This document shows positions 1 through 64,000 of a stretch of DNA of 64,000 bases, one piece after another. The position numbers were made by a program, and so were the translations under genes. Each line of letters begins with the position of its first letter. The first letter of the stretch is position 1. Origin of the DNA: Patescibacteria group bacterium (GTDB lineage: Bacteria; Patescibacteriota; Patescibacteriia; UBA2196); assembly GCA_028748975.1 (NCBI GenBank), contig JAQTPI010000004.1, forward strand, positions 14,734 through 78,733, given 5' to 3'. The notes under the pieces were generated by a model. The model had not been told where the DNA came from, did not search any database, and was given only the letters and a program-made list of their open reading frames with translations.

Positions 1-1
1 A

Positions 2-649
2 GGAAATCAGCTCTTTGCCGGCACCCAGGCTGGCTTGTTCGTCTCCACTGATGACGGCGTTTCCTGGACAGCGGTTCCCGGCATCAGCTGGGACACTTCG
101 GTCAGAGCACTGGCGGTTAGTGGCAAGAATATTTTCCTCGGAACATGGGGAAAAGGATTGTTCCTCTCCACTGACAGTGGCACAACCTGGAGCAAGAATG
201 CCACAACTGGTTTGCCAACTGATGAATATGGAAGTGCTTTCATTATTTCTCTATTTGTCACGGACGACGGATATCTGTTGGCTGGCGCGTTCCATAACGG
301 TATCTGGCGCCGGGCACTCTCCGAGATGATTGAAACCTCGGTGGAGGAACCGGATCAGCCAGGTCAGCCAGAAGTTTCTTCGCCCACTGCTTTCCAGCTG
401 GCGCAGAACTTTCCCAACCCGTTCAATCCGACCACGACTATTGTCTACTCCATTCCCAAATCCAGCAGTGTCAGACTTTCTGTGTTTGACGCCTCTGGTC
501 GGGAAGTAGCAGTGCTCGTGAATGCTCGACAGAATGCCGGGGAATACCGCGCCACCTTCAATGGCGCCAATCTGCCGGCTGGCGTGTACTTCTACCGCCT
601 GCAGGCCGATAATTTCATTCAAACAAAAAAGATGTCTTACCTTAAATGA
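2..649 (+). CDS. 3' fragment of a secreted BNR/Asp-box repeat protein with a Por/T9SS-type C-terminal sorting domain. The gene is 5'-truncated by the window.
   Basis: The open frame enters from the window start (the track begins it at a TTG at 35). Repeated S-x-D-x-G-x-(T/S)-W motifs (STDDGVSW, STDSGTTW) are present. The C-terminal about 80 aa (FPNPFNPTTTIVYSIP...VYFYRL) matches the T9SS/Por C-terminal domain pattern. GC is about 55%, well above the window average. Confidence 0.6.
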   Translation, partial: GNQLFAGTQAGLFVSTDDGVSWTAVPGISWDTSVRALAVSGKNIFLGTWGKGLFLSTDSGTTWSKNATTGLPTDEYGSAFIISLFVTDDGYLLAGAFHNGIWRRALSEMIETSVEEPDQPGQPEVSSPTAFQLAQNFPNPFNPTTTIVYSIPKSSSVRLSVFDASGREVAVLVNARQNAGEYRATFNGANLPAGVYFYRLQADNFIQTKKMSYLK

Positions 650-665
650 GACATCTTCACTAATT

Positions 666-704
666 CATCAAACCCCGTTCCAATTGGAGCGGGTTTTTCT
701 TTTA
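666..704. terminator. Imperfect GC hairpin (cccgttcc aatt ggagcggg) with T-rich tracts on both sides; candidate bidirectional terminator between convergent genes.
   Basis: An inverted repeat with one mismatch is followed by ttttcttttatttc on the plus strand. It lies between the stop at 649 (+) and the stop at 702 (-). Confidence 0.4.
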
Positions 705-1352
705 TTTCTTTACCATTTCCTCAATTACCTTTTTAATATTTTTTTCTTTTTGCCACAGTTCGCCGATTTTTTGACGCATCGCAGTTTGATATTCCATGTT
801 GGGCTTATCTTTGCCTTCCACCAAATCAGAAAATTCGTGATTTAGGATTTCATTAAGTGATTCTTTTAAGTCGTAAAATTCTTTGGGATTCAAACCAATT
901 TCGTCTTTCAGCCATTTTTCAAAACAAAAATGAATGAAGAAATGAAAAATTTCATGAGCGCAGATTAATTTTGGCGCCAGAGTCAAAGCACTGACGAAAA
1001 AGTAATATTGGTTTGGATTATAGCCGCAGCGATCATTGACGGTTAAATAGGCCGTGATTTCTTCCACTGGCAATTTTACGCCAAAGATTTTTTCAATTTT
1101 TTGAAAAAATTCGTCATTGATCGAGGCCCATTCTTTTTGCAGAGTTTCAATTCTGTCCGCCATGTTGATTTTTCTTTCGGCGGTGAAATCAAGAATAAAC
1201 TTTTTGATTTTTTCTTTATCTAAATTCGGACCATAAATTTTTTCATACTCCGCCTGTCGCCGGGAAAGGTGCTCACGCGCGCCCACCGCGGTTTTGGCAA
1301 TGATGAAATTTTCAATATCTTTGTCTAAATTGTAGGTGAAATTTAGTTTCAT
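702..1352 (-). CDS. Hypothetical protein with an HExxH (AHEIFHFF) zinc-metallopeptidase-like motif.
   Basis: 216-aa ORF with an ATG start. Its HExxH motif sits in a context similar to that of the divergent neighbour (ITAYLTVN / ITVFVTH preceding HExxH), suggesting paralogy. Confidence 0.55.
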   Translation of the reverse strand: MKLNFTYNLDKDIENFIIAKTAVGAREHLSRRQAEYEKIYGPNLDKEKIKKFILDFTAERKINMADRIETLQKEWASINDEFFQKIEKIFGVKLPVEEITAYLTVNDRCGYNPNQYYFFVSALTLAPKLICAHEIFHFFIHFCFEKWLKDEIGLNPKEFYDLKESLNEILNHEFSDLVEGKDKPNMEYQTAMRQKIGELWQKEKNIKKVIEEMVKK

Positions 1353-1417
1353 AAATTTATTATACCATGGTTTGTGTTTTTTGCCTTTTTTGGTTTTTGG
1401 TGATAAGATAAGATTAT

Positions 1418-2146
1418 ATGAAACTGAAATTTTTGATAGACAAAAAATACCTTTTGGCGCACGCTTTATGGCGGAATGCGACGCCTTTTCCTGAATGGGA
1501 TGATTTTAAAAATTATCTTTGGCAGGAATCGATTTTGGGGTATCAATTTTTAGCCGGTTCACCAGAAGCATTATTACAAATTAATAAAACCAGCGAATTA
1601 ATCAAAGAAGGCGATAAATTATACAAGAAAGCATTGAAAAGAAAAGAATTTAAAAAATTATTAGCGGAGACGGAAAAATATCGGCAGTGGCTGGAAAAGG
1701 AATGGAATAAAAATGAAAAGAAAATTTTGGGCTGGGTGGAAGAACTTGGTGGATTAAAAATACCAAATAAAACTATTACGGTTTTTGTCACCCACCCGAA
1801 ATTTCGTAATGGCACAACTCTTATAGAAAAATATGTTATTTTATGGGGACACCCCGATGATTGGAAAAATTATTCTTTGGTTTATTTAACCCATGAATTA
1901 TTGCACCTTTTGACTAAAAAATGTAAAAAATTATTTATCATGCATGCCTTAATCGAGCTTCTCGCTGATAATGAAATTAGAATTAGATTAAATGGTGGAG
2001 GTGCGTATTTTAAAGAAGGCAAACATTCCGTCGGCCACCCATACTTAGCAAAATTAGAAAAGAAAATTTTGCCAAAATGGAAAGAGTTTATTAAAAATAG
2101 GAAAGGAAAAGATTTATTTGATTTTGAGAAAAAAATAAAGGGTTGA
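1418..2146 (+). CDS. Hypothetical protein with an HExxH (THELLHLL) motif; paralogue-like of 702..1352.
   Basis: 242-aa ORF transcribed divergently from a shared AT-rich 65-bp intergenic region. It is followed by a strong hairpin terminator. Confidence 0.55.
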   Translation: MKLKFLIDKKYLLAHALWRNATPFPEWDDFKNYLWQESILGYQFLAGSPEALLQINKTSELIKEGDKLYKKALKRKEFKKLLAETEKYRQWLEKEWNKNEKKILGWVEELGGLKIPNKTITVFVTHPKFRNGTTLIEKYVILWGHPDDWKNYSLVYLTHELLHLLTKKCKKLFIMHALIELLADNEIRIRLNGGGAYFKEGKHSVGHPYLAKLEKKILPKWKEFIKNRKGKDLFDFEKKIKG

Positions 2147-2177
2147 TTAGTATACTAATCAACCCTTTTGGTTCCCG
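2147..2177. terminator. Bidirectional rho-independent terminator.
   Basis: Perfect inverted repeat ggttgattag-tata-ctaatcaacc, flanked by cttttgg on plus and tttattttttt on minus. It closes gene 1418..2146 (+) and the peptide operon on the minus strand. Confidence 0.65.
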
Positions 2178-2190
2178 CACATAGCTTGCC

Positions 2191-2319
2191 TTAAGGAATG
2201 GAAGGCTGACATTCGGCGGTCGGCTGGCAATTTCCGAATTCCGGATTGCAGGGACCCGTGTCGGCCTCGTTTCCTGTTTGGCGGGCGGTAACCTCCAAGA
2301 TTTCGAAGGCATGTTCCAT
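2191..2319 (-). CDS. RiPP precursor peptide A2 (42 aa): MEHAFEILEVTARQTGNEADTGPCNPEFGNCQPTAECQPSIP.
   Basis: Absent from the ORF track (shorter than 60 aa). It has an ATG with the SD-like sequence aaggagtgggcc upstream. Its N-terminal FEILEVTA leader is shared with the neighbouring peptide, and the C-terminus is Cys/Pro/Asn-rich. It sits directly downstream of the rSAM/SPASM gene. Confidence 0.6.
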   Translation of the reverse strand: MEHAFEILEVTARQTGNEADTGPCNPEFGNCQPTAECQPSIP

Positions 2320-2348
2320 GGCCCACTCCTTGGTTTGGTTGTTATTGA

Positions 2349-2489
2349 TTAACCGGATCGCGGATTGCAATCCGGATTACACGAACCGCCCGGGAGACAG
2401 GTCGGGTTGCAATCGTTGTCCGTTGGGAAACAACGATTCTCGCCTTTCCTGAAGTCGGTGCCGGCTGTGACTTCCAGAATTTCGAACAT
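2349..2489 (-). CDS. RiPP precursor peptide A1 (46 aa): MFEILEVTAGTDFRKGENRCFPTDNDCNPTCLPGGSCNPDCNPRSG.
   Basis: Absent from the ORF track. A strong SD (ggaaggaggtgaaaagg) precedes the ATG, which begins 21 nt after the rSAM stop. The core has five Cys with CNP/DC motifs. Confidence 0.65.
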   Translation of the reverse strand: MFEILEVTAGTDFRKGENRCFPTDNDCNPTCLPGGSCNPDCNPRSG

Positions 2490-2509
2490 CCTTTTCACCT
2501 CCTTCCACC

Positions 2510-3769
2510 CTAGTTCCATTTGCCAGTATAAGGATTATACAAACAATCAATTGGTTTGGCAAATAAATCGCCAGTTGGAGAAGAGTTTTTGGCTTTAGGT
2601 CGGCAATCAAAACAACAATATCTATATTCGCAATCCTTACAAGTTTTCACTTGGTCTTTTGTAATGTTACGAATTTTTAATGCTTTTTCATTGCCGATTA
2701 TTTCTGACACTGAACCGTCAAAAACATTTCCTAAAACTAAATTCCTTTCCATAATACAGGGTATTATGTCTCCGGTTGGTGTTACGCAGATGTTTTTTGA
2801 AAAGCAATTGTGTCCACACTGAGCTCTTTGAAATTTTGGTAAGGTACAATGGCTAAAAGATGGTTTACTGATTTGATATTTCTTTAAGATTTCTTTGGGT
2901 ATTAACTGATTATTTTTTCCATTTCCACATGGCCTTACGGGATCTATCTTCACGTTTTGAATGCCTAAGTTTTGAACAAATCGTCGAGCATCATAAACAT
3001 TGTCTTGATTAATGTTCATCGCTACAATACCAACTCGTGTTTTGATTCCAACATCAACCATCTTTTTTAAATTGCTGATTGTTTTTTCAAAACTACCTTT
3101 TACGCGAGTCACTTTGTCGTGTATTTCCGCTTGATCTCCATAGATCGACACAGCGACGTTTATTTGATTGGCCCCGAAAAAAGCAATATTTGAATCGTTT
3201 ATCAGTGTGGCATTGGTGAAAACTTCAATAAATTCAAAACCTATTTTTTTACTTATCTCGATGAGTTTAATTAATCTTTTGGATATAATCATTGGCTCAC
3301 CACCGATAAATTGCAGTTTTTTACAACCAATAGCGTAGGATTGTTGCATCACCCTAACCCAATCCTTGTCGGTCATTTTATTTTTTGGATGGTTTTGTTT
3401 TTTCTTTTCGACCCGATAGCAGTGCAGACACTTTAGATTGCAAGCTCCGGTTATTTCTAACCAAACAAATTCCAAAGGAGCAGGTTTTTCAAAAACTATT
3501 TTATTTACCTTTTCCCTATTTGTTAAAATATGACCAAGTTTAAGATCGGTTAAATTTTTAATACAGGCGGCTGCTTTTTCTGCTAAAACACCGTCTTGGT
3601 AAGATTTAAGTAGTGTTTGAATTTCTAATCCGTCTTCCAGTTTTTTTATCAATTTCACAACGTATTCGTCAACTGAATAAACTTTTCCGTTTTCTAGATT
3701 ATGAACCACACCTCTTTTTGCTCCCTCAACAAGGAAGCAGTATTTTTCTAGAGCAAAAAAACCCTTCAT
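2510..3769 (-). CDS. Radical SAM enzyme with a C-terminal SPASM domain and an N-terminal about 100-aa extension (possible RiPP recognition element); candidate RiPP maturase.
   Basis: CNLKCLHC (CxxxCxxC) and the GGEP motif mark the rSAM core. The C-terminal Cys cluster CGHNCF...CVTPTGDIIPC...CKDCEYRYCCFDCRP is typical of SPASM auxiliary Fe-S domains. A strong SD (aaggaggaaagcaaa) precedes the ATG. Confidence 0.85.
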   Translation of the reverse strand: MKGFFALEKYCFLVEGAKRGVVHNLENGKVYSVDEYVVKLIKKLEDGLEIQTLLKSYQDGVLAEKAAACIKNLTDLKLGHILTNREKVNKIVFEKPAPLEFVWLEITGACNLKCLHCYRVEKKKQNHPKNKMTDKDWVRVMQQSYAIGCKKLQFIGGEPMIISKRLIKLIEISKKIGFEFIEVFTNATLINDSNIAFFGANQINVAVSIYGDQAEIHDKVTRVKGSFEKTISNLKKMVDVGIKTRVGIVAMNINQDNVYDARRFVQNLGIQNVKIDPVRPCGNGKNNQLIPKEILKKYQISKPSFSHCTLPKFQRAQCGHNCFSKNICVTPTGDIIPCIMERNLVLGNVFDGSVSEIIGNEKALKIRNITKDQVKTCKDCEYRYCCFDCRPKAKNSSPTGDLFAKPIDCLYNPYTGKWN

Positions 3770-4004
3770 TTTGCTTTCCTCCTTCCTTGTTTGGTTTTGA
3801 ATGAGCTTTTTGTTTATTTTTGGCTAAAATTAGCCATTTTAGTAAAATCAGTAGTACTTCATATTGTATAAGTGTGTTTTTTTAGATTTTCGTTACACTT
3901 GACTTTTTTCTTTACTCCAATTATACATCTATTTTATGATTTCTGTCAAGTTGGATTAAATGATATAATATAGATATAATACTTTATCCACAAAAAATTA
4001 AAGA

Positions 4005-4040
4005 TTCCCTCCGCTAGCTGGCGGATCACGGGAATGACAT
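4005..4040. repeat. Partial copy of the family-A palindromic element (ccgctagctggcgg hairpin followed by the ...ggaatgaca end).
   Basis: Its sequence motifs are shared with the copies at 23984..24141 and 24426..24486. Confidence 0.4.
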
Positions 4041-4065
4041 TAATAACAGACGACCTCACCCCCAA

Positions 4066-4088
4066 CCCTCTCCTTGTAAAGGAGAGGG
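4066..4088. repeat. GC-rich hairpin element of family B (ccctctcctt-gta-aaggagaggg), 14 nt upstream of the giant-gene ATG.
   Basis: A near-identical 45-bp copy lies at 31351..31400. The element contains AAGGAG / GGGGGA, which could act as a Shine-Dalgarno for 4102. Confidence 0.6.
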
Positions 4089-4101
4089 GGACGAACAAAA
4101 T

Positions 4102-7100
4102 ATGAAAATTAAAAGATATAAAATTTTATTGGTCGGAGTGATTTTAATTTTAATCGCCGGTGGTTTTTTTGTCATCCAAAAATCCGGCCAGGAAGCCGAA
4201 GCGCAGGGGCTCTTGCCGCTTAGCCCGCCGACCAATGTGCAAAAAAATTATGCCACCACCGCCCTGATTGATTGGAGTTGGAGCGCGCCAGTATCCGGCG
4301 GCCTGCCGATTGATTATTACAAAGTCTACACTGGCAGCGGTGGCTTCATCTCCGATGTCACCGGCACCAACTATACGCAACCCGGGCTTAATCCCAGCAC
4401 GCAATATTCCATTAAGGTTATGAGCTGTAAATATGGCAGTGACCCGACCTGCACCGGCCCATATTATGCCAGCACTTTTTCCAGCACGGCTTATGGCTAT
4501 ACCAAAGCCAACACTCCCAGTAATCTGACTGTTTCTCCATCCGCGGATTGCTTGGCTGATAATTACGGAGCCAGCGGGGAGTGCCAATTGACTTGGAGCT
4601 GGAGCGCGAATGACAACTCGGCGGGCACAAATTATTATTATTCAACAGATGAAGGTGCGGGCGCGTGGACAACCAGTTTGAGCTATACAGAAACAATCAG
4701 TTTTGACAGTTGCCGTACGCATACCGCGGGCAGCACGGCGCATACTTTTTACGTGAAAGCCAAGAATGGAGAAGGTGAAGAAACTGACACGACAAGTTTA
4801 AGCAAGACGGAATATAATGTGTGTGATTGGTTGGAAGATTTTGTTTTAAGTCATATTCCTCCTTATGCCAACCAATTTCGCGCTACCTGGACTCCCTCTC
4901 CAAATATTGAGATTCGAGCAGCATTAAATGGCGGTAATTTTCAGACAATAACAAACAATGGAACATTTATGGCTGGACCAGATGGGGTTTGGGCAAATGC
5001 AAGAAATTGGGTGGATTTTCAATGGCATTATGTTGGTGAAGCGTGGCCTCCTAATATAATAATAACCAAAGAAATAAAAGCCCTTCTTCCTCAAGTCGCT
5101 TCAGTTTCTTGTTCCGGCGCTACCACAAATTCTTTGACAGTGACAGCAGAGGGTGGGGGACTGGGTTTTCCAAACCTTTTTACTCTTCTAAGTGGAGTAA
5201 AAATGTCAAAGGCCGTGGTCTATGGAACAGATGATGATGTTGGGACGTATAGTAGTGGCTACCCAACATCAATACCTTTGACTTGGACGGTTTCCAATCT
5301 TTCTCCCAACACTTCCTATTCTTTTAAATTTATAAGCTATAACCAAGAAGGCACGGCAAACTGGGAAACAGAAGCTTTAACTGCCGGGAGCTGTCGGACG
5401 GCCGCGGCGGTTTATCCTCAATGCGGAACAACAACATATAGCCCGGCGCCGCCAACTTGGACCCACAGCAGCGTGCTGGTTTCCATCCCCTGCACGGAAG
5501 AGGGCGGGCCTGGCTGCTCCAAATCAACCTACACCTTGAGCCGTTCAAGCAATGGCAGCGGCACCATTGTTATTAGTGATATTGTCGGCAACACGACCGA
5601 GTGCCCCTACAACGTCACCAACATTGATAAAATTGCGCCAACAGTGAATTCTTTTACAGTTGACGATCATGCTTCTGATTTTACCAGCTCTGACACTGGG
5701 CCGGTGATTGACTGGACCGTGGCTGATTCTGGCGGGTCAGGACTGAAACAGGTGGAGGTTTGGCGCAAAACCGCTGGCGGAGATTGGATACTGATTTATA
5801 CCACCACTGATGTTTCCGGCAATGGCCCGACCAGCGGTTCTTTTACTGACTCGGTTGATTGTCTGCCTTCCCACCAACCCTACACCTATGGCATTCATGT
5901 TTTGGATAATGCCAATAATATCGGTTATGAAAATAATCCCATCGCGGTGACCCTTTCAAATTGCGGCGGGACGCCAACTTGCGGCAGTAATGACAATGGC
6001 GAAGGCGATTTGTTGCAGGCCACCTGCGAGAACGCGCCGATTTTTGGCAAATGGAATTATGCTTCTGACGACGCGACAGGCATGTGCTGGAAAAAAGACC
6101 GCGACGACCCCTATCTTTGCTGCGGTGACGACTCGGGTGAAAATTGGGATTATTTCCGCGAATTTTTTGGCAGTTTTGGCAGTTATTCCACCGATGAGAA
6201 TGACAATGCTTGCTGTAATAATGCTTCTGACTGCGTCTTTAATCACACCTGCTATGATGGTGATGCGAATGGCGCCAGTTTTGAATCCGCTTCCTGCATG
6301 AGCGGCCAAAGATATTGCGGCGGACCCAATGTTTATACTTGGGAAACCGACGCTGATTACAATTTTGCCGTCTGCCAATGTTTGCAAGGTTCTGCCGACC
6401 GCTGGAATGAAAGCGGCTGGTTTGGCGGCAACCAAATTAATTGGAGCATTGGTGGTTATTCGCAAGACCGTTGCTGCGGCGATGATGCTGGAGAAGTTTT
6501 TGCCAACGGTGTTTGTACCACTGGCGCGGCTCTGCCGGATTTGGTGGTGGAAAGCGTGACGCCGCCGACAGGCCTGATTTGCATGGGCAGAAGCGCCACA
6601 TTTTCCGCCGTGATTAAAAACACCGGCAATGCTTCAACCGGCGCGGGGTTTGCCAACCAGATTACTTTGGTGGACACGGGCTCGTGCTTGGCCAATTCTA
6701 CCGCGCTCACGGCGAGCGAAAGCAAAAATATTTCCTGCGCCATTACGCCGAGCGCGGCTGGAATTAAAACCGTGATGTCGCAGGCAGATTATGACGATGC
6801 CATTTCCGAATCCAATGAAGACAATAATGGCCGAGACACCACCGCCACAATTTTTGCCACGCCAAACACGCCCACGGGTTTGACAGCCACCGGCATTGGC
6901 GCCACGGACATCACTTGGGACTGGGACAACATGAGCGGCGCCACTTCTTATATAATTTTATTAAACGGCATTCCGGTTGACACGGTAACCAGCAGCCAAT
7001 ACATTGCCCAGGATCTTTGGGGCGCGGCTGATTATACCATCACAGTTCAAAGTTACAACGGTTGTGGTGTCAGCAGCGGAGCGCAACACACAGTCACCAG

Positions 7101-10100
7101 GGGCGTGAGTTTAGCCGGGTCGCCGGGCGCGCAGACAATTAACCAAGGCGCGAGCGCCATTTACACCATTACAGTTTCCTCGGTTAATGGTTTGGCTGAT
7201 ACAGTTAATCTTACTCTCTCCGGCTGTCCCAGCGGGGCAACTTGCCAGCTTTCGGGCAGTTCCGTGATTTTAAATAATAATTCACAGGGCGTGACTTTGA
7301 CAGTCAGCAATGCCAGCGTTGGCGGACCCTACACTCTAACCATTTCCGGACATGGCGTGGCTTCAAATAAAAACGGCGCCACCACCGTGGATTTGACCGT
7401 GGTTGAGGCCAACTATCCATCGGTTTCCATCTGGGCCATTCCGCAGACAATCGCGCGCGGGCAATCTTCCGTTGTTTCCTGGACTTCCAATAATGCCAGC
7501 AGTGTTGACATAACCAACATTGGCACTGGTCTTGCCACGAGTGGCAACCAGTCGGTGGCGCCGACAGTGACCACGACCTACACGGCCACGGCTTATGGCA
7601 GCGGCGGACGCACGGCCACGGCGAGCGTGACCGTGACCGTGACTAATCCGACAGAAATTTATTGCGGAGACGGAGTTTGTAATGGCGCGGAAACTTGCTC
7701 CACCTGCCCCTCTGACTGCGGAATATGCGTGGGCGGCGGCGGCGACTCTCCGAGCACCCCCACGAATTTAAGCGGTCCTTCCGGCTGTACCACCGACACC
7801 ACGCCAAGCTTCAGTTTTACAGTTTCCGACCCGGATTTTGGCGACAAGGTTGGCTATCAAATTCAAATTGATGACAGCGCCACTTTTGCATCGCCCTTGA
7901 TTGATTTCACCTGGAGCAGCTTGGGTGATACTCCGCAAAACGGCACTTTTGACACGCCAAGTTCCTGCCCCACGCCACTCGGCGGCTATGCTGTCTGCAA
8001 TACGCCTTTGCCGGCCGGCAACTATTATTGGCGCGTGCGCGCTTTGGACAACCACAGTAATTTTTCCTCCTATGAATCCGGCAGCGCTTTTTCCGTGGCG
8101 GCGGTTTGCGGCGGGGGTGGCGGCGTGAACGCGGATTTCACTGTTTGCAAATACAGCGCCGACACTTTTCAATTTTTAAACGCCACCGAGGGCGTCACTG
8201 TGCCAACCTATGGCTGGAATTTTGATGATGGCACGGGTTGCGCCGAAACCGGCTGTACGGCGAGCATTGGCGGCACCACCATTGGCACACGCATTGATCC
8301 GGCGCATAAATTTAATAATAATTATTGGGCCAAACGAATCAAGATTACTTTCAGCAATGGCGGACAGGCGGAAAATTTGGTGGATTTCCCGGTTTTAATC
8401 AAACTTAATGGCAGCCGCATTGATTACACTCAAACCCAAAACAGCGGGCAGGATTTGCGCTTTTTTGACGCGGACGGCGGCACGGAATTGGCTTATGAAA
8501 TTGAAAAATGGAATGAAAGCGGAGATTCTTTTGTCTGGGTGAAAGTGCCACAAATTGACGCCAGTTCTAATTCCGATTACATTTGGTTGTATTATGGCAA
8601 TCCGGCGGCAACGGCTGGCGCCAATGCCGAAAGTGTTTGGAACAGCGGTTATGCCGCGGTTTATCACCTGAAAGAAACTTCCGGTAAACATTATGATTCC
8701 ACGGCGAATAATAATGATTCCGAAAATAATCCAAACGTACAAACACAAGGCAGTGCCGCAGGCAAAATTGACGGCGCGGATGATTTCTTAAAAGAAGTAA
8801 ACGGAGAGGGCGAAGAAACCTCTAGTGATTCCATTACAATTAATGATAGTAATAGTTTGGATTTGACCAATGCTTTGACGATTGAGGCTTGGGTGCGCTC
8901 AGACTATTTGGAAAATCGTGACCGTATTGTGTCTAAGGGTTCTATTTCCCAGACCTATGTTTTGCGGCAAGAAATTTCTGACACCGGTGGTTCTTTCCCA
9001 GGTTCTTTGCATTTTTTTGGCGCTGGTGTTGCTCAAGCCAGAAGTATTTTAACCGCTGGCACTCTTCAATATATAGCGGCCACTTGGGATGGAATTAATG
9101 GCGACCATAAACCCAAACTTTTTAATAATGGTTCGGAAGTCAGTTCTTATTTTGCGCAAACAGCCAAAACAGCACCTATAAATGCAAACACCGAAGTTTT
9201 GACCATTGGCAATATTGATCAGGGTTGGGACGGTATTATTGATGAAATGCGGCTTTCCAATGTGGCGCGCTCCGCGGCCTGGCTCAAAGCGCAGTATCTT
9301 TCCATGAGCGACACGTTTAACACTTTCAGCAGCCAAGAAAGTTTGGGATACGTGATTGACGGAGGCAAAGTGGCGGGGGCGACGGATGAATTAAGAATTA
9401 TGAATCAAGAATTAAGGACGACTGATAACGGGCAACAAACAACCGACAACTTACAACAAATAACCAACAAAAATATTTTTGAAAAGATTTGGGCGGGAAT
9501 TAAAACGGCGGGGAAATGGGCGGTGAATTTATTCAAAGCCAAAGATTCAGAGGCCTTAAGCGCCACCTATTCGGTCATGCTTTCGGTCAATGACCCGGCT
9601 GGCAATGACACGGAAACAAAAGTGGTGAATTTGGCGAGCGTGCCGCTGTGTGAATTCAACCTGACTAATGTTTCTTCCTTGAGTTGCGGACGGGTGGACG
9701 GCGAATGGGAAAAATTTGGCGGTTTCGCTGACGCCGGCGCCTACACGGTGAAAAGATGCGCGGGCAGCGGCTGCAGTGATTTTGACACGGTCAGCGTAAC
9801 CAAGTCCTGTTCCACCTCTTGTTATTTTGAAGATATTGGCGTGGAGCCAAGCACCGCGTATTCATATTACATTTCTTTGCCAACGCAAGGAGTGAAAAAT
9901 TCCACTGACAATCCGGCTTGCGACGGTGCCTCCGCGATTTGTCCGCTCAGCGTCACTACTGCGGTGTGCGGCGTGGAAGGTTCGGACATAGTGACCACAC
10001 GCGCCTGCGGAAAAATTACTTTGATTTGGGACGAAGTGGAGGGTTCAACTATTTATGAAGTTCAAAGGGCGATTGGCGCCAGTGATAATACTTTTACCAC

Positions 10101-10308
10101 GGTGGCGACCTTGGGCGCGGGTACAACGCTTTATGAAGATGAGGACGTGGTTACAGTCAGCACCACCAAACCTGCTAACCAGTTCCGTTATTGGTATCGC
10201 GTGCGTTCGCAGGCAAGCAATGGCCAATGGTCTGATTGGTCAGCGGCCGCGCCGGTTGGCGGCGAGTATTCCTATTGTTACCGCGGGCCGAGCTGGGAGG
10301 AGAGGTAA
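4102..10308 (+). CDS. Giant (2068 aa) cell-surface protein: N-terminal signal anchor, several fibronectin-III-like modules, a CARDB-like module, Cys-rich segments, a DUF2341-like region followed by a LamG/concanavalin-like region, and further Ig-like repeats.
   Basis: One uninterrupted ORF. It begins with the hydrophobic helix MKIKRYKILLVGVILILIAGGFFVI. FN3-like W/Y/T-spaced segments are present, and LPDLVVESVTPP...NTGNASTG resembles CARDB. LVDFPVLIKLNGSRIDY...WVKVP resembles DUF2341, and EAWVRSD...DEMRLSNVARSAAW resembles LamG. GC is about 52%. Confidence 0.8.
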   Translation: MKIKRYKILLVGVILILIAGGFFVIQKSGQEAEAQGLLPLSPPTNVQKNYATTALIDWSWSAPVSGGLPIDYYKVYTGSGGFISDVTGTNYTQPGLNPSTQYSIKVMSCKYGSDPTCTGPYYASTFSSTAYGYTKANTPSNLTVSPSADCLADNYGASGECQLTWSWSANDNSAGTNYYYSTDEGAGAWTTSLSYTETISFDSCRTHTAGSTAHTFYVKAKNGEGEETDTTSLSKTEYNVCDWLEDFVLSHIPPYANQFRATWTPSPNIEIRAALNGGNFQTITNNGTFMAGPDGVWANARNWVDFQWHYVGEAWPPNIIITKEIKALLPQVASVSCSGATTNSLTVTAEGGGLGFPNLFTLLSGVKMSKAVVYGTDDDVGTYSSGYPTSIPLTWTVSNLSPNTSYSFKFISYNQEGTANWETEALTAGSCRTAAAVYPQCGTTTYSPAPPTWTHSSVLVSIPCTEEGGPGCSKSTYTLSRSSNGSGTIVISDIVGNTTECPYNVTNIDKIAPTVNSFTVDDHASDFTSSDTGPVIDWTVADSGGSGLKQVEVWRKTAGGDWILIYTTTDVSGNGPTSGSFTDSVDCLPSHQPYTYGIHVLDNANNIGYENNPIAVTLSNCGGTPTCGSNDNGEGDLLQATCENAPIFGKWNYASDDATGMCWKKDRDDPYLCCGDDSGENWDYFREFFGSFGSYSTDENDNACCNNASDCVFNHTCYDGDANGASFESASCMSGQRYCGGPNVYTWETDADYNFAVCQCLQGSADRWNESGWFGGNQINWSIGGYSQDRCCGDDAGEVFANGVCTTGAALPDLVVESVTPPTGLICMGRSATFSAVIKNTGNASTGAGFANQITLVDTGSCLANSTALTASESKNISCAITPSAAGIKTVMSQADYDDAISESNEDNNGRDTTATIFATPNTPTGLTATGIGATDITWDWDNMSGATSYIILLNGIPVDTVTSSQYIAQDLWGAADYTITVQSYNGCGVSSGAQHTVTRGVSLAGSPGAQTINQGASAIYTITVSSVNGLADTVNLTLSGCPSGATCQLSGSSVILNNNSQGVTLTVSNASVGGPYTLTISGHGVASNKNGATTVDLTVVEANYPSVSIWAIPQTIARGQSSVVSWTSNNASSVDITNIGTGLATSGNQSVAPTVTTTYTATAYGSGGRTATASVTVTVTNPTEIYCGDGVCNGAETCSTCPSDCGICVGGGGDSPSTPTNLSGPSGCTTDTTPSFSFTVSDPDFGDKVGYQIQIDDSATFASPLIDFTWSSLGDTPQNGTFDTPSSCPTPLGGYAVCNTPLPAGNYYWRVRALDNHSNFSSYESGSAFSVAAVCGGGGGVNADFTVCKYSADTFQFLNATEGVTVPTYGWNFDDGTGCAETGCTASIGGTTIGTRIDPAHKFNNNYWAKRIKITFSNGGQAENLVDFPVLIKLNGSRIDYTQTQNSGQDLRFFDADGGTELAYEIEKWNESGDSFVWVKVPQIDASSNSDYIWLYYGNPAATAGANAESVWNSGYAAVYHLKETSGKHYDSTANNNDSENNPNVQTQGSAAGKIDGADDFLKEVNGEGEETSSDSITINDSNSLDLTNALTIEAWVRSDYLENRDRIVSKGSISQTYVLRQEISDTGGSFPGSLHFFGAGVAQARSILTAGTLQYIAATWDGINGDHKPKLFNNGSEVSSYFAQTAKTAPINANTEVLTIGNIDQGWDGIIDEMRLSNVARSAAWLKAQYLSMSDTFNTFSSQESLGYVIDGGKVAGATDELRIMNQELRTTDNGQQTTDNLQQITNKNIFEKIWAGIKTAGKWAVNLFKAKDSEALSATYSVMLSVNDPAGNDTETKVVNLASVPLCEFNLTNVSSLSCGRVDGEWEKFGGFADAGAYTVKRCAGSGCSDFDTVSVTKSCSTSCYFEDIGVEPSTAYSYYISLPTQGVKNSTDNPACDGASAICPLSVTTAVCGVEGSDIVTTRACGKITLIWDEVEGSTIYEVQRAIGASDNTFTTVATLGAGTTLYEDEDVVTVSTTKPANQFRYWYRVRSQASNGQWSDWSAAAPVGGEYSYCYRGPSWEER

Positions 10309-10313
10309 CGATA

Positions 10314-10348
10314 GCATTAAAGCATTAAAGCATTAAAGCATTAAAGCA
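10314..10348. repeat. Tandem octamer microsatellite (GCATTAAA/CATTAAAG) x4, immediately after the stop codon.
   Basis: Direct reading of the sequence. The same octamer family recurs at other gene ends (14044, 20505) and, as the reverse complement TTTTAATG, just upstream of start codons (12100, 20575, 23590, 37040). Confidence 0.85.
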
Positions 10349-10374
10349 ATAGTTTTTGTAATAAAATTTTTTAG

Positions 10375-10414
10375 GCGGTTTTTGGCTAATCTTAGCCAAA
10401 AACCGCCTTTTTCG
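10375..10414 (+). terminator. Rho-independent terminator of the giant gene.
   Basis: Perfect hairpin ggcggtttttggctaa-tc-ttagccaaaaaccgcc, followed by ttttt. Confidence 0.85.
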
Positions 10415-10433
10415 TATATTAAAAGTTATCCAC

Positions 10434-10462
10434 TTGACAAATTTTCAAAAATGCGCTATACT
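10434..10462 (+). promoter_or_regulatory. Sigma-70-like promoter TTGACA-17-TATACT (copy 1 of a thrice-repeated promoter module).
   Basis: ttgacaaattttcaaaaatgcgctatactta is nearly identical to the copies at 11173 and 30304. It is followed by an about 90-nt leader containing the hairpin cttcaTAAAcgaag and the SD aaggagg. Confidence 0.6.
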
Positions 10463-10549
10463 TAAGGTAGCTGAAAGAAGCTAAAAAACAACCAAAAAAC
10501 ATACAAAAAAGCCCGCCTTCATAAACGAAGTCGAGGCAAGGAGGATGTC

Positions 10550-11038
10550 ATGAAACAGCTACTTTTTCTCGCGGCAATGATCGTATTTCTGGTCTACGCT
10601 TTCGCGCCGGGACAGACCCAGGAATTGAACAAGAATGGGTTCAGGCTGGAAAAGGACATTTTGGTCGACGGAGTCTTTGAAAATGACTTTGTCGCCACAG
10701 CCTTGTCCTTTTCGGTCCCGGCCAATGTGGACACCGCGATCATTGATCTTCAGGGGCACAGCATTGTGTCCTTGATGCGTCCGCCCGCGTATTCCTACGC
10801 GGCCGGAATCAGCGTGGCCTGCGCCAACGACGAGACCGTGATCATTGTCAAAAATGCCACGGTACGCAATTTTGACGCCGGCTTTGCTTTCCAAGGCGGG
10901 CAGATTATCCTGAACAACGTCACAGTTCAGGGAAATCGCATACCCCTGGTGGCCAACCGCGCCAGCGTCAAAATGACGGCAGTCACCATGCCGGCCAATG
11001 TGGAGATCCACAACGGCGGGCAGGCGCTGCTCCAGTAG
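10550..11038 (+). CDS. Secreted hypothetical protein (162 aa) with a signal peptide and beta-helix-like NxTVxN repeats.
   Basis: Preceded by an SD (aaggagg) and the promoter above. It has a hydrophobic N-terminus. It was preferred over the antisense ORF 10559..11050 because of its regulatory context. GC-rich. Confidence 0.65.
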   Translation: MKQLLFLAAMIVFLVYAFAPGQTQELNKNGFRLEKDILVDGVFENDFVATALSFSVPANVDTAIIDLQGHSIVSLMRPPAYSYAAGISVACANDETVIIVKNATVRNFDAGFAFQGGQIILNNVTVQGNRIPLVANRASVKMTAVTMPANVEIHNGGQALLQ

Positions 11039-11057
11039 CGGCCAAGCCAAACAAGTG

Positions 11058-11092
11058 CCGGTCCGATGATTACATCTCGGACCGGTTTTTTT
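11058..11092 (+). terminator. Rho-independent terminator.
   Basis: Hairpin ccggtccga...tcggaccgg followed by ttttttt. Confidence 0.85.
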
Positions 11093-11172
11093 ATTTGAAT
11101 ATAATATTAAGAGACGATTTGATGTTTATCTAACCACCTATTTATACCCTAAAATTATTTATTTTTTAGCCC

Positions 11173-11201
11173 TTGACAAGTTTCCAAAAATGCGCTATAC
11201 T
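11173..11201 (+). promoter_or_regulatory. Promoter module copy 2 (TTGACA-17-TATACT), with the same leader as copy 1.
   Basis: ttgacaagtttccaaaaatgcgctatactta. The downstream leader is about 90% identical to that of 10550 and ends in caaggaggaaagacc ATG. Confidence 0.6.
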
Positions 11202-11285
11202 TACGATAGCTGAAAGAAGCTAAAAAACATACATAAACCAAAAAGCCCGCCTTCGTAAACGAAGTCGAGGCAAGGAGGAAAGACC

Positions 11286-11888
11286 ATGAAAAAGTCTTTG
11301 ATCGCAATCGTAGCGGTTGCAACTTTATTCTGCAGCTGCGTGGTGGCACAGGCAAAAGAAGCGACCAGCTACCATCACCTGGAAGGCACCAGTGAGATCG
11401 GTTTTTATGTGGTGCCGCTAACCGACAATATTTTTGACCTGATCGGATCGAACCTGGAGAGTGCCAGGGTTTGGGACAGTGGCCAGCAGAAGTATGTGGA
11501 GCTGGACACCACGGGGTTGAAATATTACGCCCGCCACGGCGCCGGATTTATCATCAAGGTGAAAAATCCACAGGAGCTGGAAGTGGTGGGCGAACCGGTT
11601 TCCACCAGCGACATCAAATTACTGACGGGCTGGAATTTCGTCACCAACACCACGGGAAGCTTTTACAATTATTTGGAAAAAGATTGTAAAGTGATCGCGC
11701 TGTGGATTTATACCGACGACGGGTACAAACCAGTCTCCGTGCAAGATTTTGAACTGGGAGACGGGACTCCGTTCTGGGTTTGTGCCCGGAAACCAGGGAA
11801 TCTCAAGCTGAAAAATTCTCAAAAAGAACCGGACATAACCACGGTTTTTACGAGGAATTTGACAGCTACCCCGCCGCCGATTCAATAA
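11286..11888 (+). CDS. Secreted hypothetical protein (200 aa) with a signal peptide.
   Basis: Preceded by an SD and the promoter module. Hydrophobic N-terminus (IAIVAVATLFCSCVVAQA). GC-rich. Confidence 0.65.
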   Translation: MKKSLIAIVAVATLFCSCVVAQAKEATSYHHLEGTSEIGFYVVPLTDNIFDLIGSNLESARVWDSGQQKYVELDTTGLKYYARHGAGFIIKVKNPQELEVVGEPVSTSDIKLLTGWNFVTNTTGSFYNYLEKDCKVIALWIYTDDGYKPVSVQDFELGDGTPFWVCARKPGNLKLKNSQKEPDITTVFTRNLTATPPPIQ

Positions 11889-11906
11889 CAAGCCTTCTTC
11901 GGCAAG

Positions 11907-11933
11907 CCTCGACATTGTGTCGAGGTTTTTTTA
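11907..11933 (+). terminator. Rho-independent terminator.
   Basis: Hairpin cctcgacattgtgtcgagg followed by ttttttt. Confidence 0.85.
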
Positions 11934-12039
11934 TTTGGGCCTAGCGGCCTCCTACGAATGTACGAATTCTACCAAGATACTAATAATAAAAAACGAAATG
12001 ACAAAATGATTTTATTTCCCTATATCCTTATTTCTTTAT

Positions 12040-12132
12040 TTTCTGTTCCCCTTATTACTTATTACTTATTACTTATTACTAGTTACTTATTACCCGCTTC
12101 TAATGTTTTTATGCTTTAATGTTTTAATGTTT
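12040..12132. repeat. Microsatellite block: (TTATTAC)n / TTATTACTAGTTACTTATTAC, then (TTTTAATG)n running into the annotated start region.
   Basis: Direct reading. These are reverse complements of the GTAATAAG / CATTAAAG families seen after other genes. Confidence 0.8.
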
Positions 12133-12153
12133 TTATGGTATAATAAAATAGAT

Positions 12154-14043
12154 ATGCACCACAGAAAAATCTTACTGACTTTTCTGTTTTTAGCCGTTCT
12201 GATGATTGGCGGATTTTTGGCGTCAACAAAAGCGGCCTGGGCCGGCACTGGTAAAATCGTGGGCGATAAATATAACCTGCCCTATCCGCGCATCGGCGTG
12301 TTTCTTTGGGCCGGCACCACGGAATGGTTCGCGCAAAAAGGAATTGATTTGGTGGCGGCGAGCCCGGGCGTGGACATTGAGGGAGTAAAAAAATTAAGTC
12401 CGAAAGTTTTAGTCAGCCACACCAATGACATCAATAAATTATGCGGCGACGATCGGCCGGAAGAATGGTATTATCATGACGCCGATGGCAATCGTGTTTC
12501 CTACTGGGGCGGCTATCTTTGTAATTTTAATTATCAGCCTTTCCGTGAATTCGTCGGCAATACTTTTGCCGGCATGGTGGGCGGCGCCGATTTCGTCACC
12601 ACCGATGGGCTGTGGACCATGCCTGGCCGGGCAGAAATTTTACAGACGGTTCGAAGCCGGATTGGCGACACGCCTTTTATGGTCAATGGCAATGGCGGCT
12701 ATGAACAAGATAAAAGCATGTATGAATATTACAATGGCAGTTTTTTGGAAGATGGCGGCAATTTCAACAGCAATTGGGATTCAGCTTTTGGCACCTATGA
12801 AGACATGATGAATTATGCCCGCCAGCCGCACATCATCGTCATTGACGGCACCCCGACCAACTGGAGCTTGCCCAACATGACTGATGATTTCAAATTGATG
12901 CGCTTTGGCCTTGGCACGACGCTTCTTGGCGACGGCTATTTTTCTTACGAAGTCGGAATTAATAATCATTTTTATATCGGCTATTTTGACGAGTATGATT
13001 TGGATTTGGGCTATCCCAAAGGCGCGCCGCAGTGCATCAAAAACGAAGGCCGCTGGGGTTATGAAAAACGCTGCGTTTTCGTGAGGTTTTTTGACAAGGG
13101 CGTTTCCATTTTGAATGTCAAAGGCAAATCCGAATCAATCAGTGATAATGATTTAAAAAGCTTGCCCGGTTATGCTGGCCCGTATTATCGCTTTCGGGGC
13201 GGGCAGGACACGGTTTGGAATAATGGACAGCTTTTTACCAGTTTGAATTTGGACGGCCAGAAAGAATTAACCAACGAGCAGTACGAGCATTATAAAATTT
13301 GGGGTGACGCCATCATTCTTTTAAAAGAACCGAAAGTGGTGGTGGCGGACATTATTATTGATGACCACCCGCTGGTCACCTCGCCGGCTAACAAACAAAC
13401 AGAACTGAAAGGTGCGGCCTGGGAAATTGTCAAACCCGGTAAAGGCGATAAGTTTTGGCGGCTTTATAGTTCGGAATTGGGAGAAAGTCCGGCATCTTAC
13501 GGCGCGATTTCCGCCAGTAAAAACGCGGAAGCAATTTTTCGGCCAAAGATTGGCGTGCCGGGCCGCTACCGCGTCTCTGAATGGCATGGCAATGATTATG
13601 CCGAGAGTGAAACAACCAGCGCCATTTATGAAATAAATTATAAAGGCGGAGTTAAAGTTGAATCAATTAACCAATCCCAAAGTTATGGCCAATGGAATTT
13701 TTTAGGCGAGTTTTATTTCACAGAGGGAGACAGCGGCTATGTCAAATTGAATAATAATGGCCAAGGAGTTTTGGTAGCGGACGCGGTGAAATTTGAATAT
13801 CAAGACGCGGTGTTGATGGCTGACTTTAACTGTGACGGGCAGATTAATATCGCTGATTTCGGAATTTTATTGTCGCACTGGGGGCAAAAAGAAAATAACG
13901 GTTCGCTGAAAAAATACAAACATCCCCTGTGTCAGGAAGCAAAAAGTTTGGATTTAGTGTTAGATAATACAATTAACATCAAAGATTTGGGCGCCCTGCT
14001 TTCCTGCTGGGGCAATCCGGATAATGAGACGTGTTATCAGTAA
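12154..14043 (+). CDS. Secreted protein (about 629 aa) with a C-terminal pair of dockerin-like Ca-binding repeats.
   Basis: The likely true start is ATG 12154 (MHHRKILLTFLFLAVLMIGG); the track ORF 12103 begins inside the TTTTAATG repeats. The C-terminus carries DFNCDGQINIADFGILLSHWG ... NTINIKDLGALLSCWG, which resembles dockerin type-I duplicated repeats. Confidence 0.65.
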   Translation: MHHRKILLTFLFLAVLMIGGFLASTKAAWAGTGKIVGDKYNLPYPRIGVFLWAGTTEWFAQKGIDLVAASPGVDIEGVKKLSPKVLVSHTNDINKLCGDDRPEEWYYHDADGNRVSYWGGYLCNFNYQPFREFVGNTFAGMVGGADFVTTDGLWTMPGRAEILQTVRSRIGDTPFMVNGNGGYEQDKSMYEYYNGSFLEDGGNFNSNWDSAFGTYEDMMNYARQPHIIVIDGTPTNWSLPNMTDDFKLMRFGLGTTLLGDGYFSYEVGINNHFYIGYFDEYDLDLGYPKGAPQCIKNEGRWGYEKRCVFVRFFDKGVSILNVKGKSESISDNDLKSLPGYAGPYYRFRGGQDTVWNNGQLFTSLNLDGQKELTNEQYEHYKIWGDAIILLKEPKVVVADIIIDDHPLVTSPANKQTELKGAAWEIVKPGKGDKFWRLYSSELGESPASYGAISASKNAEAIFRPKIGVPGRYRVSEWHGNDYAESETTSAIYEINYKGGVKVESINQSQSYGQWNFLGEFYFTEGDSGYVKLNNNGQGVLVADAVKFEYQDAVLMADFNCDGQINIADFGILLSHWGQKENNGSLKKYKHPLCQEAKSLDLVLDNTINIKDLGALLSCWGNPDNETCYQ

Positions 14044-14118
14044 GCATTAAAGCAATAAAGCATTAAAGCAATAAAGCAATAAAGCAATAAAGCAATAAAG
14101 CAATAAAGCAATAAAGCA
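14044..14118. repeat. Tandem octamer microsatellite (CAATAAAG/CATTAAAG) x9.
   Basis: Direct reading between the stop at 14043 and the ATG at 14129. Confidence 0.9.
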
Positions 14119-14128
14119 AACAGAAACC

Positions 14129-16216
14129 ATGAAAGAAAAATCTGAAAATAAAACATTATCTATTGCCTTTGGAATAATTTTGGGCGTGCTTTTATTTTTC
14201 TTTGGCAAGCTGTGTCTGGCCGCTGTTTTTCCCGGCATTGATTTGCCGACTTTTGAAGAAAGGAGAGCGGCTTACATTAAAGACCAGGGGCAAAGCGTCA
14301 GCGGCGATTTTCCCTACTCCATGAGAATACCGCTTTTTGCCTGGCTGGAAACACCAGAGCAAAACAAAGGACGAATTAGCGAGGAAATTGGATACATGAC
14401 CAGTATGGGCGATGATTGCAGTAGTGGACAGCAAGATTGGAGCAATTGCTGGTGGACCGGCGACCACCCCAACACCATTGTCGCCAGTTATGTTTATTAC
14501 AAATATTATCAGGATAAAAAAGTTATTTATGATTCAGACGCGGCCAGAATCAGAGAAAAATTATTTTCCATCGCCGAAATGGGCACCAAAAAGGACTTGG
14601 CCAAAACTTTTTGGGGCTGCGACGGCAATTATTTTTATCGTTATTTTGTGACTGGATATCTTTACGCCGTCAGAATTGGCGGGCTGGGCAAGGCGTATTT
14701 TGATAACGTGCCAACCTGTGCCAATAAGTTCACTTACCAGGGCCGAAAATACACTAGTGGAAATTATTACGAGGCAAAACAATTTTATAGCGATTATCTG
14801 GGGTACACCATGGATTCCTTGCTGAAAAGTGGAGACAACGAGGATTTTGGCAATTACTATTATTCCCAAATTCAATCCATTGCTGCTGTTTATGATTTTA
14901 GTCCGGACGCGCAACTGAAAAGAAAGGCGAAAATGCTCTTGGATTGGCTGAACTTCACTTATGCTGTCGGTTTTAGCGTCGGACATTTTGCCGACGGCCA
15001 TGGCCGCACCTATTTTGAATATCACGGGCGAGTGATGGATAATTTTCCTTTTTCCACTTTTTTCTATCTTGATAAACACCTGGCCGAACAGCTGCAAATG
15101 TGGTCCAATTCCCAAGAATTTTATATTTCCGCTTACCGCTATCCGGAGGTGATGAGAAAAATTTTTGAAAAAATAAACGGTCCGAATATGTCGGAAACCG
15201 ACGGTGATTATTATCGGATTGTGCGCGGCAACGATCCGCGGCTGGGCTGTGAAAAAACAGATCGGGGAGAGAAATGCTATCGCTATGAATATGTGACGCC
15301 GTATTATAATCTGGGCGGTTCTGGTTTGGGCACGGGCTGGGAGTTGAATATCAAAAGCGAGACATTGCCGTTTCGGGTTTGGATAAATTCTTGCAACAAG
15401 GTTTATGAAAGAGGCTGCAACGGGCAGCTGACTTGGGGCTGGAGCGAACTGTTTAGAACAGGAGCTTTGGGTTACCAATATAAAAACGCCATTTTCTATT
15501 ATGGCGGCGGTAACATCCAGCAAGAGATTGGCAACGGTTCTTGGTCAGAGACGGCGGAATATGATTATAAAGATGGCTGGGGGGATGAAAGAAAGTGGCA
15601 GTTTTTTAGAAAAGAAGGCGTGGCTGTGGCGGCGGAAGTCAGAGGCAATGGCCCTTCGGCGCTGGAAGTGGTAAAACTGGGCGTGGATTATCCGGATTTC
15701 AACTCTTTCATTGGGGCGGTGAAGAGAAATTCTAAATTAAGCTGGGATGGTTTTACCACCAGTAAGGGCTTCACCATTACCAAAGGATTTGTTGATTATG
15801 GTTCGGAATATACCAAATTGCCTTTTGACCGGCTGGAAGTTTGGGAGGGACATGTTAATAAAAATGATGAGAAAAAAATTGTTGATTGGAATAACAATGT
15901 GATGACAGTGACACAAGGCAATTTAACGTGCAAATATAATTTTAACAGCTGGACTTTTTCTGGTAATGGCTGCGCGGGCCAGGGCGCCGCTTACAAGGCC
16001 GATTTCAACTGCGACGGGGTGATAAATATTTCCGATTTTGGAATTTTGCTGTCGCACTGGGGGCAGACGGAGAAAATTAAAGAGTATCAAAACGCCCAGT
16101 GCGGCGTGGCAAGAAGCTTGGATTTGGCGGCGAATAATCGAATTGACACCAGTGATTTAAGCGCCTTGCTTTCCTGTTGGGGCACGCCGGAGGAGGAAGT
16201 GTGCATGGAGAAGTGA
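14129..16216 (+). CDS. Secreted protein (695 aa) with the same C-terminal dockerin-like module as 12154..14043.
   Basis: It has an N-terminal signal anchor. The C-terminus DFNCDGVINISDFGILLSHWGQ ... NRIDTSDLSALLSCWGTPEEEVC is near-identical to the module of its neighbour. Confidence 0.7.
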   Translation: MKEKSENKTLSIAFGIILGVLLFFFGKLCLAAVFPGIDLPTFEERRAAYIKDQGQSVSGDFPYSMRIPLFAWLETPEQNKGRISEEIGYMTSMGDDCSSGQQDWSNCWWTGDHPNTIVASYVYYKYYQDKKVIYDSDAARIREKLFSIAEMGTKKDLAKTFWGCDGNYFYRYFVTGYLYAVRIGGLGKAYFDNVPTCANKFTYQGRKYTSGNYYEAKQFYSDYLGYTMDSLLKSGDNEDFGNYYYSQIQSIAAVYDFSPDAQLKRKAKMLLDWLNFTYAVGFSVGHFADGHGRTYFEYHGRVMDNFPFSTFFYLDKHLAEQLQMWSNSQEFYISAYRYPEVMRKIFEKINGPNMSETDGDYYRIVRGNDPRLGCEKTDRGEKCYRYEYVTPYYNLGGSGLGTGWELNIKSETLPFRVWINSCNKVYERGCNGQLTWGWSELFRTGALGYQYKNAIFYYGGGNIQQEIGNGSWSETAEYDYKDGWGDERKWQFFRKEGVAVAAEVRGNGPSALEVVKLGVDYPDFNSFIGAVKRNSKLSWDGFTTSKGFTITKGFVDYGSEYTKLPFDRLEVWEGHVNKNDEKKIVDWNNNVMTVTQGNLTCKYNFNSWTFSGNGCAGQGAAYKADFNCDGVINISDFGILLSHWGQTEKIKEYQNAQCGVARSLDLAANNRIDTSDLSALLSCWGTPEEEVCMEK

Positions 16217-16291
16217 GGGAGACAAAGCCTGCCCTGAGCGACCATAGGGAGTCGAAGGGCTCCGTTCAAACCCGGGAAGACAATATTAAAT

Positions 16292-16603
16292 ATGAAAAAA
16301 ATAATTGAATATTTTGTTTATATTTTAACTAATAACAAAAAATCAATGTTTTATGTCGGCCAATCAAATAATTTAATTCGTCGGACATGGCAACATAAAC
16401 ACAAACTCATTAATGGTTTTACTAAAAAATATAATCTTGATAAACTTGTTTATTATGAAATTTATGTGACGTTAGAGCAAGCACTAAAGAGGGAAAAACA
16501 ACTTAAGGGTTGGACAAAAGTAAAAAAGATAAATTTAATTAAAAAAATAAATCCCGAACTAAAAGATTTTTCCGATGATTGGTGGCATAAAAATTTGATG
16601 TAG
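16292..16603 (+). CDS. Stand-alone GIY-YIG nuclease domain protein (103 aa).
   Basis: YFVYILTNNKKSMFYVGQSNNLIRRTWQHK ... GFTKKYNLDKLVYYE ... REKQLKGW contains the GIY..YVG, R..QH and conserved E/N hallmarks. It is paralogous to 40046..40357. Confidence 0.7.
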   Translation: MKKIIEYFVYILTNNKKSMFYVGQSNNLIRRTWQHKHKLINGFTKKYNLDKLVYYEIYVTLEQALKREKQLKGWTKVKKINLIKKINPELKDFSDDWWHKNLM

Positions 16604-16621
16604 ATTATACTATAAAATCAT

Positions 16622-18731
<2,110 letters not shown>

Positions 18732-18760
18732 TAAATAATTAATTAAATATTTTATTAAAC

Positions 18761-18808
18761 TATTAATATCCACATCAGTCACGATCGTGACTGATGTGGA
18801 TATTAATA
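18761..18808. promoter_or_regulatory. 48-bp perfect palindrome centred on TCACGATCGTGA, overlapping or just upstream of the PaaX-like gene start; candidate operator or cruciform site.
   Basis: Base-by-base check shows 24/24 complementary arms (tattaatatccacatcagtcacga|tcgtgactgatgtggatattaata). Confidence 0.6.
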
Positions 18809-18816
18809 AAAACCAT

Positions 18817-19347
18817 ATGCCAAGTAAATTATCAAAATTTTCTAAGATTTGTTTAGAGTCTTTTATTGATCTAAGTAATTTTGTAATCAGTAGTCCAATC
18901 AGTTATATTAATATTCGCAAGTTTCTTTATGGCGGCGCACCCGATGATTTTTATAAGACGTTTTATAATTTAGAAAAAGGTCATTATTTAACTACCAAAA
19001 AAAGAAATGGTCAGAAATTTTATTATTTAACTAAAAAAGGTAAAAAAATTACAACAGAGTTGCTAGTAAAATATAAGATCAAAAAACAAAAATGGGATGG
19101 CCAGTGGCGTATCTTGATTTTTGATATTCCCGAAAATAAGCGTCGTTTCCGAGATAATATGCGCCAAAGTTTATTGAATCTTGGTTTTATCAAACTCCAA
19201 AAGAGCGTCTGGATTACTCCCTATGATATTATTGATGATTTATATGAAATTATCCCTGGTTTTCGGGAAGGCGATTGGTTTGAATATGTTGAAGCCAAGC
19301 ATATTAGCAGTAAAAAGAAATTGAAAGAATATTTTAGATTGAAGTGA
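18817..19347 (+). CDS. PaaX-like protein: N-terminal winged-helix domain plus a C-terminal Cas2/VapD-like fold region.
   Basis: KTFYNLEKGHYLTTKKRNGQKFYYLTKKGKK resembles a wHTH. WRILIFDIPENKRRFRDNMRQSLLNLGFIKLQKSVWI resembles the Cas2/PaaX_C core. The track start at 18787 lies inside the palindrome, and ATG 18817 (MPSKLSK) is more plausible. Confidence 0.5.
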   Translation: MPSKLSKFSKICLESFIDLSNFVISSPISYINIRKFLYGGAPDDFYKTFYNLEKGHYLTTKKRNGQKFYYLTKKGKKITTELLVKYKIKKQKWDGQWRILIFDIPENKRRFRDNMRQSLLNLGFIKLQKSVWITPYDIIDDLYEIIPGFREGDWFEYVEAKHISSKKKLKEYFRLK

Positions 19348-19367
19348 TTTTTATTTAATAAAATTAT

Positions 19368-19407
19368 TACTCGTACAATTCTCACGATCGTGAGAATTGT
19401 ACGAGTA
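19368..19407. promoter_or_regulatory. 40-bp perfect palindrome with the same 12-bp core TCACGATCGTGA, 21 nt after the PaaX-like stop.
   Basis: 20/20 complementary arms (attactcgtacaattctcacga|tcgtgagaattgtacgagtaat). Confidence 0.6.
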
Positions 19408-19540
19408 CGAGTTGGAGGACATGGTTTTTAATAGTAATTATTAATTTTAAAAAAATGATAAATAAAAAACGGTTAATTGAAAATGATGTTGAAATTCAAT
19501 TAACCGTTTATTGAGAATCACCAAAAAATTGGTGATGAGA

Positions 19541-19612
19541 GTCGGCGGAGGGATTCGAACCCCCGAACACGGATTTGCAATCCGTGTCCTTAAACCACTC
19601 GGACACGCCGAC
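19541..19612 (-). tRNA. tRNA-Cys (GCA).
   Basis: The reverse complement folds as a cloverleaf: acceptor GTCGGCG, D-arm TGTCCGAGTGGTTTAAGGACA, anticodon stem ACGGA/TCCGT with loop TTGCAAA, and T-arm GGGGGTTCGAATCCC. Confidence 0.8.
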
Positions 19613-19623
19613 AACTCTGTCAG

Positions 19624-19698
19624 TACGCCCGGAAGGATTCGAACCTTCAACCCTTCCCCACAAGAGCGGGGTGCTCTATCCAATTGAGCTACGGGCGC
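19624..19698 (-). tRNA. tRNA with a canonical D- and T-arm but an irregular anticodon stem; the anticodon is probably CTT (Lys).
   Basis: Acceptor GCGCCCG/CGGGCGT, D-arm TAGCTCAATTGGATAGAGC and T-arm GAAGGTTCGAATCCTTC are canonical. The anticodon region CCCCG-CTCTTGT-GGGGA pairs only 3-4 bp, so the anticodon assignment is tentative. Confidence 0.5.
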
Positions 19699-19731
19699 GC
19701 TGCCATGAAATGAATTCGTCACGGCTAGCTT

Positions 19732-19808
19732 TGGCGCCACCTACGGGTTTTGAACCCGTATTCCCCGGATCAATAATCCGAAGTCTTAACCAATTAGATG
19801 AAAGCGGC
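19732..19808 (-). tRNA. tRNA-like gene with an encoded CCA and an atypical anticodon loop (TTATTGA, giving anticodon ATT); possibly a pseudo-tRNA or a non-canonical decoder.
   Basis: Acceptor GCCGCTT/AGGTGGC (two G-U pairs), a weak D-stem, anticodon stem TCGGA/TCCGG, T-arm ACGGGTTCAAAACCCGT, and a 3' GCCA end. A34 with G37 is abnormal. Confidence 0.35.
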
Positions 19809-19827
19809 TCTGCTGAAATAATTTTGT

Positions 19828-19898
19828 AGCGGGCGAGGGACTCGGACCCCAACCTTCGGTGTATCAGACCGAAACTCTGCCAATTGAGCTACGCCCGC
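19828..19898 (-). tRNA. tRNA-Ile (GAT).
   Basis: Acceptor GCGGGCG/CGCCCGC, D-arm TAGCTCAATTGGCAGAGT, anticodon stem TCGGT/ACCGA with loop CTGATAC. The T-arm is somewhat irregular. Confidence 0.7.
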
Positions 19899-19903
19899 AG
19901 TTT

Positions 19904-20054
19904 TGGTGGAGCCGGCAGGATTCGAACCTGCGACCTTTCAAACTCGTAGAATTGGCCAATTTTTCCCTCACGCGCGCTTGGGAAAATTTGGGCAATTTTT
20001 ACCCTCTTTTTTAAGGAGAGAAGTTTGAAAACTCTCCCAACTGAGCTACGGCCC
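19904..20054 (-). tRNA. tRNA with Ala-type identity elements (G3:U70, D-arm TAGCTCAGTTGGGAGAG, encoded CCA), interrupted by an about 85-nt insertion between the two halves of the anticodon stem; intron-containing or disrupted.
   Basis: 5' half GGGGCCGTAGCTCAGTTGGGAGAGTTTTCAAAC, and 3' half GTTTGAAAGGTCGCAGGTTCGAATCCTGCCGGCTCCACCA. The halves TTCAAAC/GTTTGAA pair across an insert that has its own hairpins (ttttccc...gggaaaa; the AATTGGCCAATT palindrome). Confidence 0.55.
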
Positions 20055-20208
20055 CGATTCAACACGAGAACAAAATCGTAAAATAAAGTGACTTTTTTAT
20101 TTTAACAAGGTCTAAAAAACTTGTCAAATGTGGATAAGTAATATAAAATATAATAAGTAACTACCAATAAATAATAAGGGAAAAAATGAATAATCCCAAT
20201 GTTATTTT

Positions 20209-20502
20209 ATGCTAACACAAGAAGAAGTAAAACATATTGCGGATTTGGCGCGACTGGAACTGGTGCCGGAAGAGATTGAAAAATACCAAACACAGTTGGG
20301 GCGGATTTTGGATTATATAAATAAATTGGCGGAAGCCAAAACAGAAGGGGTGTCGACGGCGGATGGGGGAACGACGGATTTGGAAAACGTGTGGAGGACA
20401 GATGAAAAATCAGAAATTGGAAATCAGAAATCAGGTACGGATTTAATAAAAATGGCAGGAGAGGTGGAAGGAGGACAGGTGAAGGTGAAGAGTGTGTTTT
20501 AA
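20209..20502 (+). CDS. gatC: Asp/Glu-tRNA amidotransferase subunit C.
   Basis: MLTQEEVKHIADLARLELVPEEIEKYQTQLGRILDYINKL matches the GatC N-terminal pattern, and the gene sits immediately upstream of gatA. Confidence 0.85.
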   Translation: MLTQEEVKHIADLARLELVPEEIEKYQTQLGRILDYINKLAEAKTEGVSTADGGTTDLENVWRTDEKSEIGNQKSGTDLIKMAGEVEGGQVKVKSVF

Positions 20503-20611
20503 ACCATGAAAGCATGAAAACATAAAAGCATTAAAGCAAAAATAGTAATTAAAAATAAAGGTTAGTTGTTTTTGTTTTCATGTTTTAATGCTCTAATATT
20601 TTAATGTTGGT

Positions 20612-22030
20612 ATGATAAAAGAATTACATAATAAATTAATAAACAAAGAAATTTCGGCGGTGGAACTCACGACCGAGTATTTGGCGCGGGCTAAAAAATC
20701 AGATTTGAACGCTTTTATTACGATTACGGAAAGTGAAGCACTGGAACAAGCGGCGGTAGTGGACGAAGCGATTGAGAGAGGCGAAGAAATTCCGCTTTTG
20801 GCCGGCATACCGGCTTCCATTAAGGATTTATTAATGACAGAAGGCGTGCGCACGACCGCGGCTTCCAAAATTTTAGAAAATTATATCGCGCCTTATGACG
20901 CCACAGTGGTGAAAAAATTAAAAGAAAACGGTCTGGTCATGATTGGCAAAAACAACTGCGATGAATTTGCCATGGGGTCTTCCACCGAAAATTCAGCTTT
21001 TGGTCCGACTAAAAATCCTTATGACAAAACGCGAGTTGCGGGCGGCACTTCCGGCGGCTCCGCCGCCGCCGTAGCTAGTGATTTGTCCATCTATTCTATT
21101 GGCACGGACACTGGTGGCTCGGTGCGCCAACCAGCTGCTTTTTGTGGCGTGGTGGGAATGAAACCGACTTATGGGGCAGTTTCTCGTTTTGGGCTTATTG
21201 CTGACGCGTCATCACTGGATCAAGTCGGAGTGATTGCCAAAAGCGTGGAAGACGCGGAAATTGTTTTTAATGCTATTAAAGGGAAAGATGAGAGGGACGC
21301 GACTTCGACATTAAAACATGAAAACATTAAAACATTAAAACAAAACAATGGATTAAGGGGCATTAAAATTGGAATACCGAAAGAATATTTCAGCGAGGGT
21401 ATTGATCAGGAAGTGGGCGAGGCAATAGCTGATTTTATTAAACGGGCCAAAGATTTGGGCGCGGAAATTGTGGAAATAAGTTTGCCGCATATGGAGTATG
21501 CTTTGACCGTTTATTATATTATTCAGCCGGCCGAAGCCAGCGCGAATTTGGCACGTTATGACGGAGTTAGATACGGTAAATTAACAATTAACAATAAACA
21601 ATCAACAAATAACCAATTAATTGATATTTACAAAAAGACGCGGGCGGAGTTTTTGGGGCCGGAAGTGAAACGTAGAATAATGCTCGGGACATACGCTCTA
21701 TCTGCCGGCTACTATGATGCTTATTACAAAAAAGCGCAGCAGGTCCGGACTTTAATTCGAGAAGATTTTAAGAAAGCATTTGAGGAAGTGAATCTGATTT
21801 TCGCGCCAACCGCGCCGCATCCGGCTTGGAAAATTGGCGAAAAAATTGACGATCCCTTGGCAATGTATTTGGAAGATATTTTCACAGTGCCGGTTAATAT
21901 CGCAGGTTTGCCAGCACTGTCAGTGCCGGCCGGTATCACTAAAGCGGGGCTGCCAATTGGCGCGCAGATTATTGGTGGTTGGGGAAAAGAGGAAGAAATA
22001 TTTCAGGCGGGGAAAACGTTAGAGTTATAG
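20612..22030 (+). CDS. gatA: Glutamyl-tRNA(Gln) amidotransferase subunit A (amidase signature family).
   Basis: Gly/Ser-rich amidase signature GGSSGGSAAAVAS...GTDTGGSVRQPAAFCGVVGMKPTYG, and a Ser-cisSer-Lys triad context. Length is 472 aa. It contains short in-frame AT-rich repeat insertions (STLKHENIKTLKQNN; TINNKQSTNNQ). Confidence 0.95.
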   Translation: MIKELHNKLINKEISAVELTTEYLARAKKSDLNAFITITESEALEQAAVVDEAIERGEEIPLLAGIPASIKDLLMTEGVRTTAASKILENYIAPYDATVVKKLKENGLVMIGKNNCDEFAMGSSTENSAFGPTKNPYDKTRVAGGTSGGSAAAVASDLSIYSIGTDTGGSVRQPAAFCGVVGMKPTYGAVSRFGLIADASSLDQVGVIAKSVEDAEIVFNAIKGKDERDATSTLKHENIKTLKQNNGLRGIKIGIPKEYFSEGIDQEVGEAIADFIKRAKDLGAEIVEISLPHMEYALTVYYIIQPAEASANLARYDGVRYGKLTINNKQSTNNQLIDIYKKTRAEFLGPEVKRRIMLGTYALSAGYYDAYYKKAQQVRTLIREDFKKAFEEVNLIFAPTAPHPAWKIGEKIDDPLAMYLEDIFTVPVNIAGLPALSVPAGITKAGLPIGAQIIGGWGKEEEIFQAGKTLEL

Positions 22031-22113
22031 CCAAAAAACCTGGATTTGGTTTAGTGCTTGACATTTGGGTTTGAATTATTTTTTGTTTGTGTTAAAATTA
22101 AGTAATAAAATTT

Positions 22114-22186
22114 ACGAGATCCCTCGGCTCCCCGCCTAAATTTTTGCCCCGCAAAAATTTAGGCGGGTCGCTCGGGATAAACTAAA
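22114..22186. repeat. Family-A palindromic element (acgagatccctcg ... cgctcgggataaacta) with the internal hairpin ccgcctaaatttttgc/cccgcaaaaatttaggcgg.
   Basis: Its ends match the consensus of the other copies. Confidence 0.8.
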
Positions 22187-22192
22187 AACTTT

Positions 22193-22441
22193 ATGCATAT
22201 CAGAATCTATTCCACCCCGGCTTGCGGCTATTGTCGACTGGCCAAAGAATTTTTGAAAAGCAAAAACATGGAGTTTGAAGATGTGGACGTGATGGCTGAT
22301 GAAAAAGCGGCCGAAGAAATGATCAAGCTTTCCGGACAGATGGGCGTGCCGGTAATTGTCGTGACCAAAGATGACAGCTCGCAGGAAATTTTGGTGGGGT
22401 TTCAGGAAGAAAAACTTAAGCAAATATTAAAAATTAACTAA
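22193..22441 (+). CDS. Glutaredoxin/NrdH-like small redox protein.
   Basis: 82 aa, with the CGYC active-site motif near the N-terminus (IYSTPACGYCRLAKEFL) and GVPVIVV. Confidence 0.75.
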   Translation: MHIRIYSTPACGYCRLAKEFLKSKNMEFEDVDVMADEKAAEEMIKLSGQMGVPVIVVTKDDSSQEILVGFQEEKLKQILKIN

Positions 22442-22528
22442 CTGCGAATTTTGCGAATTACGGCGAATTGTGCGAATAGAGGATTATTCGTGAAATTAGC
22501 CTAAATTAGCAATATTAGCATCAAACAT

Positions 22529-23257
22529 ATGCCAGAAGAAACAAAAGAAACAAAAGCGCCAAAGACAGCCAAGTCGCCGAATCAATTTATGTTTGGTTTG
22601 GTGTCGGGCGTGGCCGTGATCGCGGTAATTGGCGCGGCAATTTTTGGAGTGATGTATTTTAAGGACAAAAAAAATGGCAATGTGGCCGGTGTAAACACCA
22701 ATAATCAACAACAACAGGCCCAGGAACAGCCGACGGCCAAACCATTTACGGCGCAGATTGCCGAGACCGACCACGTGCTTGGCAACAAAGACGCCAAAGT
22801 GAAAATTTTTGAATTTTCCGATTTTCAATGTCCCTATTGCGCGCGTTTTCATGAAGCGATGAAGGAATTGGTCAAAGCCTATCCCAATGACGTGGCTTGG
22901 GTTTTCAAAAATTTTCCAATTGAATCGCATCCGCTTGGTTTGCCAGGTGCTCTCGCGGCCGAATGCGCGGGCGAACAGGGCAAATTTTTTGAAATGGCTG
23001 ACAAAATTTTTGCCGGACAGACCAGTTTAACGACTGATAGTTTTAATACTTTCGCAACCGAATTAGGTTTAGATTTAACTAAATTTAAATCTTGCGTGGC
23101 CGAAGAAAAGCCGAAAAATAAAATCATCGCGGATTATCAGTTAGGGATTGATTCGGGCGTCGAGGGCACACCGACCAGTTTTGTGAATGGGGAAGCAGTA
23201 CCGGGCGCACTGCCGCTGGAAAGCTTAAAACAAATGGTTGATAAATTACTGAAGTAA
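22529..23257 (+). CDS. Membrane-anchored DsbA-like thiol:disulfide oxidoreductase.
   Basis: N-terminal TM helix, Gln-rich linker, and a thioredoxin fold with CPYC (FSDFQCPYCARFHE). Confidence 0.75.
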   Translation: MPEETKETKAPKTAKSPNQFMFGLVSGVAVIAVIGAAIFGVMYFKDKKNGNVAGVNTNNQQQQAQEQPTAKPFTAQIAETDHVLGNKDAKVKIFEFSDFQCPYCARFHEAMKELVKAYPNDVAWVFKNFPIESHPLGLPGALAAECAGEQGKFFEMADKIFAGQTSLTTDSFNTFATELGLDLTKFKSCVAEEKPKNKIIADYQLGIDSGVEGTPTSFVNGEAVPGALPLESLKQMVDKLLK

Positions 23258-23261
23258 GTTT

Positions 23262-23610
23262 TTCTTTTGCCACCTTTTTATAAAGGTGGCGCCAAAATCG
23301 CCGCTGTAAAAAAGTAGTTTTTATGCCCCTTTCTTTGGACAAAGACTTTTTTCCGTTCTTTTTTTAGAAAAAAGAACCAAAAAAGCGCCGCCAGCAAAAA
23401 AGCTTCCACAAAATCGGCTGCGTCCTCGCTAAACCCGTTAACTCCTTGTTCCGCCTCGTCCTGATGGACTTCGGCGGAACTGCGTCAGACAGAAGCGGGT
23501 TTTTCTCCGCCCCGGGCGGAGAACCGCTCCGACTTAGCTCGATTTTGTCGGGAACCTTTTTTGAAGCGGCAGTCGCAACGATGACATAATTGTTTTAATG
23601 TTTTAATGAC
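23262..23610. repeat. Long non-coding leader upstream of lgt; homologous to the leader upstream of ftsW (36800..37072).
   Basis: Blocks are shared in order: ttgccacctttttaNtaaaaggtggcgccaaaa.cgccgctgtaaaaaag ; gttaactcct ; cgtcagacagaagc ; ggcggcagtcgcRacgatRa ; ttttaatgttttaatg ATG. Confidence 0.6.
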
Positions 23611-24687
23611 TTGATGTTTTTACATAATTATATTCCCAATCCAATTTTACTTGATTTAGGATTTTATCAAATCCGCTGGTATGGCCTTATTTTAGCGTTG
23701 GCCGTGGCTGGCGGATTTTTTATTCTTGCCCGCCTTCGCCGCTACGGTCAAGCCGGCGGCTATGGCGGGCAAGTTTCTGATCTTTTTACCAAAGACAATT
23801 TTTTTAATCTATTATTTTGGGTTGCGATTTGGGGAATTATCGGCGGAAGGTTGGTTCATGTTTTAACTTTTTTTGATTATTACTGGCAGCGGCCGCTGCA
23901 GATACTCGCAATTTGGAACGGGGGAATCGCTTTCTATGGCGTGTTTGCTGGTGGGTTAATTGCGGCAGGGGTTTTGACGCGCCGTGTCATCCTGAGCGAA
24001 GCCCGAATCCGCCAGCTGGCGGAGAGGGCGAAGCCGAAGGATTCCTCATACTTTCCATATGATAAAGGCGAAGGCCCGCCCGCCATGACTTCGTCAAGGC
24101 GAAGTCGGGCGGGGATTCATCGCTCCGCTCGGAATGACAAGAAAAACAAAACCATTATTCATCATTCATTATTCATTATTCTTGATGCCCTCGTCGTCGG
24201 CTTGGCTTTCGGCCAATTCATCGGCCGGTGGGGAAATTGGTTTAATCAGGAGCTTTTTGGAGGGCCAACGAATTTGCCTTGGGGAATTCCGATTGATATT
24301 TGGCATAGGCCAGTCGGCTTGGAAAATTTTACTTACTTTCATCCAATTTTTTTGTATGAGAGTCTGTTTTCTTTGGTTTTGTTTTTGGGGTTGTATTTTT
24401 TATACAAAAAAATACATTGTCATTTCGGGCCGAGACCCGGAATCCAGGAGAGTGGATCCCGGATCGGAGTCCGGGATGACAAGGCGGGTTTTGTTTTCTC
24501 CGCTTTTTTAATCTTCCATTCCACTGCCCGGTTTTTTTTGGAGTTTTTGCGCCTTGACGCGCAGCCGGAGTTTTTGGGTCTGTGCCTTTTCCAGTGGGTG
24601 GCGATAATAGAATTTATTTTGGGGTGGGTTGTGTATTTTTATGTTAGGGTGTGGTATAATAAAAGTAAGCTACGAATTTACGAATAA
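23611..24687 (+). CDS. lgt: Prolipoprotein diacylglyceryl transferase carrying two in-frame palindromic-element insertions.
   Basis: Lgt hallmarks are present (WYGLILALAVAGG, GGRLVHVL, WNGGIAFYGVFAGG, GRWGNWFNQELFGG, FLRLDAQPEF). They are interrupted by an about 50-aa insert (VILSEARIRQ...NDKKNKT) and an about 20-aa insert (GPRPGIQESGSRIGVRDDKAGF), encoded by family-A elements. Confidence 0.85.
   Translation: MMFLHNYIPNPILLDLGFYQIRWYGLILALAVAGGFFILARLRRYGQAGGYGGQVSDLFTKDNFFNLLFWVAIWGIIGGRLVHVLTFFDYYWQRPLQILAIWNGGIAFYGVFAGGLIAAGVLTRRVILSEARIRQLAERAKPKDSSYFPYDKGEGPPAMTSSRRSRAGIHRSARNDKKNKTIIHHSLFIILDALVVGLAFGQFIGRWGNWFNQELFGGPTNLPWGIPIDIWHRPVGLENFTYFHPIFLYESLFSLVLFLGLYFLYKKIHCHFGPRPGIQESGSRIGVRDDKAGFVFSAFLIFHSTARFFLEFLRLDAQPEFLGLCLFQWVAIIEFILGWVVYFYVRVWYNKSKLRIYE
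23984..24141. repeat. Composite of two family-A palindromic elements inserted in-frame in lgt.
   Basis: gtcatcctgagcgaagcc...ccgccagctggcgg...cgaaggattcct and ...ggattcatcgctccgctcggaatgacaa. No stop codons are present in the lgt frame. Confidence 0.75.
24426..24486. repeat. Family-A palindromic element inserted in-frame in lgt (second site).
   Basis: gggccgagacccggaatccaggagagtggatcccggatcggagtccgggatgacaa. Confidence 0.7.
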
Positions 24688-24776
24688 AACGAATGTACGA
24701 ATAAAGCGCAGAAACTTACCGCTATTCGTATATTCGTAGGATTTGTACATTCGTAAATAAAATTATTATTAATTTT

Positions 24777-25505
24777 ATGAAACCAAAAATTTTATTGATC
24801 GTTATTTTAGGTCTTTTTCTAACCCTTGGCACAGCGAATTTTGCTTTGGCTGATTGTAATTGCCAGTGTGAACAAAACGCACCAATAACTAGGGTAAAAG
24901 ATTTGATTACTTGTCGATCAAGTTGTCCAACACCGGCATCTGGAATTCCAGTAGAATGTCCAGTAATAAACGATAATCAGTGTGTTTGTGTTTGTAATAG
25001 TGGTTTATTAAGACATTTAACAGAACCTGGATCAGATTGTTCGACGGTCTGTTCTTCTGCTCAGGGAATAAATCAACCACAAACAACATGCGGATTAGCT
25101 ACTGCAAAGGATTGCATATGTTCTGATGGAACAAGAATGGGAAAAGTAATTTTTGACGAAGACTGTAAATCGAGATGCGCGGCTGCCGTGAATAATACTA
25201 GTGCTTCGGCTGGCGGCACACCAAATTCACAAGTTGAGCCGAGTACCCTCAGTAATCCACTGGGAGAGGTAAAGAGTGTTTCGCAGATTGCTGGGAAAAT
25301 CATCCAGGTAATAATTAGTTTACTGGGCGTGATTTCTTTATGTATGTTTATTTTTGCCGGTTTCACCTGGCTCACGGCCGGCGGCCGACCGGACGCTGTT
25401 AAGAAGGGCAGGGAAACAATGATTTGGGCGGTGGCGGGTTTGGCCGTGGTGTTTTCCAGTTATATTATTTTGAAGTTTGTATTTAAGATTTTGAGTGGTT
25501 TTTAG
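24777..25505 (+). CDS. Secreted Cys-rich protein with a C-terminal double-TM pilin-like (TrbC/VirB2-like) module.
   Basis: Signal peptide, about 24 Cys in the central region, and the C-terminal IAGKIIQVIISLLGVISLCMFIFAGFTWLTAGGRPDAVKKGRETMIWAVAGLAVVFSSYIIL, which resembles the VirB2/TrbC two-helix topology. Confidence 0.5.
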   Translation: MKPKILLIVILGLFLTLGTANFALADCNCQCEQNAPITRVKDLITCRSSCPTPASGIPVECPVINDNQCVCVCNSGLLRHLTEPGSDCSTVCSSAQGINQPQTTCGLATAKDCICSDGTRMGKVIFDEDCKSRCAAAVNNTSASAGGTPNSQVEPSTLSNPLGEVKSVSQIAGKIIQVIISLLGVISLCMFIFAGFTWLTAGGRPDAVKKGRETMIWAVAGLAVVFSSYIILKFVFKILSGF

Positions 25506-25588
25506 TATTTTTTATTATAATTTAATTAGAAAAGGTTAATCAATTAAGGTTGGAAATTCTTTTTAGAATCTCCACGGAAAGAAAAAAT

Positions 25589-25762
25589 ATGGAAATGTTA
25601 GTCGTTGCCTCCAAAGTCAAAGCTTTTATTAAGGAAAAAGGCTGCCACACCTCTGGCGAACTGACCGACGCTTTGAATGTTAAAGTGGCGGAAATGTTAA
25701 CTGAAGCTGTAAAACGCACCCAAGGCAACAAAAGAAGCACGGTTAAAGATGTGGATCTATAG
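25589..25762 (+). CDS. Small hypothetical protein (58 aa).
   Basis: The ORF has a weak SD. There is a start ambiguity: the track start at 25550 versus the internal ATGs at 25589 and 25595. Confidence 0.3.
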   Translation: MEMLVVASKVKAFIKEKGCHTSGELTDALNVKVAEMLTEAVKRTQGNKRSTVKDVDL

Positions 25763-25883
25763 GGAAGACGCAGAAGGCCACGCGGAACCACACGGAAGAA
25801 ATAATTTATGTTTTTAGAAACCCCCTTAATGGGGGTTTAATTTTCCTTGCTATTGAACAGCGTTTATTCTATAATAAGTCTGT

Positions 25884-26624
25884 ATGACATTGTTTTATAT
25901 AATTTTGGCCACGCTTTTTATCAGCTTGATTTCGCTTTTGGCGGTTTTTTTATTTTTTAAATTTGGCCTGCATCGCCGGCTGGGAAATTTAATCAGTTTA
26001 TCAGCCGGAGTACTCCTCGCGGTGGCCTGGCTGGACACCTTGCCCGAGGCCTATAAGAACGGCCTGTCTTTTGAAAATTTGGGTTTGACCGTGCTTTTAA
26101 CTATTTTAATTTTATTTTTAGCCGAAGCGACTTTTCATTGGCATTCTTGCCAGCACGGTGATTGTGAAGCGGAAAAACACAAACACTTGGCTTGGTTTAA
26201 TTTGTTTGGCGACGGCTTGCATAATTTCGTGGATGGCGCGGTCATTGCGGCGGCTTTTTTGGCTGATGTTAAACTGGGACTGATTACGACGCTCGCGGTT
26301 TTGGTTCATGAAATTCCGCAGGAACTTTCCGATGCCAGCATTTTGAATTTTTCCGGTTTAACTAAAAAAAGAATTTATGGGTTTAATTTTTTATTCGCAA
26401 TTCTCGCCATGGCTGGCGGAGTGGCGACCTATTGTTTTGTTTTAAAATTTTCCATCATGGCTTATCTTTTGGCCATTGCCGGCGCGAATTTTATTTATCT
26501 GTCCTTGACAGATTTGATGCCTTTGGTGCACGAAGGGAATGAAAGAAAAAAAATTGTGAGTCAGGTGATTTGGTTTTTAATCGGAGTGAGTGTGATTTAT
26601 GGGTTGGGGGTGGTGGCGAAATAG
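25884..26624 (+). CDS. ZIP-family metal cation transporter (ZupT-like).
   Basis: Eight hydrophobic segments, the HEIPQELSDASIL signature (HExPxE) and a His-rich loop HWHSCQHGDCEAEKHKH. Confidence 0.85.
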   Translation: MTLFYIILATLFISLISLLAVFLFFKFGLHRRLGNLISLSAGVLLAVAWLDTLPEAYKNGLSFENLGLTVLLTILILFLAEATFHWHSCQHGDCEAEKHKHLAWFNLFGDGLHNFVDGAVIAAAFLADVKLGLITTLAVLVHEIPQELSDASILNFSGLTKKRIYGFNFLFAILAMAGGVATYCFVLKFSIMAYLLAIAGANFIYLSLTDLMPLVHEGNERKKIVSQVIWFLIGVSVIYGLGVVAK

Positions 26625-26701
26625 TCGTTTGTCGTTGAATGGCATCGCGGCCCGTATTGTGATACGGTTTACATTTTACGGCTATTAAATAGAATAAATT
26701 T
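26625..26701. repeat. Left inverted-repeat arm of the cassette carrying the four-helix-bundle gene; it begins TAGTCGTTT directly at the upstream stop codon.
   Basis: tagtcgtttgtcgttgaatggcatcgcggcccgtat... matches the reverse complement of the right arm (27098..27155) and both ends of the empty element at 41206..41322. Confidence 0.65.
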
Positions 26702-27145
26702 ATGGAACAGATTCCAATAAAAAAACCAATAATAAGTTTTAGAGATCTTGATGTTTATCAAAATTCTTATCGAGCAAGTATTGTCGTGATGACCAAAATA
26801 ATTCCCGCACTTCCAGCAAATGAGAAATATGATTTAAAAGATCAAATACAAAGAGCGTGTAAAGCAATTCCGCGTTTAATAGCCGAGGGTTTTGCAAAGA
26901 AACATCAGAAATTTGGTTTTCAGAAGTATCTTGATGATGCAATGGCCGAGTGTAATGAAATGATTGTTTGTATAGAACATGTAAAAGATATTTATAGAAT
27001 TCAAACAGATTTATGCGAAGAATTAATTGATACTTATGATAAGTCTGCAAGACAGCTGTTTAAATTAGGTGAGGCATGGTGCAATTTTAAGAATAGGAGA
27101 CGAATGACGATGCCGAATGACGATACGGGTGGCGACGCCGTATAA
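26702..27145 (+). CDS. Four-helix-bundle protein of the '23S rRNA intervening-sequence protein' family.
   Basis: FRDLDVYQNSYRASIVVMT...IQRACKAIPRLIAEGFAKK...YLDDAMAECNEM matches the family pattern (F.DL.VYQ...R...SIP.NIAEG). Its last about 15 codons are encoded by the right IR arm. Confidence 0.7.
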   Translation: MEQIPIKKPIISFRDLDVYQNSYRASIVVMTKIIPALPANEKYDLKDQIQRACKAIPRLIAEGFAKKHQKFGFQKYLDDAMAECNEMIVCIEHVKDIYRIQTDLCEELIDTYDKSARQLFKLGEAWCNFKNRRRMTMPNDDTGGDAV

Positions 27146-27155
27146 CGTAAAACAA
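27098..27155. repeat. Right inverted-repeat arm of the four-helix-bundle cassette.
   Basis: The reverse complement gttttacgttatacggcgtcgccacccgtatcgtcattcg is approximately equal to the left end of the 41206 element (cgttttacgttaaacggcgtcgccgcccgtatcgtttacg). Confidence 0.65.
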
Positions 27156-27180
27156 TTAATAATTTTTTAAGATAAAATAT

Positions 27181-28911
27181 ATGAAACGAATTTTTATTAT
27201 TTTATTTCTGTTTGTATTGGTTTTTCCGTTAGCTACGCGCGCGGAAGAAATTTCTTCGTTTAAGGTGGCGATGGAAGTTAATCCCAACGGGAAGTTTTTG
27301 GTAGTGGAAAAAATCGTTTATGATTTTGGGGTGCCAATGGTGGAGAAGCACGGGATTTATCGCGATATTCCTTACCAATATAAGATAGAAAATAAGACCC
27401 GCGAGATTGGTTTGAAGGTTTTAAGCGTTAAAGACGAAAATGGCGCGTCGGTTAATTACGAAAGAAGCACCGGTAATGGCGTGGTGCGCCTGAAAATCGG
27501 CAAAGCCAATGTTTTGGTTTCTGGCCTTAAAACCTACGTCATTACCTATGAAATTTCGGACGCGGTTAATTTTTTTGATAATCAGGATGAAATCTATTGG
27601 AATGTGACGGGCAACGGCTGGGAAGTGCCGATTATTTTGGCGGAAGCCAGAATTTCCGCGCCGTTTTTTGGCACAGAAAAAGATAAAATTCAAGCCGTCT
27701 GTTATACCGGCGTTTATGGCGCTAAAGACAAAAATTGCCAAATTGGCTGGCAGGGCGAGGAAATAGTTTTAACAGCAGGTTCTTTAGCGGCGAGCGAAGG
27801 GCTTTCGGTGGCAGTGGGTTGGCCCAAGGGCTTGGTGAAAGGGCCATCAGAGGCAAGTATTTTATGGAATAAAATTCGCCAGTTTTTACCATTACTTTTT
27901 CCCATCATTATTTTTATTTATTTATATATTTATTGGAAAAAGCACGGCAAAGATCCGGCTGGGCGCGGCACGATTATTCCGGAATATGAACCGCCAAAAC
28001 AAATGCTCCCGGGTGAAGGCGGAGTAGTGATTGATGAAAAAATGGACACGCGCGACATCACGGCGACGGTGATTGATTTGGCGCGGCGCGGATATTTCAA
28101 GTTGGCAGAAGTGGAGAAAAAAGTTTTGGGAATTGGAGCGGGCAAGGACTGGAAAATTATTAAAACCAAAGAAGCGGACGCCAATTTAAGTGATTTTGAA
28201 AAAGAATTATACGATACGTTTTTATCCGGACGGCAGGAAGTTTTGGTTTCTGATTTGAAACAACAGACAACTGCGCGCCAACATATTAAAAAAATGAAGG
28301 AATTAGTTTATGAAGCAGTAGTGGTTAAGGGCTGGTTTGCGGCTAATCCGGATAAGGCCAGACAAAAATTTGTGGGAATTGGTACGGCAATTATTATTGG
28401 GTTGTTTGTAGCTGGTGGGGCGCTGGGTCTTTTTCAATTTGGCGCGATCATGATTATTTCTTTAATTATTTCCGCAGCCTTGTTTATTATCTTTGGCAAA
28501 TATATGCCGCAGAAAACAGAAGAGGGCGCTTTGGCCAAAGAATATTTGGATGGATTTAAAATGTTTTTAAGTGTGACAGAGAAAGATCGGGTGGAGTTTC
28601 ATTTTTCACCTTCGGCACACCCGGAAAAGTTTGCGGAGTATCTGCCCTGGGCGATTATTTTTGGAGTGGAAAAACAATGGGCGGAAGTTTTCAAAGGTAT
28701 TGATTTGCCGGCGCCGGATTGGTATGAAGGCAATTGGAGCGGAATGTATACAGCGATGATTTTGAGCGATTCGCTCCATTCTTTTGATTCCAATTTTAGC
28801 AAAGCCATGACAGCGGTTGGGGCGAGCGCCGCCGCGGGCGGAGCTTCGGGCTTTGGCGGCGGGGGATTTTCCGGCGGCGGCTTTGGCGGCGGCGGGGGAG
28901 GGAGTTGGTAA
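27181..28911 (+). CDS. DUF2207-like membrane protein with a Gly-rich C-terminus.
   Basis: Signal peptide, a large extracytoplasmic domain, TM helices, a YIYWKKHGKDPAGRGTIIPEYEPP segment and a C-terminal (GGGF)n tail. Confidence 0.65.
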   Translation: MKRIFIILFLFVLVFPLATRAEEISSFKVAMEVNPNGKFLVVEKIVYDFGVPMVEKHGIYRDIPYQYKIENKTREIGLKVLSVKDENGASVNYERSTGNGVVRLKIGKANVLVSGLKTYVITYEISDAVNFFDNQDEIYWNVTGNGWEVPIILAEARISAPFFGTEKDKIQAVCYTGVYGAKDKNCQIGWQGEEIVLTAGSLAASEGLSVAVGWPKGLVKGPSEASILWNKIRQFLPLLFPIIIFIYLYIYWKKHGKDPAGRGTIIPEYEPPKQMLPGEGGVVIDEKMDTRDITATVIDLARRGYFKLAEVEKKVLGIGAGKDWKIIKTKEADANLSDFEKELYDTFLSGRQEVLVSDLKQQTTARQHIKKMKELVYEAVVVKGWFAANPDKARQKFVGIGTAIIIGLFVAGGALGLFQFGAIMIISLIISAALFIIFGKYMPQKTEEGALAKEYLDGFKMFLSVTEKDRVEFHFSPSAHPEKFAEYLPWAIIFGVEKQWAEVFKGIDLPAPDWYEGNWSGMYTAMILSDSLHSFDSNFSKAMTAVGASAAAGGASGFGGGGFSGGGFGGGGGGSW

Positions 28912-28915
28912 ATTG

Positions 28916-28970
28916 TAGTTTATCCCGAGCGAGGCCGATAGCCATCGGCTGAGTCGAGGGATCTCGTGGA
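28916..28970. repeat. Family-A palindromic element (reverse orientation).
   Basis: tagtttatcccgagcgaggccgatagccatcggctgagtcgagggatctcgtgg. Confidence 0.8.
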
Positions 28971-29117
28971 AGAAAAAGGTAATAAGTAACTAGTAATAAG
29001 TAATAAGGAAAACAAAACCCAACGAGAATTACAAAAGCCGCCCCGACATTCGTCGGGGCGGCTTATTATTAAATTTTATTAGCATTATTCGCCCATCATT
29101 CGCAGTATTTGTAAATT

Positions 29118-29306
29118 CTAATCATCAAACTTAAACAGAAAATAAAATGATTTGAATACTTGCCAGCCAAAAGCTAAAACAAAACCGTAATAGATATATT
29201 TGTTTAAACCCATATTTTTTAAAGACGGAAAAAGCAACAAAATTAATCCGCAAAAAATTAATGTGGCCAGAAGAATTACTAAGGTTTGAAATTTTGGTTT
29301 TTTCAT
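29118..29306 (-). CDS. Small membrane protein (about 62 aa).
   Basis: The track ORF 29118..29423 overlaps the upstream gene. The internal start MKKPKFQTLVILLATLIF... at 29306 avoids the overlap and begins a hydrophobic helix. Confidence 0.35.
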   Translation of the reverse strand: MKKPKFQTLVILLATLIFCGLILLLFPSLKNMGLNKYIYYGFVLAFGWQVFKSFYFLFKFDD

Positions 29307-29310
29307 ATAT

Positions 29311-30036
29311 TTAAATTTTTTCAGAAAGTATTTTTCTTTCTTTAAAGCCATTAAGACGATACTTAATACGATTAATTGTGTCTTCAAAATCTTTTTTATC
29401 TTCTGCTTTAAGCCCAATTTCAATCAATTTTTTAATCCCTTCTTTAAATTTTTCTGTAGCTTCTATTTTATGCTCCAAATTCCCAATTTCCATTTGTGTT
29501 ACTTGGGGTAATTTTGAAATAGCATTTTTTATGGTCATTCCAAACTCTTTTACATCTTTATCTGTTTGTTTTAATAAAACTTCCAATTCATTATAAAAAT
29601 TTTGTAAATTATTTTCTATCACCAATAACAAATCTTTACAAAATCCATTTTCAAATTTTTCTTTAGCAGTTGCCAATTCCGCGGCTAATTCTTTGTAAGT
29701 AGCTTCCCGCAGGCGGGTTTCCAATGCCTGAATTTCGGTATTAATTTTTTCACACTTAATTACATTGTTGTTATTGGCCAGCGTTAATAATCTCTGAGCT
29801 TCTTCCATGGAGATTCCAGTTGACATTTCAAAAATAAAACGTTCTCCCTTTTTTGATCCTTGAAGCAGAGCTTTTAATCTGGGTTTTATCTCAAGATATT
29901 TTTTTTCATCTTCAGTTAAAACAGTATTGTAAATATTTTCTTTTTCTTTTTTCTTCTGTTCTAAAAATATCTGAATATCCTCAGTCTTTTCCGCAAAATT
30001 TGTTCGCTCATTAGTTGATGTTTCGGATAATTTCAT
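29311..30036 (-). CDS. Hypothetical coiled-coil protein (241 aa).
   Basis: Long Lys/Glu-rich heptad-like ORF. Confidence 0.55.
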   Translation of the reverse strand: MKLSETSTNERTNFAEKTEDIQIFLEQKKKEKENIYNTVLTEDEKKYLEIKPRLKALLQGSKKGERFIFEMSTGISMEEAQRLLTLANNNNVIKCEKINTEIQALETRLREATYKELAAELATAKEKFENGFCKDLLLVIENNLQNFYNELEVLLKQTDKDVKEFGMTIKNAISKLPQVTQMEIGNLEHKIEATEKFKEGIKKLIEIGLKAEDKKDFEDTINRIKYRLNGFKERKILSEKI

Positions 30037-30047
30037 TTTTTTAGATT

Positions 30048-30121
30048 CGGAGCGGACGGGACTCGAACCCGCGACCTCTTCCGTGACAGGGAAGCGTTCT
30101 AACCAACTGAACTACCGCTCC
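30048..30121 (-). tRNA. tRNA-Asp (GTC).
   Basis: The reverse complement is GGAGCGGTAGTTCAGTTGGTTAGAACGCTTCCCTGTCACGGAAGAGGTCGCGGGTTCGAGTCCCGTCCGCTCCG, a canonical cloverleaf with anticodon loop CTGTCAC. Confidence 0.9.
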
Positions 30122-30132
30122 AAAATTTTCAT

Positions 30133-30251
30133 CCCCTCCTTTCGAAGGAGGGGTGCCGAGTGAAACGAGGCGGGGTGGTTGTGGTAAAAATAATCACACA
30201 ACCCCTCCGGGTTTCGCTCCGCTCAACCCACCTCCCCTTCGAAAGGGGAGG
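30133..30251. repeat. GC-rich structured block bounded by two family-B hairpins (cccctcc-tttcgaa-ggagggg and cctcccc-ttcgaaa-ggggagg).
   Basis: Direct reading. It is related to the hairpins at 4066, 31373 and 36160. Confidence 0.6.
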
Positions 30252-30303
30252 ATAAAATCACAAAACAATTCTATCAAAATAAGTATAGCAAATCAAATTT
30301 TAT

Positions 30304-30332
30304 TTGACAAGTGCCAAAAAATTTGCTATACT
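30304..30332 (+). promoter_or_regulatory. Promoter module copy 3 (TTGACA-17-TATACT).
   Basis: ttgacaagtgccaaaaaatttgctatactta has the same architecture as the modules at 10434 and 11173. Confidence 0.55.
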
Positions 30333-30375
30333 TATAATAGAGGGTAGGAAAAAAGCGTAAAACAAAAACAAAAAT

Positions 30376-30438
30376 ATGAAAATTAAGGTTAAAAATGCGA
30401 CTCCAGCTGTTTATCACCTGACTGTCCGCAAACGATGA
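30376..30438 (+). CDS. Candidate 20-aa peptide (MKIKVKNATPAVYHLTVRKR), or the body of a small RNA, followed by a short GC hairpin and T7.
   Basis: ATG 38 nt after the -10 element; stop at 30436..30438; then gacgc-ttagc-gcgtt, cgg and ttttttt. Confidence 0.3.
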   Translation: MKIKVKNATPAVYHLTVRKR

Positions 30439-30657
30439 CCTGACGCTTAGCGCGTTCGGTTTTTTTATGCTTAAAATAGCCAACAACAAGATTTCCGAGC
30501 TTTTACCTGTTGTTGCCAAAAAACTACCTGTCAAAAATAGGTTAAAATTACTTTGGAAAAAATGGCGGCAATTTCCACCTTGGCAACGCCACCGCCGTAT
30601 TTTGTGGCCATATTAAAAACTAAAACCCCGCCTTACGGCGGGATTTTTTATATTTTT

Positions 30658-31020
30658 TTATTTCACCGCGTCTACGATGGCTTTGAAAACAGCGGGATAT
30701 TTGGCAGCAATTTCAGAAAGAACCTTGCGGTCTAATTCTATATTTTTCTTTTTAAGTAGACCGATAAATTTGGAATAGGAAAGTCCGTGCTCGCGCACCG
30801 CGGCATTGATGCGGATATTAAAAGTGCCGCGCATATCGCGCTTTTTTTGTTTGCGGCCGGAAAAAGCATGCACGCCGGCTTTTTTGATGGCTGTCCGGGC
30901 CAGTTTATTTTGATTTTTTCTTCCCCAGCGGAAACCCTTGACCTGCACGCGCAGCGCTCTGCGGCGGCTGGCTCTAACTCTTCCACGTTTGACTCTTGGC
31001 ATATGTTTTATAACTATCAA
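30658..31020 (-). CDS. rplT: 50S ribosomal protein L20.
   Basis: MPRVKRGRVRASRRRALRVQVKGFRWGRKNQ...AAVREHGLSYSKFIGLLKKKNIELDRKVLSEIA is a clear L20 sequence. Confidence 0.95.
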   Translation of the reverse strand: MIVIKHMPRVKRGRVRASRRRALRVQVKGFRWGRKNQNKLARTAIKKAGVHAFSGRKQKKRDMRGTFNIRINAAVREHGLSYSKFIGLLKKKNIELDRKVLSEIAAKYPAVFKAIVDAVK

Positions 31021-31105
31021 CTAACAACAAACAACTAACAACTTACAATTCGCAACAAACAGCTTGCAATTTGTTGATAATAATTTATTGATTAGACTGA
31101 TACAA

Positions 31106-31297
31106 TTATTTTTTAATAAAAAGAAGCTTTCTGATGACCTTGGCAGAATCTTCTGACAACGACGGATCGCGCCGTTTGTTTAAAGTAATTTTGCCGGATT
31201 CCTTGGCATTCAAGTGGCTTTGGCCGCATTTGCGTTTCATCACCTTGCCGTTTTTGGAAACGGAAAATCTTTTGGAAATAGATTTAATAGTTTTCAT
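31106..31297 (-). CDS. rpmI: 50S ribosomal protein L35.
   Basis: MKTIKSISKRFSVSKNGKVMKRKCGQSHLNAKESGKITLNKRR is L35-like. The track ORF is extended upstream through a repeat region, and the start was chosen at the internal ATG. Confidence 0.85.
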   Translation of the reverse strand: MKTIKSISKRFSVSKNGKVMKRKCGQSHLNAKESGKITLNKRRDPSLSEDSAKVIRKLLFIKK

Positions 31298-31447
31298 ATG
31301 ATAAATAACAGATAGACACAGATGTAAAACAGATAGACACAGATGCACAGATGCTGACGACCTCACCCCCGACCCTCTCCTTATAAAGGAGAGGGGGACG
31401 GAATCTGTGTATTTGTGTAAATCTGTAAAAAATCTGTGATAATTTGT
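31298..31447 (-). promoter_or_regulatory. Structured infC-rpmI intergenic leader, possibly an L20 autoregulatory site. It holds CACAGAT heptamer arrays in inverted orientation around the family-B hairpin ccctctcctt-ataa-aggagaggg.
   Basis: A 21-bp direct repeat (acagatagacacagatg x2) occurs at 31308..31345. The hairpin is at 31373..31395, and atctgtg x4 at 31402..31435. Confidence 0.35.
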
Positions 31448-31999
31448 TTAGTTAATTGGCGCGACTATCAAGGAGAATTTTCCACCCAAGCGCTGGAGCG
31501 GCTGGATTGATTTTGTTTCTCCTAATTTTTTAACGAAATCATTCATGGTTTCGGTGGCCAATTGGCCATGAGCTTTTTCCCGGCCTTTTAAAATCATTTC
31601 CACCTTGACCTGATTTTTTTCTTCCAAGAATTTTTTAGCTTGTTCAATTCTGATGTCCAGATCGGCGCCCTTCATTTTGAAAGTCAGGCGCAGACATTTT
31701 AATTCAGTTTTTTTACTGGCCACTTTTTGCTTGTGCGCCAGTTTTTCCTGCTCGTATTTATATTTGCCGAAATTCATGATTTTGCAAACCGGCGGATTGC
31801 CCTTGGGGTTGACCTCCACCAGATCCAGTTCCGCTTCCGCTGCTTTTTTCAGCGCTTCGGCAATGGCCACCGTGCCCTGACTTTCTCCATTTTCATCAAT
31901 TAAAAAAACTTGCGGCACTTTGATTTGATGGTTGACGCGAGTGAGCTTTTTATCTTCCATTTCCGGCCGTTTAAAAGGCCGGCGACGTTTGATTTGCAT
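31448..31999 (-). CDS. infC: Translation initiation factor IF-3.
   Basis: KVPQVFLIDENGESQGTVAIAEALKKAAEAELDLVEVNPKGNPPVCKIMNFGKYKYEQ and a C-terminal domain, in the conserved infC-rpmI-rplT order. Confidence 0.9.
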   Translation of the reverse strand: MQIKRRRPFKRPEMEDKKLTRVNHQIKVPQVFLIDENGESQGTVAIAEALKKAAEAELDLVEVNPKGNPPVCKIMNFGKYKYEQEKLAHKQKVASKKTELKCLRLTFKMKGADLDIRIEQAKKFLEEKNQVKVEMILKGREKAHGQLATETMNDFVKKLGETKSIQPLQRLGGKFSLIVAPIN

Positions 32000-32088
32000 A
32001 ATAATTTAGTAACAGAGTAATAAAGTAATAAAGTAACAAAGGAGACCACGGGGCACGTAAAATAACTCATTTCATTCGTTACTTTACG

Positions 32089-32485
32089 TGGTGGAGGCGG
32101 CCGGAATTTCACCGGCGTCTAACGTTAATCAATAAACTATTCTACAAGCGTAGTTCGTTTTATGGTTCAACTTTAAGCTTGAAAACGGACAAAACACTTA
32201 AAGTTAAAGCCCAGAGTTTCGCCATTTTTACCGGGCCAGTAACAATGGCTAGTCCACTGTTTATAACACCCAAAACGACTTAGTGAACCTCGGTCGTTTG
32301 GATGGCCATAGGATTTAAGCTATGGCATAAGCCGGTTGAGAAACAAAAGCGTTAGCCAAAGAGGCAACGCCAGCTTTCACCCGGTTATATAGATTGGCAT
32401 TTATAGCCTTTGAGGCGGTTTTACGGGGCACCCCGGCCCGACTTGCTTAATTTAAAGCTTAAAGCTATCAAATTAAAACGCCCCC
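32089..32485 (-). ncRNA. ssrA: Candidate tmRNA (ssrA), about 397 nt, with an encoded CCA.
   Basis: 5' GGGGGCG pairs with 3' CGCCUCC-A-CCA and includes G3:U70. A T-arm GCCGG-UGAAAUU-CCGGC is present. A pseudoknot-like CCGGGGUGCCCCGUAAAACCGCC precedes an internal reading frame ending ...QPAYAIA-UAA (GCC AUA GCU UAA), which resembles tag-peptide termini. smpB lies 0.7 kb away, and a TTGACA-17-TATACT promoter lies 58 nt upstream. Confidence 0.55.
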
Positions 32486-32550
32486 GTAATTTAATTTTTA
32501 ATTTCTAATTTCTAATTTTTAATACTCTGCTTAATACAGGCATCAAGATA

Positions 32551-32579
32551 AGTATAAATCAAGAAGGAAAAAATGTCAA
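32551..32579 (-). promoter_or_regulatory. Sigma-70-like promoter (TTGACA-17-TATACT) reading towards the tmRNA candidate.
   Basis: Minus-strand sequence ttgacattttttccttcttgatttatact. Confidence 0.5.
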
Positions 32580-32762
32580 ATGAGAGATGAGAGATTAGGG
32601 AAGAGAGAAGAGAGAAGAGTGTTTAGTTTACTAATCTCTAATCACTATTCACTAATCGCTGGTTTGACAAAATTTTTTAGGTATGCTACCATAAAAACAA
32701 CAAAAAGCCGCGGAAACGCCGCGGTGGGAGGCAGGTTCACAATTTACAAAAGGAGGTTGGTA

Positions 32763-33110
32763 ATGTGCACTTTTTCTAAAAAAGGTTTTTTAAAGATGGT
32801 CAACGAATTAATTAAACAGACAAAAAACAGAAAACAATCATGGAGGGAGTGTATTTTTCATCCATTGTTTTTTTCTAAATATCATACCGAGTATAAGGAT
32901 GAAGAAATACAAATTGCGAGGTCGTTGTTTTTGGGGTTTTTTATTAGGATTTTATCCGTTGATTATTTTTGTCCAGCTACAGAGGATGGAAAAAGATTAC
33001 TACGAGAATTATATAATCTTGCCAAAACAAGCAATAAAGAGTATTCGCGCCTATCTCACGAAGAAGATCTAAAGACGAAAAGAAAAATATTGGCCAAATT
33101 GGCCCAATAA
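32763..33110 (+). CDS. Hypothetical protein (about 115 aa).
   Basis: Internal ATG preceded by aaaaggaggttggta. The longer track ORF from 32580 would begin inside the divergent promoter. Confidence 0.45.
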   Translation: MCTFSKKGFLKMVNELIKQTKNRKQSWRECIFHPLFFSKYHTEYKDEEIQIARSLFLGFFIRILSVDYFCPATEDGKRLLRELYNLAKTSNKEYSRLSHEEDLKTKRKILAKLAQ

Positions 33111-33158
33111 ATGTTCAATCAAAAAACGCACTCCGGCAAAAGGGGTGCGTATTTTATT

Positions 33159-33599
33159 TTACATAATTTGTCTTTTACTTCTTTCAAACTCTCTTTTCTT
33201 GATGCTTTCTCTTTTATCAAATTTCTTTTTGCCGCGGGCGACGGCGATTTTGATTTTGATTAAATTGTGCGCCAAGTGGACGGAAAGAGGAATAATACTG
33301 ACGGTTTTTTCGTTTTGTTTGCCGAGCAAATAATTTAATTCTTTTTTAGTGAGCAATAATTTGCGGGAACGGTTGGGATCATAGCCTTTTTGCGCGGTCT
33401 TCGCGGGTTTATAGGCGGCAATGTAGGATTTTTCCAAATATGCTTCGCCATGGGCGTTGATGGTGACATAGGCGCCTTTCAAATCAATTTGGCCGGCGCG
33501 GGCGGATTTGACTTCGGGGCCGGTCAAAACCAAACCCGCCTCGAAGGTTTCGAGTATTTGATAATCAAAATTGGCTTTTCTGTTTTCAGCGAGTAACAT
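33159..33599 (-). CDS. smpB: SsrA-binding protein.
   Basis: NRKANFDYQILETFEAGLVLTGPEVKS...GKQNEKTVSIIPLSVHL...ARGKKKFDKRE matches SmpB. Confidence 0.95.
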   Translation of the reverse strand: MLLAENRKANFDYQILETFEAGLVLTGPEVKSARAGQIDLKGAYVTINAHGEAYLEKSYIAAYKPAKTAQKGYDPNRSRKLLLTKKELNYLLGKQNEKTVSIIPLSVHLAHNLIKIKIAVARGKKKFDKRESIKKREFERSKRQIM

Positions 33600-33636
33600 A
33601 CTTTTATTATAGCAAAGAAATAGGTATAATAGATAT

Positions 33637-35217
33637 ATGAAGATGACTGTTAAAAATACTATTAAACAAGCGATAAGTCAAGTTTTGGCCAAGAAATATA
33701 AACTTGGTAATTTTGAGTTGGAGATTAATTATCCGCCAGTGGCGGAAATGGGCGATTATGCCACGAGCGCGGCAATGGCTCTGGCTAAAATTTTAAAAAG
33801 AAAACCACTGGAAGTGGCAGAGGAAATTGCCGGAGAATTGAAAGGAATGAAAGAATTCAAGGAAATAAAAGTGGCGGCGCCGGGCTTTATCAATTTTTTT
33901 GTGGCAGAAGAATTTTTACAGGAAAACTTGAAAGAAATCTGGAAAGAGAAAGAAAAATACGGGCAATTGAAGCCAGATAAAAAATTAAAAATTCAAGTGG
34001 AATTTATTTCCGCCAATCCCACCGGGCCGTTAACTTTGGCCAATGGCCGCGGTGGTTTTTCCGGTGATGTTTTGGCCAATGTTTTAAGTTTGGCCGGAAA
34101 CAAGGTGGAAAGAGAATATTATGTGAATGATATCGGTAATCAAGTAGAAAAATTAGGACATTCCATATTGAAAGATGAAGAAACGGTTTATACCGGAGAA
34201 TATATTGATGAATTAGTAAAAAAGATAAAAGAAAAAGATCCAAAGAAAGCTGGCCTAATCGCGGCCGAGTTTATTTTGAAAAATTATATTCAACCAGTTG
34301 TTAAAAAAGTTGGTATAGAGTTTGATAATTATTTTTCCGAGAGAAAACTTCATGAATCCGGAGCAGTAGAAAAAATGTTGGAGGTTTTAAAAAAGAAAAA
34401 TTTGGTTTATGAAAAAGATGGCGCGTGGTGGCTGAAAACCAGCGAACAAAACGAAGGCGATGATGACAAGGATCGCGTACTTGTTAAATCTGACAGCAGT
34501 AAGACATATTTTTTGGCTGACATCGCCTATCATTGGAATAAATTTCATGATCGGAAATTTGATAAAGTCATTAATCTTTGGGGCGCGGACCACCACGGTT
34601 ACGTGGCGCGGATGAAATCGGCCATGGCCATGCTGGGTTTCCCCGGACAATTGGAAATTCTTTTGATGCAAATGGTGCGCTTGATTGAAAACGGACAGGA
34701 GAAAAGAATGTCCAAACGCCAGGGTGTTTATGTTTTACTGGAAGATTTAATTGACGAGGTGGGCTTGGACGTGGCGCGTTTCTTTTTCTTGATGCACGCC
34801 AATAATAAGGGCATGGATTTTGATCTGAATTTGGCCAAAGAAAGATCAAATAATAATCCGGTTTTTTACGTGCAATACGCGCACGCCAGAATTTGTTCCA
34901 TTTTGGAAAAAACCAAAGGTTTGAAACAAAAGGCAGGTGACAAAAACTATAAATTACACCGGGCGGAAAAAGAATTAATTAAAGAATTGATTAAATGGCC
35001 GGAATTAATTTTTGAGGTGGCGCAAAATTATGAAGTCCACAAAATTCCGTTTTATACCATTGCCTTGGCGGACAAATTCCATGATTTTTATGAGAATTGC
35101 CGGGTAATTGAAGATGAAGAGGTTAATAAATTTAGATTGGATTTGATTAAAGCCACTAAGCAGGTTTTGAAAAACAGTTTGAGTTGTTTGGGGGTAACGG
35201 CGCCGGAGAAGATGTGA
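33637..35217 (+). CDS. argS: Arginine--tRNA ligase.
   Basis: Class-I signature region SANPTGPLTLANGRGG (HIGH-equivalent), a KMSKS-like MSKRQG, the DALR anticodon-binding C-terminus, and the Arg-tRNA-synthetase N-terminal domain. Length is 526 aa. Confidence 0.95.
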   Translation: MKMTVKNTIKQAISQVLAKKYKLGNFELEINYPPVAEMGDYATSAAMALAKILKRKPLEVAEEIAGELKGMKEFKEIKVAAPGFINFFVAEEFLQENLKEIWKEKEKYGQLKPDKKLKIQVEFISANPTGPLTLANGRGGFSGDVLANVLSLAGNKVEREYYVNDIGNQVEKLGHSILKDEETVYTGEYIDELVKKIKEKDPKKAGLIAAEFILKNYIQPVVKKVGIEFDNYFSERKLHESGAVEKMLEVLKKKNLVYEKDGAWWLKTSEQNEGDDDKDRVLVKSDSSKTYFLADIAYHWNKFHDRKFDKVINLWGADHHGYVARMKSAMAMLGFPGQLEILLMQMVRLIENGQEKRMSKRQGVYVLLEDLIDEVGLDVARFFFLMHANNKGMDFDLNLAKERSNNNPVFYVQYAHARICSILEKTKGLKQKAGDKNYKLHRAEKELIKELIKWPELIFEVAQNYEVHKIPFYTIALADKFHDFYENCRVIEDEEVNKFRLDLIKATKQVLKNSLSCLGVTAPEKM

Positions 35218-35274
35218 TAAATAATAATTCAATAATTTGATAATTCAATAACGAGATCCTTCGCTTTGCTCAGG

Positions 35275-36762
35275 ATGACAATCACTAAAAAAATCCATTT
35301 TATCGGCATTGGCGGGACGGCCATGGCAGCACTCGCCGTGGCTTTTAAACGCGCCGGATTTATTGTGACCGGTTCGGACTCGGGTAATATTTTTCCGCCG
35401 ATGAGCACGCATTTAAAAAAAAATGGAATTAAATATGGCTTGGGGTTTAAAGAAAAAAATTTAGGCCAGCCGAACGAAGTGGTTCTTGGCAATGCCCATG
35501 TCAGTAATTTAAATCCGGAAATCGCGATGGCTAAGAAAAGAGGATTGCCAATCATTCACTTTCCGCGGTTGATAGAAAAATATCTGATTAAGAAAAATTC
35601 AGTGGTAGTGGCAGGAACTTATGGTAAAACAACCATCACGGCCATGGCAGCCTGGCTTTTGGAAAAGGCGGGTAAAAATCCAAATTATATGCTCGGCGGC
35701 ATTCCGATTGATTTGGAAAACGGCGCACGATTAATAAAATCTGATTGGTCAGTCACCGAAGGCGATGAATATCCGGCAGCCTCTCCCTGGGACAGCGCGC
35801 CAAAATTTAAATATTATCATCCCAAATTTTTAATTTTGACTTCGGCGGAATGGGATCACATGGATGTTTATAAAACTAAAGAAAGTTATTTGGAGGTTTT
35901 TCGGAAATTGGTAGCAAGCGTGCCAGAAAATGGATTGATTGTGGCAAAGGCGGGCGGAGAGAATTTGGCTGGTGTTTTGAAGGGGGCGAAGTGTAAAATA
36001 ATTTATTATAGCAATCAGAAATTAGAAAACAGAAATCAGGATGAAAAATTATATTATATTAGTGGTGTGGAGGTAATTGGTGATAAGACTAAATTTATAG
36101 TAAAGAAACGCCTATCGGCGAAAATAAATAACCACCCCCGCTCCGTTGCTACGGAGCGACCCCTCCTTGAAAAGGAGGGGATGACCACCACCGTTGGCGA
36201 GTTTGAGACAAAACTTTTAGGCGAATTTAATTTGGAAAATTGGTGTGCGGCAGTGGCGCTGGCGATAGAGTTGAGAATTCCATTGAAGAAAATTCAGGCC
36301 GGAGTGAAAAGTTTTTCCGGAGTGAAAAGGAGATTGGAGATTCGCGGAGTGAAAAAAGGCGTGACCATAATTGATGATTTCGCGCATAATCCGGCGAAAG
36401 CGCGGCAGTCGGTTTTGGCCTTGCGCCGGCATTTTCCCAAAAATAAAATTTACGTAATTTTTGAACCAAATCGCGGTGGCCGATCGGAAAAATGTCTATC
36501 GGGATATAATAAAGTTTTTGCCGGTATAACAAAAGTTTTTATTTCAAAATTAACCGAATATCCGCCCAAAAAGGGAGTGAAAGATGTTTCGGGTAAGGAA
36601 TTGGTAAAGTATTTGAAAAAGACGCACGGAGGCGTAACTTATGAACCAGAAACGAAGGAACTAATAAACAAGTTGAAGAAAATTGCTAAAAGCGGCGATG
36701 TGATCGCGTTTTTGGGGTCGAGGAATTTTGGAGGTGTACTTGAACGGTTGTTGTCATCCTGA
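35275..36762 (+). CDS. Mur ligase family protein (MurC/Mpl-like) with an in-frame hairpin-element insertion; its stop codon lies inside a family-A element.
   Basis: KKIHFIGIGGTAMAALAVAF N-terminus, GTYGKTTITAM P-loop, DEYPAASP, and a C-terminal Mur ligase domain. ATG 35275 is preferred over the TTG track start at 35266. Confidence 0.8.
   Translation: MTITKKIHFIGIGGTAMAALAVAFKRAGFIVTGSDSGNIFPPMSTHLKKNGIKYGLGFKEKNLGQPNEVVLGNAHVSNLNPEIAMAKKRGLPIIHFPRLIEKYLIKKNSVVVAGTYGKTTITAMAAWLLEKAGKNPNYMLGGIPIDLENGARLIKSDWSVTEGDEYPAASPWDSAPKFKYYHPKFLILTSAEWDHMDVYKTKESYLEVFRKLVASVPENGLIVAKAGGENLAGVLKGAKCKIIYYSNQKLENRNQDEKLYYISGVEVIGDKTKFIVKKRLSAKINNHPRSVATERPLLEKEGMTTTVGEFETKLLGEFNLENWCAAVALAIELRIPLKKIQAGVKSFSGVKRRLEIRGVKKGVTIIDDFAHNPAKARQSVLALRRHFPKNKIYVIFEPNRGGRSEKCLSGYNKVFAGITKVFISKLTEYPPKKGVKDVSGKELVKYLKKTHGGVTYEPETKELINKLKKIAKSGDVIAFLGSRNFGGVLERLLSS
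36125..36185. repeat. Two GC hairpins (cgctccgt-tgct-acggagcg and family-B cccctcctt-gaaa-aggagggg) inserted in-frame in the Mur ligase gene (encoding NHPRSVATERPLLEKEGM).
   Basis: Direct reading. The reading frame is maintained. Confidence 0.65.
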
Positions 36763-36800
36763 GGACGAGCGGAGCGAGGACGAAGGATCTCGTAGTTTTT
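36757..36800. repeat. Family-A palindromic element overlapping the Mur ligase stop codon (gtcatccTGAgg...).
   Basis: tgtcatcctgaggacgagcggagcgaggacgaaggatctcgtag. Confidence 0.7.
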
Positions 36801-37072
36801 TTCTTGCCACCTTTTTTAGTAAAAGGTGGCGCCAAAAAGCGCCGCTGTAAAAAAGTTTTGACAAATTCAAGCTCGTCGTCATTAATTTTGTTAACTCCTC
36901 GTTTTGCTCGGTTTGCGCTCAAACCTCGCAAAACTTCGTCAGACAGAAGCAAAATTTTTTCACTGCGGTGAAAACCACTCCTCCTCGCCTCGAATTTATA
37001 CCAAAACTTTTTTAAGGCGGCAGTCGCGACGATAATGTTATTGTTTTTATGTTTTAATACTTTAATGTTTTT
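36800..37072. repeat. Long non-coding leader upstream of ftsW; homologous to the lgt leader (23262..23610).
   Basis: See 23262..23610. It ends in ttttatgttttaatactttaatgttttt ATG. Confidence 0.6.
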
Positions 37073-38173
37073 ATGAAAAACCAACACACCGACTATTCGC
37101 TCATAATTTTAATATTTATTCTGGTGGTTTTTGGTTTGACCATGCTTTCTTCCGCCTCCACGGTGGCGGGGTTTACCAGATATAATGACAGCTATTATTT
37201 TTTAAAACACCAGCTTTTATACGGTTTATTGCCGGGCTTGATTTTATTTGTGATTTTGGCGCGGATGGACCCAAAAATTTGGCAGAAAAAATCAAGATTA
37301 ATTTTGGGTGCGGCATTGGTTTTGCTTGGCGCTTTGTTTTTGCCAGGCGTGGGCTCGATTTTTAATGGCGCGCGGTCATGGCTGAATTTGGGGCCATTTT
37401 CTTTGCAACCATCAGAGTTGGCAAAATTGGCACTGTTAATTTATCTTTCGGCCAGATTAACTGACAGCGGAGATAAATTACATAGTTTTTGGGGCGGATT
37501 AATGCCGCAAATTATTGTTATCGGTTTAATTGCGGGACTGGTGGCTATACAGCCTGACTTTGGCACAATGATGATTATTGTTTTAATCGGTCTCGGAGTT
37601 TGTTTTGTGGCCGGGATGCGCTGGCGGCATTTAATTTTTCTTTTGGCAGTTGGCGGACTAATGCTAATGGCGGCGATTAAAAAAATGCCGGAGCGCTTGG
37701 CGCGCCTGACTGTTTTTTTAAATCCAAATTTTGACCCGCAAGGTGTTGGTTATCATATTAAACAGGCGCTACTCGCGGTGGGCACTGGCGGATTGTTTGG
37801 TTTGGGACTGGGGCACTCGCGGCAGAAATTTCAATACTTGCCAGAAGTTTCCGGCGATTCAATTTTCGCGGTGATGGCGGAGGAATTGGGCTTTGTTTTT
37901 TCCATTGTTTTTATTATTTTGGTGGTGCTTTTGATTTTGAAATTGTTGCGTTTGGCGCGCCAAAGCCAAAATGGTTTTAATCGGCTGTATCTTGCCGGTT
38001 TGGCCATTTGGATTGGCGGGCAAACAATTTTTAATATTGGCGCGATGCTGGGAATTCTGCCCTTGACTGGCGTGCCCTTGCCTTTTGTGAGTTATGGCGG
38101 AACGGCTTTGATGACACTGCTCGCGGCAAGCGGAATCGCGGTCGGGATGGCAAAAGAAGTAACTAGTAATTAG
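37073..38173 (+). CDS. ftsW: SEDS-family peptidoglycan glycosyltransferase (FtsW/RodA).
   Basis: About 10 TM helices, with conserved QPDFGT, LPEVSGDSIFAVMAEELGF and PFVSYGGTAL motifs. Confidence 0.9.
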   Translation: MKNQHTDYSLIILIFILVVFGLTMLSSASTVAGFTRYNDSYYFLKHQLLYGLLPGLILFVILARMDPKIWQKKSRLILGAALVLLGALFLPGVGSIFNGARSWLNLGPFSLQPSELAKLALLIYLSARLTDSGDKLHSFWGGLMPQIIVIGLIAGLVAIQPDFGTMMIIVLIGLGVCFVAGMRWRHLIFLLAVGGLMLMAAIKKMPERLARLTVFLNPNFDPQGVGYHIKQALLAVGTGGLFGLGLGHSRQKFQYLPEVSGDSIFAVMAEELGFVFSIVFIILVVLLILKLLRLARQSQNGFNRLYLAGLAIWIGGQTIFNIGAMLGILPLTGVPLPFVSYGGTALMTLLAASGIAVGMAKEVTSN

Positions 38174-38331
38174 TAATAAGTAATAAGGATACGACGACAC
38201 AATAACCCCCCTATTATTAGTTACCTGCCTGCCGGCAGGCAGGCTTATTACTTAATTACCTTTATCTTTTTTACTCTTGTCATTTTTCTAAAAAAATACT
38301 ATAATATAGATATATTTAATTCAATCTATTT

Positions 38332-39978
38332 ATGTCAAAAAAGAAGAAAATTATCTTAGTTGTTACGGCCGTAATAGTGCTTTTTATTATTGGCGGAATT
38401 GTGTTTAAGCCGAAAGCGAAAATTACCTATCAAACCGAGAAAGTTAAGCGCGGGGATTTGGTGCAGACGGTGGAGGCCACGGGCGAAGTGAAGTCGGCAA
38501 CAGATATTGCCTTAAATTTTCGGACGAGCGGACGAGTGGCAAAAATCAGCGTCAAAGAAGGGCAGGTGGTAAAAACCGGCGCAGTTTTGGCGAATCTGGA
38601 AAATAATAAAGAAAATAGCCAAGTTTTAAGCGCGCAAAGCCAACTGCTTTCAGCCAGGGCGGAATTGGAAAAACTTTTAGCCGGCGCGTCGCGGGCGGAT
38701 ATTTCTGTTTCCGAAGCCACCGTGGCACAGCGTCAGCAAGATTTAACAACAGCCAGGAATGTTTTAGAAGATACCAAGAAAATACGCGATACGGAAATTA
38801 ATAATTTAAAAGAAACGGCTTTGGCCACGATGAATAACGAATTGGCCACGGCCTTGGGATCCCTCTCCACAGTGAAAAATACTTTGGATGACAACGATTT
38901 AAGTTATACTTTAGGTGCCTTAAACGTTAATTCAGTGGAAGATGCCAGAAATGCAAAAATTGCAGCCGATAGTTCTTGGAATGAGATTGATTTATTATTA
39001 AACACCTTAAGTTCTGTTTCCACTACAGAGCAGATTTTGACGGGATTAGATCAGGAAATTTTAATGCTGGACAAAGTGGCGGACGCAGTGAATAAAACTT
39101 TGACAGTGTTGCAAAATTCTTTGACATCAAATTATGTTACGCAAACAGAATTGGATGCTTTTAAAGCCAATATCAAAGCGGAACAGGTAAAAATTAATGC
39201 CAGCCGCACCGCTGTGGTCACGGCGAAGAATAATATTAACAGTAAAATTTCCTATTATCTTGATTTAATCCGGCAAAAAGAAAATGCCGTCAGCGCGGCA
39301 GAATTGGCCTATGGCGCGGCCGAGGCCGCATTGACACTGAAGCGCGAACCGGCGCGGCCGTTTGAAATTAAAATCGCGGAAAGCAAAGTGAAACAGGCGG
39401 AGGCGAGTTTGCTTTCAGCGTCAGCGCAATTGGAAGACACAATTATTCGGGCGCCAATTGATGGAATTGTGACGCAAATTATGCCCAAGGCCGGAGAATT
39501 AGTGTCGTTGTCTACGCCGGTGATGCAAATTTTGGGCGCTTCTGAATTTGAAGTGGACGTGGATGTGCCGGAGTCGGATATTGTGAAATTGGCAATCGGC
39601 CAAAAAGCGGAAGTGACTTTTGACGCGCTGGGTTTGGAGAAAAAGTTTGGCGCCACCATTTCTTCCATTGAAATGGCGGAAACAAAAATTCAGGATGTGA
39701 TATATTATAAAGTCAGAATTCAGCCGGAAACCGAACAGTTGGAAATTAAATCCGGCATGACGGCCAACGTGACAATTTTTACGGCGCAGAAAAATGGGGT
39801 TTTGATCGTGCCTTCCCGCGCGATTAAAACCAACACGGAAAAATATGTGGAAATTTTAAAAGACGACAACGCGGTGGAGCGGCGCACGGTGGTGGTGGGA
39901 CTGCGCGGGGATGATGGAGTGGAAGTGGTGTCGGGAGTTAATGAAGGAGAGGATGTTATAACATTTACGAAGAAGTAA
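38332..39978 (+). CDS. HlyD/MacA-type periplasmic adaptor (membrane fusion protein) with a long coiled-coil hairpin.
   Basis: N-terminal TM helix, a lipoyl-like segment (GEVKSATDIALNFRTSGRVAKISVKEGQVV), an about 250-aa coiled coil, a barrel (IIRAPIDGIVTQI) and an MP domain. It lies upstream of the MacB-like ATPase and permeases. Confidence 0.8.
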   Translation: MSKKKKIILVVTAVIVLFIIGGIVFKPKAKITYQTEKVKRGDLVQTVEATGEVKSATDIALNFRTSGRVAKISVKEGQVVKTGAVLANLENNKENSQVLSAQSQLLSARAELEKLLAGASRADISVSEATVAQRQQDLTTARNVLEDTKKIRDTEINNLKETALATMNNELATALGSLSTVKNTLDDNDLSYTLGALNVNSVEDARNAKIAADSSWNEIDLLLNTLSSVSTTEQILTGLDQEILMLDKVADAVNKTLTVLQNSLTSNYVTQTELDAFKANIKAEQVKINASRTAVVTAKNNINSKISYYLDLIRQKENAVSAAELAYGAAEAALTLKREPARPFEIKIAESKVKQAEASLLSASAQLEDTIIRAPIDGIVTQIMPKAGELVSLSTPVMQILGASEFEVDVDVPESDIVKLAIGQKAEVTFDALGLEKKFGATISSIEMAETKIQDVIYYKVRIQPETEQLEIKSGMTANVTIFTAQKNGVLIVPSRAIKTNTEKYVEILKDDNAVERRTVVVGLRGDDGVEVVSGVNEGEDVITFTKK

Positions 39979-39987
39979 CACGCGGGG

Positions 39988-40038
39988 TTGTCATCCCGAG
40001 AAGGTTTGATAGCAATCAAACCGACGAGGGATCTCGTA
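39988..40038. repeat. Family-A palindromic element (reverse orientation) directly upstream of the GIY-YIG gene.
   Basis: ttgtcatcccgagaaggtttgatagcaatcaaaccgacgagggatctcgtaag. Confidence 0.8.
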
Positions 40039-40045
40039 AGAATTT

Positions 40046-40357
40046 ATGAAGAAAAGCAAGAATTACTGTGTTTATATCACGACGAACATTTGGGATAATG
40101 TTTTCTATGTCGGCATTTCTGGTAATTTGATAAAAAGAGAAAATCAGCATAAAGTAAAATTTAAAGACGGTTTTACTAAAAAATATAATGTTGATAAATT
40201 AGTCTATTTTGAATGTTTTGATAATCCAACCGAAGCTATCAAAAGAGAAAAAGAAATTAAGAGCTGGAGAAGAGAAAAGAAAATAAATTTGATAAAAACA
40301 ATAAATCCGGAGTTTAAAGAGTTGGGTGGAGATTGGTGGAGAAATATAATGGCGTGA
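40046..40357 (+). CDS. Stand-alone GIY-YIG nuclease domain protein (103 aa); paralogue of 16292..16603.
   Basis: NYCVYITTNIWDNVFYVGISGNLIKRENQHK...GFTKKYNVDKLVYFE...REKEIKSW. Confidence 0.7.
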   Translation: MKKSKNYCVYITTNIWDNVFYVGISGNLIKRENQHKVKFKDGFTKKYNVDKLVYFECFDNPTEAIKREKEIKSWRREKKINLIKTINPEFKELGGDWWRNIMA

Positions 40358-40479
40358 TGTCATCCCGAGCGGAGCGTGGGATCTCGTGGATGACAGTAAA
40401 TTATAATAAAATTAATTTGCGGAGTAAGCTACGAGATTCCTCGTCGTCCCGAAGCGTCAGGACTCCTCGGAATGACATC
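40358..40479. repeat. Two family-A elements: a hairpin-less 'joined-ends' copy overlapping the GIY-YIG stop, and a full forward copy.
   Basis: gtcatcccgagcggagcgtgggatctcgtgg ; acgagattcctcgtcgtcccgaagcgtcaggactcctcggaatgacat. Confidence 0.75.
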
Positions 40480-40488
40480 CGTCTGAAT

Positions 40489-41205
40489 ATGCCTCTCATC
40501 CAAACCAAAAACTTAAACAAAGAATACTGCACTGACGAGGTGAAAACGCCGGTGCTTTTTGATATTGATTTGGAAATCAATTCTGGGGAATTCGTGTCCA
40601 TCATGGGGCCTTCTGGTTCTGGCAAATCGACACTTATGCACATTTTGGGTTTTTTGGATCGATTAACGAGCGGCCAATATCTTTTTGAGAGTGCTGATGT
40701 GACCGGCTTTGATGATAAAAAATTAGCGCGGATTCGCAATGAAAAAATCGGTTTTGTTTTTCAGTCATTTAATCTTTTGCCGCGCACCACTGTTTTGGAA
40801 AACGTAAAACTACCTTTGCAATATCGGCCGGGGTTGAAAGAAAAAGAAAAAAATGAAATGGCAGAGAGTGCCTTGAAAGCGGTCGGGCTGGAACATCGCA
40901 TGAATTTTTTCTCCAACCAGCTTTCGGGCGGAGAAAAGCAAAGAGTGGCAATTGCGCGGGCTTTGGTTACAGACCCAACTTTAATTTTTGCCGATGAACC
41001 AACGGGTAATTTGGATTCCAAATCCGGGCTACAAATTATGGAAATTTTAGACAAGCTTAACAAGGCCGGCAAAACCATAATTTTGGTGACACACGAAACC
41101 AACACGGCCAGTTTTGCGCACCGGATAATTGCGTTGAAAGACGGCAGAATTGTGAGCGATAGGAAGGTTGATAATAGAAATCAGTTTAACGGAACCTTAA
41201 AGTAG
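40489..41205 (+). CDS. MacB/LolD-type ABC transporter ATP-binding protein.
   Basis: Walker [10 protein letters not shown], signature [15 protein letters not shown] and Walker [13 protein letters not shown]. The track ORF start at 40333 is an artefact of reading through the repeat elements, and ATG 40489 (MPLIQTKNL) is used. Confidence 0.9.
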
Positions 41206-41322
41206 TCGTTTTACGTTAAACGGCGTCGCCGCCCGTATCGTTTACGATTTGGTTGGACGTAAAACCTTTAACGACTGCCGATACGCGCCGCGAGGCCGTA
41301 TAACGACAAATGAAAATAATTT
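41206..41322. repeat. Empty (ORF-less) copy of the inverted-repeat element that carries the four-helix-bundle gene at 26625..27155.
   Basis: It begins TAGTCGTTT at the stop codon. Both ends match the cassette arms, and the element is internally self-complementary. Confidence 0.65.
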
Positions 41323-41349
41323 AGTTTTTGGAATTTAGGATTTAAGATT

Positions 41350-42582
41350 ATGACATACAAATTACTCCTCCATTCATCAATCAGAGCTCTCCGAGCGAAT
41401 CGCAATCGCACGTTTTTGACGATTCTTGGAATTGTCATCGGCATTTCTTCAGTGATTGTGATTATGTCCGTGGGCGCCGGCGCGCAGAGCTTGATTTTTA
41501 ATCAAATGGCGTCGGTCGGCACCAATATGATTGGAATTTTGCCGGGCTATAGCGATGAAGAAGGGCCGCCGGCATCGGTGATGGGGGTGGTGATTACCAC
41601 CCTGAAGGCCAAAGACGCCGAGGAATTGAAAAAAATTAAGGAAGTGACGGCCGTGGCTGCCTATGTGCGCGGCGTGGACACGGCCCAAGCGCAGGGTCAA
41701 AAAATGGATATAACTTTTTTAGGAGTATCCGCTGATTACCCGAGAGTGGAGAATGCCGAACTGGAGCTCGGTTCTTTTTTTGATCAAGCCCAAGACAAAG
41801 AAATGGCGCGGGTGGCGGTTTTGGGCTATGAGGTCTGGCAGCAATTGTTTAACGGTGATAATCCCATAGGCGCGCATGTAAAAATTAAAAACGAAAGTTT
41901 TGACGTGATTGGGGTTTTTGAAAAACGCGGGACGGAGTCGTTTGAAAATAAAGACAATATGATTTTAGTGCCCTTAACTACGGCGCAAAAATTGCTTTTG
42001 GGTATTGACCATATCAGTATGATTCATCTACTGGTCAAAAGCGACAATGACGTGCCGGCGGCCCTGGAACAAATTAAAAGCATTTTGCGCGAAGAGCACG
42101 ACATTGAACCCGGCATGAGCGATGATTTTACGGCGCGCTCCGCGGCGCAGGGGCTGGAAGCTTTGAAACAAGTAACCAATGCCTTGAAATTTTTTCTGGC
42201 CGGCATGGCGGCAATTTCACTCATTGTCGGGGGAGTGGGGATTATGAATATCATGCTCGTGGCGGTGAATGAAAGAACCAGAGAAATTGGACTGCGCAAA
42301 GCGATTGGCGCTACGGCCAGAAATGTCCAAGAACAATTTTTGATTGAAGCGGTCACGGTAACAATTCTTGGCGGCATTGTCGGAATTATTTTTGGAATTT
42401 TAACTTCGGCCATGGTGGCCGGAGTGGCAAAATATTTGGGCTATGACTGGGATTTGGTGGTGACCATGCCTTCAATTTTAATGGGCGTAGGAGTTTCCGG
42501 GGCAGTGGGGATTTTATTTGGGTGGTATCCCGCGAAAAAAGCGGCGGGGTTGGAACCGGTGGAGGCGTTGAGGCACGAGTAG
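41350..42582 (+). CDS. ABC transporter permease of the MacB/FtsX family.
   Basis: N-terminal TM helix, a large periplasmic domain, and a C-terminal FtsX-type three-TM bundle (LRKAIGATARNVQEQFLIEAV...). Confidence 0.85.
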   Translation: MTYKLLLHSSIRALRANRNRTFLTILGIVIGISSVIVIMSVGAGAQSLIFNQMASVGTNMIGILPGYSDEEGPPASVMGVVITTLKAKDAEELKKIKEVTAVAAYVRGVDTAQAQGQKMDITFLGVSADYPRVENAELELGSFFDQAQDKEMARVAVLGYEVWQQLFNGDNPIGAHVKIKNESFDVIGVFEKRGTESFENKDNMILVPLTTAQKLLLGIDHISMIHLLVKSDNDVPAALEQIKSILREEHDIEPGMSDDFTARSAAQGLEALKQVTNALKFFLAGMAAISLIVGGVGIMNIMLVAVNERTREIGLRKAIGATARNVQEQFLIEAVTVTILGGIVGIIFGILTSAMVAGVAKYLGYDWDLVVTMPSILMGVGVSGAVGILFGWYPAKKAAGLEPVEALRHE

Positions 42583-42750
42583 AATAATCTAATAATCTAA
42601 TAACGGATAATAAGTAACTAGTAATAAGTAATAGAGAGAACCAGAAATAAGGATATAGGAATATGGGGATATAAGGAAATAAAATTGTTGAATTGTTAAA
42701 GGGAAATAAAAAAGCGGCCATGATGATGACCGCGTGAAGATCGGATTGAA

Positions 42751-43026
42751 TTAAGGTTTTGGGCAAAAGACACTTGTTAAAATAGCCGTCCCAACCAGAC
42801 CAGTAGTAACAGCGCCAAAAATTTTCCAATAAGCTTCTTTACGTTTTTTTTGTATTACGTCGTGCTGTGGTAAATAACGACTTAAACAATTATTTTCGTC
42901 GCGGATGGTGTAAACAGCTTGTTTGGTGAGAAGTCCAGCAAGCCCAATCAGAGACAGACCCACTAAAAAGAAAAACAAATCAAAAAAAGTATAGTAGGAC
43001 CAAAATTCTTTCCATATGCTTTCCAT
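42751..43026 (-). CDS. Small membrane protein (91 aa, two TM helices).
   Basis: Strong SD (caaaggaggaggtct ATG), with hydrophobic helices. Confidence 0.5.
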   Translation of the reverse strand: MESIWKEFWSYYTFFDLFFFLVGLSLIGLAGLLTKQAVYTIRDENNCLSRYLPQHDVIQKKRKEAYWKIFGAVTTGLVGTAILTSVFCPKP

Positions 43027-43059
43027 AGACCTCCTCCTTTGTGGTAGTGGTTTGTAAAA

Positions 43060-44352
43060 GTGTCTAATTTAAGTATAGCGCTGAATAAAAATTATGTCAA
43101 TATGAATTTCATATCTCTACTCAAAACAGCCTTTAATTCTCTTCGGGCGCATAAGGTGCGATCGGCTTTGACTGTGCTCGGGCTGATGATTGGCGTGACG
43201 TCCATAATTTTGGTTTTGAATATGGGCGAGGGGATTAAAAATTATGTTTTAGGCACTCTTGATGTTTTTGGCGCGGATTTGATTGAGGTGGAAATTAAGG
43301 TACCCAACACCAGTCAAGCTTCATCCGAAAATGCCATGGGCATGGCAAGCGGGGTGTCCATCACTACTTTGAAAATGGAAGACGCTGAAGCGGTTGCCAA
43401 ACATCCAAACGTTCGCGGAATGTACGCGGGACTGATGGGCCAGCAGGTGGTAAGTTTTGAAGATGAACACAACACCTCTTTAATTTGGGGCATGACCGCC
43501 AGTTTTTTTGATCTTTACAACGCGAAGGTGGTAGAAGGCCGTCCATATTTGGAGGAAGAGGATCGGGCGCAGGCGCGGGTGGCGGTGATTGGACCAAAGC
43601 TGAGCGAAAAATTTTTCGCGGGCGGCGAAGCAATCGGGCAATACATTAAAATCGGCAACAAAAAATTCCGAGTGATTGGCGTTATGGAAGAGCAGGGGAC
43701 ATATATGGGGATGATGGATATGGACAGTGTGGTTTATATGCCGGCCAGAACTTTGCAAAAACAAGTTATGGGCGTTGATTATATTCAATACATCATGATG
43801 TTTCCCAAAGACAAAACACAAAGCGCGGCTACGGCGGCTGACATTATTGATATTATGCGCAGCCAACATGAGATAACCGATCCTAATAAAGATGATTTCG
43901 CGGTGACCACAGCCGAGGAAGCCATGAAAATGATGAATACCGTGACTGGCGGCATTACTTTGCTTTTGATGGCGATTGCCGGCATCTCGCTTATTGTCGG
44001 GGGAGTGGGAATTATGAATATTATGTATGTGTCGGTTTCCGAGCGCACTTATGAAATTGGTTTAAGAAAAGCGATTGGCGCGACTTCGGGAAATATTTTA
44101 TGGCAGTTCATGTGGGAAGCAATTTTTTTAACTTTTATGGGCGGAGTTGTCGGCGTGGTTTTTGGCACTTTATTAAGTTTTATTTCGGCGCTGGCTGCCA
44201 AGTCGTTTGGCATTGATTGGGGGTTTAATTTTTCCGTGCCAGGATTATTTTTGGCCGTGGGATTTTCCGTGGCCGTGGGTTTGATTTTTGGCGTGCGGCC
44301 AGCCCGCCATGCCGCGAGTTTAGAGCCAGTGGAGGCGATGAGGATGGAATAA
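43060..44352 (+). CDS. Second ABC transporter permease of the MacB/FtsX family.
   Basis: Same architecture as 41350..42582 (LRKAIGATSGNILWQFMWEAIFLT...). The start may be the internal ATG near 43105. Confidence 0.85.
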   Translation: MSNLSIALNKNYVNMNFISLLKTAFNSLRAHKVRSALTVLGLMIGVTSIILVLNMGEGIKNYVLGTLDVFGADLIEVEIKVPNTSQASSENAMGMASGVSITTLKMEDAEAVAKHPNVRGMYAGLMGQQVVSFEDEHNTSLIWGMTASFFDLYNAKVVEGRPYLEEEDRAQARVAVIGPKLSEKFFAGGEAIGQYIKIGNKKFRVIGVMEEQGTYMGMMDMDSVVYMPARTLQKQVMGVDYIQYIMMFPKDKTQSAATAADIIDIMRSQHEITDPNKDDFAVTTAEEAMKMMNTVTGGITLLLMAIAGISLIVGGVGIMNIMYVSVSERTYEIGLRKAIGATSGNILWQFMWEAIFLTFMGGVVGVVFGTLLSFISALAAKSFGIDWGFNFSVPGLFLAVGFSVAVGLIFGVRPARHAASLEPVEAMRME

Positions 44353-44946
44353 AATTAGAACCAAGAACTAAGGAGCAACTTCTAATAATTTGAAGAACGG
44401 GCAAACGCCTATTTTTTTTAGTTTCAGATAATTGGGCCAGTAGGAATCTGGCATAAAACAGCATAGTTTAAGGGCGTTTAAAAAATCAAAAAGAATTAAA
44501 GGAAAAAATAGTAAAAAATTTAATCTAGGGATGTGAAAAAACATTAAATAAATACCAAAAAATTCAAAATAAATACCAAAAAATTCAAAAATAATTAAAA
44601 TTTAATGCCAGAAATCTTCAATTTTACCCAATTTTTAATGGTTTTAAGGCTGAAATTTGCTATTTTAAATAAGAGATGAACGGGGAATGAGGCAGTGAAT
44701 TTTGCTGGAATCAGGCCTGTTTTTATGTAAATTTTCTATTGAAAAGCAGAAATTTTCTATAAGGCCACCTAGCGTTGTTTTTTAGTCCCTGTTTTTGTGG
44801 ATAAATTGGCAAAGGTTAAAAAGAAAAAACTGGGAATCAAAGAAAGGCAGTGTATAACTTCAAAAAAATTTTAAAGTTAATAAACTTTTATGAGCAAAGA
44901 AGCGCGCATATCGGCCCTTTTTAAGCTTATTGGAGACAAATTTTTT

Positions 44947-44974
44947 GAAAGCCGATAAACGTTTATCGGCTTTC
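44947..44974. promoter_or_regulatory. 28-bp perfect palindrome gaaagccgataaacgtttatcggctttc, immediately upstream of the -35 element of the giant-gene promoter.
   Basis: Direct reading. A possible operator, or the terminator of upstream transcription. Confidence 0.5.
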
Positions 44975-44984
44975 AAAATTTTAT

Positions 44985-45013
44985 TTGACTTTTTGGTTTT
45001 TTTGCGCTATAAT
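44985..45013 (+). promoter_or_regulatory. Sigma-70 consensus promoter TTGACT-17-TATAAT heading an about 290-nt leader before giant gene 45306.
   Basis: ttgactttttggtttttttgcgctataat. The same architecture is seen at 53368. Confidence 0.6.
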
Positions 45014-45305
45014 TAATATAGAGACAAATTAGGTTTGTTCGCCAAGTCAAAGGGGGCGTCTCGGAAACGCTCAGGTGGGTTGAAAAACCACCACCAATGA
45101 CCTGAAGAGGATCCTGTTTATAGCCTTTGGCTAAGACAGGGTTTCGGAACAAAAAAGTTAATTAAAATCTTGATTTACTGGTGCTTAAAAGCACGAGGCC
45201 ATTTTGTTTAGCCAAAAACGTTTTTAGGAGATGTTTAAGGGCGCTATATATGTATATAATAGAAATAAATAAATAAAAATAAATTAAAATAAAAATAAAT
45301 TCCCC

Positions 45306-48300
45306 ATGTTCCGTTGTCAAAATTACCATGCTCAAAAGACAGAAAACCACGCTCAAGAAAAGAGTCGTGGTTTTATTTCTTTAACCGAGGCGGCGGAGCT
45401 ATGCACTTACTCACAGGAATATCTATCACTTTTGGCCAGACGGGGGGAACTTCGGGCGCAGAAGTTTGGCAACAACTGGTTTACTAAAACTAAATGGCTG
45501 AAAAAATACGTGGCAGAACACGCCGAAGGCACCATCCTTAATGGCAAGGGAAAATTTTTGGCGAAAGAAAAGATGGCCATGGATTTTAGGAGTTTTAGAG
45601 AAGAAGTTGAGGATTTGATTATGACAGCGAAGAAAAAAACAGTAGCGGTTGGCAGAGGCGGATTGGTGGCCGCGGTGGCATTAGCAATGGTGACCGGAGC
45701 GATTTTGGTCAAACCAAATTATGTGAGAGATTTTGCGCTGACGGAAATTAAATTGGCGCGCATTGGAGTTGGTGAAATTAAAAATATTTTGTGGAGCGAT
45801 GGCGTGATTCGGTTTGGAGTACAGATGAAAGAGGTGGTGCTGGGCATGAAGGAAGATTTTTTAGTAGCTGATAATTTATCGTCTGACCCTCTCCAAACTT
45901 CCTCCCTAGCAAGGGGAAGAGCTTACGGACTAGTGGCGGGAGCAAAGACCGATGAAATTTGGAAAAATTTTGTTGGTAAACTTAATCGAATAAAGATTTT
46001 GAATGTCAACATGGCGCAAAATTTTGAAAATTCCGATCAGGAAATTTATTTGGTACATAATTATTGGCAAAAAATTGGAGGACTGGCAGATAATTTCATT
46101 CCGATTTTTTCTTTTGTAAAAAGAGAGAGCTCACAAATTATCGATGGCGCGGCAAAAATTATTGGCAAAGCCGGAGAGAGAATTGATCGCTCGACCGCTA
46201 ATTTTGGCGGAAAAATTGGCGAGTGGTTTTCATCTTTCCAAAAAACAGAATGGGATCCACAATTGTTAAGTCAGTTAGCAAAGAAAACCCAAGAGACACA
46301 GATTGTTTATCAAACGAATAACATAATCAACAACACAACTTTGGTCAGTGGAAATAAAACAACTGCCGGGCCGGGCGTAATTGACACACAGGGAACAACC
46401 GGCATTAACGGCGCAACTGGCAAAACTGGCAGCCAAGGGCCACGCGGTGAAAAAGGTGAAACCGGGCCACAAGGATTACAGGGAATACAAGGACCAGCCG
46501 GTATCTGTGGTGGAACATGTTCGGGTAGTGGCGGTTCGGTTACCAATATTTACAATGTGGGCGTGCAAGGCGCCACGGCCCATGATGGCGCGGGTAGTTC
46601 GCTGGCCACTAAATATTTGGGCGCAGGCGAACTCTCGGTTTCCGGCAACACCAGCTTAGTTGGCGTCTTGACAGTGGGGGGCGGCGCTTCTTTTAGCAGT
46701 GGCGTGTCCATTGCCGGCATCTTGAATGGCGGCAACGCGACTTTTGGCGGTGTTTCCATGGCCACATTGAATGCCACAACCACCAATGCTGACAGTCTTT
46801 ATATTTTTAATAATGCCACGACCACGGGCGCGCAATATATCGGCGGAGATTTAACTGTGGCTGGTACTGCGGTTTTCACTGGTGGCAGTTCTTTCAATTC
46901 CATCACGACGACTGATACGGCCTACATTGGTGGCAGAAGTTTTTTGATGGGCAACGTCGGCATCGGCACCACAAATGCTACGGCCACCCTGCTTGTTATT
47001 AGCGACCAATATGAAGGCGCAAAATTCGTAGTGGCCTCATCCACGGCTTTGGCTACGCCGAGTTTGTATGTTGATAAAGGAGGCAACGTAGGCATTGGCA
47101 AAACTAATCCCGAATTTAAATTGGATGTTGCGGGAATAATAAATGCCACCTCTTTGTATGTTGATGGCAGTCCCTATGTTGGTAGCCAATGGACAACAGC
47201 TGTTAATGATATTTATTATAATACTGGTAATGTAGGCATTGGCATTACTAACCCAGCTGCTTTGTTTGAAATCGCCACAACCACAACTGACTGGGCCGCG
47301 GGAACTCGTCCTTTAATGCGCGTGGCCACGAAGACCACGGAGGCGTTGTATGTGGGAGCGAGCGGGAATGTGGGAATTGGGACGACCGTGCCGACATCCA
47401 CTTTGCAGGTGGCTGGTAATTTCAATATCACCACCACTTCGGCTTTGACGACTAATCAAAGTGTTTTCTTTGTGAACAATGCGACGAAGAACGTGGGAAT
47501 TGGCACCACCGCGCCAGGAGCTAAATTAGAAGTCAATGGCTCAATCCTTCCAAGTTCAAGTTTGGCCAATGATTTGGGAAGCGGAACTCGCTATTATAAC
47601 AATGGCTATATTTATACACTTGATCAGGGTGGCGGCGTTATTCAAAATACTACTTATATAAAATCTCAAGGCAGTTTGGGTATATTTCCTTTTAGCGGCG
47701 GCACCACCGCAACTTTAAGAATTGGCTCCTTGCCAGGCCAAGGCACAACTTATTCTTATAAAGATATTTATTTTGACACAGCGGATGTTAATAGAATGTA
47801 TATTGCCAATGCGGGCAACGTCGGCATCGGCACGACTAATCCACAGGGCGCATTGTCCGTGATGAATGGTAATGTGGGCATTGGCACCACCAATCCCGGC
47901 GCTTTATTTGAAATCGCTACGACCACGACTGACTGGGCCGCGGGAACTCGTCCTTTAATGCGCGTGGCCACGAAGACAACAGAAGCTTTTTATATCGCGG
48001 CAAGCGGAAACGTCGGCATTGGGACGACGAATCCGCAATACAAATTTGATATTGCTGGCTATGCTTCTTCTACCCAAGATATTTACGCGGCGAACCTTGG
48101 TTATAATGAAGGCATGTTGGAAGACCCAACCATTATTGACGCAACCGGTGCGGCAATTAATATTTCAGCAGCTTATGTTTTAATCCGTTCCAGTAGTGAT
48201 TGGACTGGTTATAAACTAGAAAGACATTTGGTGCCGGCAAATACCGCTTTAGCTTTAACCGATAATGATCTTAACTACGTTTATATTAATTATAATAGCG

Positions 48301-51300
48301 GTTCGCCAATTTACGCCGCTACCACCAATCGTGATGTAATTAATAACTCCAATGCCGTGCCAGTATCAAGAATTATGATGACTTCCGGCAATATTGAATA
48401 CAAAATTAATTATGGCGCGATTGGTAAATCAGTGGCCATCCGCAATTTTGACCGCGTGATGCGCACCCGCGGCATAACCGGCATTGAAAGAGAAAGCGGC
48501 TTAGCCATTTCTGAAAGTGCTTCTCGTGTTTTGTCTGTTACTTCGGGTTACGTCTGGTTTGGCATGGATAGAATTACAATTGATGCCATGACTGTCGGCA
48601 CTGGCGGAGCCACGGCAGAAGTTTGGTATCATTCGGGCGGCAATTGGGTTGCTTCTTCCACGCCGACTTATGAACATTTAAGTTATGATAATGGTACAAA
48701 TTTAACCACGCTTACCGCCAACCGTTACGCCGTGAACTGGGTTTTTCGCAATGTGGCCAATGGAGCCGAAATTGATATTATTTTGGGTTCTGGTGATTAT
48801 ACTTTAGCCCAAGCTGAAGCCAGCATGCTACCATCTTTGCCAGAAGAGGTTACTAATTTTTATGCTTTGGTTGCTAGAATTATTATTAAGAAAAATAACA
48901 CAGTGGCTTACGCCATTGAAAATGAAGCAGATTTTTCTTTCCGGCAGGCCGCGGTAACCATTCATAATGATTTGTCTTCAATTCAGGGTGGCACCACAGG
49001 CGAGTATTATCACTTAACCGCGTCCGAACAAATAGAACTGAACGGCTGGCTGGATGATGCCATTTTGACTTCCACTGGTGGTTTAAGTGTTAATTCCGCC
49101 ACTACCACGGGCTCATTTTATTTTCCCGGCGGCGTAGTTATGGAAAACGGTAATGTGGGAATTGGAACAACAGTGCCGACTTCCACCTTGCAGGTGGCTG
49201 GTAATTTTAATATCACCACCACTTCGGCTTTGACTACAAATGAAAGTGTTTTCTTTGTGAACAATGCAACAAAGAATGTGGGAATTGGGACGACAACCCC
49301 CCTAACTTCATTAAGTGTTCAGGGAGCGCCGGGAAAGCCAGTAATGAACATTGCTTCTTCCACCGGAGCTTCATTACTATATGTGGGTGAAGATGGAAAG
49401 GTCAATATTGGTGGTGAATTTACAGGGGCATACAAATCATCATTAAATGTAACAGGTAATGCGGTTGTGACCGGTATCATTTATGGCCCGAGTTATGGGG
49501 CAACAATTAATATGTCCACCGGCAAGTTAACAAACACCAGTTCGGCAATGGAATTTGATTGGACTAACGGCTTATGGTCTACTTATCGCACTAACATTAC
49601 TTTGTATCCTTACGGGGCATATGATGAAGGCGGGGGAAAAATTATACTTAAAGGCAATGTTGGCATCGGGACGACAAATCCACAAGGTGCCTTGTCGGTG
49701 ATGAATGGTAATGTGGGCATTGGCATGACGAATCCTATAGCAGTATTTGAAATTGCTACCACCTCCAATGATTGGGTTGGTGGGAGTAATGTTCCTTTAA
49801 TGCGGGTGTCTACCAAAACGACGGAAGTTTTCTATATAAATGCTACGGGCAATGTCGGCATCGGGACAACTGCACCTTTGGCAAAACTTAACGCTTCCTC
49901 CACCACGGCGCAGTTAAGATTAACCAATGGCGAAACTGTCAGCACTAATTTTACTGATTTTAATGTTCTCTCAGCCGGTGATTTGATTATTGACCCACAA
50001 GGCACGGCTACGACTACTTTTGTGCGGAGTAATCTGAAAGTGGAGGGAAATGCGACGACAACAGGAAGTTTGGTGGTAGGCAATCCGACTGGCGGCGGCA
50101 TGGGTGCCGGTACAATTAATGCCGAACACACCCTTTATGTGAATGGCGCAGATTACGCGGAATATTTTTTAACTAATGATGTTGACTTGCAACCAGGCGA
50201 AGCAGTTTGTATTGATGTCACTAATGACAAAGCGGTTAAAAGATGCTACCGTGGCGCTGACCCGGACATCATTGGTATCGTTTCTACTAAGCCGGCGCTT
50301 GTTGGTAATAATCAAGAATTTGACGGGGAAACCGTGATTGTCGGTTTAATCGGCCAGGTGCCAGCTTTTGCTTCCGTTGAAAACGGAATTATTCGGCCGG
50401 GCGATTCTTTAACTTCGGCTTCCTCCACCCCGGGCTATTTAATGAAAGCGAGCGCGGGCGATTCCACCGTGGGCGTGGCTTTGACCGGACTTCAAAATGG
50501 CACTGGTGGTATTAATGTTTTAATTTCCAGAAGGAATAAATCTTTGACCGTGGAACAAGTGGAAGAACAGGTGACGAAGCGCGTGGCCGACATGAAAATT
50601 GAGGATGAAGTGAACATGATGGTCTCGGACGCCGTGAGGACACTGGGTGTTGATGAACAAATTAAACTTTTGGATTTGAAAGTGGTGGAGTTGGAAGAAA
50701 AAGAGAAGCTAGCGGTTAAATCATTTGACGAGGTTACAGCCAATAATTTAAAAATTATTACTTTAGCTGAAATAGAAGAATTAAAAGCGAAAAATATTAT
50801 GACGGAAAAGATAACCGCTGATATGGCTCAAGCCACAACTGGCAATTTCCAAGAATTGGTGCTCGGGACAAGTGAAGAGAGAATAGAGAATAGCGAAGAG
50901 CAGGCTGCAACGACGGCGACGACAACCAATGAAGGGGAAAGAGAGAAGAGCGAAGAGTTATTGGTAAACAACAAACAAGTGCGGATTACGGTGATTGACG
51001 ATCCAGATGATAGTGAAGTCAGAATTAAAATCTCCGGCGGGGCGGAATTTGGCGGCACGGTTAAGGTGGTGAATTTGGAAGTGGGTGGTAAAATTACAAT
51101 TAAGGGCGGGGCGGAATTTTTGGGTGAAGCTACTTTCAGAAATAATTTGAATCTGGAAAGTGCTTTAACCCGAACCTATCAAGAAAAGAAAGATGAAATG
51201 TTAAAAATTGGCGACGCGGTTTATATTTCCGGCGACAATGAAGTGGCCAGAGCTTTTGCCGACATTGTTGACGGAAGCGGCATGTTTAAACCAGCCATAG

Positions 51301-51938
51301 GCATAGTAATTGGGTTTGAGGATAAAAATACGGGCGAAACGAAATCCCTTGTTGCCGGCGCTCCGCGGGACAACATCACTGTGAGGGTTGCAATTGGCGG
51401 CACGATTGGCGGATTTAGTAACCTTTTGCCGGGCGTGACCTACTATTTATCTGATGTGGAAACCGCGATTTTGGCTAATAAGACTACCGCCGAGATTGGT
51501 GACGGTGAATTTAGTGCCATTAGTTCGCTGACCAATTCTCCGGCGCAAGAAGTCGGCGTCTTTTTCCAGCCACTGGCAGTGGCCGAATCCACCAGCACCT
51601 TACTAATTATGCCTTCGCTTGTGTATCAGGAATACAACAAAGAAATGAGTTTAGCGCCAGCGGAATACGAACCAATTTATGTAGAGAATTTAAATTCGGA
51701 GATTAACAACCAGCCAGTTTCACCAAGAGTGGAGGAACAGCCAATAATAGATAATCCACAGTCAATCACTGACAGCACGCCAGCAACAACCACCGACGCA
51801 ATTACGGCCACTTCCACTCCGGTGATTGAAGAAATTACACCACCAGTCACAGAAGAAATCGTGTCGGCAGAGGAGCCGTTGGTAATAACCGAGGCGCCGC
51901 CAGTGGGGGAGGTGGTAGTGGAGGTACCGGTGGAATAA
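45306..51938 (+). CDS. Giant (2210 aa) fibre-like surface protein: N-terminal excisionase-type HTH-like region, one TM helix, a collagen Gly-X-Y tract, a long array of tail-fibre-like GNVGIGTTNP repeats and a C-terminal intramolecular-chaperone (peptidase S74-like) region.
   Basis: N-terminus ISLTEAAELCTYSQEYLSLLARRGELRAQKFGNNWF resembles the HTH_17 pattern. TM helix VAAVALAMVTGAILV. Collagen-like GPRGEKGETGPQGLQGIQGPAG. More than 15 repeats of GNVGIGTT.P...L.V / ALFEIATTTTDWAAGTRPLMRVATKTTEA. C-terminus ...DYAEYF...DPDIIGIVSTKPALVGNN.... Confidence 0.8.
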   Translation: MFRCQNYHAQKTENHAQEKSRGFISLTEAAELCTYSQEYLSLLARRGELRAQKFGNNWFTKTKWLKKYVAEHAEGTILNGKGKFLAKEKMAMDFRSFREEVEDLIMTAKKKTVAVGRGGLVAAVALAMVTGAILVKPNYVRDFALTEIKLARIGVGEIKNILWSDGVIRFGVQMKEVVLGMKEDFLVADNLSSDPLQTSSLARGRAYGLVAGAKTDEIWKNFVGKLNRIKILNVNMAQNFENSDQEIYLVHNYWQKIGGLADNFIPIFSFVKRESSQIIDGAAKIIGKAGERIDRSTANFGGKIGEWFSSFQKTEWDPQLLSQLAKKTQETQIVYQTNNIINNTTLVSGNKTTAGPGVIDTQGTTGINGATGKTGSQGPRGEKGETGPQGLQGIQGPAGICGGTCSGSGGSVTNIYNVGVQGATAHDGAGSSLATKYLGAGELSVSGNTSLVGVLTVGGGASFSSGVSIAGILNGGNATFGGVSMATLNATTTNADSLYIFNNATTTGAQYIGGDLTVAGTAVFTGGSSFNSITTTDTAYIGGRSFLMGNVGIGTTNATATLLVISDQYEGAKFVVASSTALATPSLYVDKGGNVGIGKTNPEFKLDVAGIINATSLYVDGSPYVGSQWTTAVNDIYYNTGNVGIGITNPAALFEIATTTTDWAAGTRPLMRVATKTTEALYVGASGNVGIGTTVPTSTLQVAGNFNITTTSALTTNQSVFFVNNATKNVGIGTTAPGAKLEVNGSILPSSSLANDLGSGTRYYNNGYIYTLDQGGGVIQNTTYIKSQGSLGIFPFSGGTTATLRIGSLPGQGTTYSYKDIYFDTADVNRMYIANAGNVGIGTTNPQGALSVMNGNVGIGTTNPGALFEIATTTTDWAAGTRPLMRVATKTTEAFYIAASGNVGIGTTNPQYKFDIAGYASSTQDIYAANLGYNEGMLEDPTIIDATGAAINISAAYVLIRSSSDWTGYKLERHLVPANTALALTDNDLNYVYINYNSGSPIYAATTNRDVINNSNAVPVSRIMMTSGNIEYKINYGAIGKSVAIRNFDRVMRTRGITGIERESGLAISESASRVLSVTSGYVWFGMDRITIDAMTVGTGGATAEVWYHSGGNWVASSTPTYEHLSYDNGTNLTTLTANRYAVNWVFRNVANGAEIDIILGSGDYTLAQAEASMLPSLPEEVTNFYALVARIIIKKNNTVAYAIENEADFSFRQAAVTIHNDLSSIQGGTTGEYYHLTASEQIELNGWLDDAILTSTGGLSVNSATTTGSFYFPGGVVMENGNVGIGTTVPTSTLQVAGNFNITTTSALTTNESVFFVNNATKNVGIGTTTPLTSLSVQGAPGKPVMNIASSTGASLLYVGEDGKVNIGGEFTGAYKSSLNVTGNAVVTGIIYGPSYGATINMSTGKLTNTSSAMEFDWTNGLWSTYRTNITLYPYGAYDEGGGKIILKGNVGIGTTNPQGALSVMNGNVGIGMTNPIAVFEIATTSNDWVGGSNVPLMRVSTKTTEVFYINATGNVGIGTTAPLAKLNASSTTAQLRLTNGETVSTNFTDFNVLSAGDLIIDPQGTATTTFVRSNLKVEGNATTTGSLVVGNPTGGGMGAGTINAEHTLYVNGADYAEYFLTNDVDLQPGEAVCIDVTNDKAVKRCYRGADPDIIGIVSTKPALVGNNQEFDGETVIVGLIGQVPAFASVENGIIRPGDSLTSASSTPGYLMKASAGDSTVGVALTGLQNGTGGINVLISRRNKSLTVEQVEEQVTKRVADMKIEDEVNMMVSDAVRTLGVDEQIKLLDLKVVELEEKEKLAVKSFDEVTANNLKIITLAEIEELKAKNIMTEKITADMAQATTGNFQELVLGTSEERIENSEEQAATTATTTNEGEREKSEELLVNNKQVRITVIDDPDDSEVRIKISGGAEFGGTVKVVNLEVGGKITIKGGAEFLGEATFRNNLNLESALTRTYQEKKDEMLKIGDAVYISGDNEVARAFADIVDGSGMFKPAIGIVIGFEDKNTGETKSLVAGAPRDNITVRVAIGGTIGGFSNLLPGVTYYLSDVETAILANKTTAEIGDGEFSAISSLTNSPAQEVGVFFQPLAVAESTSTLLIMPSLVYQEYNKEMSLAPAEYEPIYVENLNSEINNQPVSPRVEEQPIIDNPQSITDSTPATTTDAITATSTPVIEEITPPVTEEIVSAEEPLVITEAPPVGEVVVEVPVE
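45343..45380 (+). promoter_or_regulatory. Intragenic hairpin plus U-tract (aaaaccacg-N14-cgtggtttt atttct) 38 nt into the giant ORF; candidate attenuator, conserved in the paralogue at 53779..53816.
   Basis: The same 9-bp stem and trailing T-run occur in both genes within about 88%-identical 5' coding sequence. Confidence 0.45.
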
Positions 51939-52171
51939 TTTAATAATTCAACTTTTCTTGTTTACTTGCGCACCGGGCGGCAGGGGAGTATAATATATTA
52001 GTAACAGAATAACGAAGTAATAAAGGGAAATAGGGATATAAGGATATAAAAAATAAAATTATTTTATTATCAATATAAATTATTTTACGAATTCATATAT
52101 TCGCCCGCCTTGCCCGCTTCGCAGCGAGGCGAGCCGACGAGGCAGGTACAATTCGTAATTCGTAGGATTCT

Positions 52172-52612
52172 ATGGAAGAACAACAACCAATAAAAAACTA
52201 TTCTTATAAAATTACCACGAGTGGCTGGGTGGTGATTGGTATTATAGTTTTGGCGGTGATTGGCAGCGTTTTATTTTTTATCAGCAAAAAAAGCGGAGGC
52301 TTGAACAAAAACAGTTCTGATTGGCAAGCAATCTTTTTGTCCAATGGGCAAACATATTTTGGACAGGTAGTTTCTGAAAACAATGACAGCGTGATCATCA
52401 GAAATGTTTATTATTTGGTAGGCATGACAAGCCCGCAAGAAATAAGCGAAACAGATAAAAACAAAGATTTTTCTTTAATTAAGTTAGGCAGTGAAGTTCA
52501 TGGACCAATTGATGAAATGCGCATCAATCGAAATCATATTTTGTTTGTAGAAGATTTGCGCGCTGATTCCAAAATCGTGAAAGCGATTGACGAGTATCAG
52601 AAGAAGAAGTAA
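52172..52612 (+). CDS. Small membrane-anchored hypothetical protein (146 aa).
   Basis: One N-terminal TM helix (WVVIGIIVLAVIGSVLFFI), followed by a strong terminator. Confidence 0.55.
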   Translation: MEEQQPIKNYSYKITTSGWVVIGIIVLAVIGSVLFFISKKSGGLNKNSSDWQAIFLSNGQTYFGQVVSENNDSVIIRNVYYLVGMTSPQEISETDKNKDFSLIKLGSEVHGPIDEMRINRNHILFVEDLRADSKIVKAIDEYQKKK

Positions 52613-52641
52613 TAAGTAATAAGGAAAATAAAAAACAAAAA

Positions 52642-52664
52642 AACGAGCAAGACTCGTTTTTTTG
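52642..52664 (+). terminator. Rho-independent terminator.
   Basis: acgag-caaga-ctcgt followed by ttttttt. Confidence 0.8.
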
Positions 52665-52743
52665 TTTGAAGATATCTATCCTTTGTTACCCTGTTACTCT
52701 GTTACTCTGTTACTTTGTTATTATGTTATTTTTTATTTATTAG

Positions 52744-52800
52744 TTACGAGATCCCTCGACTCCGGCCGACTATTGTCGGCCTTCGCTCGGGATAAACTAA
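52744..52800. repeat. Family-A palindromic element.
   Basis: acgagatccctcgactccggccgactattgtcggccttcgctcgggataaactaa. Confidence 0.85.
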
Positions 52801-53137
52801 AAAAATACAAAACAATTCCCAAATAAATACTAAAAAAATTAAGAAAATTAAATCAAAACAATTCAATAAATAAATAAAACAATAATTCTAATTATTGGTG
52901 AATAAAAAATATAAAATAAATTAAAATAAATAATAAAAAATACTAAAATTTGAGAGAAAAACACCTGATTTTTAAAAAGTAGGGGAAAAAGATGGCCATT
53001 TTTTGGCCCTAGGATGCCCGTTGAAAGGTTTTTTGATGGAGGACACCAAAACTACCATTAAAAAACGCGCCAGGGAAAAATTGAGGGAAGTTTTTTAGTA
53101 AAACAAGATCCTTTGCTCTGAGTTTTCGGAGTTTAGG

Positions 53138-53176
53138 ACGCCGTTGTTTTATTGCAACAAAACAACGGCGTTTTTG
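53138..53176 (+). terminator. Strong rho-independent terminator (13-bp stem).
   Basis: acgccgttgtttt-attgcaac-aaaacaacggcgt followed by ttttt. Confidence 0.75.
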
Positions 53177-53367
53177 TGGATAAGTGCCATCTTTTTTTTA
53201 TAAAAATTTAAAAAACGAGAAAAACGGTTGTGTATAAGTGGAGTGCGACAAAAATTGATTTATAAAATATTTTCTGGAAACAATGCCCAAAAAACGTATT
53301 TTACGACTATTTGGCGCCTAGTTGATGCATATTGCATATCTGGAAGGTAATATCGGATAGAAATTGA

Positions 53368-53396
53368 TTGACTTTTGGTATTTTTCGCGATATAAT
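53368..53396 (+). promoter_or_regulatory. Sigma-70 consensus promoter TTGACT-17-TATAAT heading the leader of the second giant gene.
   Basis: ttgacttttggtatttttcgcgatataat. It parallels 44985. Confidence 0.6.
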
Positions 53397-53741
53397 TAAT
53401 ACAGGAAAGCTAAATTTTTAGGAACCAACACCAGATATGCGACGCCTCGGACGCGTCCGGAAACCCCAACAGGTTTTCTAAAACTGGTTTTGGTAAATTT
53501 TACTCCGCTTTGAGTCAGGCAAACAAAAAAGCCCACTCGAGCCAGGCAATAGGGTTTTGGAAAGCGTAAATTAATTAGGATTTTTAATTTACTTGGTGCC
53601 AAAAGCACGAGGTGAGCTTGTTTTAATTATAGCATAATTTTTAAAGCAAGGCAAACGGCCTATATATGTATATATATTAATATATAAAAAATAAAATATA
53701 AAATATAAAAAATTTATATTGAAAATTGAAAATTAACTTCC

Positions 53742-56700
53742 ATGCTTCGTCGTCAAAATTACCATGCTCAAAAGACAGAAAACCACGCTCAAGAAAAGAG
53801 TCGTGGTTTTATTTCTCTCTCGGAGGCGGCGAAGCTCTGTACTTACTCACAAGAATACCTGTCGCTTTTGGCCAGACGGGGGGAACTTAAAGCGCAAAAA
53901 ATAGGACGCAATTGGTTTACCAAAACCGACTGGTTGAAAAAATATATTGAGGACCACCCAGCGGATTTGAACGGCAATATCAAAGGGCGCCTGCTGGAAG
54001 AAGAAAAATTAAAAAAAATAATACATAAAAAAAGATTTAAGAATTTAAATGTCTTAGGAGAAGTTGGAGCGACAACCAGGGTGATGAAGAAAAAGATGGC
54101 AGGAGCGAGAACGAAAGTTTTGTTGGCAACAATGTTGATGGTATTATTGGTGGGTGTGGTTTTGATCAAACCAAACTATGTGAAAGATTTCGCGACGATG
54201 GAAATTAAACTGGCGCAGATAGGAACTAATGAATTCAAAAGAATTTTTTGGAATGAAAACGCGGCGAAGTTTGAGGCGCCAGAACAAGAAACGGCAAAAC
54301 AGACGATGGAAAAAATTGGGGGAAAAAAAATTGTGGCGGGGGCGAAAATCAGCGAAGTTTGGAAAAATCTGATCAGCCAGTTTAATCAGGTAAAAAATTT
54401 AAATCTCAGCATCGCGAAGAATTTTGACAAGGCTGAGCAAGAAATTTATTTGGCGCACTATAATTGGCAGAAAACCGGAGAAAGAATTTTTAGTTGGTTG
54501 GAGAAGAAAAATTTTGCCATCAATTTGGGTGATTTTAAAATGTTTGGGAAATCTGGGGAGATCAGAGACTGGGGAATAGTTGGAGCAATGAAGAAAATTT
54601 TAGCTAGTGCAAATAAAATTGTTGGCGAAGCTGGTGGAAGCGCTACCGAACTGGCCAGTAACATTGGTGATAAGATTGGCGAGTGGCTTTCATCTTTTCA
54701 AAAAACAGAATGGGATTCACGGTTATTAATTCAGCTGGCCAAAAGAAAAAGCGAAACAACACAAATTGTTTATGAGGGTGATTGGATCAATCAAATAGGC
54801 CAAGGAGAAGCAGGCCAGGCGGGGGCTAGTGGAAAGCCAGGAGCGACTGGCGCGACTGGTAAAATCGGCAGTCAAGGACCGCGCGGTGAAAAAGGTGAAA
54901 AAGGCGAAACCGGACCACAAGGATTACAAGGATTACAGGGATTACAAGGAATAGCTGGACCAGCTGGCGCGAGCGGTGGAACCAGTATTACCAATGTTTA
55001 CAATGTGGGTGTGCCAGGAACAACTGCCCATGACGGCGCGGGCTCTTCCTTCGCCGCTAAATATATTGGCGCGGGCGAACTCTCGGTTTCCGGCAACACC
55101 AGTTTGAATGGCAGTTTAACTGTTCAGGGTGGAACCAGTTTTAATAGCGCGGTAAATATTGCCGGGATTTTGAATGGCGGTAACGCGGTCTTTAGCGGAG
55201 TTACGATGAACACACTTAATGCCACGACCACAAATATTGATTTTGCCAGAATTGTTGATGGCAGAATAACCACACTTAACGCCACCACCACGAACATTGA
55301 CACGCTCCAAGTTTTTGGCAACGCCACCACGACTGGCGTGCAAAGCATTGTGGGCCAACTGAAAGTCGCCACTTCCACTTTGGATGAGTATTATAAATTC
55401 GGCGTGGGCGGACCGGTTTACATCGCGGGCAGTTTATATCACGAGGGCAATGCCACGACTACGGGCACAGGAGTTTTTTCTAATTCTTTGGCTGTGGCAA
55501 CCACCACTCATCCTTACACTCTAAACATCGGAGGCACAGGATATTTTAGCGACGGACTGATGATTGGCGGTTATGCCACCACTTCCAATTTGACAGTTCA
55601 GGGTAATGCCACCACCACCGGATCACATTACATTGGCGGAGATTTAACAGTGGCAAGAGCTTCTGCTTTTCTTAGTGGCGCTTCTTTCAATTCCATCACT
55701 ACGACCGACACTGCTTACTTTGGCGGTAATTTAACCGTGGTTGGTGCCACTGATTTACAAGATAATGTTTTTGATTCACTGGGTGATTTTACGATCGCGG
55801 ATAATTTGATGGTCAGCGGTAATGCCACCACCACCGGATCACATTACATTGGCGGAGATTTAACAGTGGCAAGAGCTTCTGCTTTTCTTAGTGGCGCTTC
55901 TTTTAATTCCATCACGACGACCGACACTGCCTACATCAGTGGCAGAAGTTTTTTGATGGGCAACGTCGGCATCGGCACAACCGCGCCGACTTCCACACTC
56001 GCGGTTTATGGAAATTTCAATGTGCAGAATGCCAGCAATGGCACCAGTAATTTATATGTTAATTCAACAAGTGGCAATATCGGCATTGGCACAACAGGAC
56101 CGCTACAAAAACTGGACGTGAATGGCAATCTAGCCTTTGGCGGCAGCCGTGCTTTTGGATTATTTGGAACCATATTAGATTTTGGGAGAGGCAGTTCTTA
56201 TTTTACAGGATTTAATCTCGGAGTTGGAGCGTCAAGCGGTTTATTTATTAATTCAAACGGCAACGTCGGCATTGGAATGACGAACCCGGTTTATAAACTG
56301 GAAGTCAATGGCACCGCTTCCACTTCGGCTTTGTATGTTGGCACGAACGCGACGACCACCGGAGTAGCTTATGTTGGTTTAGCTTTGGCCGTGGCCACCA
56401 CCACTTCTGATGATTTTTCTTTTCAAATCGGTGCTAAGCCATCAATTTTTCAACACGGCGTTTCCATTTTGGGTTATGCCACTACTTCTAATTTGACAGT
56501 GCAGGGTAACGCCACCACCACTGGCACACAATATTTTGGCGGCGACATCAACATGGCTGGCGCAATGAATCAGGCTGGCGGTAGCGCGGCTTTGGCCACC
56601 ACCACGGTGGTGGGAAGTTTTACGGTACAGGATGCCGATGGCAACTCCAGATTTTTAGTCAATAATTTAACCGGCAAGGTGGGTATTGGTACGAGCGGAC

Positions 56701-59700
56701 CGGATGGCAGTTTGGAAGTTCTAAATGCTGATAGCGCGCAATTACGTCTAAGCCAAGCCAATGAAGTTTTTTACGCTGATTTCCAGGTGGATAATACCGG
56801 CGATTTGCTTTTGAACATGAGCGACAACACTGGCCAAGGGCAATTAATTTTGGCCAACGAAGACACCATCGCGATTGGCGGCGTGGCGGGACAAATTTAC
56901 AATGCCATCGCCAATGATGCCACAAGCATGGGGCATGGCTTGAATACAGACACAGATTTATACATTGGTGGCAAATTGGAAGTTGATGACAATGTTTTTT
57001 TTGATGGCAACGTAACAATTGCCGGCGACCAGACCGTGGTGGGCACAACGGCTTATGAAAGCAATGTGGACATGCAGAATAATTTAATTTTGAATGTAGG
57101 CCATGCCAATACTGATTTCACTACTGGCGGCGGACTTAATTTGGCCGGTGATTTGGCCGTCAATTCCGGTAATCTTACTTCCTCTGGCAATTTGACTTTG
57201 AATCCGACCGGCACTTTGAATTTGGGTGGGGCAAATACGACAGTGATTTCTACACCTAACACGGTGGCAACTTACAACGTCAATGGCACTGGATTGACCG
57301 CGGTTAATATCGCGGTAGCCAACGTTAACCCGGCCATTTTGAATTTTGGCACTTCGGCCGCGGGGAACGACATTAACATCGGTGGTTCGACAGCTACGGT
57401 GGATTTGGAAAATGGCACTGTGTATGTTATTGGTGGCAACATAGGAATTAATACCACCGCGCCGACTTCCACCCTGCAAACCATTGGCAATTTTTCCATT
57501 GCCACCACTTCCGCTCTCGGTTTTAACAAGCGCGAGGTTTTCAGCGTCAATAGCACTAATCATTTTGCCACCACGACCGTGAAAGATTATTTCCAGGTGG
57601 TGCAGGCAAACGAGGCGACAAGTTTGTTTGTTGATAAAGGAGGAAATGTCGGCATCGGGACAACTGCGCCGAATAATATTTTAGATGTAAATGGAACAGC
57701 CAACATTCCAATTATACGGCCCGGCTCGGTCACGTCTTATGTCGGAGGAGTTATTAATCTTAGCACCTTAAGTTTATCAGACACAGCGGCTGCCGAAGCA
57801 AGTTTAAATTGGAGAACTGGCACTTGGACCACTTATCGCCAAAATATGACGATAACTCCTTACGGGGCTTATGACGAAGGCGGGGCTGGAAAAATTTCTT
57901 TTATAGGCAACGTCGGCATCGCCACCACCAACCCGACCGCATTTTTGGAAATTTCTACCACGACTAATGATTGGGTAGGAGCAGACCGCGCGCGTCCTTT
58001 AATGCGCGTGGCAACTAAAACCACTGAAGCTTTTTACATCGCGGCGAGCGGAAATGTGGGGGTGGGGACGACCAATCCTTTAGGATTACTTCAAGTTGGA
58101 GACAATAATGCAACTCTTGGTAATAAATACGCTCTTTTTTCCAACAATGTCGGAGGAAATAATCCATCAAGTGTTGTTGGACTTGCTATTGGGTGGAATA
58201 AATCCAATGGGCAAGGTGAATCTAATATTATTTTTAACACAACTGGAGGGGGTACAGCACCAGGACTTGCGATCGGCGACTTTAATGGCGCAACTTACAA
58301 AGAAGATATGCGCATAGATCAAAATGGCAACGTCGGCATCGCCACCACTAATCCGACCGCATTTTTGGAAATTTCTACCACGACTAATGATTGGATAGGA
58401 GCAGACCGCGCGCGTCCTTTAATGCGCGTGGCGACAAAAACTACCGAAGCTTTCTACATCGCGGCATCGGGTGCGGTTGGAATTGGCACCACGGATCCAA
58501 GCTGGACTGGTTTTGATGTTAATAAATCTGGTTTCTATTTTCATAACGGTGCCACCGCCTTTATCTATAACAATGGCGTTAATACCGGCTTTAATAGTGG
58601 CACCACCCCAGGTTCAAAAGTATCAATTGCGGGAAATTTATCAGTGGGAAGCACTTTTTATTCTGTTGCCGCGCCAACTAATGGAGCAATTATTGAAGGC
58701 AATGTCGGCGTTGGGACGACCGCGCCCTCTGCCTTACTTCACGCTTCTTCCACCACGGAACAATTACGATTATCCAATGGCAATGTCGCTTCCACTAACT
58801 TCACATCTTTTAAAGTTCTCTCTGCCGGTGATTTAATCATTGACCCGCAGGGAACAGCGACTTCCACCGTGATTGGCAGTAATCTGCAAGTGGAAGGCAA
58901 CGCCAGCACGACTGGCGCATTGTATGTTGGTGGGCATTTTAATGTGGTTGGCATCGCGGCTTTTACCGGCGGCGCGAGTTTCAATTCCATCACTACCACG
59001 GATACGGCCTATATTGGCGGAAAAAGTTATTTTGGCGGTAACGTTGGCATTGGCGCGACCGCGCCACTGGCCAAATTGGATGTGCGCGGCGACGTTTACA
59101 TTGGCGCGGGCGCGGAAATTTACACCAATGGCGGCTATGAATCTGGTGGAGTGACCACTGTTAGCACTCTGCAAAACAATATGTATGTTTGGCAGGGCGG
59201 CACGGGCAATGTTACGCCTTCAGTGGAAACGACCATTGTCCACACCGGCACCAATTCGCAAAAAATAGTAGTGACTGATGACGGCACTTCTCTTTCTGAT
59301 GTCCGCGCGGCTACCGCTTCGTCCAATTACAACGCGGTCGTGGGCGATGTTTTCACTTACAGTTTTTGGGTTTATTCCAGCGTGGCTATCACCAACGCGC
59401 AAGTGGCTTTTGCCAGTATTGGGCAGAGCGGCTGGGGAACAGCGGTAAGTTTTAGCGTGCCAACCATCAATACTTGGACTAAAATTTCCGGCATGGTGAC
59501 TTGCAATGCGACCGTGGCCAATAATGGCACCAACATTCAGGCAAAAATCGGCGACACTTTAAGCGGCGGAACCGGCACGGTATATTTTGATGATTTTTCA
59601 ATTTATCGGACGGGCTTGGCTTTGGTCAATGCCAACGCGGCCGTGGCGGGCGGACAACAAAATTCTCCGGTTGTGAGATGGTCGGGTTATGGTTGGAAAA

Positions 59701-62700
59701 CAGATGCCACGGCTGGGAGCCAAGCAGTGGATTTCCGAAGTTATGTGGTGCCGGTGCAGGGAGCGGCCGCGCCAACCGGTTATCTGACTTTTGAATCTGC
59801 CATCAATGGCGCGACTTATGGCAATACCATGAATTTCACTTCTGGTGGAAATTTGGGCATCGGCACCACTGCGCCAACTTCCACCTTGGCAGTTTATGGA
59901 AATTTCAATGTGCAGAATGCCAGCAATGGTACTAGTAATTTATATGTTAATCCAACAAGCGGTAATGTTGGCATTGGGACGACGGGGCCGACACAAAAGT
60001 TAGATGTTAACGGTAATATGAGAGTTGGGAGCGGAATAATTTATGGCCCAGCCACGACCGAATATCTTTCTTTTGATAGCACAAATGGTTCTTACCTTGT
60101 TTCTAATGGAACTTATGTTAGAGCAGCGCCAGCTTCTGATTTAGTATTTGTTAATAATAATAACGAGAGCATGAGAATAAAACTAGGTGGTAATGTTGGT
60201 ATTGGCACTAATGCACCAACTGCTTTATTTGAAATCGCCACCACCACAAATGACTGGCCGGCCGGTGTTCGTCCTTTAATGCGAGTGGCCACGAAGACGA
60301 TCGAAGCGTTGTATGTTTCCGCGGCGGGAAATGTGGGGATTGGGACGGCGACGCCGGAGCAAAAGTTGGATGTAGCCGGTAGCACTCGTTTGAGTTCTTA
60401 TTTACAATTAAGAGATTTTGACGCTGGCAGTTGGGATGGCGTAACTCTTGGTTCAACTATTATTTCTAGAGATTATGCCACGGTGTTTTGGAACGGCGGA
60501 GTGATAGTTGGTGGATATGCCAACGACGCCACACCAGCCGCTTACAGCGCTGGTGGCGCGTTTTTGTCGCAAGGCCCGACCGCTTTGGCCGTGAATTCTG
60601 GCAATGTCGGTATTGGAATAACAAACCCGGTCGGGCAATTTCAAGTTTCCACCACCACCATGTTTGCTTCAGCTTCTGGCACAGAACCGAGAGTGGGTAT
60701 TGGCACTTCCGCGCCTTCTGTGCCTTTGCATGTTTCTAAAACAGGGCTGGCAGCCGATGGCAATAATTGGGTTGGTTATTTTTTAACTCCAAATGTTGTC
60801 ACTGATGCCCACACAGTAAATCTTTTGCTTGGAAAGACAACTGCCACCGGAGCTTCCGCAGCTTTAAGTTACAAGTATGACACAACTTCCGGCGATGAGG
60901 GTTTTGGCATCGCTTTGTATGGCGACGCTTTAGGCAGCGGTTTTTTCCAAAGAAAGGGCGGCAATGTGGGAATTGGGACATTAACACCGGGCGCAGAATT
61001 AGTAGTGGTTTCCGATACTTACGGAGCGCCCAAATTTATGGTTTCCTCATCAACCACTGTAACCACGCCGAGTTTGTATGTGGCCAATACCGGCAACGTC
61101 GGCATCGGAAATACCAACCCAACCCAAAAATTAGAGGTGACCGGCAATCTTATGATTCCAAATGGAAACGCTTATTATTCTAAAGATAGTTCGGGAAACG
61201 CTATACCATTAATTCAGTTAAATGGTTCTAATAATTTGCGCATGCTGGCTGGCTACAATACCCAAATAGAAATTTATAATACCGCGCAGACTTACGCTTT
61301 GATGGCAATAAAAAATAACGGCAATGTCGGCATTGGTACCACTAATCCGACTGCCTTATTCGAAGTTTCTACCACGACCGCGCATTCCACCATTTCTAAT
61401 CGACCAATGATGCGGGTAGCCACGGGTACGACAGAAGCATTTTTTGTTGATAGATTTGGCAATGTGGGGATTGGACAGATTAACCCGCAATACAAACTTG
61501 ATGTCGCTGGCAATTTGAATTTGAACGCCACTTCCACCATTTACATGAACTCGTTGCCGGCGTTTAACGCTTCTTCTACCAGTCTTTCTGTCTCGGCTGG
61601 CACGCAGGCGGGCAATGCTTTGCTTGATAGCGGAATACGTAATGTTTTTGTGGGCTATCAGGCCGGCTATTCGGCGACCACTTCTGATTATAATGTTGGC
61701 GTCGGTTATTTGGCATTAAAGAATACCAACAGATCTGGCGGTGGCGACCAAGGCGGCGACAGAAATGTGGCCGTGGGGGATACTTCCATGGATGCCAACA
61801 CTTATGGCGGATATAACACAGCGGTGGGTTTTGATTCTTTAGGCGCTCTTATAAGCGGTAATCAGAATACGGTGGTTGGCAATTCCGCGTTGTATCAAAA
61901 TACCACTGGTTCTCTTAATGTCGCCATGGGTTATGTGGCTGGTTATCTAAACAAAGGCACTGGCAATGTTTTTTTGGGCACAGGCAGTGGCACGACCGAA
62001 CAGTTTGATACTTCAAACTATTCAGTGGCCATTGGCTATTACGCCAAAACTTTTGGCAGTAATCAGCTTTCCATTGATAATGCTTCCACCACCGCGCCAT
62101 TGATTTTTGGTGATTTTTCCACGCGCCGAGTTGGCTTAGGCACGACCGCGCCAGTGGCGATGTTTGAAATTTCAACTACGACTGATTGGGTGGCGGGAGT
62201 TATGCCTTTGATGCGCGTGGCAACTAAAACCACCGAAGCTTTCTATATCGCGGCGACTGGCAATGTAGGAGTGGGGACGACCGCGCCTGATGCCAAACTT
62301 TCAATCTTGAATGGCTCAGGATATCTTTTGTCTTCCAAAGACACGGCCGGTACCACTCGTTTTGCTATTAATGCTTTGCATTCTAATCCTTATTACTATG
62401 ACATAGCGTCCACTAATTATGATTTGCGAATATCTTCTTATTTGACTGGCGGCACTGGCGGCAATATCCAGTTTCAAACCAACAGCGTGGCAGGCGCGGT
62501 AGAGAGAATGCGCATTAATCCATATGGTAATGTCGGTATCGCTACCACCAACCCGACTGCGTTTTTGGAAATTTCTACCACGACAACCGACTGGGTTGCG
62601 GGCGTGCGTCCTTTGATGCGCGTGGCCACGAAGACGACGGAGGCGCTGTATGTTTCCACGGCGGGGAATTTGGGAATAGGATCAACAAACCCATCTTTCA

Positions 62701-64000
62701 AGACCGAAATTATTCATAATTCAAGCGGAACAAGTTTTGCAGGGGCGGTTGCAGATTTTGGTTTGGGTCTAATTAATATAAACGGCGCTGCTAATACTTG
62801 GAGCAATATTTCATTTGCCCAAGCCGGAAGTGGTTCAGTGAAAGCGAGTATTGGAACGCAATTTCCAACAAACAATGCCGATGTGGTAATTGGAACATGG
62901 AATTCCGGGGCTGGACTAACAGAGAAAATGAGAATTACTGGTCTTGGCAACGTCGGCATCGGGACAACTGCACCGACTTCTACTTTGCAAACCATCGGCA
63001 ATTTTTCCATTGCCACCACTTCGGCTCTCGGCTTTACCAAACGCGAGGTTTTCAGCGTCAATGGCACGAATTCTTTTGCCACGACCAGCGTGAAAGATTA
63101 TTTTAAAGTAGTGCAGGATAATGAGGCAACCAGTTTTGGTGTGGAAAAGAGCGGTTATGTTGGAATCAACACCACAAATTATGGGGTGGGTTATCAGAGA
63201 TTAGAAGTTAATGGCGGCGCGGCTTTGCGCGCCGGCGGGTATTTATATTTGCAGACAAGCGATGCCCAATCATCTTTCGGCATTGTTAATTTGGGTAGTG
63301 GCGGTTCGGACAAAGCAATTTTTACAGGCAATAATTTAACAATGGGCGTTGGCCAAATTGCGCCGACAGCCATGATCCATGCTTCCACCACTGATGAAGC
63401 CACGGTGGGCATGAGAATTAATTTATCCGGCACGGCGCCGACGGCCAATGCTTTTGACATTCAAAGCCAGGCGGGCGCGATTTTGACTGCTTTTACGGCG
63501 AGCGGTGGATTAATCATGAATGTGGCTTCTTCCACCGTGCTTAATGTTCAGGATGGCTCGGGCAATAAAGTTTTTGTGGTTGATTCGGATGCTTCCCCGG
63601 CCATTTTGATTTATGAAGACGCTGGCGTGAAAAATATTTCTATTTCTCATGATGGCACTAACGCGGTCATCGTGGCTTCTTCCGGTGAAATTCAAATCGG
63701 CACGGCGGGCAACGATGTTTATGTCGGCACCGCGGGCACGGCTTCCAATTTGGTGTTTGAAGAATCTTCCAGCATTTTGGGCCAGGGCGGCAACACTATT
63801 ACTTTAGGACAGTCCGGCGATCATTTTAATTTGGCAGTGACCGGCGTAAATTATTGGTTTAAAAATATTGTTTCCACTTCCACTAATTTATATTTATACG
63901 CATCGTCTACCAGCGAAAGCGTAATTGTGATGGAGAATCCGGCGGATAATAAAAATTTGCGCGTCTTTATTGAAGGCGCCATCACTACGGGCTCTTCCAC
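53742..64000 (+). CDS. Second giant fibre-like surface protein, longer than 3400 aa and 3'-truncated by the window. It is a paralogue of 45306..51938, with the same N-terminal HTH-like/TM module, a collagen Gly-X-Y tract and many GNVGIGTT-type repeats.
   Basis: The frame was checked open at more than 8 positions through to the window end. N-terminus MLRRQNYHAQKTENHAQEKSRGFISLSEAAKLCTYSQEYLSLLARRGELKAQKIGRNWFTKTDWLKKYI. Collagen-like GPRGEKGEKGETGPQGLQGLQGLQGIAGPAG. It is not in the ORF track because no stop occurs before the window end. Confidence 0.8.
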   Translation, partial: MLRRQNYHAQKTENHAQEKSRGFISLSEAAKLCTYSQEYLSLLARRGELKAQKIGRNWFTKTDWLKKYIEDHPADLNGNIKGRLLEEEKLKKIIHKKRFKNLNVLGEVGATTRVMKKKMAGARTKVLLATMLMVLLVGVVLIKPNYVKDFATMEIKLAQIGTNEFKRIFWNENAAKFEAPEQETAKQTMEKIGGKKIVAGAKISEVWKNLISQFNQVKNLNLSIAKNFDKAEQEIYLAHYNWQKTGERIFSWLEKKNFAINLGDFKMFGKSGEIRDWGIVGAMKKILASANKIVGEAGGSATELASNIGDKIGEWLSSFQKTEWDSRLLIQLAKRKSETTQIVYEGDWINQIGQGEAGQAGASGKPGATGATGKIGSQGPRGEKGEKGETGPQGLQGLQGLQGIAGPAGASGGTSITNVYNVGVPGTTAHDGAGSSFAAKYIGAGELSVSGNTSLNGSLTVQGGTSFNSAVNIAGILNGGNAVFSGVTMNTLNATTTNIDFARIVDGRITTLNATTTNIDTLQVFGNATTTGVQSIVGQLKVATSTLDEYYKFGVGGPVYIAGSLYHEGNATTTGTGVFSNSLAVATTTHPYTLNIGGTGYFSDGLMIGGYATTSNLTVQGNATTTGSHYIGGDLTVARASAFLSGASFNSITTTDTAYFGGNLTVVGATDLQDNVFDSLGDFTIADNLMVSGNATTTGSHYIGGDLTVARASAFLSGASFNSITTTDTAYISGRSFLMGNVGIGTTAPTSTLAVYGNFNVQNASNGTSNLYVNSTSGNIGIGTTGPLQKLDVNGNLAFGGSRAFGLFGTILDFGRGSSYFTGFNLGVGASSGLFINSNGNVGIGMTNPVYKLEVNGTASTSALYVGTNATTTGVAYVGLALAVATTTSDDFSFQIGAKPSIFQHGVSILGYATTSNLTVQGNATTTGTQYFGGDINMAGAMNQAGGSAALATTTVVGSFTVQDADGNSRFLVNNLTGKVGIGTSGPDGSLEVLNADSAQLRLSQANEVFYADFQVDNTGDLLLNMSDNTGQGQLILANEDTIAIGGVAGQIYNAIANDATSMGHGLNTDTDLYIGGKLEVDDNVFFDGNVTIAGDQTVVGTTAYESNVDMQNNLILNVGHANTDFTTGGGLNLAGDLAVNSGNLTSSGNLTLNPTGTLNLGGANTTVISTPNTVATYNVNGTGLTAVNIAVANVNPAILNFGTSAAGNDINIGGSTATVDLENGTVYVIGGNIGINTTAPTSTLQTIGNFSIATTSALGFNKREVFSVNSTNHFATTTVKDYFQVVQANEATSLFVDKGGNVGIGTTAPNNILDVNGTANIPIIRPGSVTSYVGGVINLSTLSLSDTAAAEASLNWRTGTWTTYRQNMTITPYGAYDEGGAGKISFIGNVGIATTNPTAFLEISTTTNDWVGADRARPLMRVATKTTEAFYIAASGNVGVGTTNPLGLLQVGDNNATLGNKYALFSNNVGGNNPSSVVGLAIGWNKSNGQGESNIIFNTTGGGTAPGLAIGDFNGATYKEDMRIDQNGNVGIATTNPTAFLEISTTTNDWIGADRARPLMRVATKTTEAFYIAASGAVGIGTTDPSWTGFDVNKSGFYFHNGATAFIYNNGVNTGFNSGTTPGSKVSIAGNLSVGSTFYSVAAPTNGAIIEGNVGVGTTAPSALLHASSTTEQLRLSNGNVASTNFTSFKVLSAGDLIIDPQGTATSTVIGSNLQVEGNASTTGALYVGGHFNVVGIAAFTGGASFNSITTTDTAYIGGKSYFGGNVGIGATAPLAKLDVRGDVYIGAGAEIYTNGGYESGGVTTVSTLQNNMYVWQGGTGNVTPSVETTIVHTGTNSQKIVVTDDGTSLSDVRAATASSNYNAVVGDVFTYSFWVYSSVAITNAQVAFASIGQSGWGTAVSFSVPTINTWTKISGMVTCNATVANNGTNIQAKIGDTLSGGTGTVYFDDFSIYRTGLALVNANAAVAGGQQNSPVVRWSGYGWKTDATAGSQAVDFRSYVVPVQGAAAPTGYLTFESAINGATYGNTMNFTSGGNLGIGTTAPTSTLAVYGNFNVQNASNGTSNLYVNPTSGNVGIGTTGPTQKLDVNGNMRVGSGIIYGPATTEYLSFDSTNGSYLVSNGTYVRAAPASDLVFVNNNNESMRIKLGGNVGIGTNAPTALFEIATTTNDWPAGVRPLMRVATKTIEALYVSAAGNVGIGTATPEQKLDVAGSTRLSSYLQLRDFDAGSWDGVTLGSTIISRDYATVFWNGGVIVGGYANDATPAAYSAGGAFLSQGPTALAVNSGNVGIGITNPVGQFQVSTTTMFASASGTEPRVGIGTSAPSVPLHVSKTGLAADGNNWVGYFLTPNVVTDAHTVNLLLGKTTATGASAALSYKYDTTSGDEGFGIALYGDALGSGFFQRKGGNVGIGTLTPGAELVVVSDTYGAPKFMVSSSTTVTTPSLYVANTGNVGIGNTNPTQKLEVTGNLMIPNGNAYYSKDSSGNAIPLIQLNGSNNLRMLAGYNTQIEIYNTAQTYALMAIKNNGNVGIGTTNPTALFEVSTTTAHSTISNRPMMRVATGTTEAFFVDRFGNVGIGQINPQYKLDVAGNLNLNATSTIYMNSLPAFNASSTSLSVSAGTQAGNALLDSGIRNVFVGYQAGYSATTSDYNVGVGYLALKNTNRSGGGDQGGDRNVAVGDTSMDANTYGGYNTAVGFDSLGALISGNQNTVVGNSALYQNTTGSLNVAMGYVAGYLNKGTGNVFLGTGSGTTEQFDTSNYSVAIGYYAKTFGSNQLSIDNASTTAPLIFGDFSTRRVGLGTTAPVAMFEISTTTDWVAGVMPLMRVATKTTEAFYIAATGNVGVGTTAPDAKLSILNGSGYLLSSKDTAGTTRFAINALHSNPYYYDIASTNYDLRISSYLTGGTGGNIQFQTNSVAGAVERMRINPYGNVGIATTNPTAFLEISTTTTDWVAGVRPLMRVATKTTEALYVSTAGNLGIGSTNPSFKTEIIHNSSGTSFAGAVADFGLGLININGAANTWSNISFAQAGSGSVKASIGTQFPTNNADVVIGTWNSGAGLTEKMRITGLGNVGIGTTAPTSTLQTIGNFSIATTSALGFTKREVFSVNGTNSFATTSVKDYFKVVQDNEATSFGVEKSGYVGINTTNYGVGYQRLEVNGGAALRAGGYLYLQTSDAQSSFGIVNLGSGGSDKAIFTGNNLTMGVGQIAPTAMIHASTTDEATVGMRINLSGTAPTANAFDIQSQAGAILTAFTASGGLIMNVASSTVLNVQDGSGNKVFVVDSDASPAILIYEDAGVKNISISHDGTNAVIVASSGEIQIGTAGNDVYVGTAGTASNLVFEESSSILGQGGNTITLGQSGDHFNLAVTGVNYWFKNIVSTSTNLYLYASSTSESVIVMENPADNKNLRVFIEGAITTGSS

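Follow-up and report, generated by a model that had tools for sequence, protein, structure and literature searches.

The window analysed here, a stretch of 64,000 nucleotides from the genome of a Patescibacteria group bacterium (contig JAQTPI010000004.1), contains a dense family of short hairpin repeats, two genes for small GIY-YIG proteins (ssn-1 and ssn-2), and lgt, the gene for prolipoprotein diacylglyceryl transferase, whose reading frame runs through several of the repeats (Table 1). No transposase, RAYT/Y1 or DDE, was found among the annotated ORFs of the window. The copies differ considerably in their inner parts. The divergent copy at 3997, in the spacer separating a radical-SAM gene from a 2068-aa ORF, shares its inner hairpin TCCGCTAGCTGGCGGA with the lgt copy. 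The copy at 16228, which our covariance model misses, still has its GA bulges and the stem GCCCT/AGGGC but no longer a GTCAT tag. The loop of the copy at 22114, which is missing from the syntenic spacer of the relatives L085, L086 and L087, contains a 44-nt perfect hairpin (DNA fold -23.8 kcal/mol, z -6.9), and the loop of the copy at 52744 contains the hairpin GGCCGAC…GTCGGCC.

Table 1. Coordinates of the hairpin repeats and the associated genes in the window.
Feature	Position	Strand	Evidence and remarks
Divergent single hairpin	3997..4042	-	ends …GGGAATGACA; R1 18.2 bits, E 0.11
Decayed left-end copy, upstream of ssn-1	16228..16265	+	read from sequence
ssn-1, 103-aa single-domain GIY-YIG (Ssn-like) gene	16292..16603	+	Pfam GIY-YIG 5.6e-14, sole domain
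Right-end copy, downstream side of ssn-1, right before ligA	16622..16672	-	two-end scan; R1 E 2.2, long loop
Single copy, gatA–glutaredoxin spacer	22114..22183	-	both-end matches, two-end scan, R1; end variant GGGATAAAC
lgt, prolipoprotein diacylglyceryl transferase, 357 aa	23614..24687	+	Pfam PF01790, 4e-51
Dimer 1 in lgt	23985..24139	.	two-end scan and R1
Dimer 2 in lgt	24418..24481	.	R1 E 8.3 and 0.2
Single copy, directly 3' of DUF2207 gene stop	28917..28967	+	end matches, two-end scan, R1 E 0.53; end variant GTTTATCCC
Short-form copy, start of MurC-like ligase gene	35249..35283	-	best R1 match, 44.9 bits, E 3.3e-7
Copy over end of MurC-like ligase gene	36749..36795	+	R1 E 2.4e-4
Complete ssn-2 unit	39988..40478	+	alignment A3; R1 E 3.7e-4, 1.2e-4, 9.5e-4
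ssn-2 unit, left hairpin	39988-40037		GTCAT strand on +
ssn-2 gene, 103 aa GIY-YIG	40046-40357		
ssn-2 unit, nested mini-dimer	40358-40396		
ssn-2 unit, right hairpin	40431-40478		GTCAT strand on -
Single copy	52744..52798	-	end matches, two-end scan, R1 E 0.33; end variant GGGATAAAC

The repeat unit and its support

The repeat unit is an oriented hairpin of ~27 nt that can be written as (T/C)GTCAT-stem-GA-GC-loop-GC-GA-stem-ATCTC. An unpaired (T/C)GTC tag is followed by a 5-bp stem, a tandem G·A bulge, a GC clamp and the loop, and the unit closes with an unpaired C(TC) tail. The stem comprises nine positions, two of them G·A/A·G mismatches: a 2x2 G·A bulge separates 5 bp from 2 bp. The 5-bp part varies in sequence while its complementarity is kept. 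Short forms have a loop of 3-5 nt and other copies one of as much as about 45 nt, and it is in the loop that extra hairpins are accommodated. Before the invariant GTC, window copies mostly have T (TGTCAT), and copies in other genomes have T or C. An earlier note on this DNA had described palindromic elements of about 60 bp bounded by terminal inverted repeats; what we find instead is a short oriented hairpin flanked by unpaired conserved tags and frequently arranged in inverted pairs.

The left end ACGAGATCCYTCG has eight matches in the window with at most one mismatch, against 0.01 expected, and the right end CGCTCRGGATRA has eight against 0.69 expected. A scan for both ends together recovered 11 strong copies, whereas shuffled sequences gave about one weak match. 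The covariance model R1, which was trained on 45 copies from other phyla with the window copies excluded, returned as its top 13 matches 13 of the 14 positions listed in the earlier note; six have E-values below 1e-3, and the remaining seven lie between 0.1 and 2.2 because the model penalises long loop insertions. When matches were anchored on the unpaired positions only, the stem triplets were perfectly complementary in 245 of 293, with 11 triplet types represented. In alignment A4, 98.4% of the cells are paired and six of the seven pairs show compensatory changes (slid controls, 14-47%). Nearest-neighbour folding finds the short forms weakly stable (z about 0) and is uninformative for them, so that the case for a hairpin rests on covariation. 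The copies thus do align as a family under a statistical model, and the dense repeat family proposed earlier is borne out by the recovered positions, the covarying stems and the enriched ends. The invariant unpaired columns of A4 are G, T, C and A on the 5' side and T and C on the 3' side. These are the positions critical for cleavage and binding in the system of Ssn, a GIY-YIG single-strand DNA nuclease that was characterised together with its NTS/SRM repeats (Chenal et al., Nat Commun 2025, PMC11893778).

Copies within lgt and at gene ends

The product of ORF 23611-24687 matches an NCBI Patescibacteria protein at 100%, and with 357 aa it is longer than the Lgt of typical relatives (262-275 aa; alignment A1), the extra segments spanning residues ~126-184 and ~265-291. 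Three copies had been counted in this gene. Their in-frame presence stands, but the count does not: lgt contains two head-to-head dimers, that is, four half-elements, and one nested 39-nt GC hairpin. In dimer 1 the GTCAT strand is the + strand in the left arm (23986-24045) and the - strand in the right arm (24112-24138), and the nested hairpin (24073-24111) is specific to the window. This dimer encodes the peptide VILSEARIRQLAERAK…RSARNDK, falls between residues 121 and 123 of E. coli Lgt, and is present at the same codon in L084, L085 and L086 but missing from more distant Lgts. Dimer 2, with its left arm at 24419-24448 (+), its right arm at 24452-24481 (-) and an 8-nt spacer between them, encodes CHFGPRPGIQESGSRIGVRDD; its site is vacant in L086 and occupied by other elements in L084 and L085. 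Both dimers sit in loops joining transmembrane helices. The Lgt alignment, in which relatives have either no element or different ones at the insertion sites, confirms that the insertions are in-frame and lineage-specific. Two of the three reading frames are stop-free in each orientation of the repeat. When metagenome contigs were searched for exact matches to the left arm in lgt including its inner hairpin, the P0003 lgt lineage alone was returned; this module is therefore not widely dispersed.

Repeats also contribute to both termini of the gene for a MurC-like ligase (ORF 35266-36762). The copy at its start (35253-35279), which ends in …GGATGACA, is the source of an in-frame ATG (35275) and TTG (35266); L088 has a copy upstream of this gene too, but a separate ATG. 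At the other terminus, the last codons and the TGA stop come from a copy, and the protein ends in …ERLLSS* in the window versus the native …ERIIS* in L088, an 82%-related genome without the copy. The suggestion that repeats overlap the stop codons of this gene and of a GIY-YIG gene is correct for the former (36760-36762 within copy 36753-36793) but not for the latter, whose stop (40355-40357) abuts the copy at 40358-40387. For annotation, these copies account for the recurrent peptides VILSEA…, …RNDK, …VRDDK and CH(P/S/A)E… in proteins of such genomes, and for odd start and stop codons.

GIY-YIG genes and the turnover of their repeats

The proteins encoded by ssn-1 and ssn-2 are 57% identical to each other. 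All four spacers that flank the two genes carry a copy, which has a chance probability of p≈0.002 in a hypergeometric estimate with about 10 of 40 spacers occupied. At 80 homologous loci from many phyla, the repeats reach 4.25 copies per kb within 100 nt of the gene versus 0.06-0.09 beyond 1.6 kb, a 50- to 70-fold enrichment beside Ssn-type GIY-YIG genes. In the usual layout the GTCAT strand lies on the coding strand upstream and on the opposite strand downstream. By the narrow motif, both flanks bear a copy within 100 nt at 20 of the 80 loci, and the rest mostly have variant classes. The GIY-YIG genes, which had been taken for bystanders, are instead partner genes bracketed by the repeats.

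The conserved residues Y10, Y21 and E68 have the spacing of the catalytic Y6, Y17 and E64 of Neisseria SsnA. A paralogue in L076 (43% identity to the window's Ssn-like protein, E 2e-20) has canonical NTS-like repeats on each side and an internal stop in its gene; together with the decayed left end of ssn-1, this indicates that some units are dead. NCBIfam and PADLOC held no informative family for the GIY-YIG proteins, and the nearest solved structures, UPF0213 proteins and the UvrC N-terminal domain, gave weak matches. On these indirect sequence grounds, the window GIY-YIG proteins are probably members of the Ssn family, the cd10448 clade.

Comparison with syntenic relatives yielded seven presence/absence differences. 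Genes 95%, 89% and 79% identical to ssn-2 lie in NifU or recJ contexts, and in alignment A3 the homology extends from (T)TGTCAT to GGAATGACA, i.e., up to the hairpin termini. The 38-nt nested mini-copy is missing in L082. The hlyD–ABC spacer, which in the window holds the full ssn-2 unit, holds only a gene-less dimer in L088. As judged from these alignments, both the unit of ssn plus hairpins and the dimers without a gene come and go at syntenic positions, and their boundaries are sharp. Neither a target-site duplication nor a conserved target was seen at the unit or dimer boundaries, so that transposition is a possibility only, and recombination between dispersed copies could give the same patterns.

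The repeats are very probably Ssn-related hairpin repeats (SRM, NTS-like, CGTC-tagged REPs) and the cognate DNA sites of the Ssn nuclease. Ssn binds one strand as single-stranded DNA, cuts it a few nucleotides upstream, and is inactive on duplex DNA and RNA (PMC11893778). By analogy with the Neisseria enzyme, the GTCAT strand would fold once the DNA becomes single-stranded, and Ssn would bind it and cut a few nucleotides 5' of the tag; the window proteins would presumably cut the window repeats in the same way. An ssn gene with two outward-tagged hairpins acts as a self-contained unit found at different genomic sites, and the single hairpins and gene-less inverted pairs are very probably its non-autonomous relatives. 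Movement could result from recombination between copies or from Ssn cutting opposite strands just beyond the two ends. Those copies that lie within lgt or at either terminus of the MurC-like gene are probably the ones that selection spared, in permissive loops or at the edges of genes.

A more far-reaching version, which we advance tentatively and consider somewhat short of probable, is that ssn and its two outward-tagged hairpins constitute a new type of mobile element, active and autonomous, with the GIY-YIG nuclease as transposase. The gene-less head-to-head dimers would be miniature derivatives, the hairpin loops would be landing pads for further hairpins, and the sequence of the intragenic copies would be constrained at the DNA level. 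Mobility of the hairpin–ssn–hairpin unit was put forward as a hypothesis only in the work on Ssn (PMC11893778). If the element is indeed active, Patescibacteria genomes show its turnover live, with the loops of the same essential membrane enzyme colonised repeatedly.

It is possible, if rather unlikely, that the repeats are immobile, domesticated recognition tags of Ssn that serve the host, for instance by restricting incoming single-stranded DNA in transformation as in Neisseria, and that copies change solely by recombination, deletion and gene conversion among themselves. The Neisseria system affects transformation and its domestication has been proposed (PMC11893778). In the left arm of dimer 1 the window and L085 share 97% of the nucleotides (59/61), as against 66-70% in the flanking lgt codons, which fits nucleotide constraint or gene conversion; the lack of target-site duplications agrees with immobile tags as well, and the difference in the hlyD–ABC spacer may be a simple deletion. 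However, ssn units that are nearly identical occur in unrelated surroundings and share homology exactly up to the hairpin termini, the nested 38-nt mini-copy is polymorphic, and the very same lgt nucleotide carries different element classes in the window and L084 and is vacant in L086. Tags with a purpose are also hard to square with copies in an essential gene.

An improbable alternative is that the hairpins act chiefly as RNA, as terminators, mRNA stabilisers or processing sites like classical REPs, with a secondary association with GIY-YIG genes. Most copies do lie in short spacers of co-directional genes, and many REPs have been argued to be transcribed (Di Nocera et al., BMC Genomics 2013, PMC3733652). 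However, the copies recovered by the two-end scan and by R1 show no strand bias (five on + and eight on - with R1), some lie within lgt or upstream of start codons, the conserved unpaired tags are protein-contact positions, and Neisseria SsnA does not bind RNA (PMC11893778). No Rfam family was matched, whether at gathering thresholds (the window plus 16 loci) or with E-values relaxed (39900-40560). The copy at 36774-36793 is followed by a T-run and has a terminator-like score, but it is the only such copy among about 14, and a terminator function for the family was rejected.

It is highly improbable that the peptides encoded by the lgt copies were co-opted and now aid Lgt function, even though this would account for the retention of dimer 1 across Lgts of 57-68% identity. 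Dimer 1 is kept in-frame in the window, L084, L085 and L086, and AlphaFold predicts VILSEARIRQLAERAK and RSARNDKKNK to be helical extensions of the adjoining transmembrane helices. However, the left arm is conserved at the level of nucleotides and not of the peptide alone, the inner part varies between closer relatives, and the same loops in other Lgts hold unrelated repeat-coded peptides or nothing. Confidence across the inserts is also low (pLDDT 52-61 in the central part of dimer 1, below 50 for residues 271-287 of dimer 2). Hardly credible, finally, is the view, in line with the earlier note, that these are uncharacterised orphan selfish palindromes like those of Rickettsia with no dedicated enzyme: in-frame insertion at gene ends and within the gene of an essential membrane enzyme and the failure to find a transposase for CGTC REPs in 2013 (PMC3733652) speak for it, but the enrichment beside Ssn-type genes across phyla, the bracketing of both window ssn genes, and the experimental proof of the Ssn/SRM pairing in 2025 (PMC11893778) speak against it.

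Comparison with known repeat systems

A classical MITE is ruled out: the dimer and unit boundaries have no target-site duplication, and no DDE transposase was found. The RPE-1 elements of Rickettsia, as Ogata et al. are said to have described them in 2000, are 100-150 bp long and inserted in-frame in functional protein genes, at surface loops. The window repeats resemble them in their in-frame insertion in functional protein genes, a likeness at the level of description. We know of no partner enzyme for RPE-1, and to our knowledge it occurs in Rickettsia only.

The arrangement of inverted hairpin repeats beside a single-copy nuclease gene, with dispersed gene-less inverted doublets, is also that of REP/REPIN–RAYT systems, whose enzyme likewise works on single-stranded hairpins (here by analogy with Ssn). 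However, the tag is (C/T)GTC and not GTAG, no consistent GTAG tag being present in the window copies, and the enzyme is a GIY-YIG nuclease and not an HUH/Y1 transposase; the window has no RAYT.

The window repeats fit into the CGTC-tagged REP superfamily (Di Nocera et al., BMC Genomics 2013, PMC3733652), to which Rickettsia RPE-4 and RPE-6 belong as well as Neisseria dRS3. In this sense the comparison with Rickettsia palindromic elements made earlier is apt, the kinship of RPE-4 and RPE-6 with the window repeats being at the level of the superfamily only. In-frame intragenic units and head-to-head dimers encoding 20-30 residues were catalogued there, from Proteobacteria, Chlorobi, Bacteroidetes, Spirochaetes and Thermotogae, with Patescibacteria not among these phyla (PMC3733652). 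The window repeats share with the CGTC REPs the short tagged hairpins with a 3-nt tail, the absence of a RAYT-type transposase, and the head-to-head dimers with outward tags, which predominate among CGTC REPs (here twice in lgt and as the gene-less dimer of L088; the ssn units have outward tags as well). The tag has the invariant GTC of CGTC, mostly preceded by T in the window. For CGTC REPs an 8-9 bp stem and a 4-5 nt loop are reported; the window repeats pair 5+2 bp around the 2x2 G·A bulge and, apart from the short forms, often have long loops. Our search of the literature with the literal repeat strings gave chance matches to human primers only, and searches on GIY-YIG and MITE, Patescibacteria palindromic repeats, UPF0213/YhbQ and cyanobacterial small dispersed repeats returned nothing pertinent. 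The claim that these repeats were uncharacterised fails for the family, which both papers describe (PMC3733652, PMC11893778), and holds in the narrow sense of Patescibacteria, going by the main texts.

The system to which the repeats and their partner genes very probably belong is Ssn/SRM. The two have in common a single-domain GIY-YIG partner of ~100 aa (103 aa here, about 94 aa there) with identical catalytic Tyr/Tyr/Glu spacing, a gene bracketed by oriented hairpins with a repeat within 500 bp both 5' and 3', hairpins of 20-50 nt with a conserved unpaired GTC before the palindrome and C behind it, numerous scattered copies, and a distribution across phyla. The window repeats differ in the tandem G·A bulge that breaks the stem, in a loop whose length runs from 3 to about 45 nt and whose inner hairpins are modular, in the mostly TGTC tag, and in having copies within an essential gene, NTS being seldom intragenic (2%; PMC11893778). 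The published SRM pattern (PMC11893778), HGTCWYN(0-2)YYVSBRHN(0-5)WNVSBRGN(0-2)RNCYNB, which is a search tool and not a definition, matches one of the 14 window copies (24452-24481), leaves the consensus short forms unmatched, and has only eight matches across the 80 loci; the window repeats are therefore a divergent subclass, and genome-wide counts of the motif are likely underestimates.

Three things are new here relative to these systems: a Patescibacteria genome as host, a group not named in the main text on Ssn (PMC11893778); a repeat subclass that the published pattern misses in 13 of 14 copies; and, seen against relatives, the gain and loss of the ssn unit and of gene-less dimers at syntenic sites. 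This assigns a conspicuous repeat family of one genome from the candidate phyla radiation to Ssn and its hairpin sites, a system for which both enzyme and assay now exist. The Ssn system itself gains a subclass of repeats and a clade of proteins beyond the reach of the published search pattern. The comparative data are some of the clearest sequence evidence yet for such units and dimers coming and going at defined sites.

The hairpin family in the window

Matches to the two ends of the repeats are in excess in the window: the left end ACGAGATCCYTCG was found 8 times with at most one mismatch (0.01 expected) and the right end CGCTCRGGATRA 8 times (0.69 expected). A scan demanding both ends within 70 nt returned 11 strong copies, against about one weak match in Markov shuffles. 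In a covariance model built on 45 copies, all from genomes other than that of the window, the best 13 window matches fell on 13 of the 14 positions listed in the earlier note; six of these had E<1e-3, the remaining ones being penalised for long loop insertions. End enrichment, two-end scan and recovery by the model thus bear out the view that the copies align as a family under a statistical model. At 16228 the copy has decayed and lost its terminal tag. The motifs reported for 23984-24486 are present and lie inside the Lgt ORF (Pfam PF01790, 4e-51).

Read on the strand that starts with GTCAT, the unit is (T/C)GTC-ATYCY-GA-GC-loop-GC-GA-RGRAT-C(TC) in A4, our alignment of copies from other genomes, with an outer stem of five pairs that vary in sequence while keeping their complementarity. 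In this alignment 98.4% of cells are paired (slid controls, 14-47%), and six of the seven pairs have compensatory changes. When matches in the window and 80 other loci were anchored solely on unpaired positions, the stem triplets were perfectly complementary in 245 of 293, with 11 types represented. Short forms have a loop of 3-5 nt (e.g., 35253-35279 and 40359-40385); in other copies the loop houses an additional GC-rich hairpin, up to 44 nt, and the inner hairpin TCCGCCAGCTGGCGGA was found in two copies.

The window holds other repeats (see table). AT-rich 7-8-nt tandem repeats (CATTAAAG / CATTAAAA and GTAATAA types) form families throughout it, on either strand and in many spacers just outside genes. 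A further dispersed repeat is an inverted pair, one arm of which follows the gene for a 23S rRNA intervening-sequence protein, the other arm the ABC ATPase gene. The very large ORFs are composed of diverged repeats encoding a GNVGIGTT-P motif. One Rfam match in the tRNA cluster is unusually long owing to an interruption of about 75 nt in its anticodon region; tmRNA and smpB, close by each other, are ordinary housekeeping genes.

Coordinates of the features discussed (in the window unless a locus from another genome is named)
Feature	Position	Strand	Remarks
ssn-1	16292-16603		103 aa; GIY-YIG the sole domain
ssn-2	40046-40357		103 aa; GIY-YIG the sole domain
lgt insert 1	23985-24139		Head-to-head dimer; between E. 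coli Lgt residues 121 and 123
lgt insert 2	24418-24481		Second dimer
Second Ssn paralogue, L076	5607-5885		43% identical to window protein (E 2e-20); in-frame TAG
Second GC-rich hairpin family	24073-24111; L085 ~105-145; L088 ~7425-7462
Acido-Lenti-1 RNA match, L035	8583-8629		46.5 bits
AT-rich tandem repeats	10307-10362, 12035-12154, 14037-14132, 20497-20639, 21301-21356, 23585-23641, 28970-29022, 37028-37092, 38153-38202, 42601-42650, 52589-52638
Inverted repeat pair	27120-27158 / 41203-41241		39 nt, 90% complementary
Very large ORFs	4102-10308, 45306-51938, ~53700-64000		2068 aa, 2210 aa, one running off the window
tRNA cluster	19539-20055	-	Six genes
Rfam tRNA match in cluster	19907-20055		149 nt
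ARAGORN tRNA	19732-19808		Anticodon ATT (Asn)
ARAGORN tRNA	19623-19698		No anticodon assigned to loop
tmRNA	32089-32485	-
smpB	33159-33599	-

GIY-YIG genes bracketed by copies

The window has two single-domain GIY-YIG genes, ssn-1 and ssn-2, whose proteins are 57% identical, and all four spacers flanking them contain a copy. Homologues at 50-60% identity occur across many phyla, and we collected 80 loci from Patescibacteria, Melainabacteria, Planctomycetota, Chloroflexota, Ignavibacteria, Bacteroidota, Firmicutes, Gammaproteobacteria, Omnitrophota and Cyanobacteria. At these loci the density of the two-end motif is 4.25/kb up to 100 nt from the gene and 0.06-0.09/kb beyond 1.6 kb, a 50- to 70-fold difference. 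The usual layout places the GTCAT strand a few nt upstream of the start and a reverse-oriented copy a few nt past the stop, so that the tags face outward. Loci without the narrow motif have same-ended variants instead, such as GTCATCCTGAACTTGTTTCAGGATC in Melainabacteria and GTCATTGCGAGCGAAGCGAAGCAATC in cyanobacteria. The upstream copy often has the stem ATTCT/AGAAT and the downstream copy ATCCT/AGGAT (L036, L050, L061, L032, L053, L033 and other loci), and the two ends of the unit are therefore systematically different subtypes. The Acido-Lenti-1 RNA match is close to an ssn locus, on a contig from Brumimicrobium.

Gain and loss in spacers and in lgt

The useful addition of our analysis is comparative evidence for turnover of the repeats. 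In the window ssn-2 lies between hlyD and an ABC ATPase gene; genes 95%, 89% and 79% identical to it have NifU genes on both sides, or recJ on one side and an RNase H gene on the other. In a four-way alignment of these loci homology starts exactly at (T)TGTCAT and stops at GGAATGACA, which defines the unit as 39988-40478. A 38-nt mini-copy directly after the ssn-2 stop codon is missing from L082, one of the loci from other genomes.

Syntenic relatives were available for the gatA–lgt block (L085-L087) and for the murC-like–ftsW–hlyD–ABC–macB block (L088-L090; HlyD 82% identical). In the relatives, the gatA–glutaredoxin spacer has no counterpart of the copy at 22114-22183. The hlyD–ABC spacer holds a gene-less head-to-head dimer in L088 and the full ssn unit in the window, whereas the spacer between two macB genes holds an ssn unit in L088 and none in the window; upstream of ftsW, too, L088 has a copy and the window none. 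The MurC-like protein ends in …ERIIS in L088 versus …ERLLSS in the window, where the stop codon lies inside copy 36753-36793. No target-site duplication was found in the comparisons with related loci.

The window Lgt has 357 aa, compared to 262-275 aa in typical Lgts. From the positive-inside rule and what is known of Lgt topology, we take insert 1 to lie in the cytoplasmic loop that joins transmembrane helices three and four. This dimer is common to the three closest lineages at the same codon and missing in more distant Lgts, whose loop contains nothing or unrelated repeat-coded peptides; the alignment of orthologues thus agrees with the proposal that the insertions are lineage-specific. Its left arm is identical at 59 of 61 nt between the window and L085, whereas the flanking codons are 66-70% identical. 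L084, a closer relative than L085, has a different inner hairpin in this dimer, and a further 39-nt GC hairpin, nested in the spacer of the dimer, occurs only in the window. At the nucleotide position of insert 2, a dimer of a different class is present in L084 and an unrelated repeat in L085; L086 is empty there. In an AlphaFold model (pTM 0.76) both inserts fall between helices, at low confidence.

Either orientation of the unit leaves two of the three reading frames open, so the copies that selection would spare are those lying in frame in permissive loops. The encoded peptides might have been co-opted, but this found no support. The elements could also be wholly domesticated and immobile; such a role would account for the nucleotide-level conservation in lgt. 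It is hard to square with the sharp boundaries, with the nested polymorphisms and with the presence of different elements at a single nucleotide.

A second family of GC-rich hairpins (CCCGCCCG…CGGGCGGG) has no relation to the tagged repeats. One of its copies is nested in-frame in the lgt dimer, in the window only, and others are found in spacers of relatives. Other repeat-coded peptides in the same two loops (PLLIKEGSLE…PLTKGE, PPPYKGGE, CHSRFPVCHPRESGDP and CHPEQQP repeats) are carried by the Lgt homologues P0007-P0010, P0012, P0013 and P0017 and by insert 2 of the L085 lgt. Both loops appear to act as sinks for small repeats in general.

Relation to Ssn/SRM and CGTC-tagged repeats

The earlier note compared the copies to Rickettsia palindromic elements and considered the family uncharacterised in this kind of genome. 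The comparison is nearly a statement of homology at the superfamily level: RPE-4 and RPE-6, like Neisseria dRS3, belong to the CGTC-tagged REPs, in which head-to-head dimers predominate, in-frame units and dimers within genes code for 20-30 residues, and a transposase was not then known (Di Nocera et al. 2013, PMC3733652). The observation stands and its interpretation is right in part, but the novelty of the kind of element does not hold, given this description and that of Ssn and its Ssn-related motif (SRM) in 2025. SsnA of Neisseria, a protein of 94 aa with GIY-YIG as its single domain, belongs to CDD family cd10448; it binds the NTS hairpin repeat (CGTCATTCCCGCGMAVGCGGGAATCYRG) as single-stranded DNA only, on one strand only, cleaves a few nt upstream of it, and lowers transformation by NTS-bearing DNA; ssn-homologous genes of many bacteria are SRM-flanked (Chenal et al. 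2025, PMC11893778). A purely RNA-level role of the hairpins is unlikely, as the copies in the window show no strand bias (model matches: 5 on +, 8 on -), a T-run follows one copy only, copies lie inside genes, and SsnA does not bind RNA.

The published degenerate SRM pattern picked out a single window copy (24452-24481), missed every consensus short form of the window class, and rarely matches beside the 80 homologues. L076 has a gene from the clade of the window proteins with G·A-bulged repeats around it, and a second paralogue, probably a dead copy because of its in-frame TAG, has canonical NTS-like repeats on both sides; this locus bridges the two classes. Given the poor pattern match and this bridge, we file the window elements, found in a Patescibacteria genome, as a putative new member and divergent subclass within the Ssn/SRM (CGTC-REP) system, their GIY-YIG proteins being candidate members of cd10448. 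The conserved Y10, Y21 and E68 of the window-type proteins match the catalytic Y6, Y17 and E64 of SsnA in spacing. The most important NTS nucleotides, the three preceding the palindrome and the C following it (PMC11893778), are the invariant unpaired positions of the window-type repeats in A4.

Follow-up and report, generated by a model that had tools for sequence, protein, structure and literature searches.

A four-helix-bundle gene between inverted arms: rRNA-IVS-like cassettes at operon junctions of a Patescibacteria group bacterium

Two elements built from the same pair of inverted arms lie in the window, the 64,000-nt stretch of a Patescibacteria group bacterium contig (JAQTPI010000004.1) that was analysed here. 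One carries a gene for a four-helix-bundle protein of the 23S rRNA intervening-sequence (IVS) family, also called S23p; the other has no ORF. Both may well be members of one old, widely distributed family of rRNA-IVS-type selfish hairpin cassettes, a reading that we hold with about even confidence and in which the RNase III, folding and binding steps are predictions. The full form would be a promoterless gene of the S23p/Avd fold between inverted arms of degenerate ~7-nt (13-nt) repeats, and the short form the same arm pair after gene loss. The cassette would be transcribed by read-through with its host operon; through pairing of its arms the insert would be looped out, so that the upstream stop would come to lie next to the downstream start, and the gene would be translated from the loop. 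Tolerance of the insertion in an operon is proposed to come from such looping out, as in an rRNA helix. The arm sequence, conserved and periodic, is a putative recognition site, conceivably and most likely for the cassette's own ring-forming protein, and RNase III may also act on the stem, by analogy with rRNA IVSs.

Two elements at operon junctions of the window

The ORF-bearing cassette separates a ZIP transporter gene from a DUF2207 membrane protein gene (Table 1). The first-pass annotation had described a 147-aa four-helix-bundle ORF between mutually inverted arms, the left one starting exactly at the upstream stop codon and the right one encoding the last codons of the protein, and each of these features is borne out; the arm length given there, 60-75 bp, comes down slightly, to ~46-69 nt. 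In the minimum-energy fold of 26610-27170, a stem closes the whole insert, with the arms pairing over approximately their tabulated extents. An inverted-repeat search returns arms of 46 nt that are 72% complementary (26622-26667 / 27113-27158), and the arm profile matches 26624-26677 and 27098-27156. TCGTTT follows directly after the ZIP stop, and 23 nt separate the end of the right arm from the start of the DUF2207 gene. A promoter/terminator scan lists one promoter-like site just 5' of the ORF (26668-26695), a count not above that in shuffles; judged by eye, the site is not conserved in the upstream flanks of the related elements L001e2, L002 and L153.

Table 1. Features of the two elements and their host genes (window coordinates)
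Feature	Position	Strand	Remarks
ZIP transporter gene	25884..26624	+	upstream host of ORF-bearing cassette; co-directional with it
Left arm, ORF-bearing cassette	26622..26690	+	starts at ZIP stop TAG (26622-26624); conserved core TCGTTTGTCGTTGAATGGCATCGCGGCCCGTAT
Four-helix-bundle gene, 147 aa	26702..27145	+	PF05635 / TIGR02436
Right arm, ORF-bearing cassette	27090..27158	+	inverted copy of left arm; holds last ~16 ORF codons and TAA stop (27143-27145)
DUF2207 membrane protein gene	27181..28911	+	downstream host of ORF-bearing cassette; co-directional with it
ABC transporter ATPase gene	40333..41205	+	upstream host of ORF-less element
ORF-less cassette copy, 113 nt	41203..41315	+	left arm ~41203-41262, right arm ~41261-41315
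MacB/FtsX permease gene	41350..42582	+	downstream host of ORF-less element

The second element was originally reported as a 117-bp empty copy at 41206-41322. It is indeed ORF-less, has both arms and starts at a stop codon, the TAG of the ABC ATPase gene (41203-41205), while its extent has to be redrawn as in Table 1; it ends 35 nt 5' of the permease gene. Its arms (41206-41240 / 41279-41313) span 35 nt with 80% complementarity, and its fold of -47.2 kcal/mol (z = -3.8) is equalled by 0 of 200 shuffles. The suspected likeness between the elements has firm statistical footing: all four window arms align to a single consensus, and the motif CGTTNNANGGCNTCGCNNCNCGTAT matches the 64-kb window at exactly 4 places against 0.01 expected, two per strand and arranged as inverted pairs. 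The placement outside rRNA is likewise confirmed, since both elements lie between protein-coding genes and an rRNA search finds none within the window. Rfam gives no window-wide match at the gathering score, and none of note at E<=10 for either element. Another inverted repeat, I1 (20570/21308), is no cassette, as its second arm lies within gatA, where it forms an in-frame repeat insert.

The gene enclosed by the arms has PF05635 and no other domain match. The protein scores 68.8 bits against this model (cut-off 33.8) and 54.4 bits against TIGR02436 (cut-off 24); PADLOC and PHROGs give no match. The AlphaFold (AF2) model, built on 34 homologues with a mean pLDDT of 86.5, predicts four helices (residues 17-127) followed by a disordered tail (residues 128-147) that is encoded by the right arm. 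The top solved structures matching the model are Xcc0516 (2GSC) and BT_0352 (2RLD), each with five chains (A-E), with Avd (4DWL) lower among the matches at a TM-score of 0.83 normalised to the target; the Xanthomonas S23p protein is described as a homopentamer (PMC4990558). An identical protein comes from a Patescibacteria MAG, and more than 2,600 homologues are found, the best 120 at 62-76% identity and with Portnoybacteria, Levybacteria, Uhrbacteria and WOR-3 among their named sources. The arm-encoded tail motif [ND][DE]T[GS] forms the C-terminal end in 57 of these best 120 homologues, with variants in many more, which indicates that the right arm is widespread.

Relatives, occupied junctions, and gain or loss

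The annotation had called for a search for arm copies with and without the ORF, and further ones of both kinds exist in Portnoybacteria, WOR-3 and metagenome contigs. Arms like those of the window flank 65-75%-identical proteins in Portnoybacteria, where an ORF-less element is followed at once by an ORF-bearing one (L001), and in WOR-3 (L002), which has the same arms as the window cassette. The arm-profile search finds two-armed elements in ~20 further loci, both ORF-less (L043, L078, L122, L127, L129 with two, L068, L048, L153 with two, L151, L160) and ORF-bearing (L123, L131, L141, L151, L153, L157, L158, L096). The collection was assembled with the arm profile and two pattern scans; as the elements were found via the arm consensus, it is biased towards conserved arms. 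An 18-base GC-rich core pattern run over the genome collection gives, among the matches listed, mostly chance hits in high-GC genomes and ~9 real loci; a single WOR-3 chromosome of 2.8 Mb has at least 4 loci. The 9 metagenome loci matching a strict 24-base pattern are all real; the same pattern finds no element in viral contigs. Contigs from different samples that carry the exact proteins P0022 and P0009 have the same context and add no insertion sites.

The cassettes lie almost always in short operon spacers between co-directional genes, and 27 of the 28 four-helix-bundle genes examined are co-directional with the gene upstream. In several loci the distance from the upstream stop to the element is 0-5 nt (overall range 0-36 nt), and 0-37 nt separate the end of an element from the following start codon; the host genes on either side are functionally unrelated. 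Two placements depart from this pattern: one ORF-less copy sits in frame within recG and is translated, and among 18 related loci one element lies 350 nt upstream of a 16S rRNA gene and none inside rRNA.

The preference for TAG or stop codons that had been suggested for the insertion sites is not established. That elements are near stops is a consequence of their placement in very short operon spacers, and with the arms anchored on the core the conserved terminus begins TCGTT and the base before it varies. As conservation stops at TCGTT, the TAGTCGTTT shared by the two window copies reads as a stop codon abutting the terminus, and its stop-codon part does not evidently belong to the element. 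A TA or TAG target preference is unsupported once the arms are anchored in this way.

The suggestion that the element is mobile has fared better: sequence comparison supports movement of the element or, at the least, its gain and loss. Three syntenic methylmalonyl/propionate operons of WOR-3-like genomes have the ORF-bearing cassette at three different junctions. In L002 it lies between the acetyl-CoA hydrolase and glyoxalase genes, which overlap by 4 nt in L153. L153 has it between lactamase_B and carboxyltransferase, a junction that in L157 is a 76-nt spacer without an arm-profile match; L157 has it between carboxyltransferase and biotin carboxylase, where L153 carries an ORF-less element. 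At the junction orthologous to the MacB site of the window, an 81%-identical relative (L160) keeps a diverged ORF-less copy, and a 92%-identical relative (L159) has no cassette copy and an unrelated AT-rich hairpin instead. Orthologous junctions of close relatives that lack the element, or hold a decayed one, indicate that it is dispensable. ORF-less copies arise by internal deletion: L124 has the arms and the kind of downstream gene of L002, but ORF residues 74-120 are deleted, which marks the route to the ORF-less forms.

The filled/empty L002/L153 junction is compatible with a short TA/CTAT duplication, in flanks that have diverged. With the arms anchored on the core, no consistent target-site duplication or defined target is found at the other copies, and the cassette has no associated transposase, integrase or reverse transcriptase.

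Constraint on the arms and their periodic counterparts in other bacteria

Between ORF-bearing elements, synonymous third positions are 41% identical, as compared to 81% for codon positions 1+2, 74% for the non-coding left-arm core and 78% for the right-arm core. With arms and codon positions 1+2 both far above synonymous sites, the protein and the arms are both under purifying selection.

In an alignment of 23 elements, 79% of cells pair in register (79.0) as against 26-45% when the arms are slid, which adds to the statistical support for arm similarity; with partners shuffled between elements the value is 78.6. The covariation score is 0.109, compared to 0.096±0.010 in shuffles, of which 50 of 500 reach it, and compensatory change is confined to the few most diverged elements (L131, L003a). 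Arms show no preference for their own partners (complementarity 0.63 versus 0.67 for non-own arms). The sense strand folds more stably than the antisense strand in some elements and less stably in others, which reveals no strand bias, and sense-corrected mismatches (47 G:U versus 60 A:C) reveal no G:U excess on the sense strand. Little covariation and no sense-strand G:U excess make sequence-specific recognition the better-supported constraint: on these alignments, the arms behave as two inverted copies of a sequence-specific site. RNA pairing as a selected property of the arms is not demonstrated by the same comparisons, and an RNA stem is not supported by them.

The arms are periodic as well as conserved. 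Autocorrelation of the window's arm family gives z = 8.5 at offset 7 and z = 5.8 at offset 13; other arm families reach z = 3.9-7.6 at offset 7 or 8. The window arms are degenerate with this 7/13 period and are not perfect tandem repeats. In the same CPR loci, further four-helix-bundle genes lie between inverted arms that are unrelated in sequence and show a clear 7-nt period (L001, 5780-6154; L003, 6803-7183; a disrupted copy in L131).

The layout of a gene between inverted arrays surrounds the four-helix-bundle family in cyanobacteria, Bacteroidota and CPR. The sample behind this statement comprises 18 genes from cyanobacteria, Riemerella and CPR, namely 13 family genes on plasmids of cultured bacteria and 5 CPR genes. 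Significant flanking inverted arrays of 7-8-nt units accompany 15 of the 18 (z 2.8 to 18) versus 4 of 56 controls; of the four positive controls, two are IS transposases and at least one is next to a four-helix-bundle arm. Among the plasmid genes, 12 of 13 are co-directional with the upstream gene (e.g., Cas6|gene|Cas4 and Cmr2|gene|Cmr3) and 10 of 13 have highly significant arrays (z = 5-18), with units such as (AGTCAGG)n in Nostoc, Aulosira and Trichormus, (GGGAACA)n in N. edaphicum and (GGGTGTA)n in Calothrix. Arms are absent from part of the family, e.g., from the PCC 7120 and HK-01 copies that adjoin ISL3 transposases.

Published observations fit beside these counts. In Coxiella, the 23S IVS ends in a stem of 28 bp, carries three to four heptameric repeats 5' of the S23p ORF, and is excised by RNase III (PMC4990558). 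In X. campestris, 70 heptamer arrays occur as convergent pairs (PMC4692102), and one (GGGAATC)4 array extends over the start of XCC0516, a neighbour of bccP (PMC4692102 supplement). Eighteen genes of the four-helix-bundle family were reported inside cas operons (PMC3936711), and in CPR its ORFs are also found in 16S and 23S rRNA insertions (PMC11270868). The heptamer-repeat and IVS literature examined does not link the protein family to heptamer-repeat hairpins outside rRNA.

Tentatively, the S23p/four-helix-bundle family could be the protein partner of intergenic heptamer arrays, with a ring of ~5 subunits reading the four to six 7-8-nt units of each arm. Gene and arrays together would then be pan-bacterial, self-insulating mobile cassettes that colonise rRNA helices and operon stop/start junctions, with thousands of ORF-less hairpins as their fossils; we consider this possible rather than probable. 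The arrays that such a partnership would cover are the cyanobacterial STRR, the Xanthomonas GGGAATC pairs and the window's own arms.

Known systems, rival explanations and meaning

The closest known system is the ORF-bearing 23S rRNA IVS of the Leptospira and Coxiella type. The earlier claim of an IVS-like architecture stands on several points: the common PF05635 protein family, a long stem that encloses the ORF and is formed by terminal inverted repeats, tandem ~7-nt repeats beside the ORF as in Coxiella (PMC4990558), ORF-less and decaying-ORF versions, and a sporadic phylogenetic distribution. The differences lie in place and fate. A 23S IVS is defined by its position inside the 23S rRNA gene, in helix 25/45, whereas the cassette sits between operon genes (in the window, ZIP/DUF2207 and ABC ATPase/MacB permease), once in a coding gene and once upstream of 16S. 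RNase III cuts out the IVS without re-ligation, whereas the cassette is known here from its sequence. For Coxiella, the ORF is reported as decaying and probably not translated (PMC4990558), whereas the cassette ORF is clearly under purifying selection.

Of the rival explanations, the main one is an ordinary non-autonomous MITE-like transposon, with the arms as TIRs plus subterminal sites for an unlinked transposase, the gene as a passenger and the hairpin as irrelevant; a host-beneficial processing site is less likely. Much of what was described above would suit a MITE-like element. The arms are conserved in sequence and not by compensatory pairing, without strand bias; their periodic sub-repeats resemble multiple binding sites; occupancy varies between genomes, with an internally deleted derivative (L124), an in-frame copy in recG and a filled/empty junction compatible with a short duplication; and the 113-nt element shares the small size and terminal inverted repeats of MITEs. 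However, no longer, transposase-encoding parent was seen, all full-length forms carrying the four-helix-bundle ORF only, and strong purifying selection acts on the supposed passenger, which is always linked to arms, even across arm families unrelated in sequence. No consistent duplication or target was found at the other copies, and copies are few per genome, as the counts for the window and the WOR-3 chromosome attest. On balance, we judge the MITE-like reading unlikely.

The wider class of MITE/REPIN-like palindromes (Correia/NEMIS, ERIC, REPIN-RAYT, Rickettsia RPE) resembles the short form in many respects: inverted-repeat elements of ~110 nt in transcribed intergenic spacers, long hairpins, deletion derivatives, occupancy varying between genomes and occasional in-frame insertion. 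The cassette differs in that its parent encodes a four-helix-bundle protein and not a transposase or RAYT, in its low copy number, in having no defined target duplication and in arms that are arrays of 7-8-nt repeats. REP/REPIN elements number tens to hundreds of copies per genome; the 64 kb of the source genome covered here have 2 elements. REPIN-RAYT itself is rejected because the gene between the arms is PF05635 and not RAYT, a Y1 HUH transposase. Integrons were rejected too: attC cores should read RYYYAAC...GTTRRRY, whereas the arms read CGTTATACGG ... CCGTATAACG, i.e., GTT...AAC in the opposite order, and they flank the ORF rather than follow it, in single copies within unrelated operons.

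Closer in arm structure are the heptamer arrays (cyanobacterial STRR, Xanthomonas GGGAATC, Beggiatoaceae TAACTGA), tandem 7-nt intergenic units that often form convergent pairs and occur in taxa overlapping with the carriers of four-helix-bundle genes seen here (Xanthomonas, cyanobacteria, Bacteroidota). These arrays are perfect tandem repeats, whereas the window arms are degenerate, and the array literature examined links them to no protein family.

Alternatively, and in line with the RNA-processing cassette suggested in the annotation, the stem could be host-beneficial operon punctuation, a processing or stabilising site for RNase III or another nuclease that uncouples neighbouring cistrons, with the protein as a regulator. 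Long imperfect stems of 35-50 bp in transcribed operon spacers would serve this purpose, as would the copy in the leader upstream of the 16S rRNA gene; RNase III cuts the stems of rRNA IVSs, whose architecture is the same (PMC4990558), and pair 17-48 is unpaired in 21 of the 23 aligned elements, as if an internal loop were kept. Yet there is neither covariation nor a sense-strand G:U excess, and the flanking host genes are functionally unrelated. The in-frame recG copy would be harmful if efficiently cleaved, and so fits poorly with obligatory RNase III cleavage. Because close relatives do without the element and one copy lies inside a coding sequence, operon punctuation is somewhat less likely again than a MITE-like transposon.

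A DGR remnant or satellite, with the gene as Avd and the arms as leftover template or target-recognition structures, is very improbable. Avd, known from Bordetella phage BPP-1, acts bound to structured RNA together with reverse transcriptase, and CPR genomes are rich in DGRs. The cassette protein shares the Avd fold (4DWL) and belongs with a ring-forming, nucleic-acid-binding protein family, but the Avd-specific NCBIfam model NF033474 reaches 13.8 bits where its cut-off asks for 80, neither PADLOC nor PHROGs yields a match, the cassette has no TR/VR and its neighbours are the ZIP transporter and DUF2207 genes; with a reverse transcriptase adjacent in 0 of ~20 loci, the DGR reading is largely refuted. 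Chance inverted repeats, of which any AT-rich intergenic stretch lists many weak ones, are refuted by the motif count in the window, the same arms in other phyla and an arm identity far above that of synonymous sites.

Against these alternatives, the selfish hairpin cassette of rRNA-IVS type bears on questions that have gone unexplained for decades: the function of the '23S rRNA IVS protein' family, which numbers thousands of genes and has a solved structure; how rRNA IVSs originated; and what intergenic heptamer arrays are for. What is new is an rRNA-IVS-like cassette outside rRNA, and the broader implication is the link of the S23p family to intergenic heptamer arrays. Where family genes occur in cas, secretion or biosynthetic operons, this has been taken for a functional association (e.g., PMC3936711); the layout described here makes it more likely that these genes are insertions, and suggests that the IVS protein family, the rRNA IVSs and the heptamer arrays are parts of one system.

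Cassettes and ORF-less elements at other loci

Four-helix-bundle cassettes and ORF-less elements occur in several genetic settings (see the table). In two CPR genomes (L001 and L131), a T4SS-like operon encodes PrgI and a TraC-like protein, and four-helix-bundle cassettes occupy both junctions flanking prgI, with two different arm families; one four-helix-bundle copy in L131 is interrupted by a stop codon. The ORF-less element of L068, a Portnoybacteria MAG, lies in frame within a 701-aa recG-like helicase gene and adds ~30 residues, among them an arm-encoded NDTSRD motif. Another, in L129, is found in an rRNA operon leader, 21 nt past a 416-aa gene and ~350 nt 5' of the 16S rRNA gene start, and has an ortholog in L043.

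In Nostoc PCC 7120 pCC7120gamma (L166) and Nostoc HK-01 (L175), an ISL3-family transposase gene immediately precedes the four-helix-bundle gene and is oriented the same way; inverted arrays flanking the four-helix-bundle gene are absent at both. In L160, the insertion between the two MacB permease genes is an 86-aa GIY-YIG ORF flanked on both sides by GC-rich inverted repeats; this junction in the window and in L159 has neither the ORF nor the GC-rich repeats.

Coordinates of the features described in this part
Feature	Locus	Position	Strand
Apparently interrupted tRNA gene	window	19907-20055	-
AACATGA/AACATTA hairpin	window	20499-20607	
gatA	window	20612-22030	
AACATGA/AACATTA array, third copy	window	21308-21345	
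lgt	window	23611-24687	
TACGAAT-like hairpin	window	24676-24758	
T4SS-pilin-like gene	window	24777-25505	
tmRNA gene	window	32089-32485	-
(AATTTCT)n-unit inverted repeat	window	32452-32522	
(CTGTTAC)n-type arrays	window	51990-52026 / 52680-52724	
146-aa ORF	window	52172-52612	
prgI region	L001	4831-6175	
prgI region	L131	1083-2289	
ORF-less element	L068	6353-6442	
ORF-less element	L129	13396-13522	
Ortholog of the L129 element	L043	145-271	
Insertion between MacB permease genes	L160	11240-11720	
GIY-YIG ORF	L160	11378-11638	
Four-helix-bundle gene	L166	1504-1854	
Four-helix-bundle gene	L175	3922-4272	

Hairpins and repeat arrays in the window

An AT-rich hairpin without an ORF, built of ~7-8-nt units (AACATGA/AACATTA), directly precedes gatA on its 5' side; a third copy of the array lies in frame within gatA and encodes TLKHENIKTLKQN. 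An 83-nt hairpin of TACGAAT-like units sits in the spacer between lgt and a T4SS-pilin-like gene, and an (AATTTCT)n-unit inverted repeat extends into the tmRNA gene at its 3' end.

Inverted (CTGTTAC)n-type arrays are present on either side of an ORF that comes immediately after a 2210-aa gene and encodes a predicted membrane protein, for which the family search returned no significant match. Together, ORF and arrays may represent a second type of hairpin cassette that carries an ORF.

A tRNA gene with a possible insert

A 149-nt tRNA on the minus strand is matched by Rfam (46.7 bits) and is not called by ARAGORN. On reading the sequence, a normal acceptor/D arm and a T arm are recognizable, split by a ~75-nt insert that contains a hairpin of its own (AATTGCCCAAATTTTCCC / GGGAAAAATTGGCCAATT). 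This tRNA gene may carry the insert as an intervening sequence.

Follow-up and report, generated by a model that had tools for sequence, protein, structure and literature searches.

What are two strong, perfect hairpins doing inside the reading frame of a Mur ligase gene, and why are they retained there? The question arises from a 64-kb stretch of Patescibacteria DNA (64,000 nucleotides, hereafter the window), in which a pair of adjacent hairpins had been predicted to form an in-frame insert, with the suggestion that such RNA structures could pause ribosomes or attract RNases. We asked what the inserted unit is, where else it occurs, and which explanation of its retention fits best.

A composite repeat in a predicted loop of the Mur ligase

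Both hairpins were found in frame, as predicted, within an intact ORF of 498 aa (35266-36762, plus strand) encoding a MurC/Mpl-type Mur ligase, an essential cell-wall enzyme, in which the Pfam domains Mur_ligase, Mur_ligase_M, and Mur_ligase_C are all present. The best NCBIfam matches are murC and mpl, both under cut-off (TIGR01082, 284.7 vs 335.1; TIGR01081, 226.3 vs 388.7). Hairpin A (cgctccgt-tgct-acggagcg, 36139-36158) has a perfect 8-bp stem and a folding energy of -13.5 kcal/mol (z -5.0), and hairpin B (cccctcctt-gaa-aaggagggg, 36160-36180) has 9 bp, a 3-nt loop, and an energy of -14.8 kcal/mol. Together they fold as adjacent stem-loops at -34.1 kcal/mol (z -4.25); none of 200 shuffles was equally stable. 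The sequence NHPRSVATERPLLEKEGM corresponds to codons 289-306 of the ORF (36130-36183).

The hairpins themselves were borne out, but the inserted unit is larger than the interval originally given, 36125-36185. The full unit is a complete copy of an intragenic mosaic repeat at 36109-36180 on the plus strand, 72 nt or exactly 24 codons in length (codons 282-305, R282-G305, RLSAKINNHPRSVATERPLLEKEG), which folds at -36.9 kcal/mol (z -7.3) and of which the hairpin pair makes up the 3′ two-thirds. Likewise, the pair does belong to an insert, but not as two independent hairpins: they are modules of a mosaic in which a 5′ extension and a box that is not palindromic also take part. The plus-strand order begins with a mini-hairpin (CGCCTATCGGCG, CGCC-TATC-GGCG, 36109-36120), a lineage-specific 5′ extension common to the orthologous locus L001, the Mur copy of L002, and the copies in L129-L131, L134, and L136. 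An A-rich spacer follows (AAAATAAAT, 36121-36129), which must be read as ATA-AAT-AAC because TAA stops are thereby avoided, and then the conserved box that serves as the element's tag (AACCACCCC, 36130-36138), which encodes N-H-P and is invariant in alignment A3. INNHP is read from the spacer and box in both intragenic copies, those of the Mur ligase and of the alanine racemase in L134. Next come hairpin A, variable in sequence and conserved in structure, the linker A at 36159, and hairpin B (CCCCTCCTT-GAA-AAGGAGGGG), whose left arm is anti-SD-like, whose right arm is SD-like, and which is identical in L001.

There is no terminator-like site in 35900-36400; ATGACCACC rather than a U-run stands 3′ of hairpin B, which rules out an intrinsic terminator for the Mur copy. 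T-runs do follow some intergenic copies (L133, L136). Rfam at gathering thresholds detected tRNAs and tmRNA in the window and no other match, and at permissive E-values 36080-36210 yielded chance-level matches only (E >= 1).

The gene order SmpB-ArgRS-Mur-FtsW is conserved in the orthologous loci, and the Mur genes are therefore positional orthologues. A segment shared by orthologues without hairpin potential had been named at the outset as the outcome that would mark it as ancestral coding sequence; instead, it is absent from 25 of the 28 aligned orthologues, and the three closest carry a recognizable copy of the repeat. In the closest of all, L001 (80% identity), the element is present without hairpin A, and TCA replaces the 21-nt hairpin A segment. 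The L002 Mur copy has a variant B stem that is still perfect through two compensatory pair changes. A 6-residue block, RSVATE, comes and goes among close relatives. Across eight orthologous Mur genes, each GC-rich perfect hairpin overlaps, wholly or in part, columns of the alignment that are missing from the majority of these genes; the one exception is a 7-bp stem in L003, in columns common to all eight. No target-site duplication or direct repeats flank the Mur copy, and no clean empty site marks the insertion boundaries.

Whether the insert falls in a surface loop, a check suggested at the outset, was examined in an AF2 model of the ligase (pLDDT 93.5; TM 0.81-0.87 to MurC 1P3D). In the model, residues 283-306 have a pLDDT of about 50-75 and form a loop between two beta-strands, 274-282 and 307-315. 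The insert is thus predicted to sit in a fold-tolerant surface loop of an otherwise intact MurC-like fold. The orthologue alignment reveals that the same loop holds unrelated inserts in other orthologues.

Copies in the window, in related genomes, and across phyla

Hairpin B belongs to the family to which it had been assigned: the pattern matches at 4067, 30133, 30231, 31374, and 36160 in the window, and nowhere in 100 shuffles. The match at 30231 has two mismatches that compensate each other. A second copy with box, hairpin A, and hairpin B lies at 30133-30180 on the minus strand, in an intergenic position adjoining tRNA-Asp; with its partner hairpin B′ (30231-30251), it forms a REPIN-like long palindrome of 140 nt (30123-30262; -70.1 kcal/mol, z -7.2). 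Two intergenic plus-strand copies belong to a sister class with box ACCTCACCC. The copy at 4053-4088 has linker ccaa and hairpin CCCTCTCCTT-GTA-AAGGAGAGGG and lies 13 nt ahead of the ATG that begins an ORF of 2068 aa; that at 31360-31395 has linker ccga and hairpin CCCTCTCCTT-ATA-AAGGAGAGGG. At least two window genes, those for the Mur ligase and Lgt, carry such repeats as in-frame inserts. Elsewhere in the window, a recoded or ORF-free region considered at 53-64 kb was ruled out, since the region proves to be one ORF, longer than 3423 aa, that continues beyond the window edge.

The 30-nt non-palindromic left part of the element recurs together with hairpin B at an intergenic site in L002 (6188-6242) and in L129, L131, L133, L134, and L136. 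The alanine racemase gene of L134, from a related genome, contains the element in frame, where it encodes PIGEINNHPLPLLEKEGS. Hairpin A is missing from all seven other distinct copies with the same 5′ extension. Two loci with 90% DNA identity, L124 and L127, differ by hairpin inserts of 30 nt and 65+13 nt (78 nt), and no direct repeats were found flanking these polymorphic inserts. Together with the presence of hairpin A in the window and its absence in L001, these sequence differences point to recent turnover.

The same plan of box, optional variable hairpin, and hairpin B is found in Bacteroidota, Cyanobacteria, Nitrospirota, Acidobacteriota, Proteobacteria, many CPR lineages, and viral contigs, and the family is present also in genomes of cultured isolates. 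Among the cross-phylum hairpin-B matches listed, 114 of 147 have one of three 9-nt C-rich boxes (AACCACCCC, CACCACCCC, ACCTCACCC) within 45 nt, and 48 of these same 147 listed matches have the exact box of the Mur copy within that distance. In 36 aligned copies and the Mur copy, the flanks hold an invariant 9-mer, (A/C)ACCACCCC. The distinct long linkers found elsewhere also fold (34 of 36 among the matches listed), with many different stems, and the covariation score of hairpin A is 0.210 compared to 0.075 in shuffles, none of 500 scoring as high. Hairpin A, too, belongs to the family, by structure rather than sequence. The Mur copy is a singleton; inverted dimers occur in L010, L059, L077, L093, L134, and L136, and tandem arrays occur as well. 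In other CPR lineages, in-frame copies reside in the genes for Dus, FemAB, Lgt, MgsA, and a beta-CASP RNase, and one lies in a cyanobacterial kinase gene. Hairpin B is read in all three frames (PLLEKEG, SPSLVRR, PPYQGG), and therefore the peptide itself is not the conserved thing.

We tentatively raise the possibility that these copies represent a superfamily, not described before and spanning phyla, of tagged elements with two hairpins. Each would combine a 9-nt C-rich box with a hairpin that covaries while its sequence is free and with an SD:anti-SD-like hairpin that does not vary; the elements would spread horizontally, form BIME-like dimers of two cognate types, and colonize coding sequences especially in reduced CPR genomes. 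If so, that the box and hairpin B are nearly identical all the way from Cyanobacteria to Patescibacteria would imply either a conserved mobilizing enzyme or the use of some host machine common to all cells, for instance the ribosome or the replisome. The cross-phylum family may itself be undescribed; we found no description of the element in the literature on this sequence, on MITE/REP elements in CPR, or on Thiomargarita MITEs.

We infer from the distribution of the copies that the element is mobile. A Pfam scan of 20 window ORFs detected no Y1_Tnp/RAYT or other transposase. The same scan recorded a small GIY-YIG gene and a gene for a 23S-IVS four-helix bundle. All-against-all BLASTP of 1549 ORFs lying within 2.5 kb of elements at 120 loci revealed no recurrent neighbor gene and thus no transposase candidate, the largest cluster covering 5 loci. 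BLASTN with a 52-nt consensus gave no match in PLSDB plasmids or GenBank phages, a result to which the low-complexity filter may contribute.

Origin and retention of the Mur insert

Taking the evidence together, we conclude that the Mur insert is very probably one copy of a palindromic mosaic element, dispersed and non-autonomous, that is REP/BIME/REPIN-like in organization and RPE (Rickettsia palindromic element)-like in behavior and is tolerated as a selfish passenger. Selection on the RNA, which would take in the original suggestion, is a rival explanation: the insert would be a cis-acting element of the Mur mRNA that might make translation pause and so help the domains fold, mark a site for RNases or processing, hinder 3′ exonucleases, or provide an internal start by SD plus AUG (AAGGAGGGGAUG, 36172-36183). 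The stable fold is consistent with this, as are the SD-like arm followed by ATG, the compensatory changes that keep the L002 stem perfect, and the lack of any synonymous difference between window and L001 in the 11 codons of the box and hairpin B, compared to 30% gene-wide (P about 0.02). We nevertheless regard it as unlikely, given that most orthologues of the same gene lack the segment, that the same element is found between genes and within unrelated ones, in either orientation and in each of the three frames, and that such inserts are present or absent among close relatives. The element has no terminator-like tail on its 3′ side, and the spacing from SD to ATG is just 2-3 nt. The conserved synonymous sites also go unexplained if the insert was retained for its peptide, as an adaptive loop extension that offers, for example, a new interaction surface. 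The window and L001 do share NNHP...PLLEKEGMTTT, and the loop is an indel hot spot that may be functionally plastic; but the low pLDDT predicts no defined structure over the insert, the RSVATE block is variable between close relatives, and the same DNA elsewhere yields unrelated peptides in other frames, making retention for the peptide very unlikely.

The perfection of the stems could also have arisen in place, through template switching or quasi-palindrome correction within coding sequence that the ancestor already had, no mobile element being involved, since hairpin-templated repair would yield both perfect stems and compensatory changes. This is highly improbable: the reading is largely refuted by the 30 non-palindromic nucleotides (CGCCTATCGGCGAAA(A)TAAATAACCACCCC) copied at several unlinked loci, and it sits poorly with a box-A-B architecture common to many phyla and with a segment wholly missing from most orthologues. 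That the hairpin pair is an artefact of assembly or sequencing has a negligible probability. The source is a metagenome-assembled genome, and repeats can yield chimeric joins, but the ORF is unbroken and stays in frame, NCBI contains an identical protein (P0001), the element was assembled at the same Mur site independently in JGI and ENA samples (L001, L002), and the family is found in cultured isolates.

With the insert read as a tolerated element copy, its history may be sketched as follows. One copy would have come to occupy this loop before the lineages of the window, L001, and L002 diverged. Hairpin A was probably added later, in the window lineage, for an in-frame net gain of 18 nt, rather than lost in L001, an indirect argument from the sister copies, since all seven others with the 5′ extension lack it. 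Being in frame, without stops, and placed in a permissive loop, the insert would be tolerated; selection would purge only those copies that cause a frameshift, a stop, or structural disruption, which may be how the Mur copy persists. The element would then be a passenger and no device serving the ligase, and ribosome pausing or RNase attraction, as first suggested, is not needed to explain its retention. What keeps its hairpins perfect may act on the element itself: the copies may have spread recently, converted one another, or been selected to stay recognizable to the mobilizing machinery. Since target-site duplications are absent and the element depends on its hairpins, we conjecture that it moves by a single-strand hairpin-recognizing mechanism (HUH/Y1-type, as for REPs) or by recombination or template switching.

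Several housekeeping genes of related lineages likewise carry such inserts, and inserts of 6-45 residues in CPR proteins would then be annotated as stemming from repeats, not function. This bears on the alignment and phylogeny of CPR markers and on how proteins acquire new loop sequence. An architecture common to distant phyla without a known transposase also provides a concrete target for finding a new mobilization mechanism.

Relationship to known palindromic repeats

Intragenic palindromic repeats are a known kind, and the element described here is an added member. REP, BIME, and REPIN sequences, as described in PMC3733652 (Di Nocera et al. 2013) and PMC3116915 (Bertels & Rainey 2011), include GTAG- and CGTC-tagged superfamilies with intragenic copies that add 20-30 residues; PMC3733652 also describes REP families in several phyla and CGTC REPs that likewise lack a known transposase. 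Like REPs as these sources portray them, the element consists of GC-rich stem-loops of 20-40 nt flanked on one side by a conserved tag that does not pair, it is repeated within the 64-kb window, and it occurs as singletons, head-to-head or tail-to-tail dimers, and two-hairpin mosaics. The inverted doublet folding into a long hairpin that defines REPINs is seen at 30123-30262 and in the dimers of other loci, the Mur copy being a singleton. In contrast, the tag is a 9-nt C-rich box rather than the GTAG or CGTC that stands by the stem in the account of PMC3733652, the stems are polypyrimidine/polypurine and SD:anti-SD-like, and a second, covarying hairpin lies between tag and stem. No RAYT flanked by repeats was found among the 20 window ORFs scanned or near elements in the 120 loci, and the family is not among the REP families in the text of PMC3733652. 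CGTC occurs, on the opposite strand, only in the two window copies of the ACCTCACCC class. These two copies, which end in ...GGGGGACG, raised membership in the CGTC-tagged REPs; it was rejected, as the tag is missing from the copies found across phyla and the CGTC stems in print start with A-T pairs.

MITEs such as Correia/NEMIS, ERIC, QMITE, and Nezha are small non-autonomous repeats, typically of 70-300 bp, able to form in-frame fusions with host ORFs (reviewed in PMC10969869). Where dimers of the element end, its inverted boxes are reminiscent of MITE terminal inverted repeats. However, the boxes are inverted only in dimers, no target-site duplication was seen at the Mur copy or the L124/L127 inserts, no parent IS is known, and the unit is far shorter. 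The very small dispersed repeats (SDRs) described within Nostocales are reportedly hairpin-forming mobile repeats of about 20-30 nt in cyanobacteria, with nested insertions and occasional intragenic copies; compared by description, they resemble the box-A-B family as tiny hairpin-forming repeats of which some are intragenic.

In its working, the element resembles by description the RPEs of Rickettsia, which are about 100-150 bp for the RPE-1 type (Ogata et al. 2000 Science 290:347, as related in PMC10969869 and PMC3733652). By those accounts, both are dispersed palindromic repeats that lie in frame, in a fold-compatible manner, in conserved and apparently functional genes of a reduced genome, with intergenic copies too. 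Here, five family-B hairpins occur in 64 kb where none is expected, with near-identical copies at unlinked sites; in-frame inserts that orthologues lack are found in the Mur ligase and also in Alr, Dus, Lgt, MgsA, and FemAB of other CPR lineages; and the Mur site is fold-tolerant on the predicted structure. The element is RPE-like rather than an RPE, its host being Patescibacteria and not Rickettsia; it differs from RPEs as those sources present them in its unit of 51-72 nt, its modular build of a box with one or two short hairpins, and its cross-phylum architecture. The in-frame colonization of essential genes by palindromic repeats that is famous from Rickettsia would thus operate in Patescibacteria too.

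In-frame hairpins in a Mur ligase loop

The window is from a contig of the Patescibacteria (CPR), and its Mur ligase ORF contains a pair of perfect, GC-rich hairpins in frame, as the original prediction had it: hairpin A (cgctccgt-tgct-acggagcg) at 36139-36158, which folds at -13.5 kcal/mol alone, and hairpin B (cccctcctt-gaa-aaggagggg) at 36160-36180, at -14.8 kcal/mol. They fold as adjacent stem-loops, and the pair reaches -34.1 kcal/mol (z -4.25). The assignment of the second hairpin to a repeated family, B, also holds; its pattern occurs at five sites in the window (4067, 30133, 30231, 31374, and 36160) and not once in 100 shuffles.

The host ORF (35266-36762, 498 aa) carries three Mur ligase domains in Pfam, and NCBI lists a protein of exactly the same sequence as its product; the top NCBIfam models are murC and mpl, each scoring under the curated cut-off. 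Because the gene order SmpB-ArgRS-Mur ligase-FtsW is kept in all related contigs fetched, orthology of the ligase is positional. Of the 28 orthologues aligned, 25 lack any similar segment between the strand "KTxFxxxK" and "xxIGxFxTxLLG", while the three closest have a recognisable copy, so that the proposal of an insertion was right.

Relatives differ in the presence or absence of modules of this element. The orthologue on contig L001 (80% amino acid identity) reads AACCACCCC-TCA-CCCCTCCTTGAAAAGGAGGGG: hairpin B is identical to the window's, and TCA stands in place of the 21-nt hairpin A segment, a net difference of 18 nt, or six codons. On contig L002 (about 70%), the hairpin B after CGCCTATCGGCG is a variant, TCTCCCCCTT-CTT-AAGGGGGAGA, whose stem shows two compensatory pair changes relative to the window's. 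Across the eight orthologous genes with DNA, all GC-rich perfect hairpins lie at least partly in columns that most of the eight lack, with the exception of a 7-bp stem in contig L003, in columns common to all eight. Contigs L124 and L127 share 90% DNA identity, yet their Mur ligase genes differ by hairpin-bearing inserts of 30 nt and 65+13 nt (78 nt), so the turnover of such inserts is fast.

The enzyme around the insert is intact and the loop that received it in frame is tolerant. In the AlphaFold2 model (pLDDT 93.5, pTM 0.92, 113 homologues), the insert, residues 283-306, is predicted to form a low-confidence loop joining strands 274-282 and 307-315; successive blocks of the loop have pLDDT values of 75, 51, and 72, and residues 299-303 (PLLEK) fall below 50. 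Outside the insert the model superposes on MurC structures (TM 0.81-0.87 for 1P3D); by sequence search, the region around it, about residues 250-316, gave no alignment to solved MurC chains. Three orthologues (P0005, P0007, and P0012) carry unrelated inserts in the same loop (about columns 460-520 of the protein alignment), with peptides (VIPAQAGI..., ...RLRGNDN) of the kind usual for the CGTC-tagged REP family, indicating that the loop has been colonised independently more than once. Judged from the model, this loop is permissive, and it is prone to indels.

A dispersed mosaic element

The Mur ligase hairpins belong to a repeat. The sequence immediately 5' of them, CGCCTATCGGCGAAAATAAATAACCACCCC (36109-36138), recurs nearly unchanged, with a linker of 2-5 nt and the same hairpin B after it, in an intergenic region of the L002 genome (6188-6242) and on five unlinked contigs from related metagenomes (L129, L131, L133, L134, and L136). 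These dispersed copies show that the inserted unit extends beyond the segment first noticed and is a 72-nt copy of a mosaic element, at 36109-36180 and spanning exactly codons 282-305. From 5' to 3', it consists of a mini-hairpin (CGCC-TATC-GGCG), an A-rich spacer, the box AACCACCCC, hairpin A, a single A, and hairpin B; the whole folds at -36.9 kcal/mol (z -7.3).

A second gene-borne copy lies in frame in an alanine racemase gene (1036-2442, minus strand) of L134, contig Ga0233421_10000013 of a related CPR genome, where it encodes ...PIGEINNHPLPLLEKEGS... within a mosaic of about 130 nt that joins an inverted box-A-B unit to the same 5'-extended element as in the ligase. Both intragenic copies read the A-rich spacer as I-N-N because it contains TAA in its two other frames. 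Further downstream, the racemase gene has a second hairpin-B-like insert (LTPDPQP...LLGKERG).

Elsewhere in the window, a box-A-B copy on the minus strand (30133-30180) and a partner hairpin B (30231-30251) sit in a 140-nt imperfect palindrome (30123-30262; -70.1 kcal/mol, z -7.2) that adjoins tRNA-Asp (30047-30122, minus strand). It has hairpin B at both ends and box and hairpin A modules within, a REPIN-like organisation. A sister class, which combines a ACCTCACCC box with a CCCTCTCCTT stem, has copies at 4053-4088 and 31360-31395. In-frame insertion is not an isolated event in the window, since the Lgt (prolipoprotein diacylglyceryl transferase) gene at 23611-24687, whose match to Pfam LGT is broken in two, carries two more palindromic inserts from other repeat families. 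One (about 23985-24140) is a long palindrome of ~156 nt, GTCATCCTGAGCGAAGC...CGGAATGACA (-76.8 kcal/mol, z -5.5), encoding VILSEARIRQ...SARNDKK; the other (about 24430-24495) is a dimer resembling CGTC-tagged REPs and encodes HCHFGPRPGIQESGSRIGVRDDK.

The window also holds a small stand-alone GIY-YIG nuclease gene (16292-16603) and a gene for a 23S-rRNA-intervening-sequence (four-helix-bundle) protein (26702-27145), both from small gene families whose members, in CPR as in other phyla, are frequently selfish or present in several copies. In a minus-strand tRNA cluster (19539-20055), ARAGORN leaves the 2-nt anticodon of one tRNA (19623-19698) undetermined and does not call a 149-nt Rfam tRNA match (19907-20055), which may be a tRNA that contains an intron or insert. 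Giant ORFs occupy 4102-10308 (2068 aa), 45306-51938 (2210 aa), and 53730 to beyond 64000 (>3423 aa); the 53-64 kb stretch had seemed ORF-free because ORFs running off the window were not listed.

The box-A-B family across phyla

The hairpin-B pattern, scanned against a single genome for each GTDB species, matched at least 120 stretches. The matches listed include Bacteroidota (cultured Hymenobacter psychrophilus, Gracilimonas, Robertkochia), Cyanobacteria (Nostoc, Scytonema PCC 10023, Rivularia), Nitrospirota, Acidobacteriota, Gamma- and Betaproteobacteria (Thiomargarita, Permianibacter), Chloroflexota, Planctomycetota, Verrucomicrobiota, and about a dozen CPR lineages. Of the 147 hairpin-B matches listed, 114 have an exact box of one of three kinds within 45 nt: AACCACCCC in 48, with CCCCTCCTT stems; CCTCACCC in 43, with CCTCTCCTT stems; and CCTCCCC in 23. 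The combination of exact box and hairpin B is also present in viral contigs of IMG/VR, in 23 stretches.

The space from box to hairpin B is filled either by a linker of 2-6 nt or by a GC-rich hairpin ending in ...CA; among the matches listed there are 36 distinct long linkers, of which 34 reach a folding energy of -3 kcal/mol or below, with diverse stem sequences. The window insert, with AACCACCCC, hairpin A, A, and hairpin B in that order, matches this two-hairpin architecture exactly; the architecture is structurally constrained across the family. In a MAFFT alignment of 36 copies, all eight hairpin A pairs have changed on both sides, and the covariation score is 0.210, compared to 0.075 in shuffles, none of 500 scoring as high, and 0.055-0.089 with slid partners. 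This result is not circular because hairpin A is outside the search pattern; the invariance of hairpin B is an ascertainment effect and uninformative on constraint.

Box and stem vary together, giving two cognate types: AACCACCCC with CCCCTCCTT-NNN-AAGGAGGGG, and CACCACCCC with CCCCTCCT-CGGGC-AGGAGGGG (loci L025, L059, L079, L134, and L136). These half-types pair head-to-head or tail-to-tail, much like Y and Z REPs in BIMEs, and form heterodimers from Betaproteobacteria to Patescibacteria. In a Thiomargarita sp. MAG (locus L114, 7128-7330), the element is amplified head to tail as an array of 41-nt period, the unit being hairpin B, TTG, GGGGTGGTT, and AAGTTCCT. Further in-frame copies occur in genes for Dus (Nomurabacteria), FemAB (Moranbacteria), Lgt (Andersenbacteria), MgsA/RarA, a beta-CASP RNase (Magasanikbacteria), and a cyanobacterial Ser/Thr kinase, and across host genes hairpin B is read in all three frames.

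Passenger or functional RNA, and known counterparts

We infer that the element is non-autonomous and selfish, a passenger rather than a device of the ligase, and that gene-borne copies would persist only if in frame, stop-free, and in permissive loops. There is some room for the alternative that the ligase hairpins are a functional, locally selected RNA: between the window and L001, synonymous differences affect 107 of 357 identical-residue codons gene-wide (30%) but 0 of 11 in the box and hairpin B (P about 0.02), although we put this down to element-level homogenisation or recent conversion. No U-run follows the ligase hairpins, ruling out a terminator there; T-runs follow some intergenic copies. 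Several intergenic copies sit just 5' of start codons, where, from its sequence, the AAGGAGG arm could serve as a candidate Shine-Dalgarno sequence.

As to how a passenger element might move, there are no target-site duplications at the Mur copy or the L124 and L127 inserts, no Y1/RAYT among the 20 window ORFs scanned, and no recurring neighbour gene among ORFs within 2.5 kb of 120 loci. The analogy of REP/RAYT and IS200/IS605 makes a single-strand mechanism that would recognise hairpins our best guess for mobilisation.

The Mur insert is an instance of intragenic palindromic repeats, an established phenomenon that, to our knowledge, has not previously been reported in the phylum Patescibacteria. 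More interesting is the cross-phylum family, for which Rfam has no model and the literature, with thin coverage of subscription journals, yielded no description; it may be undescribed. In behaviour, the nearest known counterparts of the Mur element are the Rickettsia palindromic elements, whose in-frame insertion into conserved genes is described in PMC10969869 and PMC3733652, each with reference to Ogata et al. 2000. In anatomy, the nearest are tagged REPs and BIMEs. Di Nocera et al. (PMC3733652) report REP superfamilies tagged with GTAG or CGTC from eight phyla, describe intragenic copies adding 20-30 residues, and give no dedicated transposase as known for CGTC REPs. Unlike tagged REPs, the box-A-B family has a 9-nt C-rich box as its tag, a polypyrimidine/polypurine main stem resembling an SD:anti-SD pairing, and an intervening, covarying hairpin.
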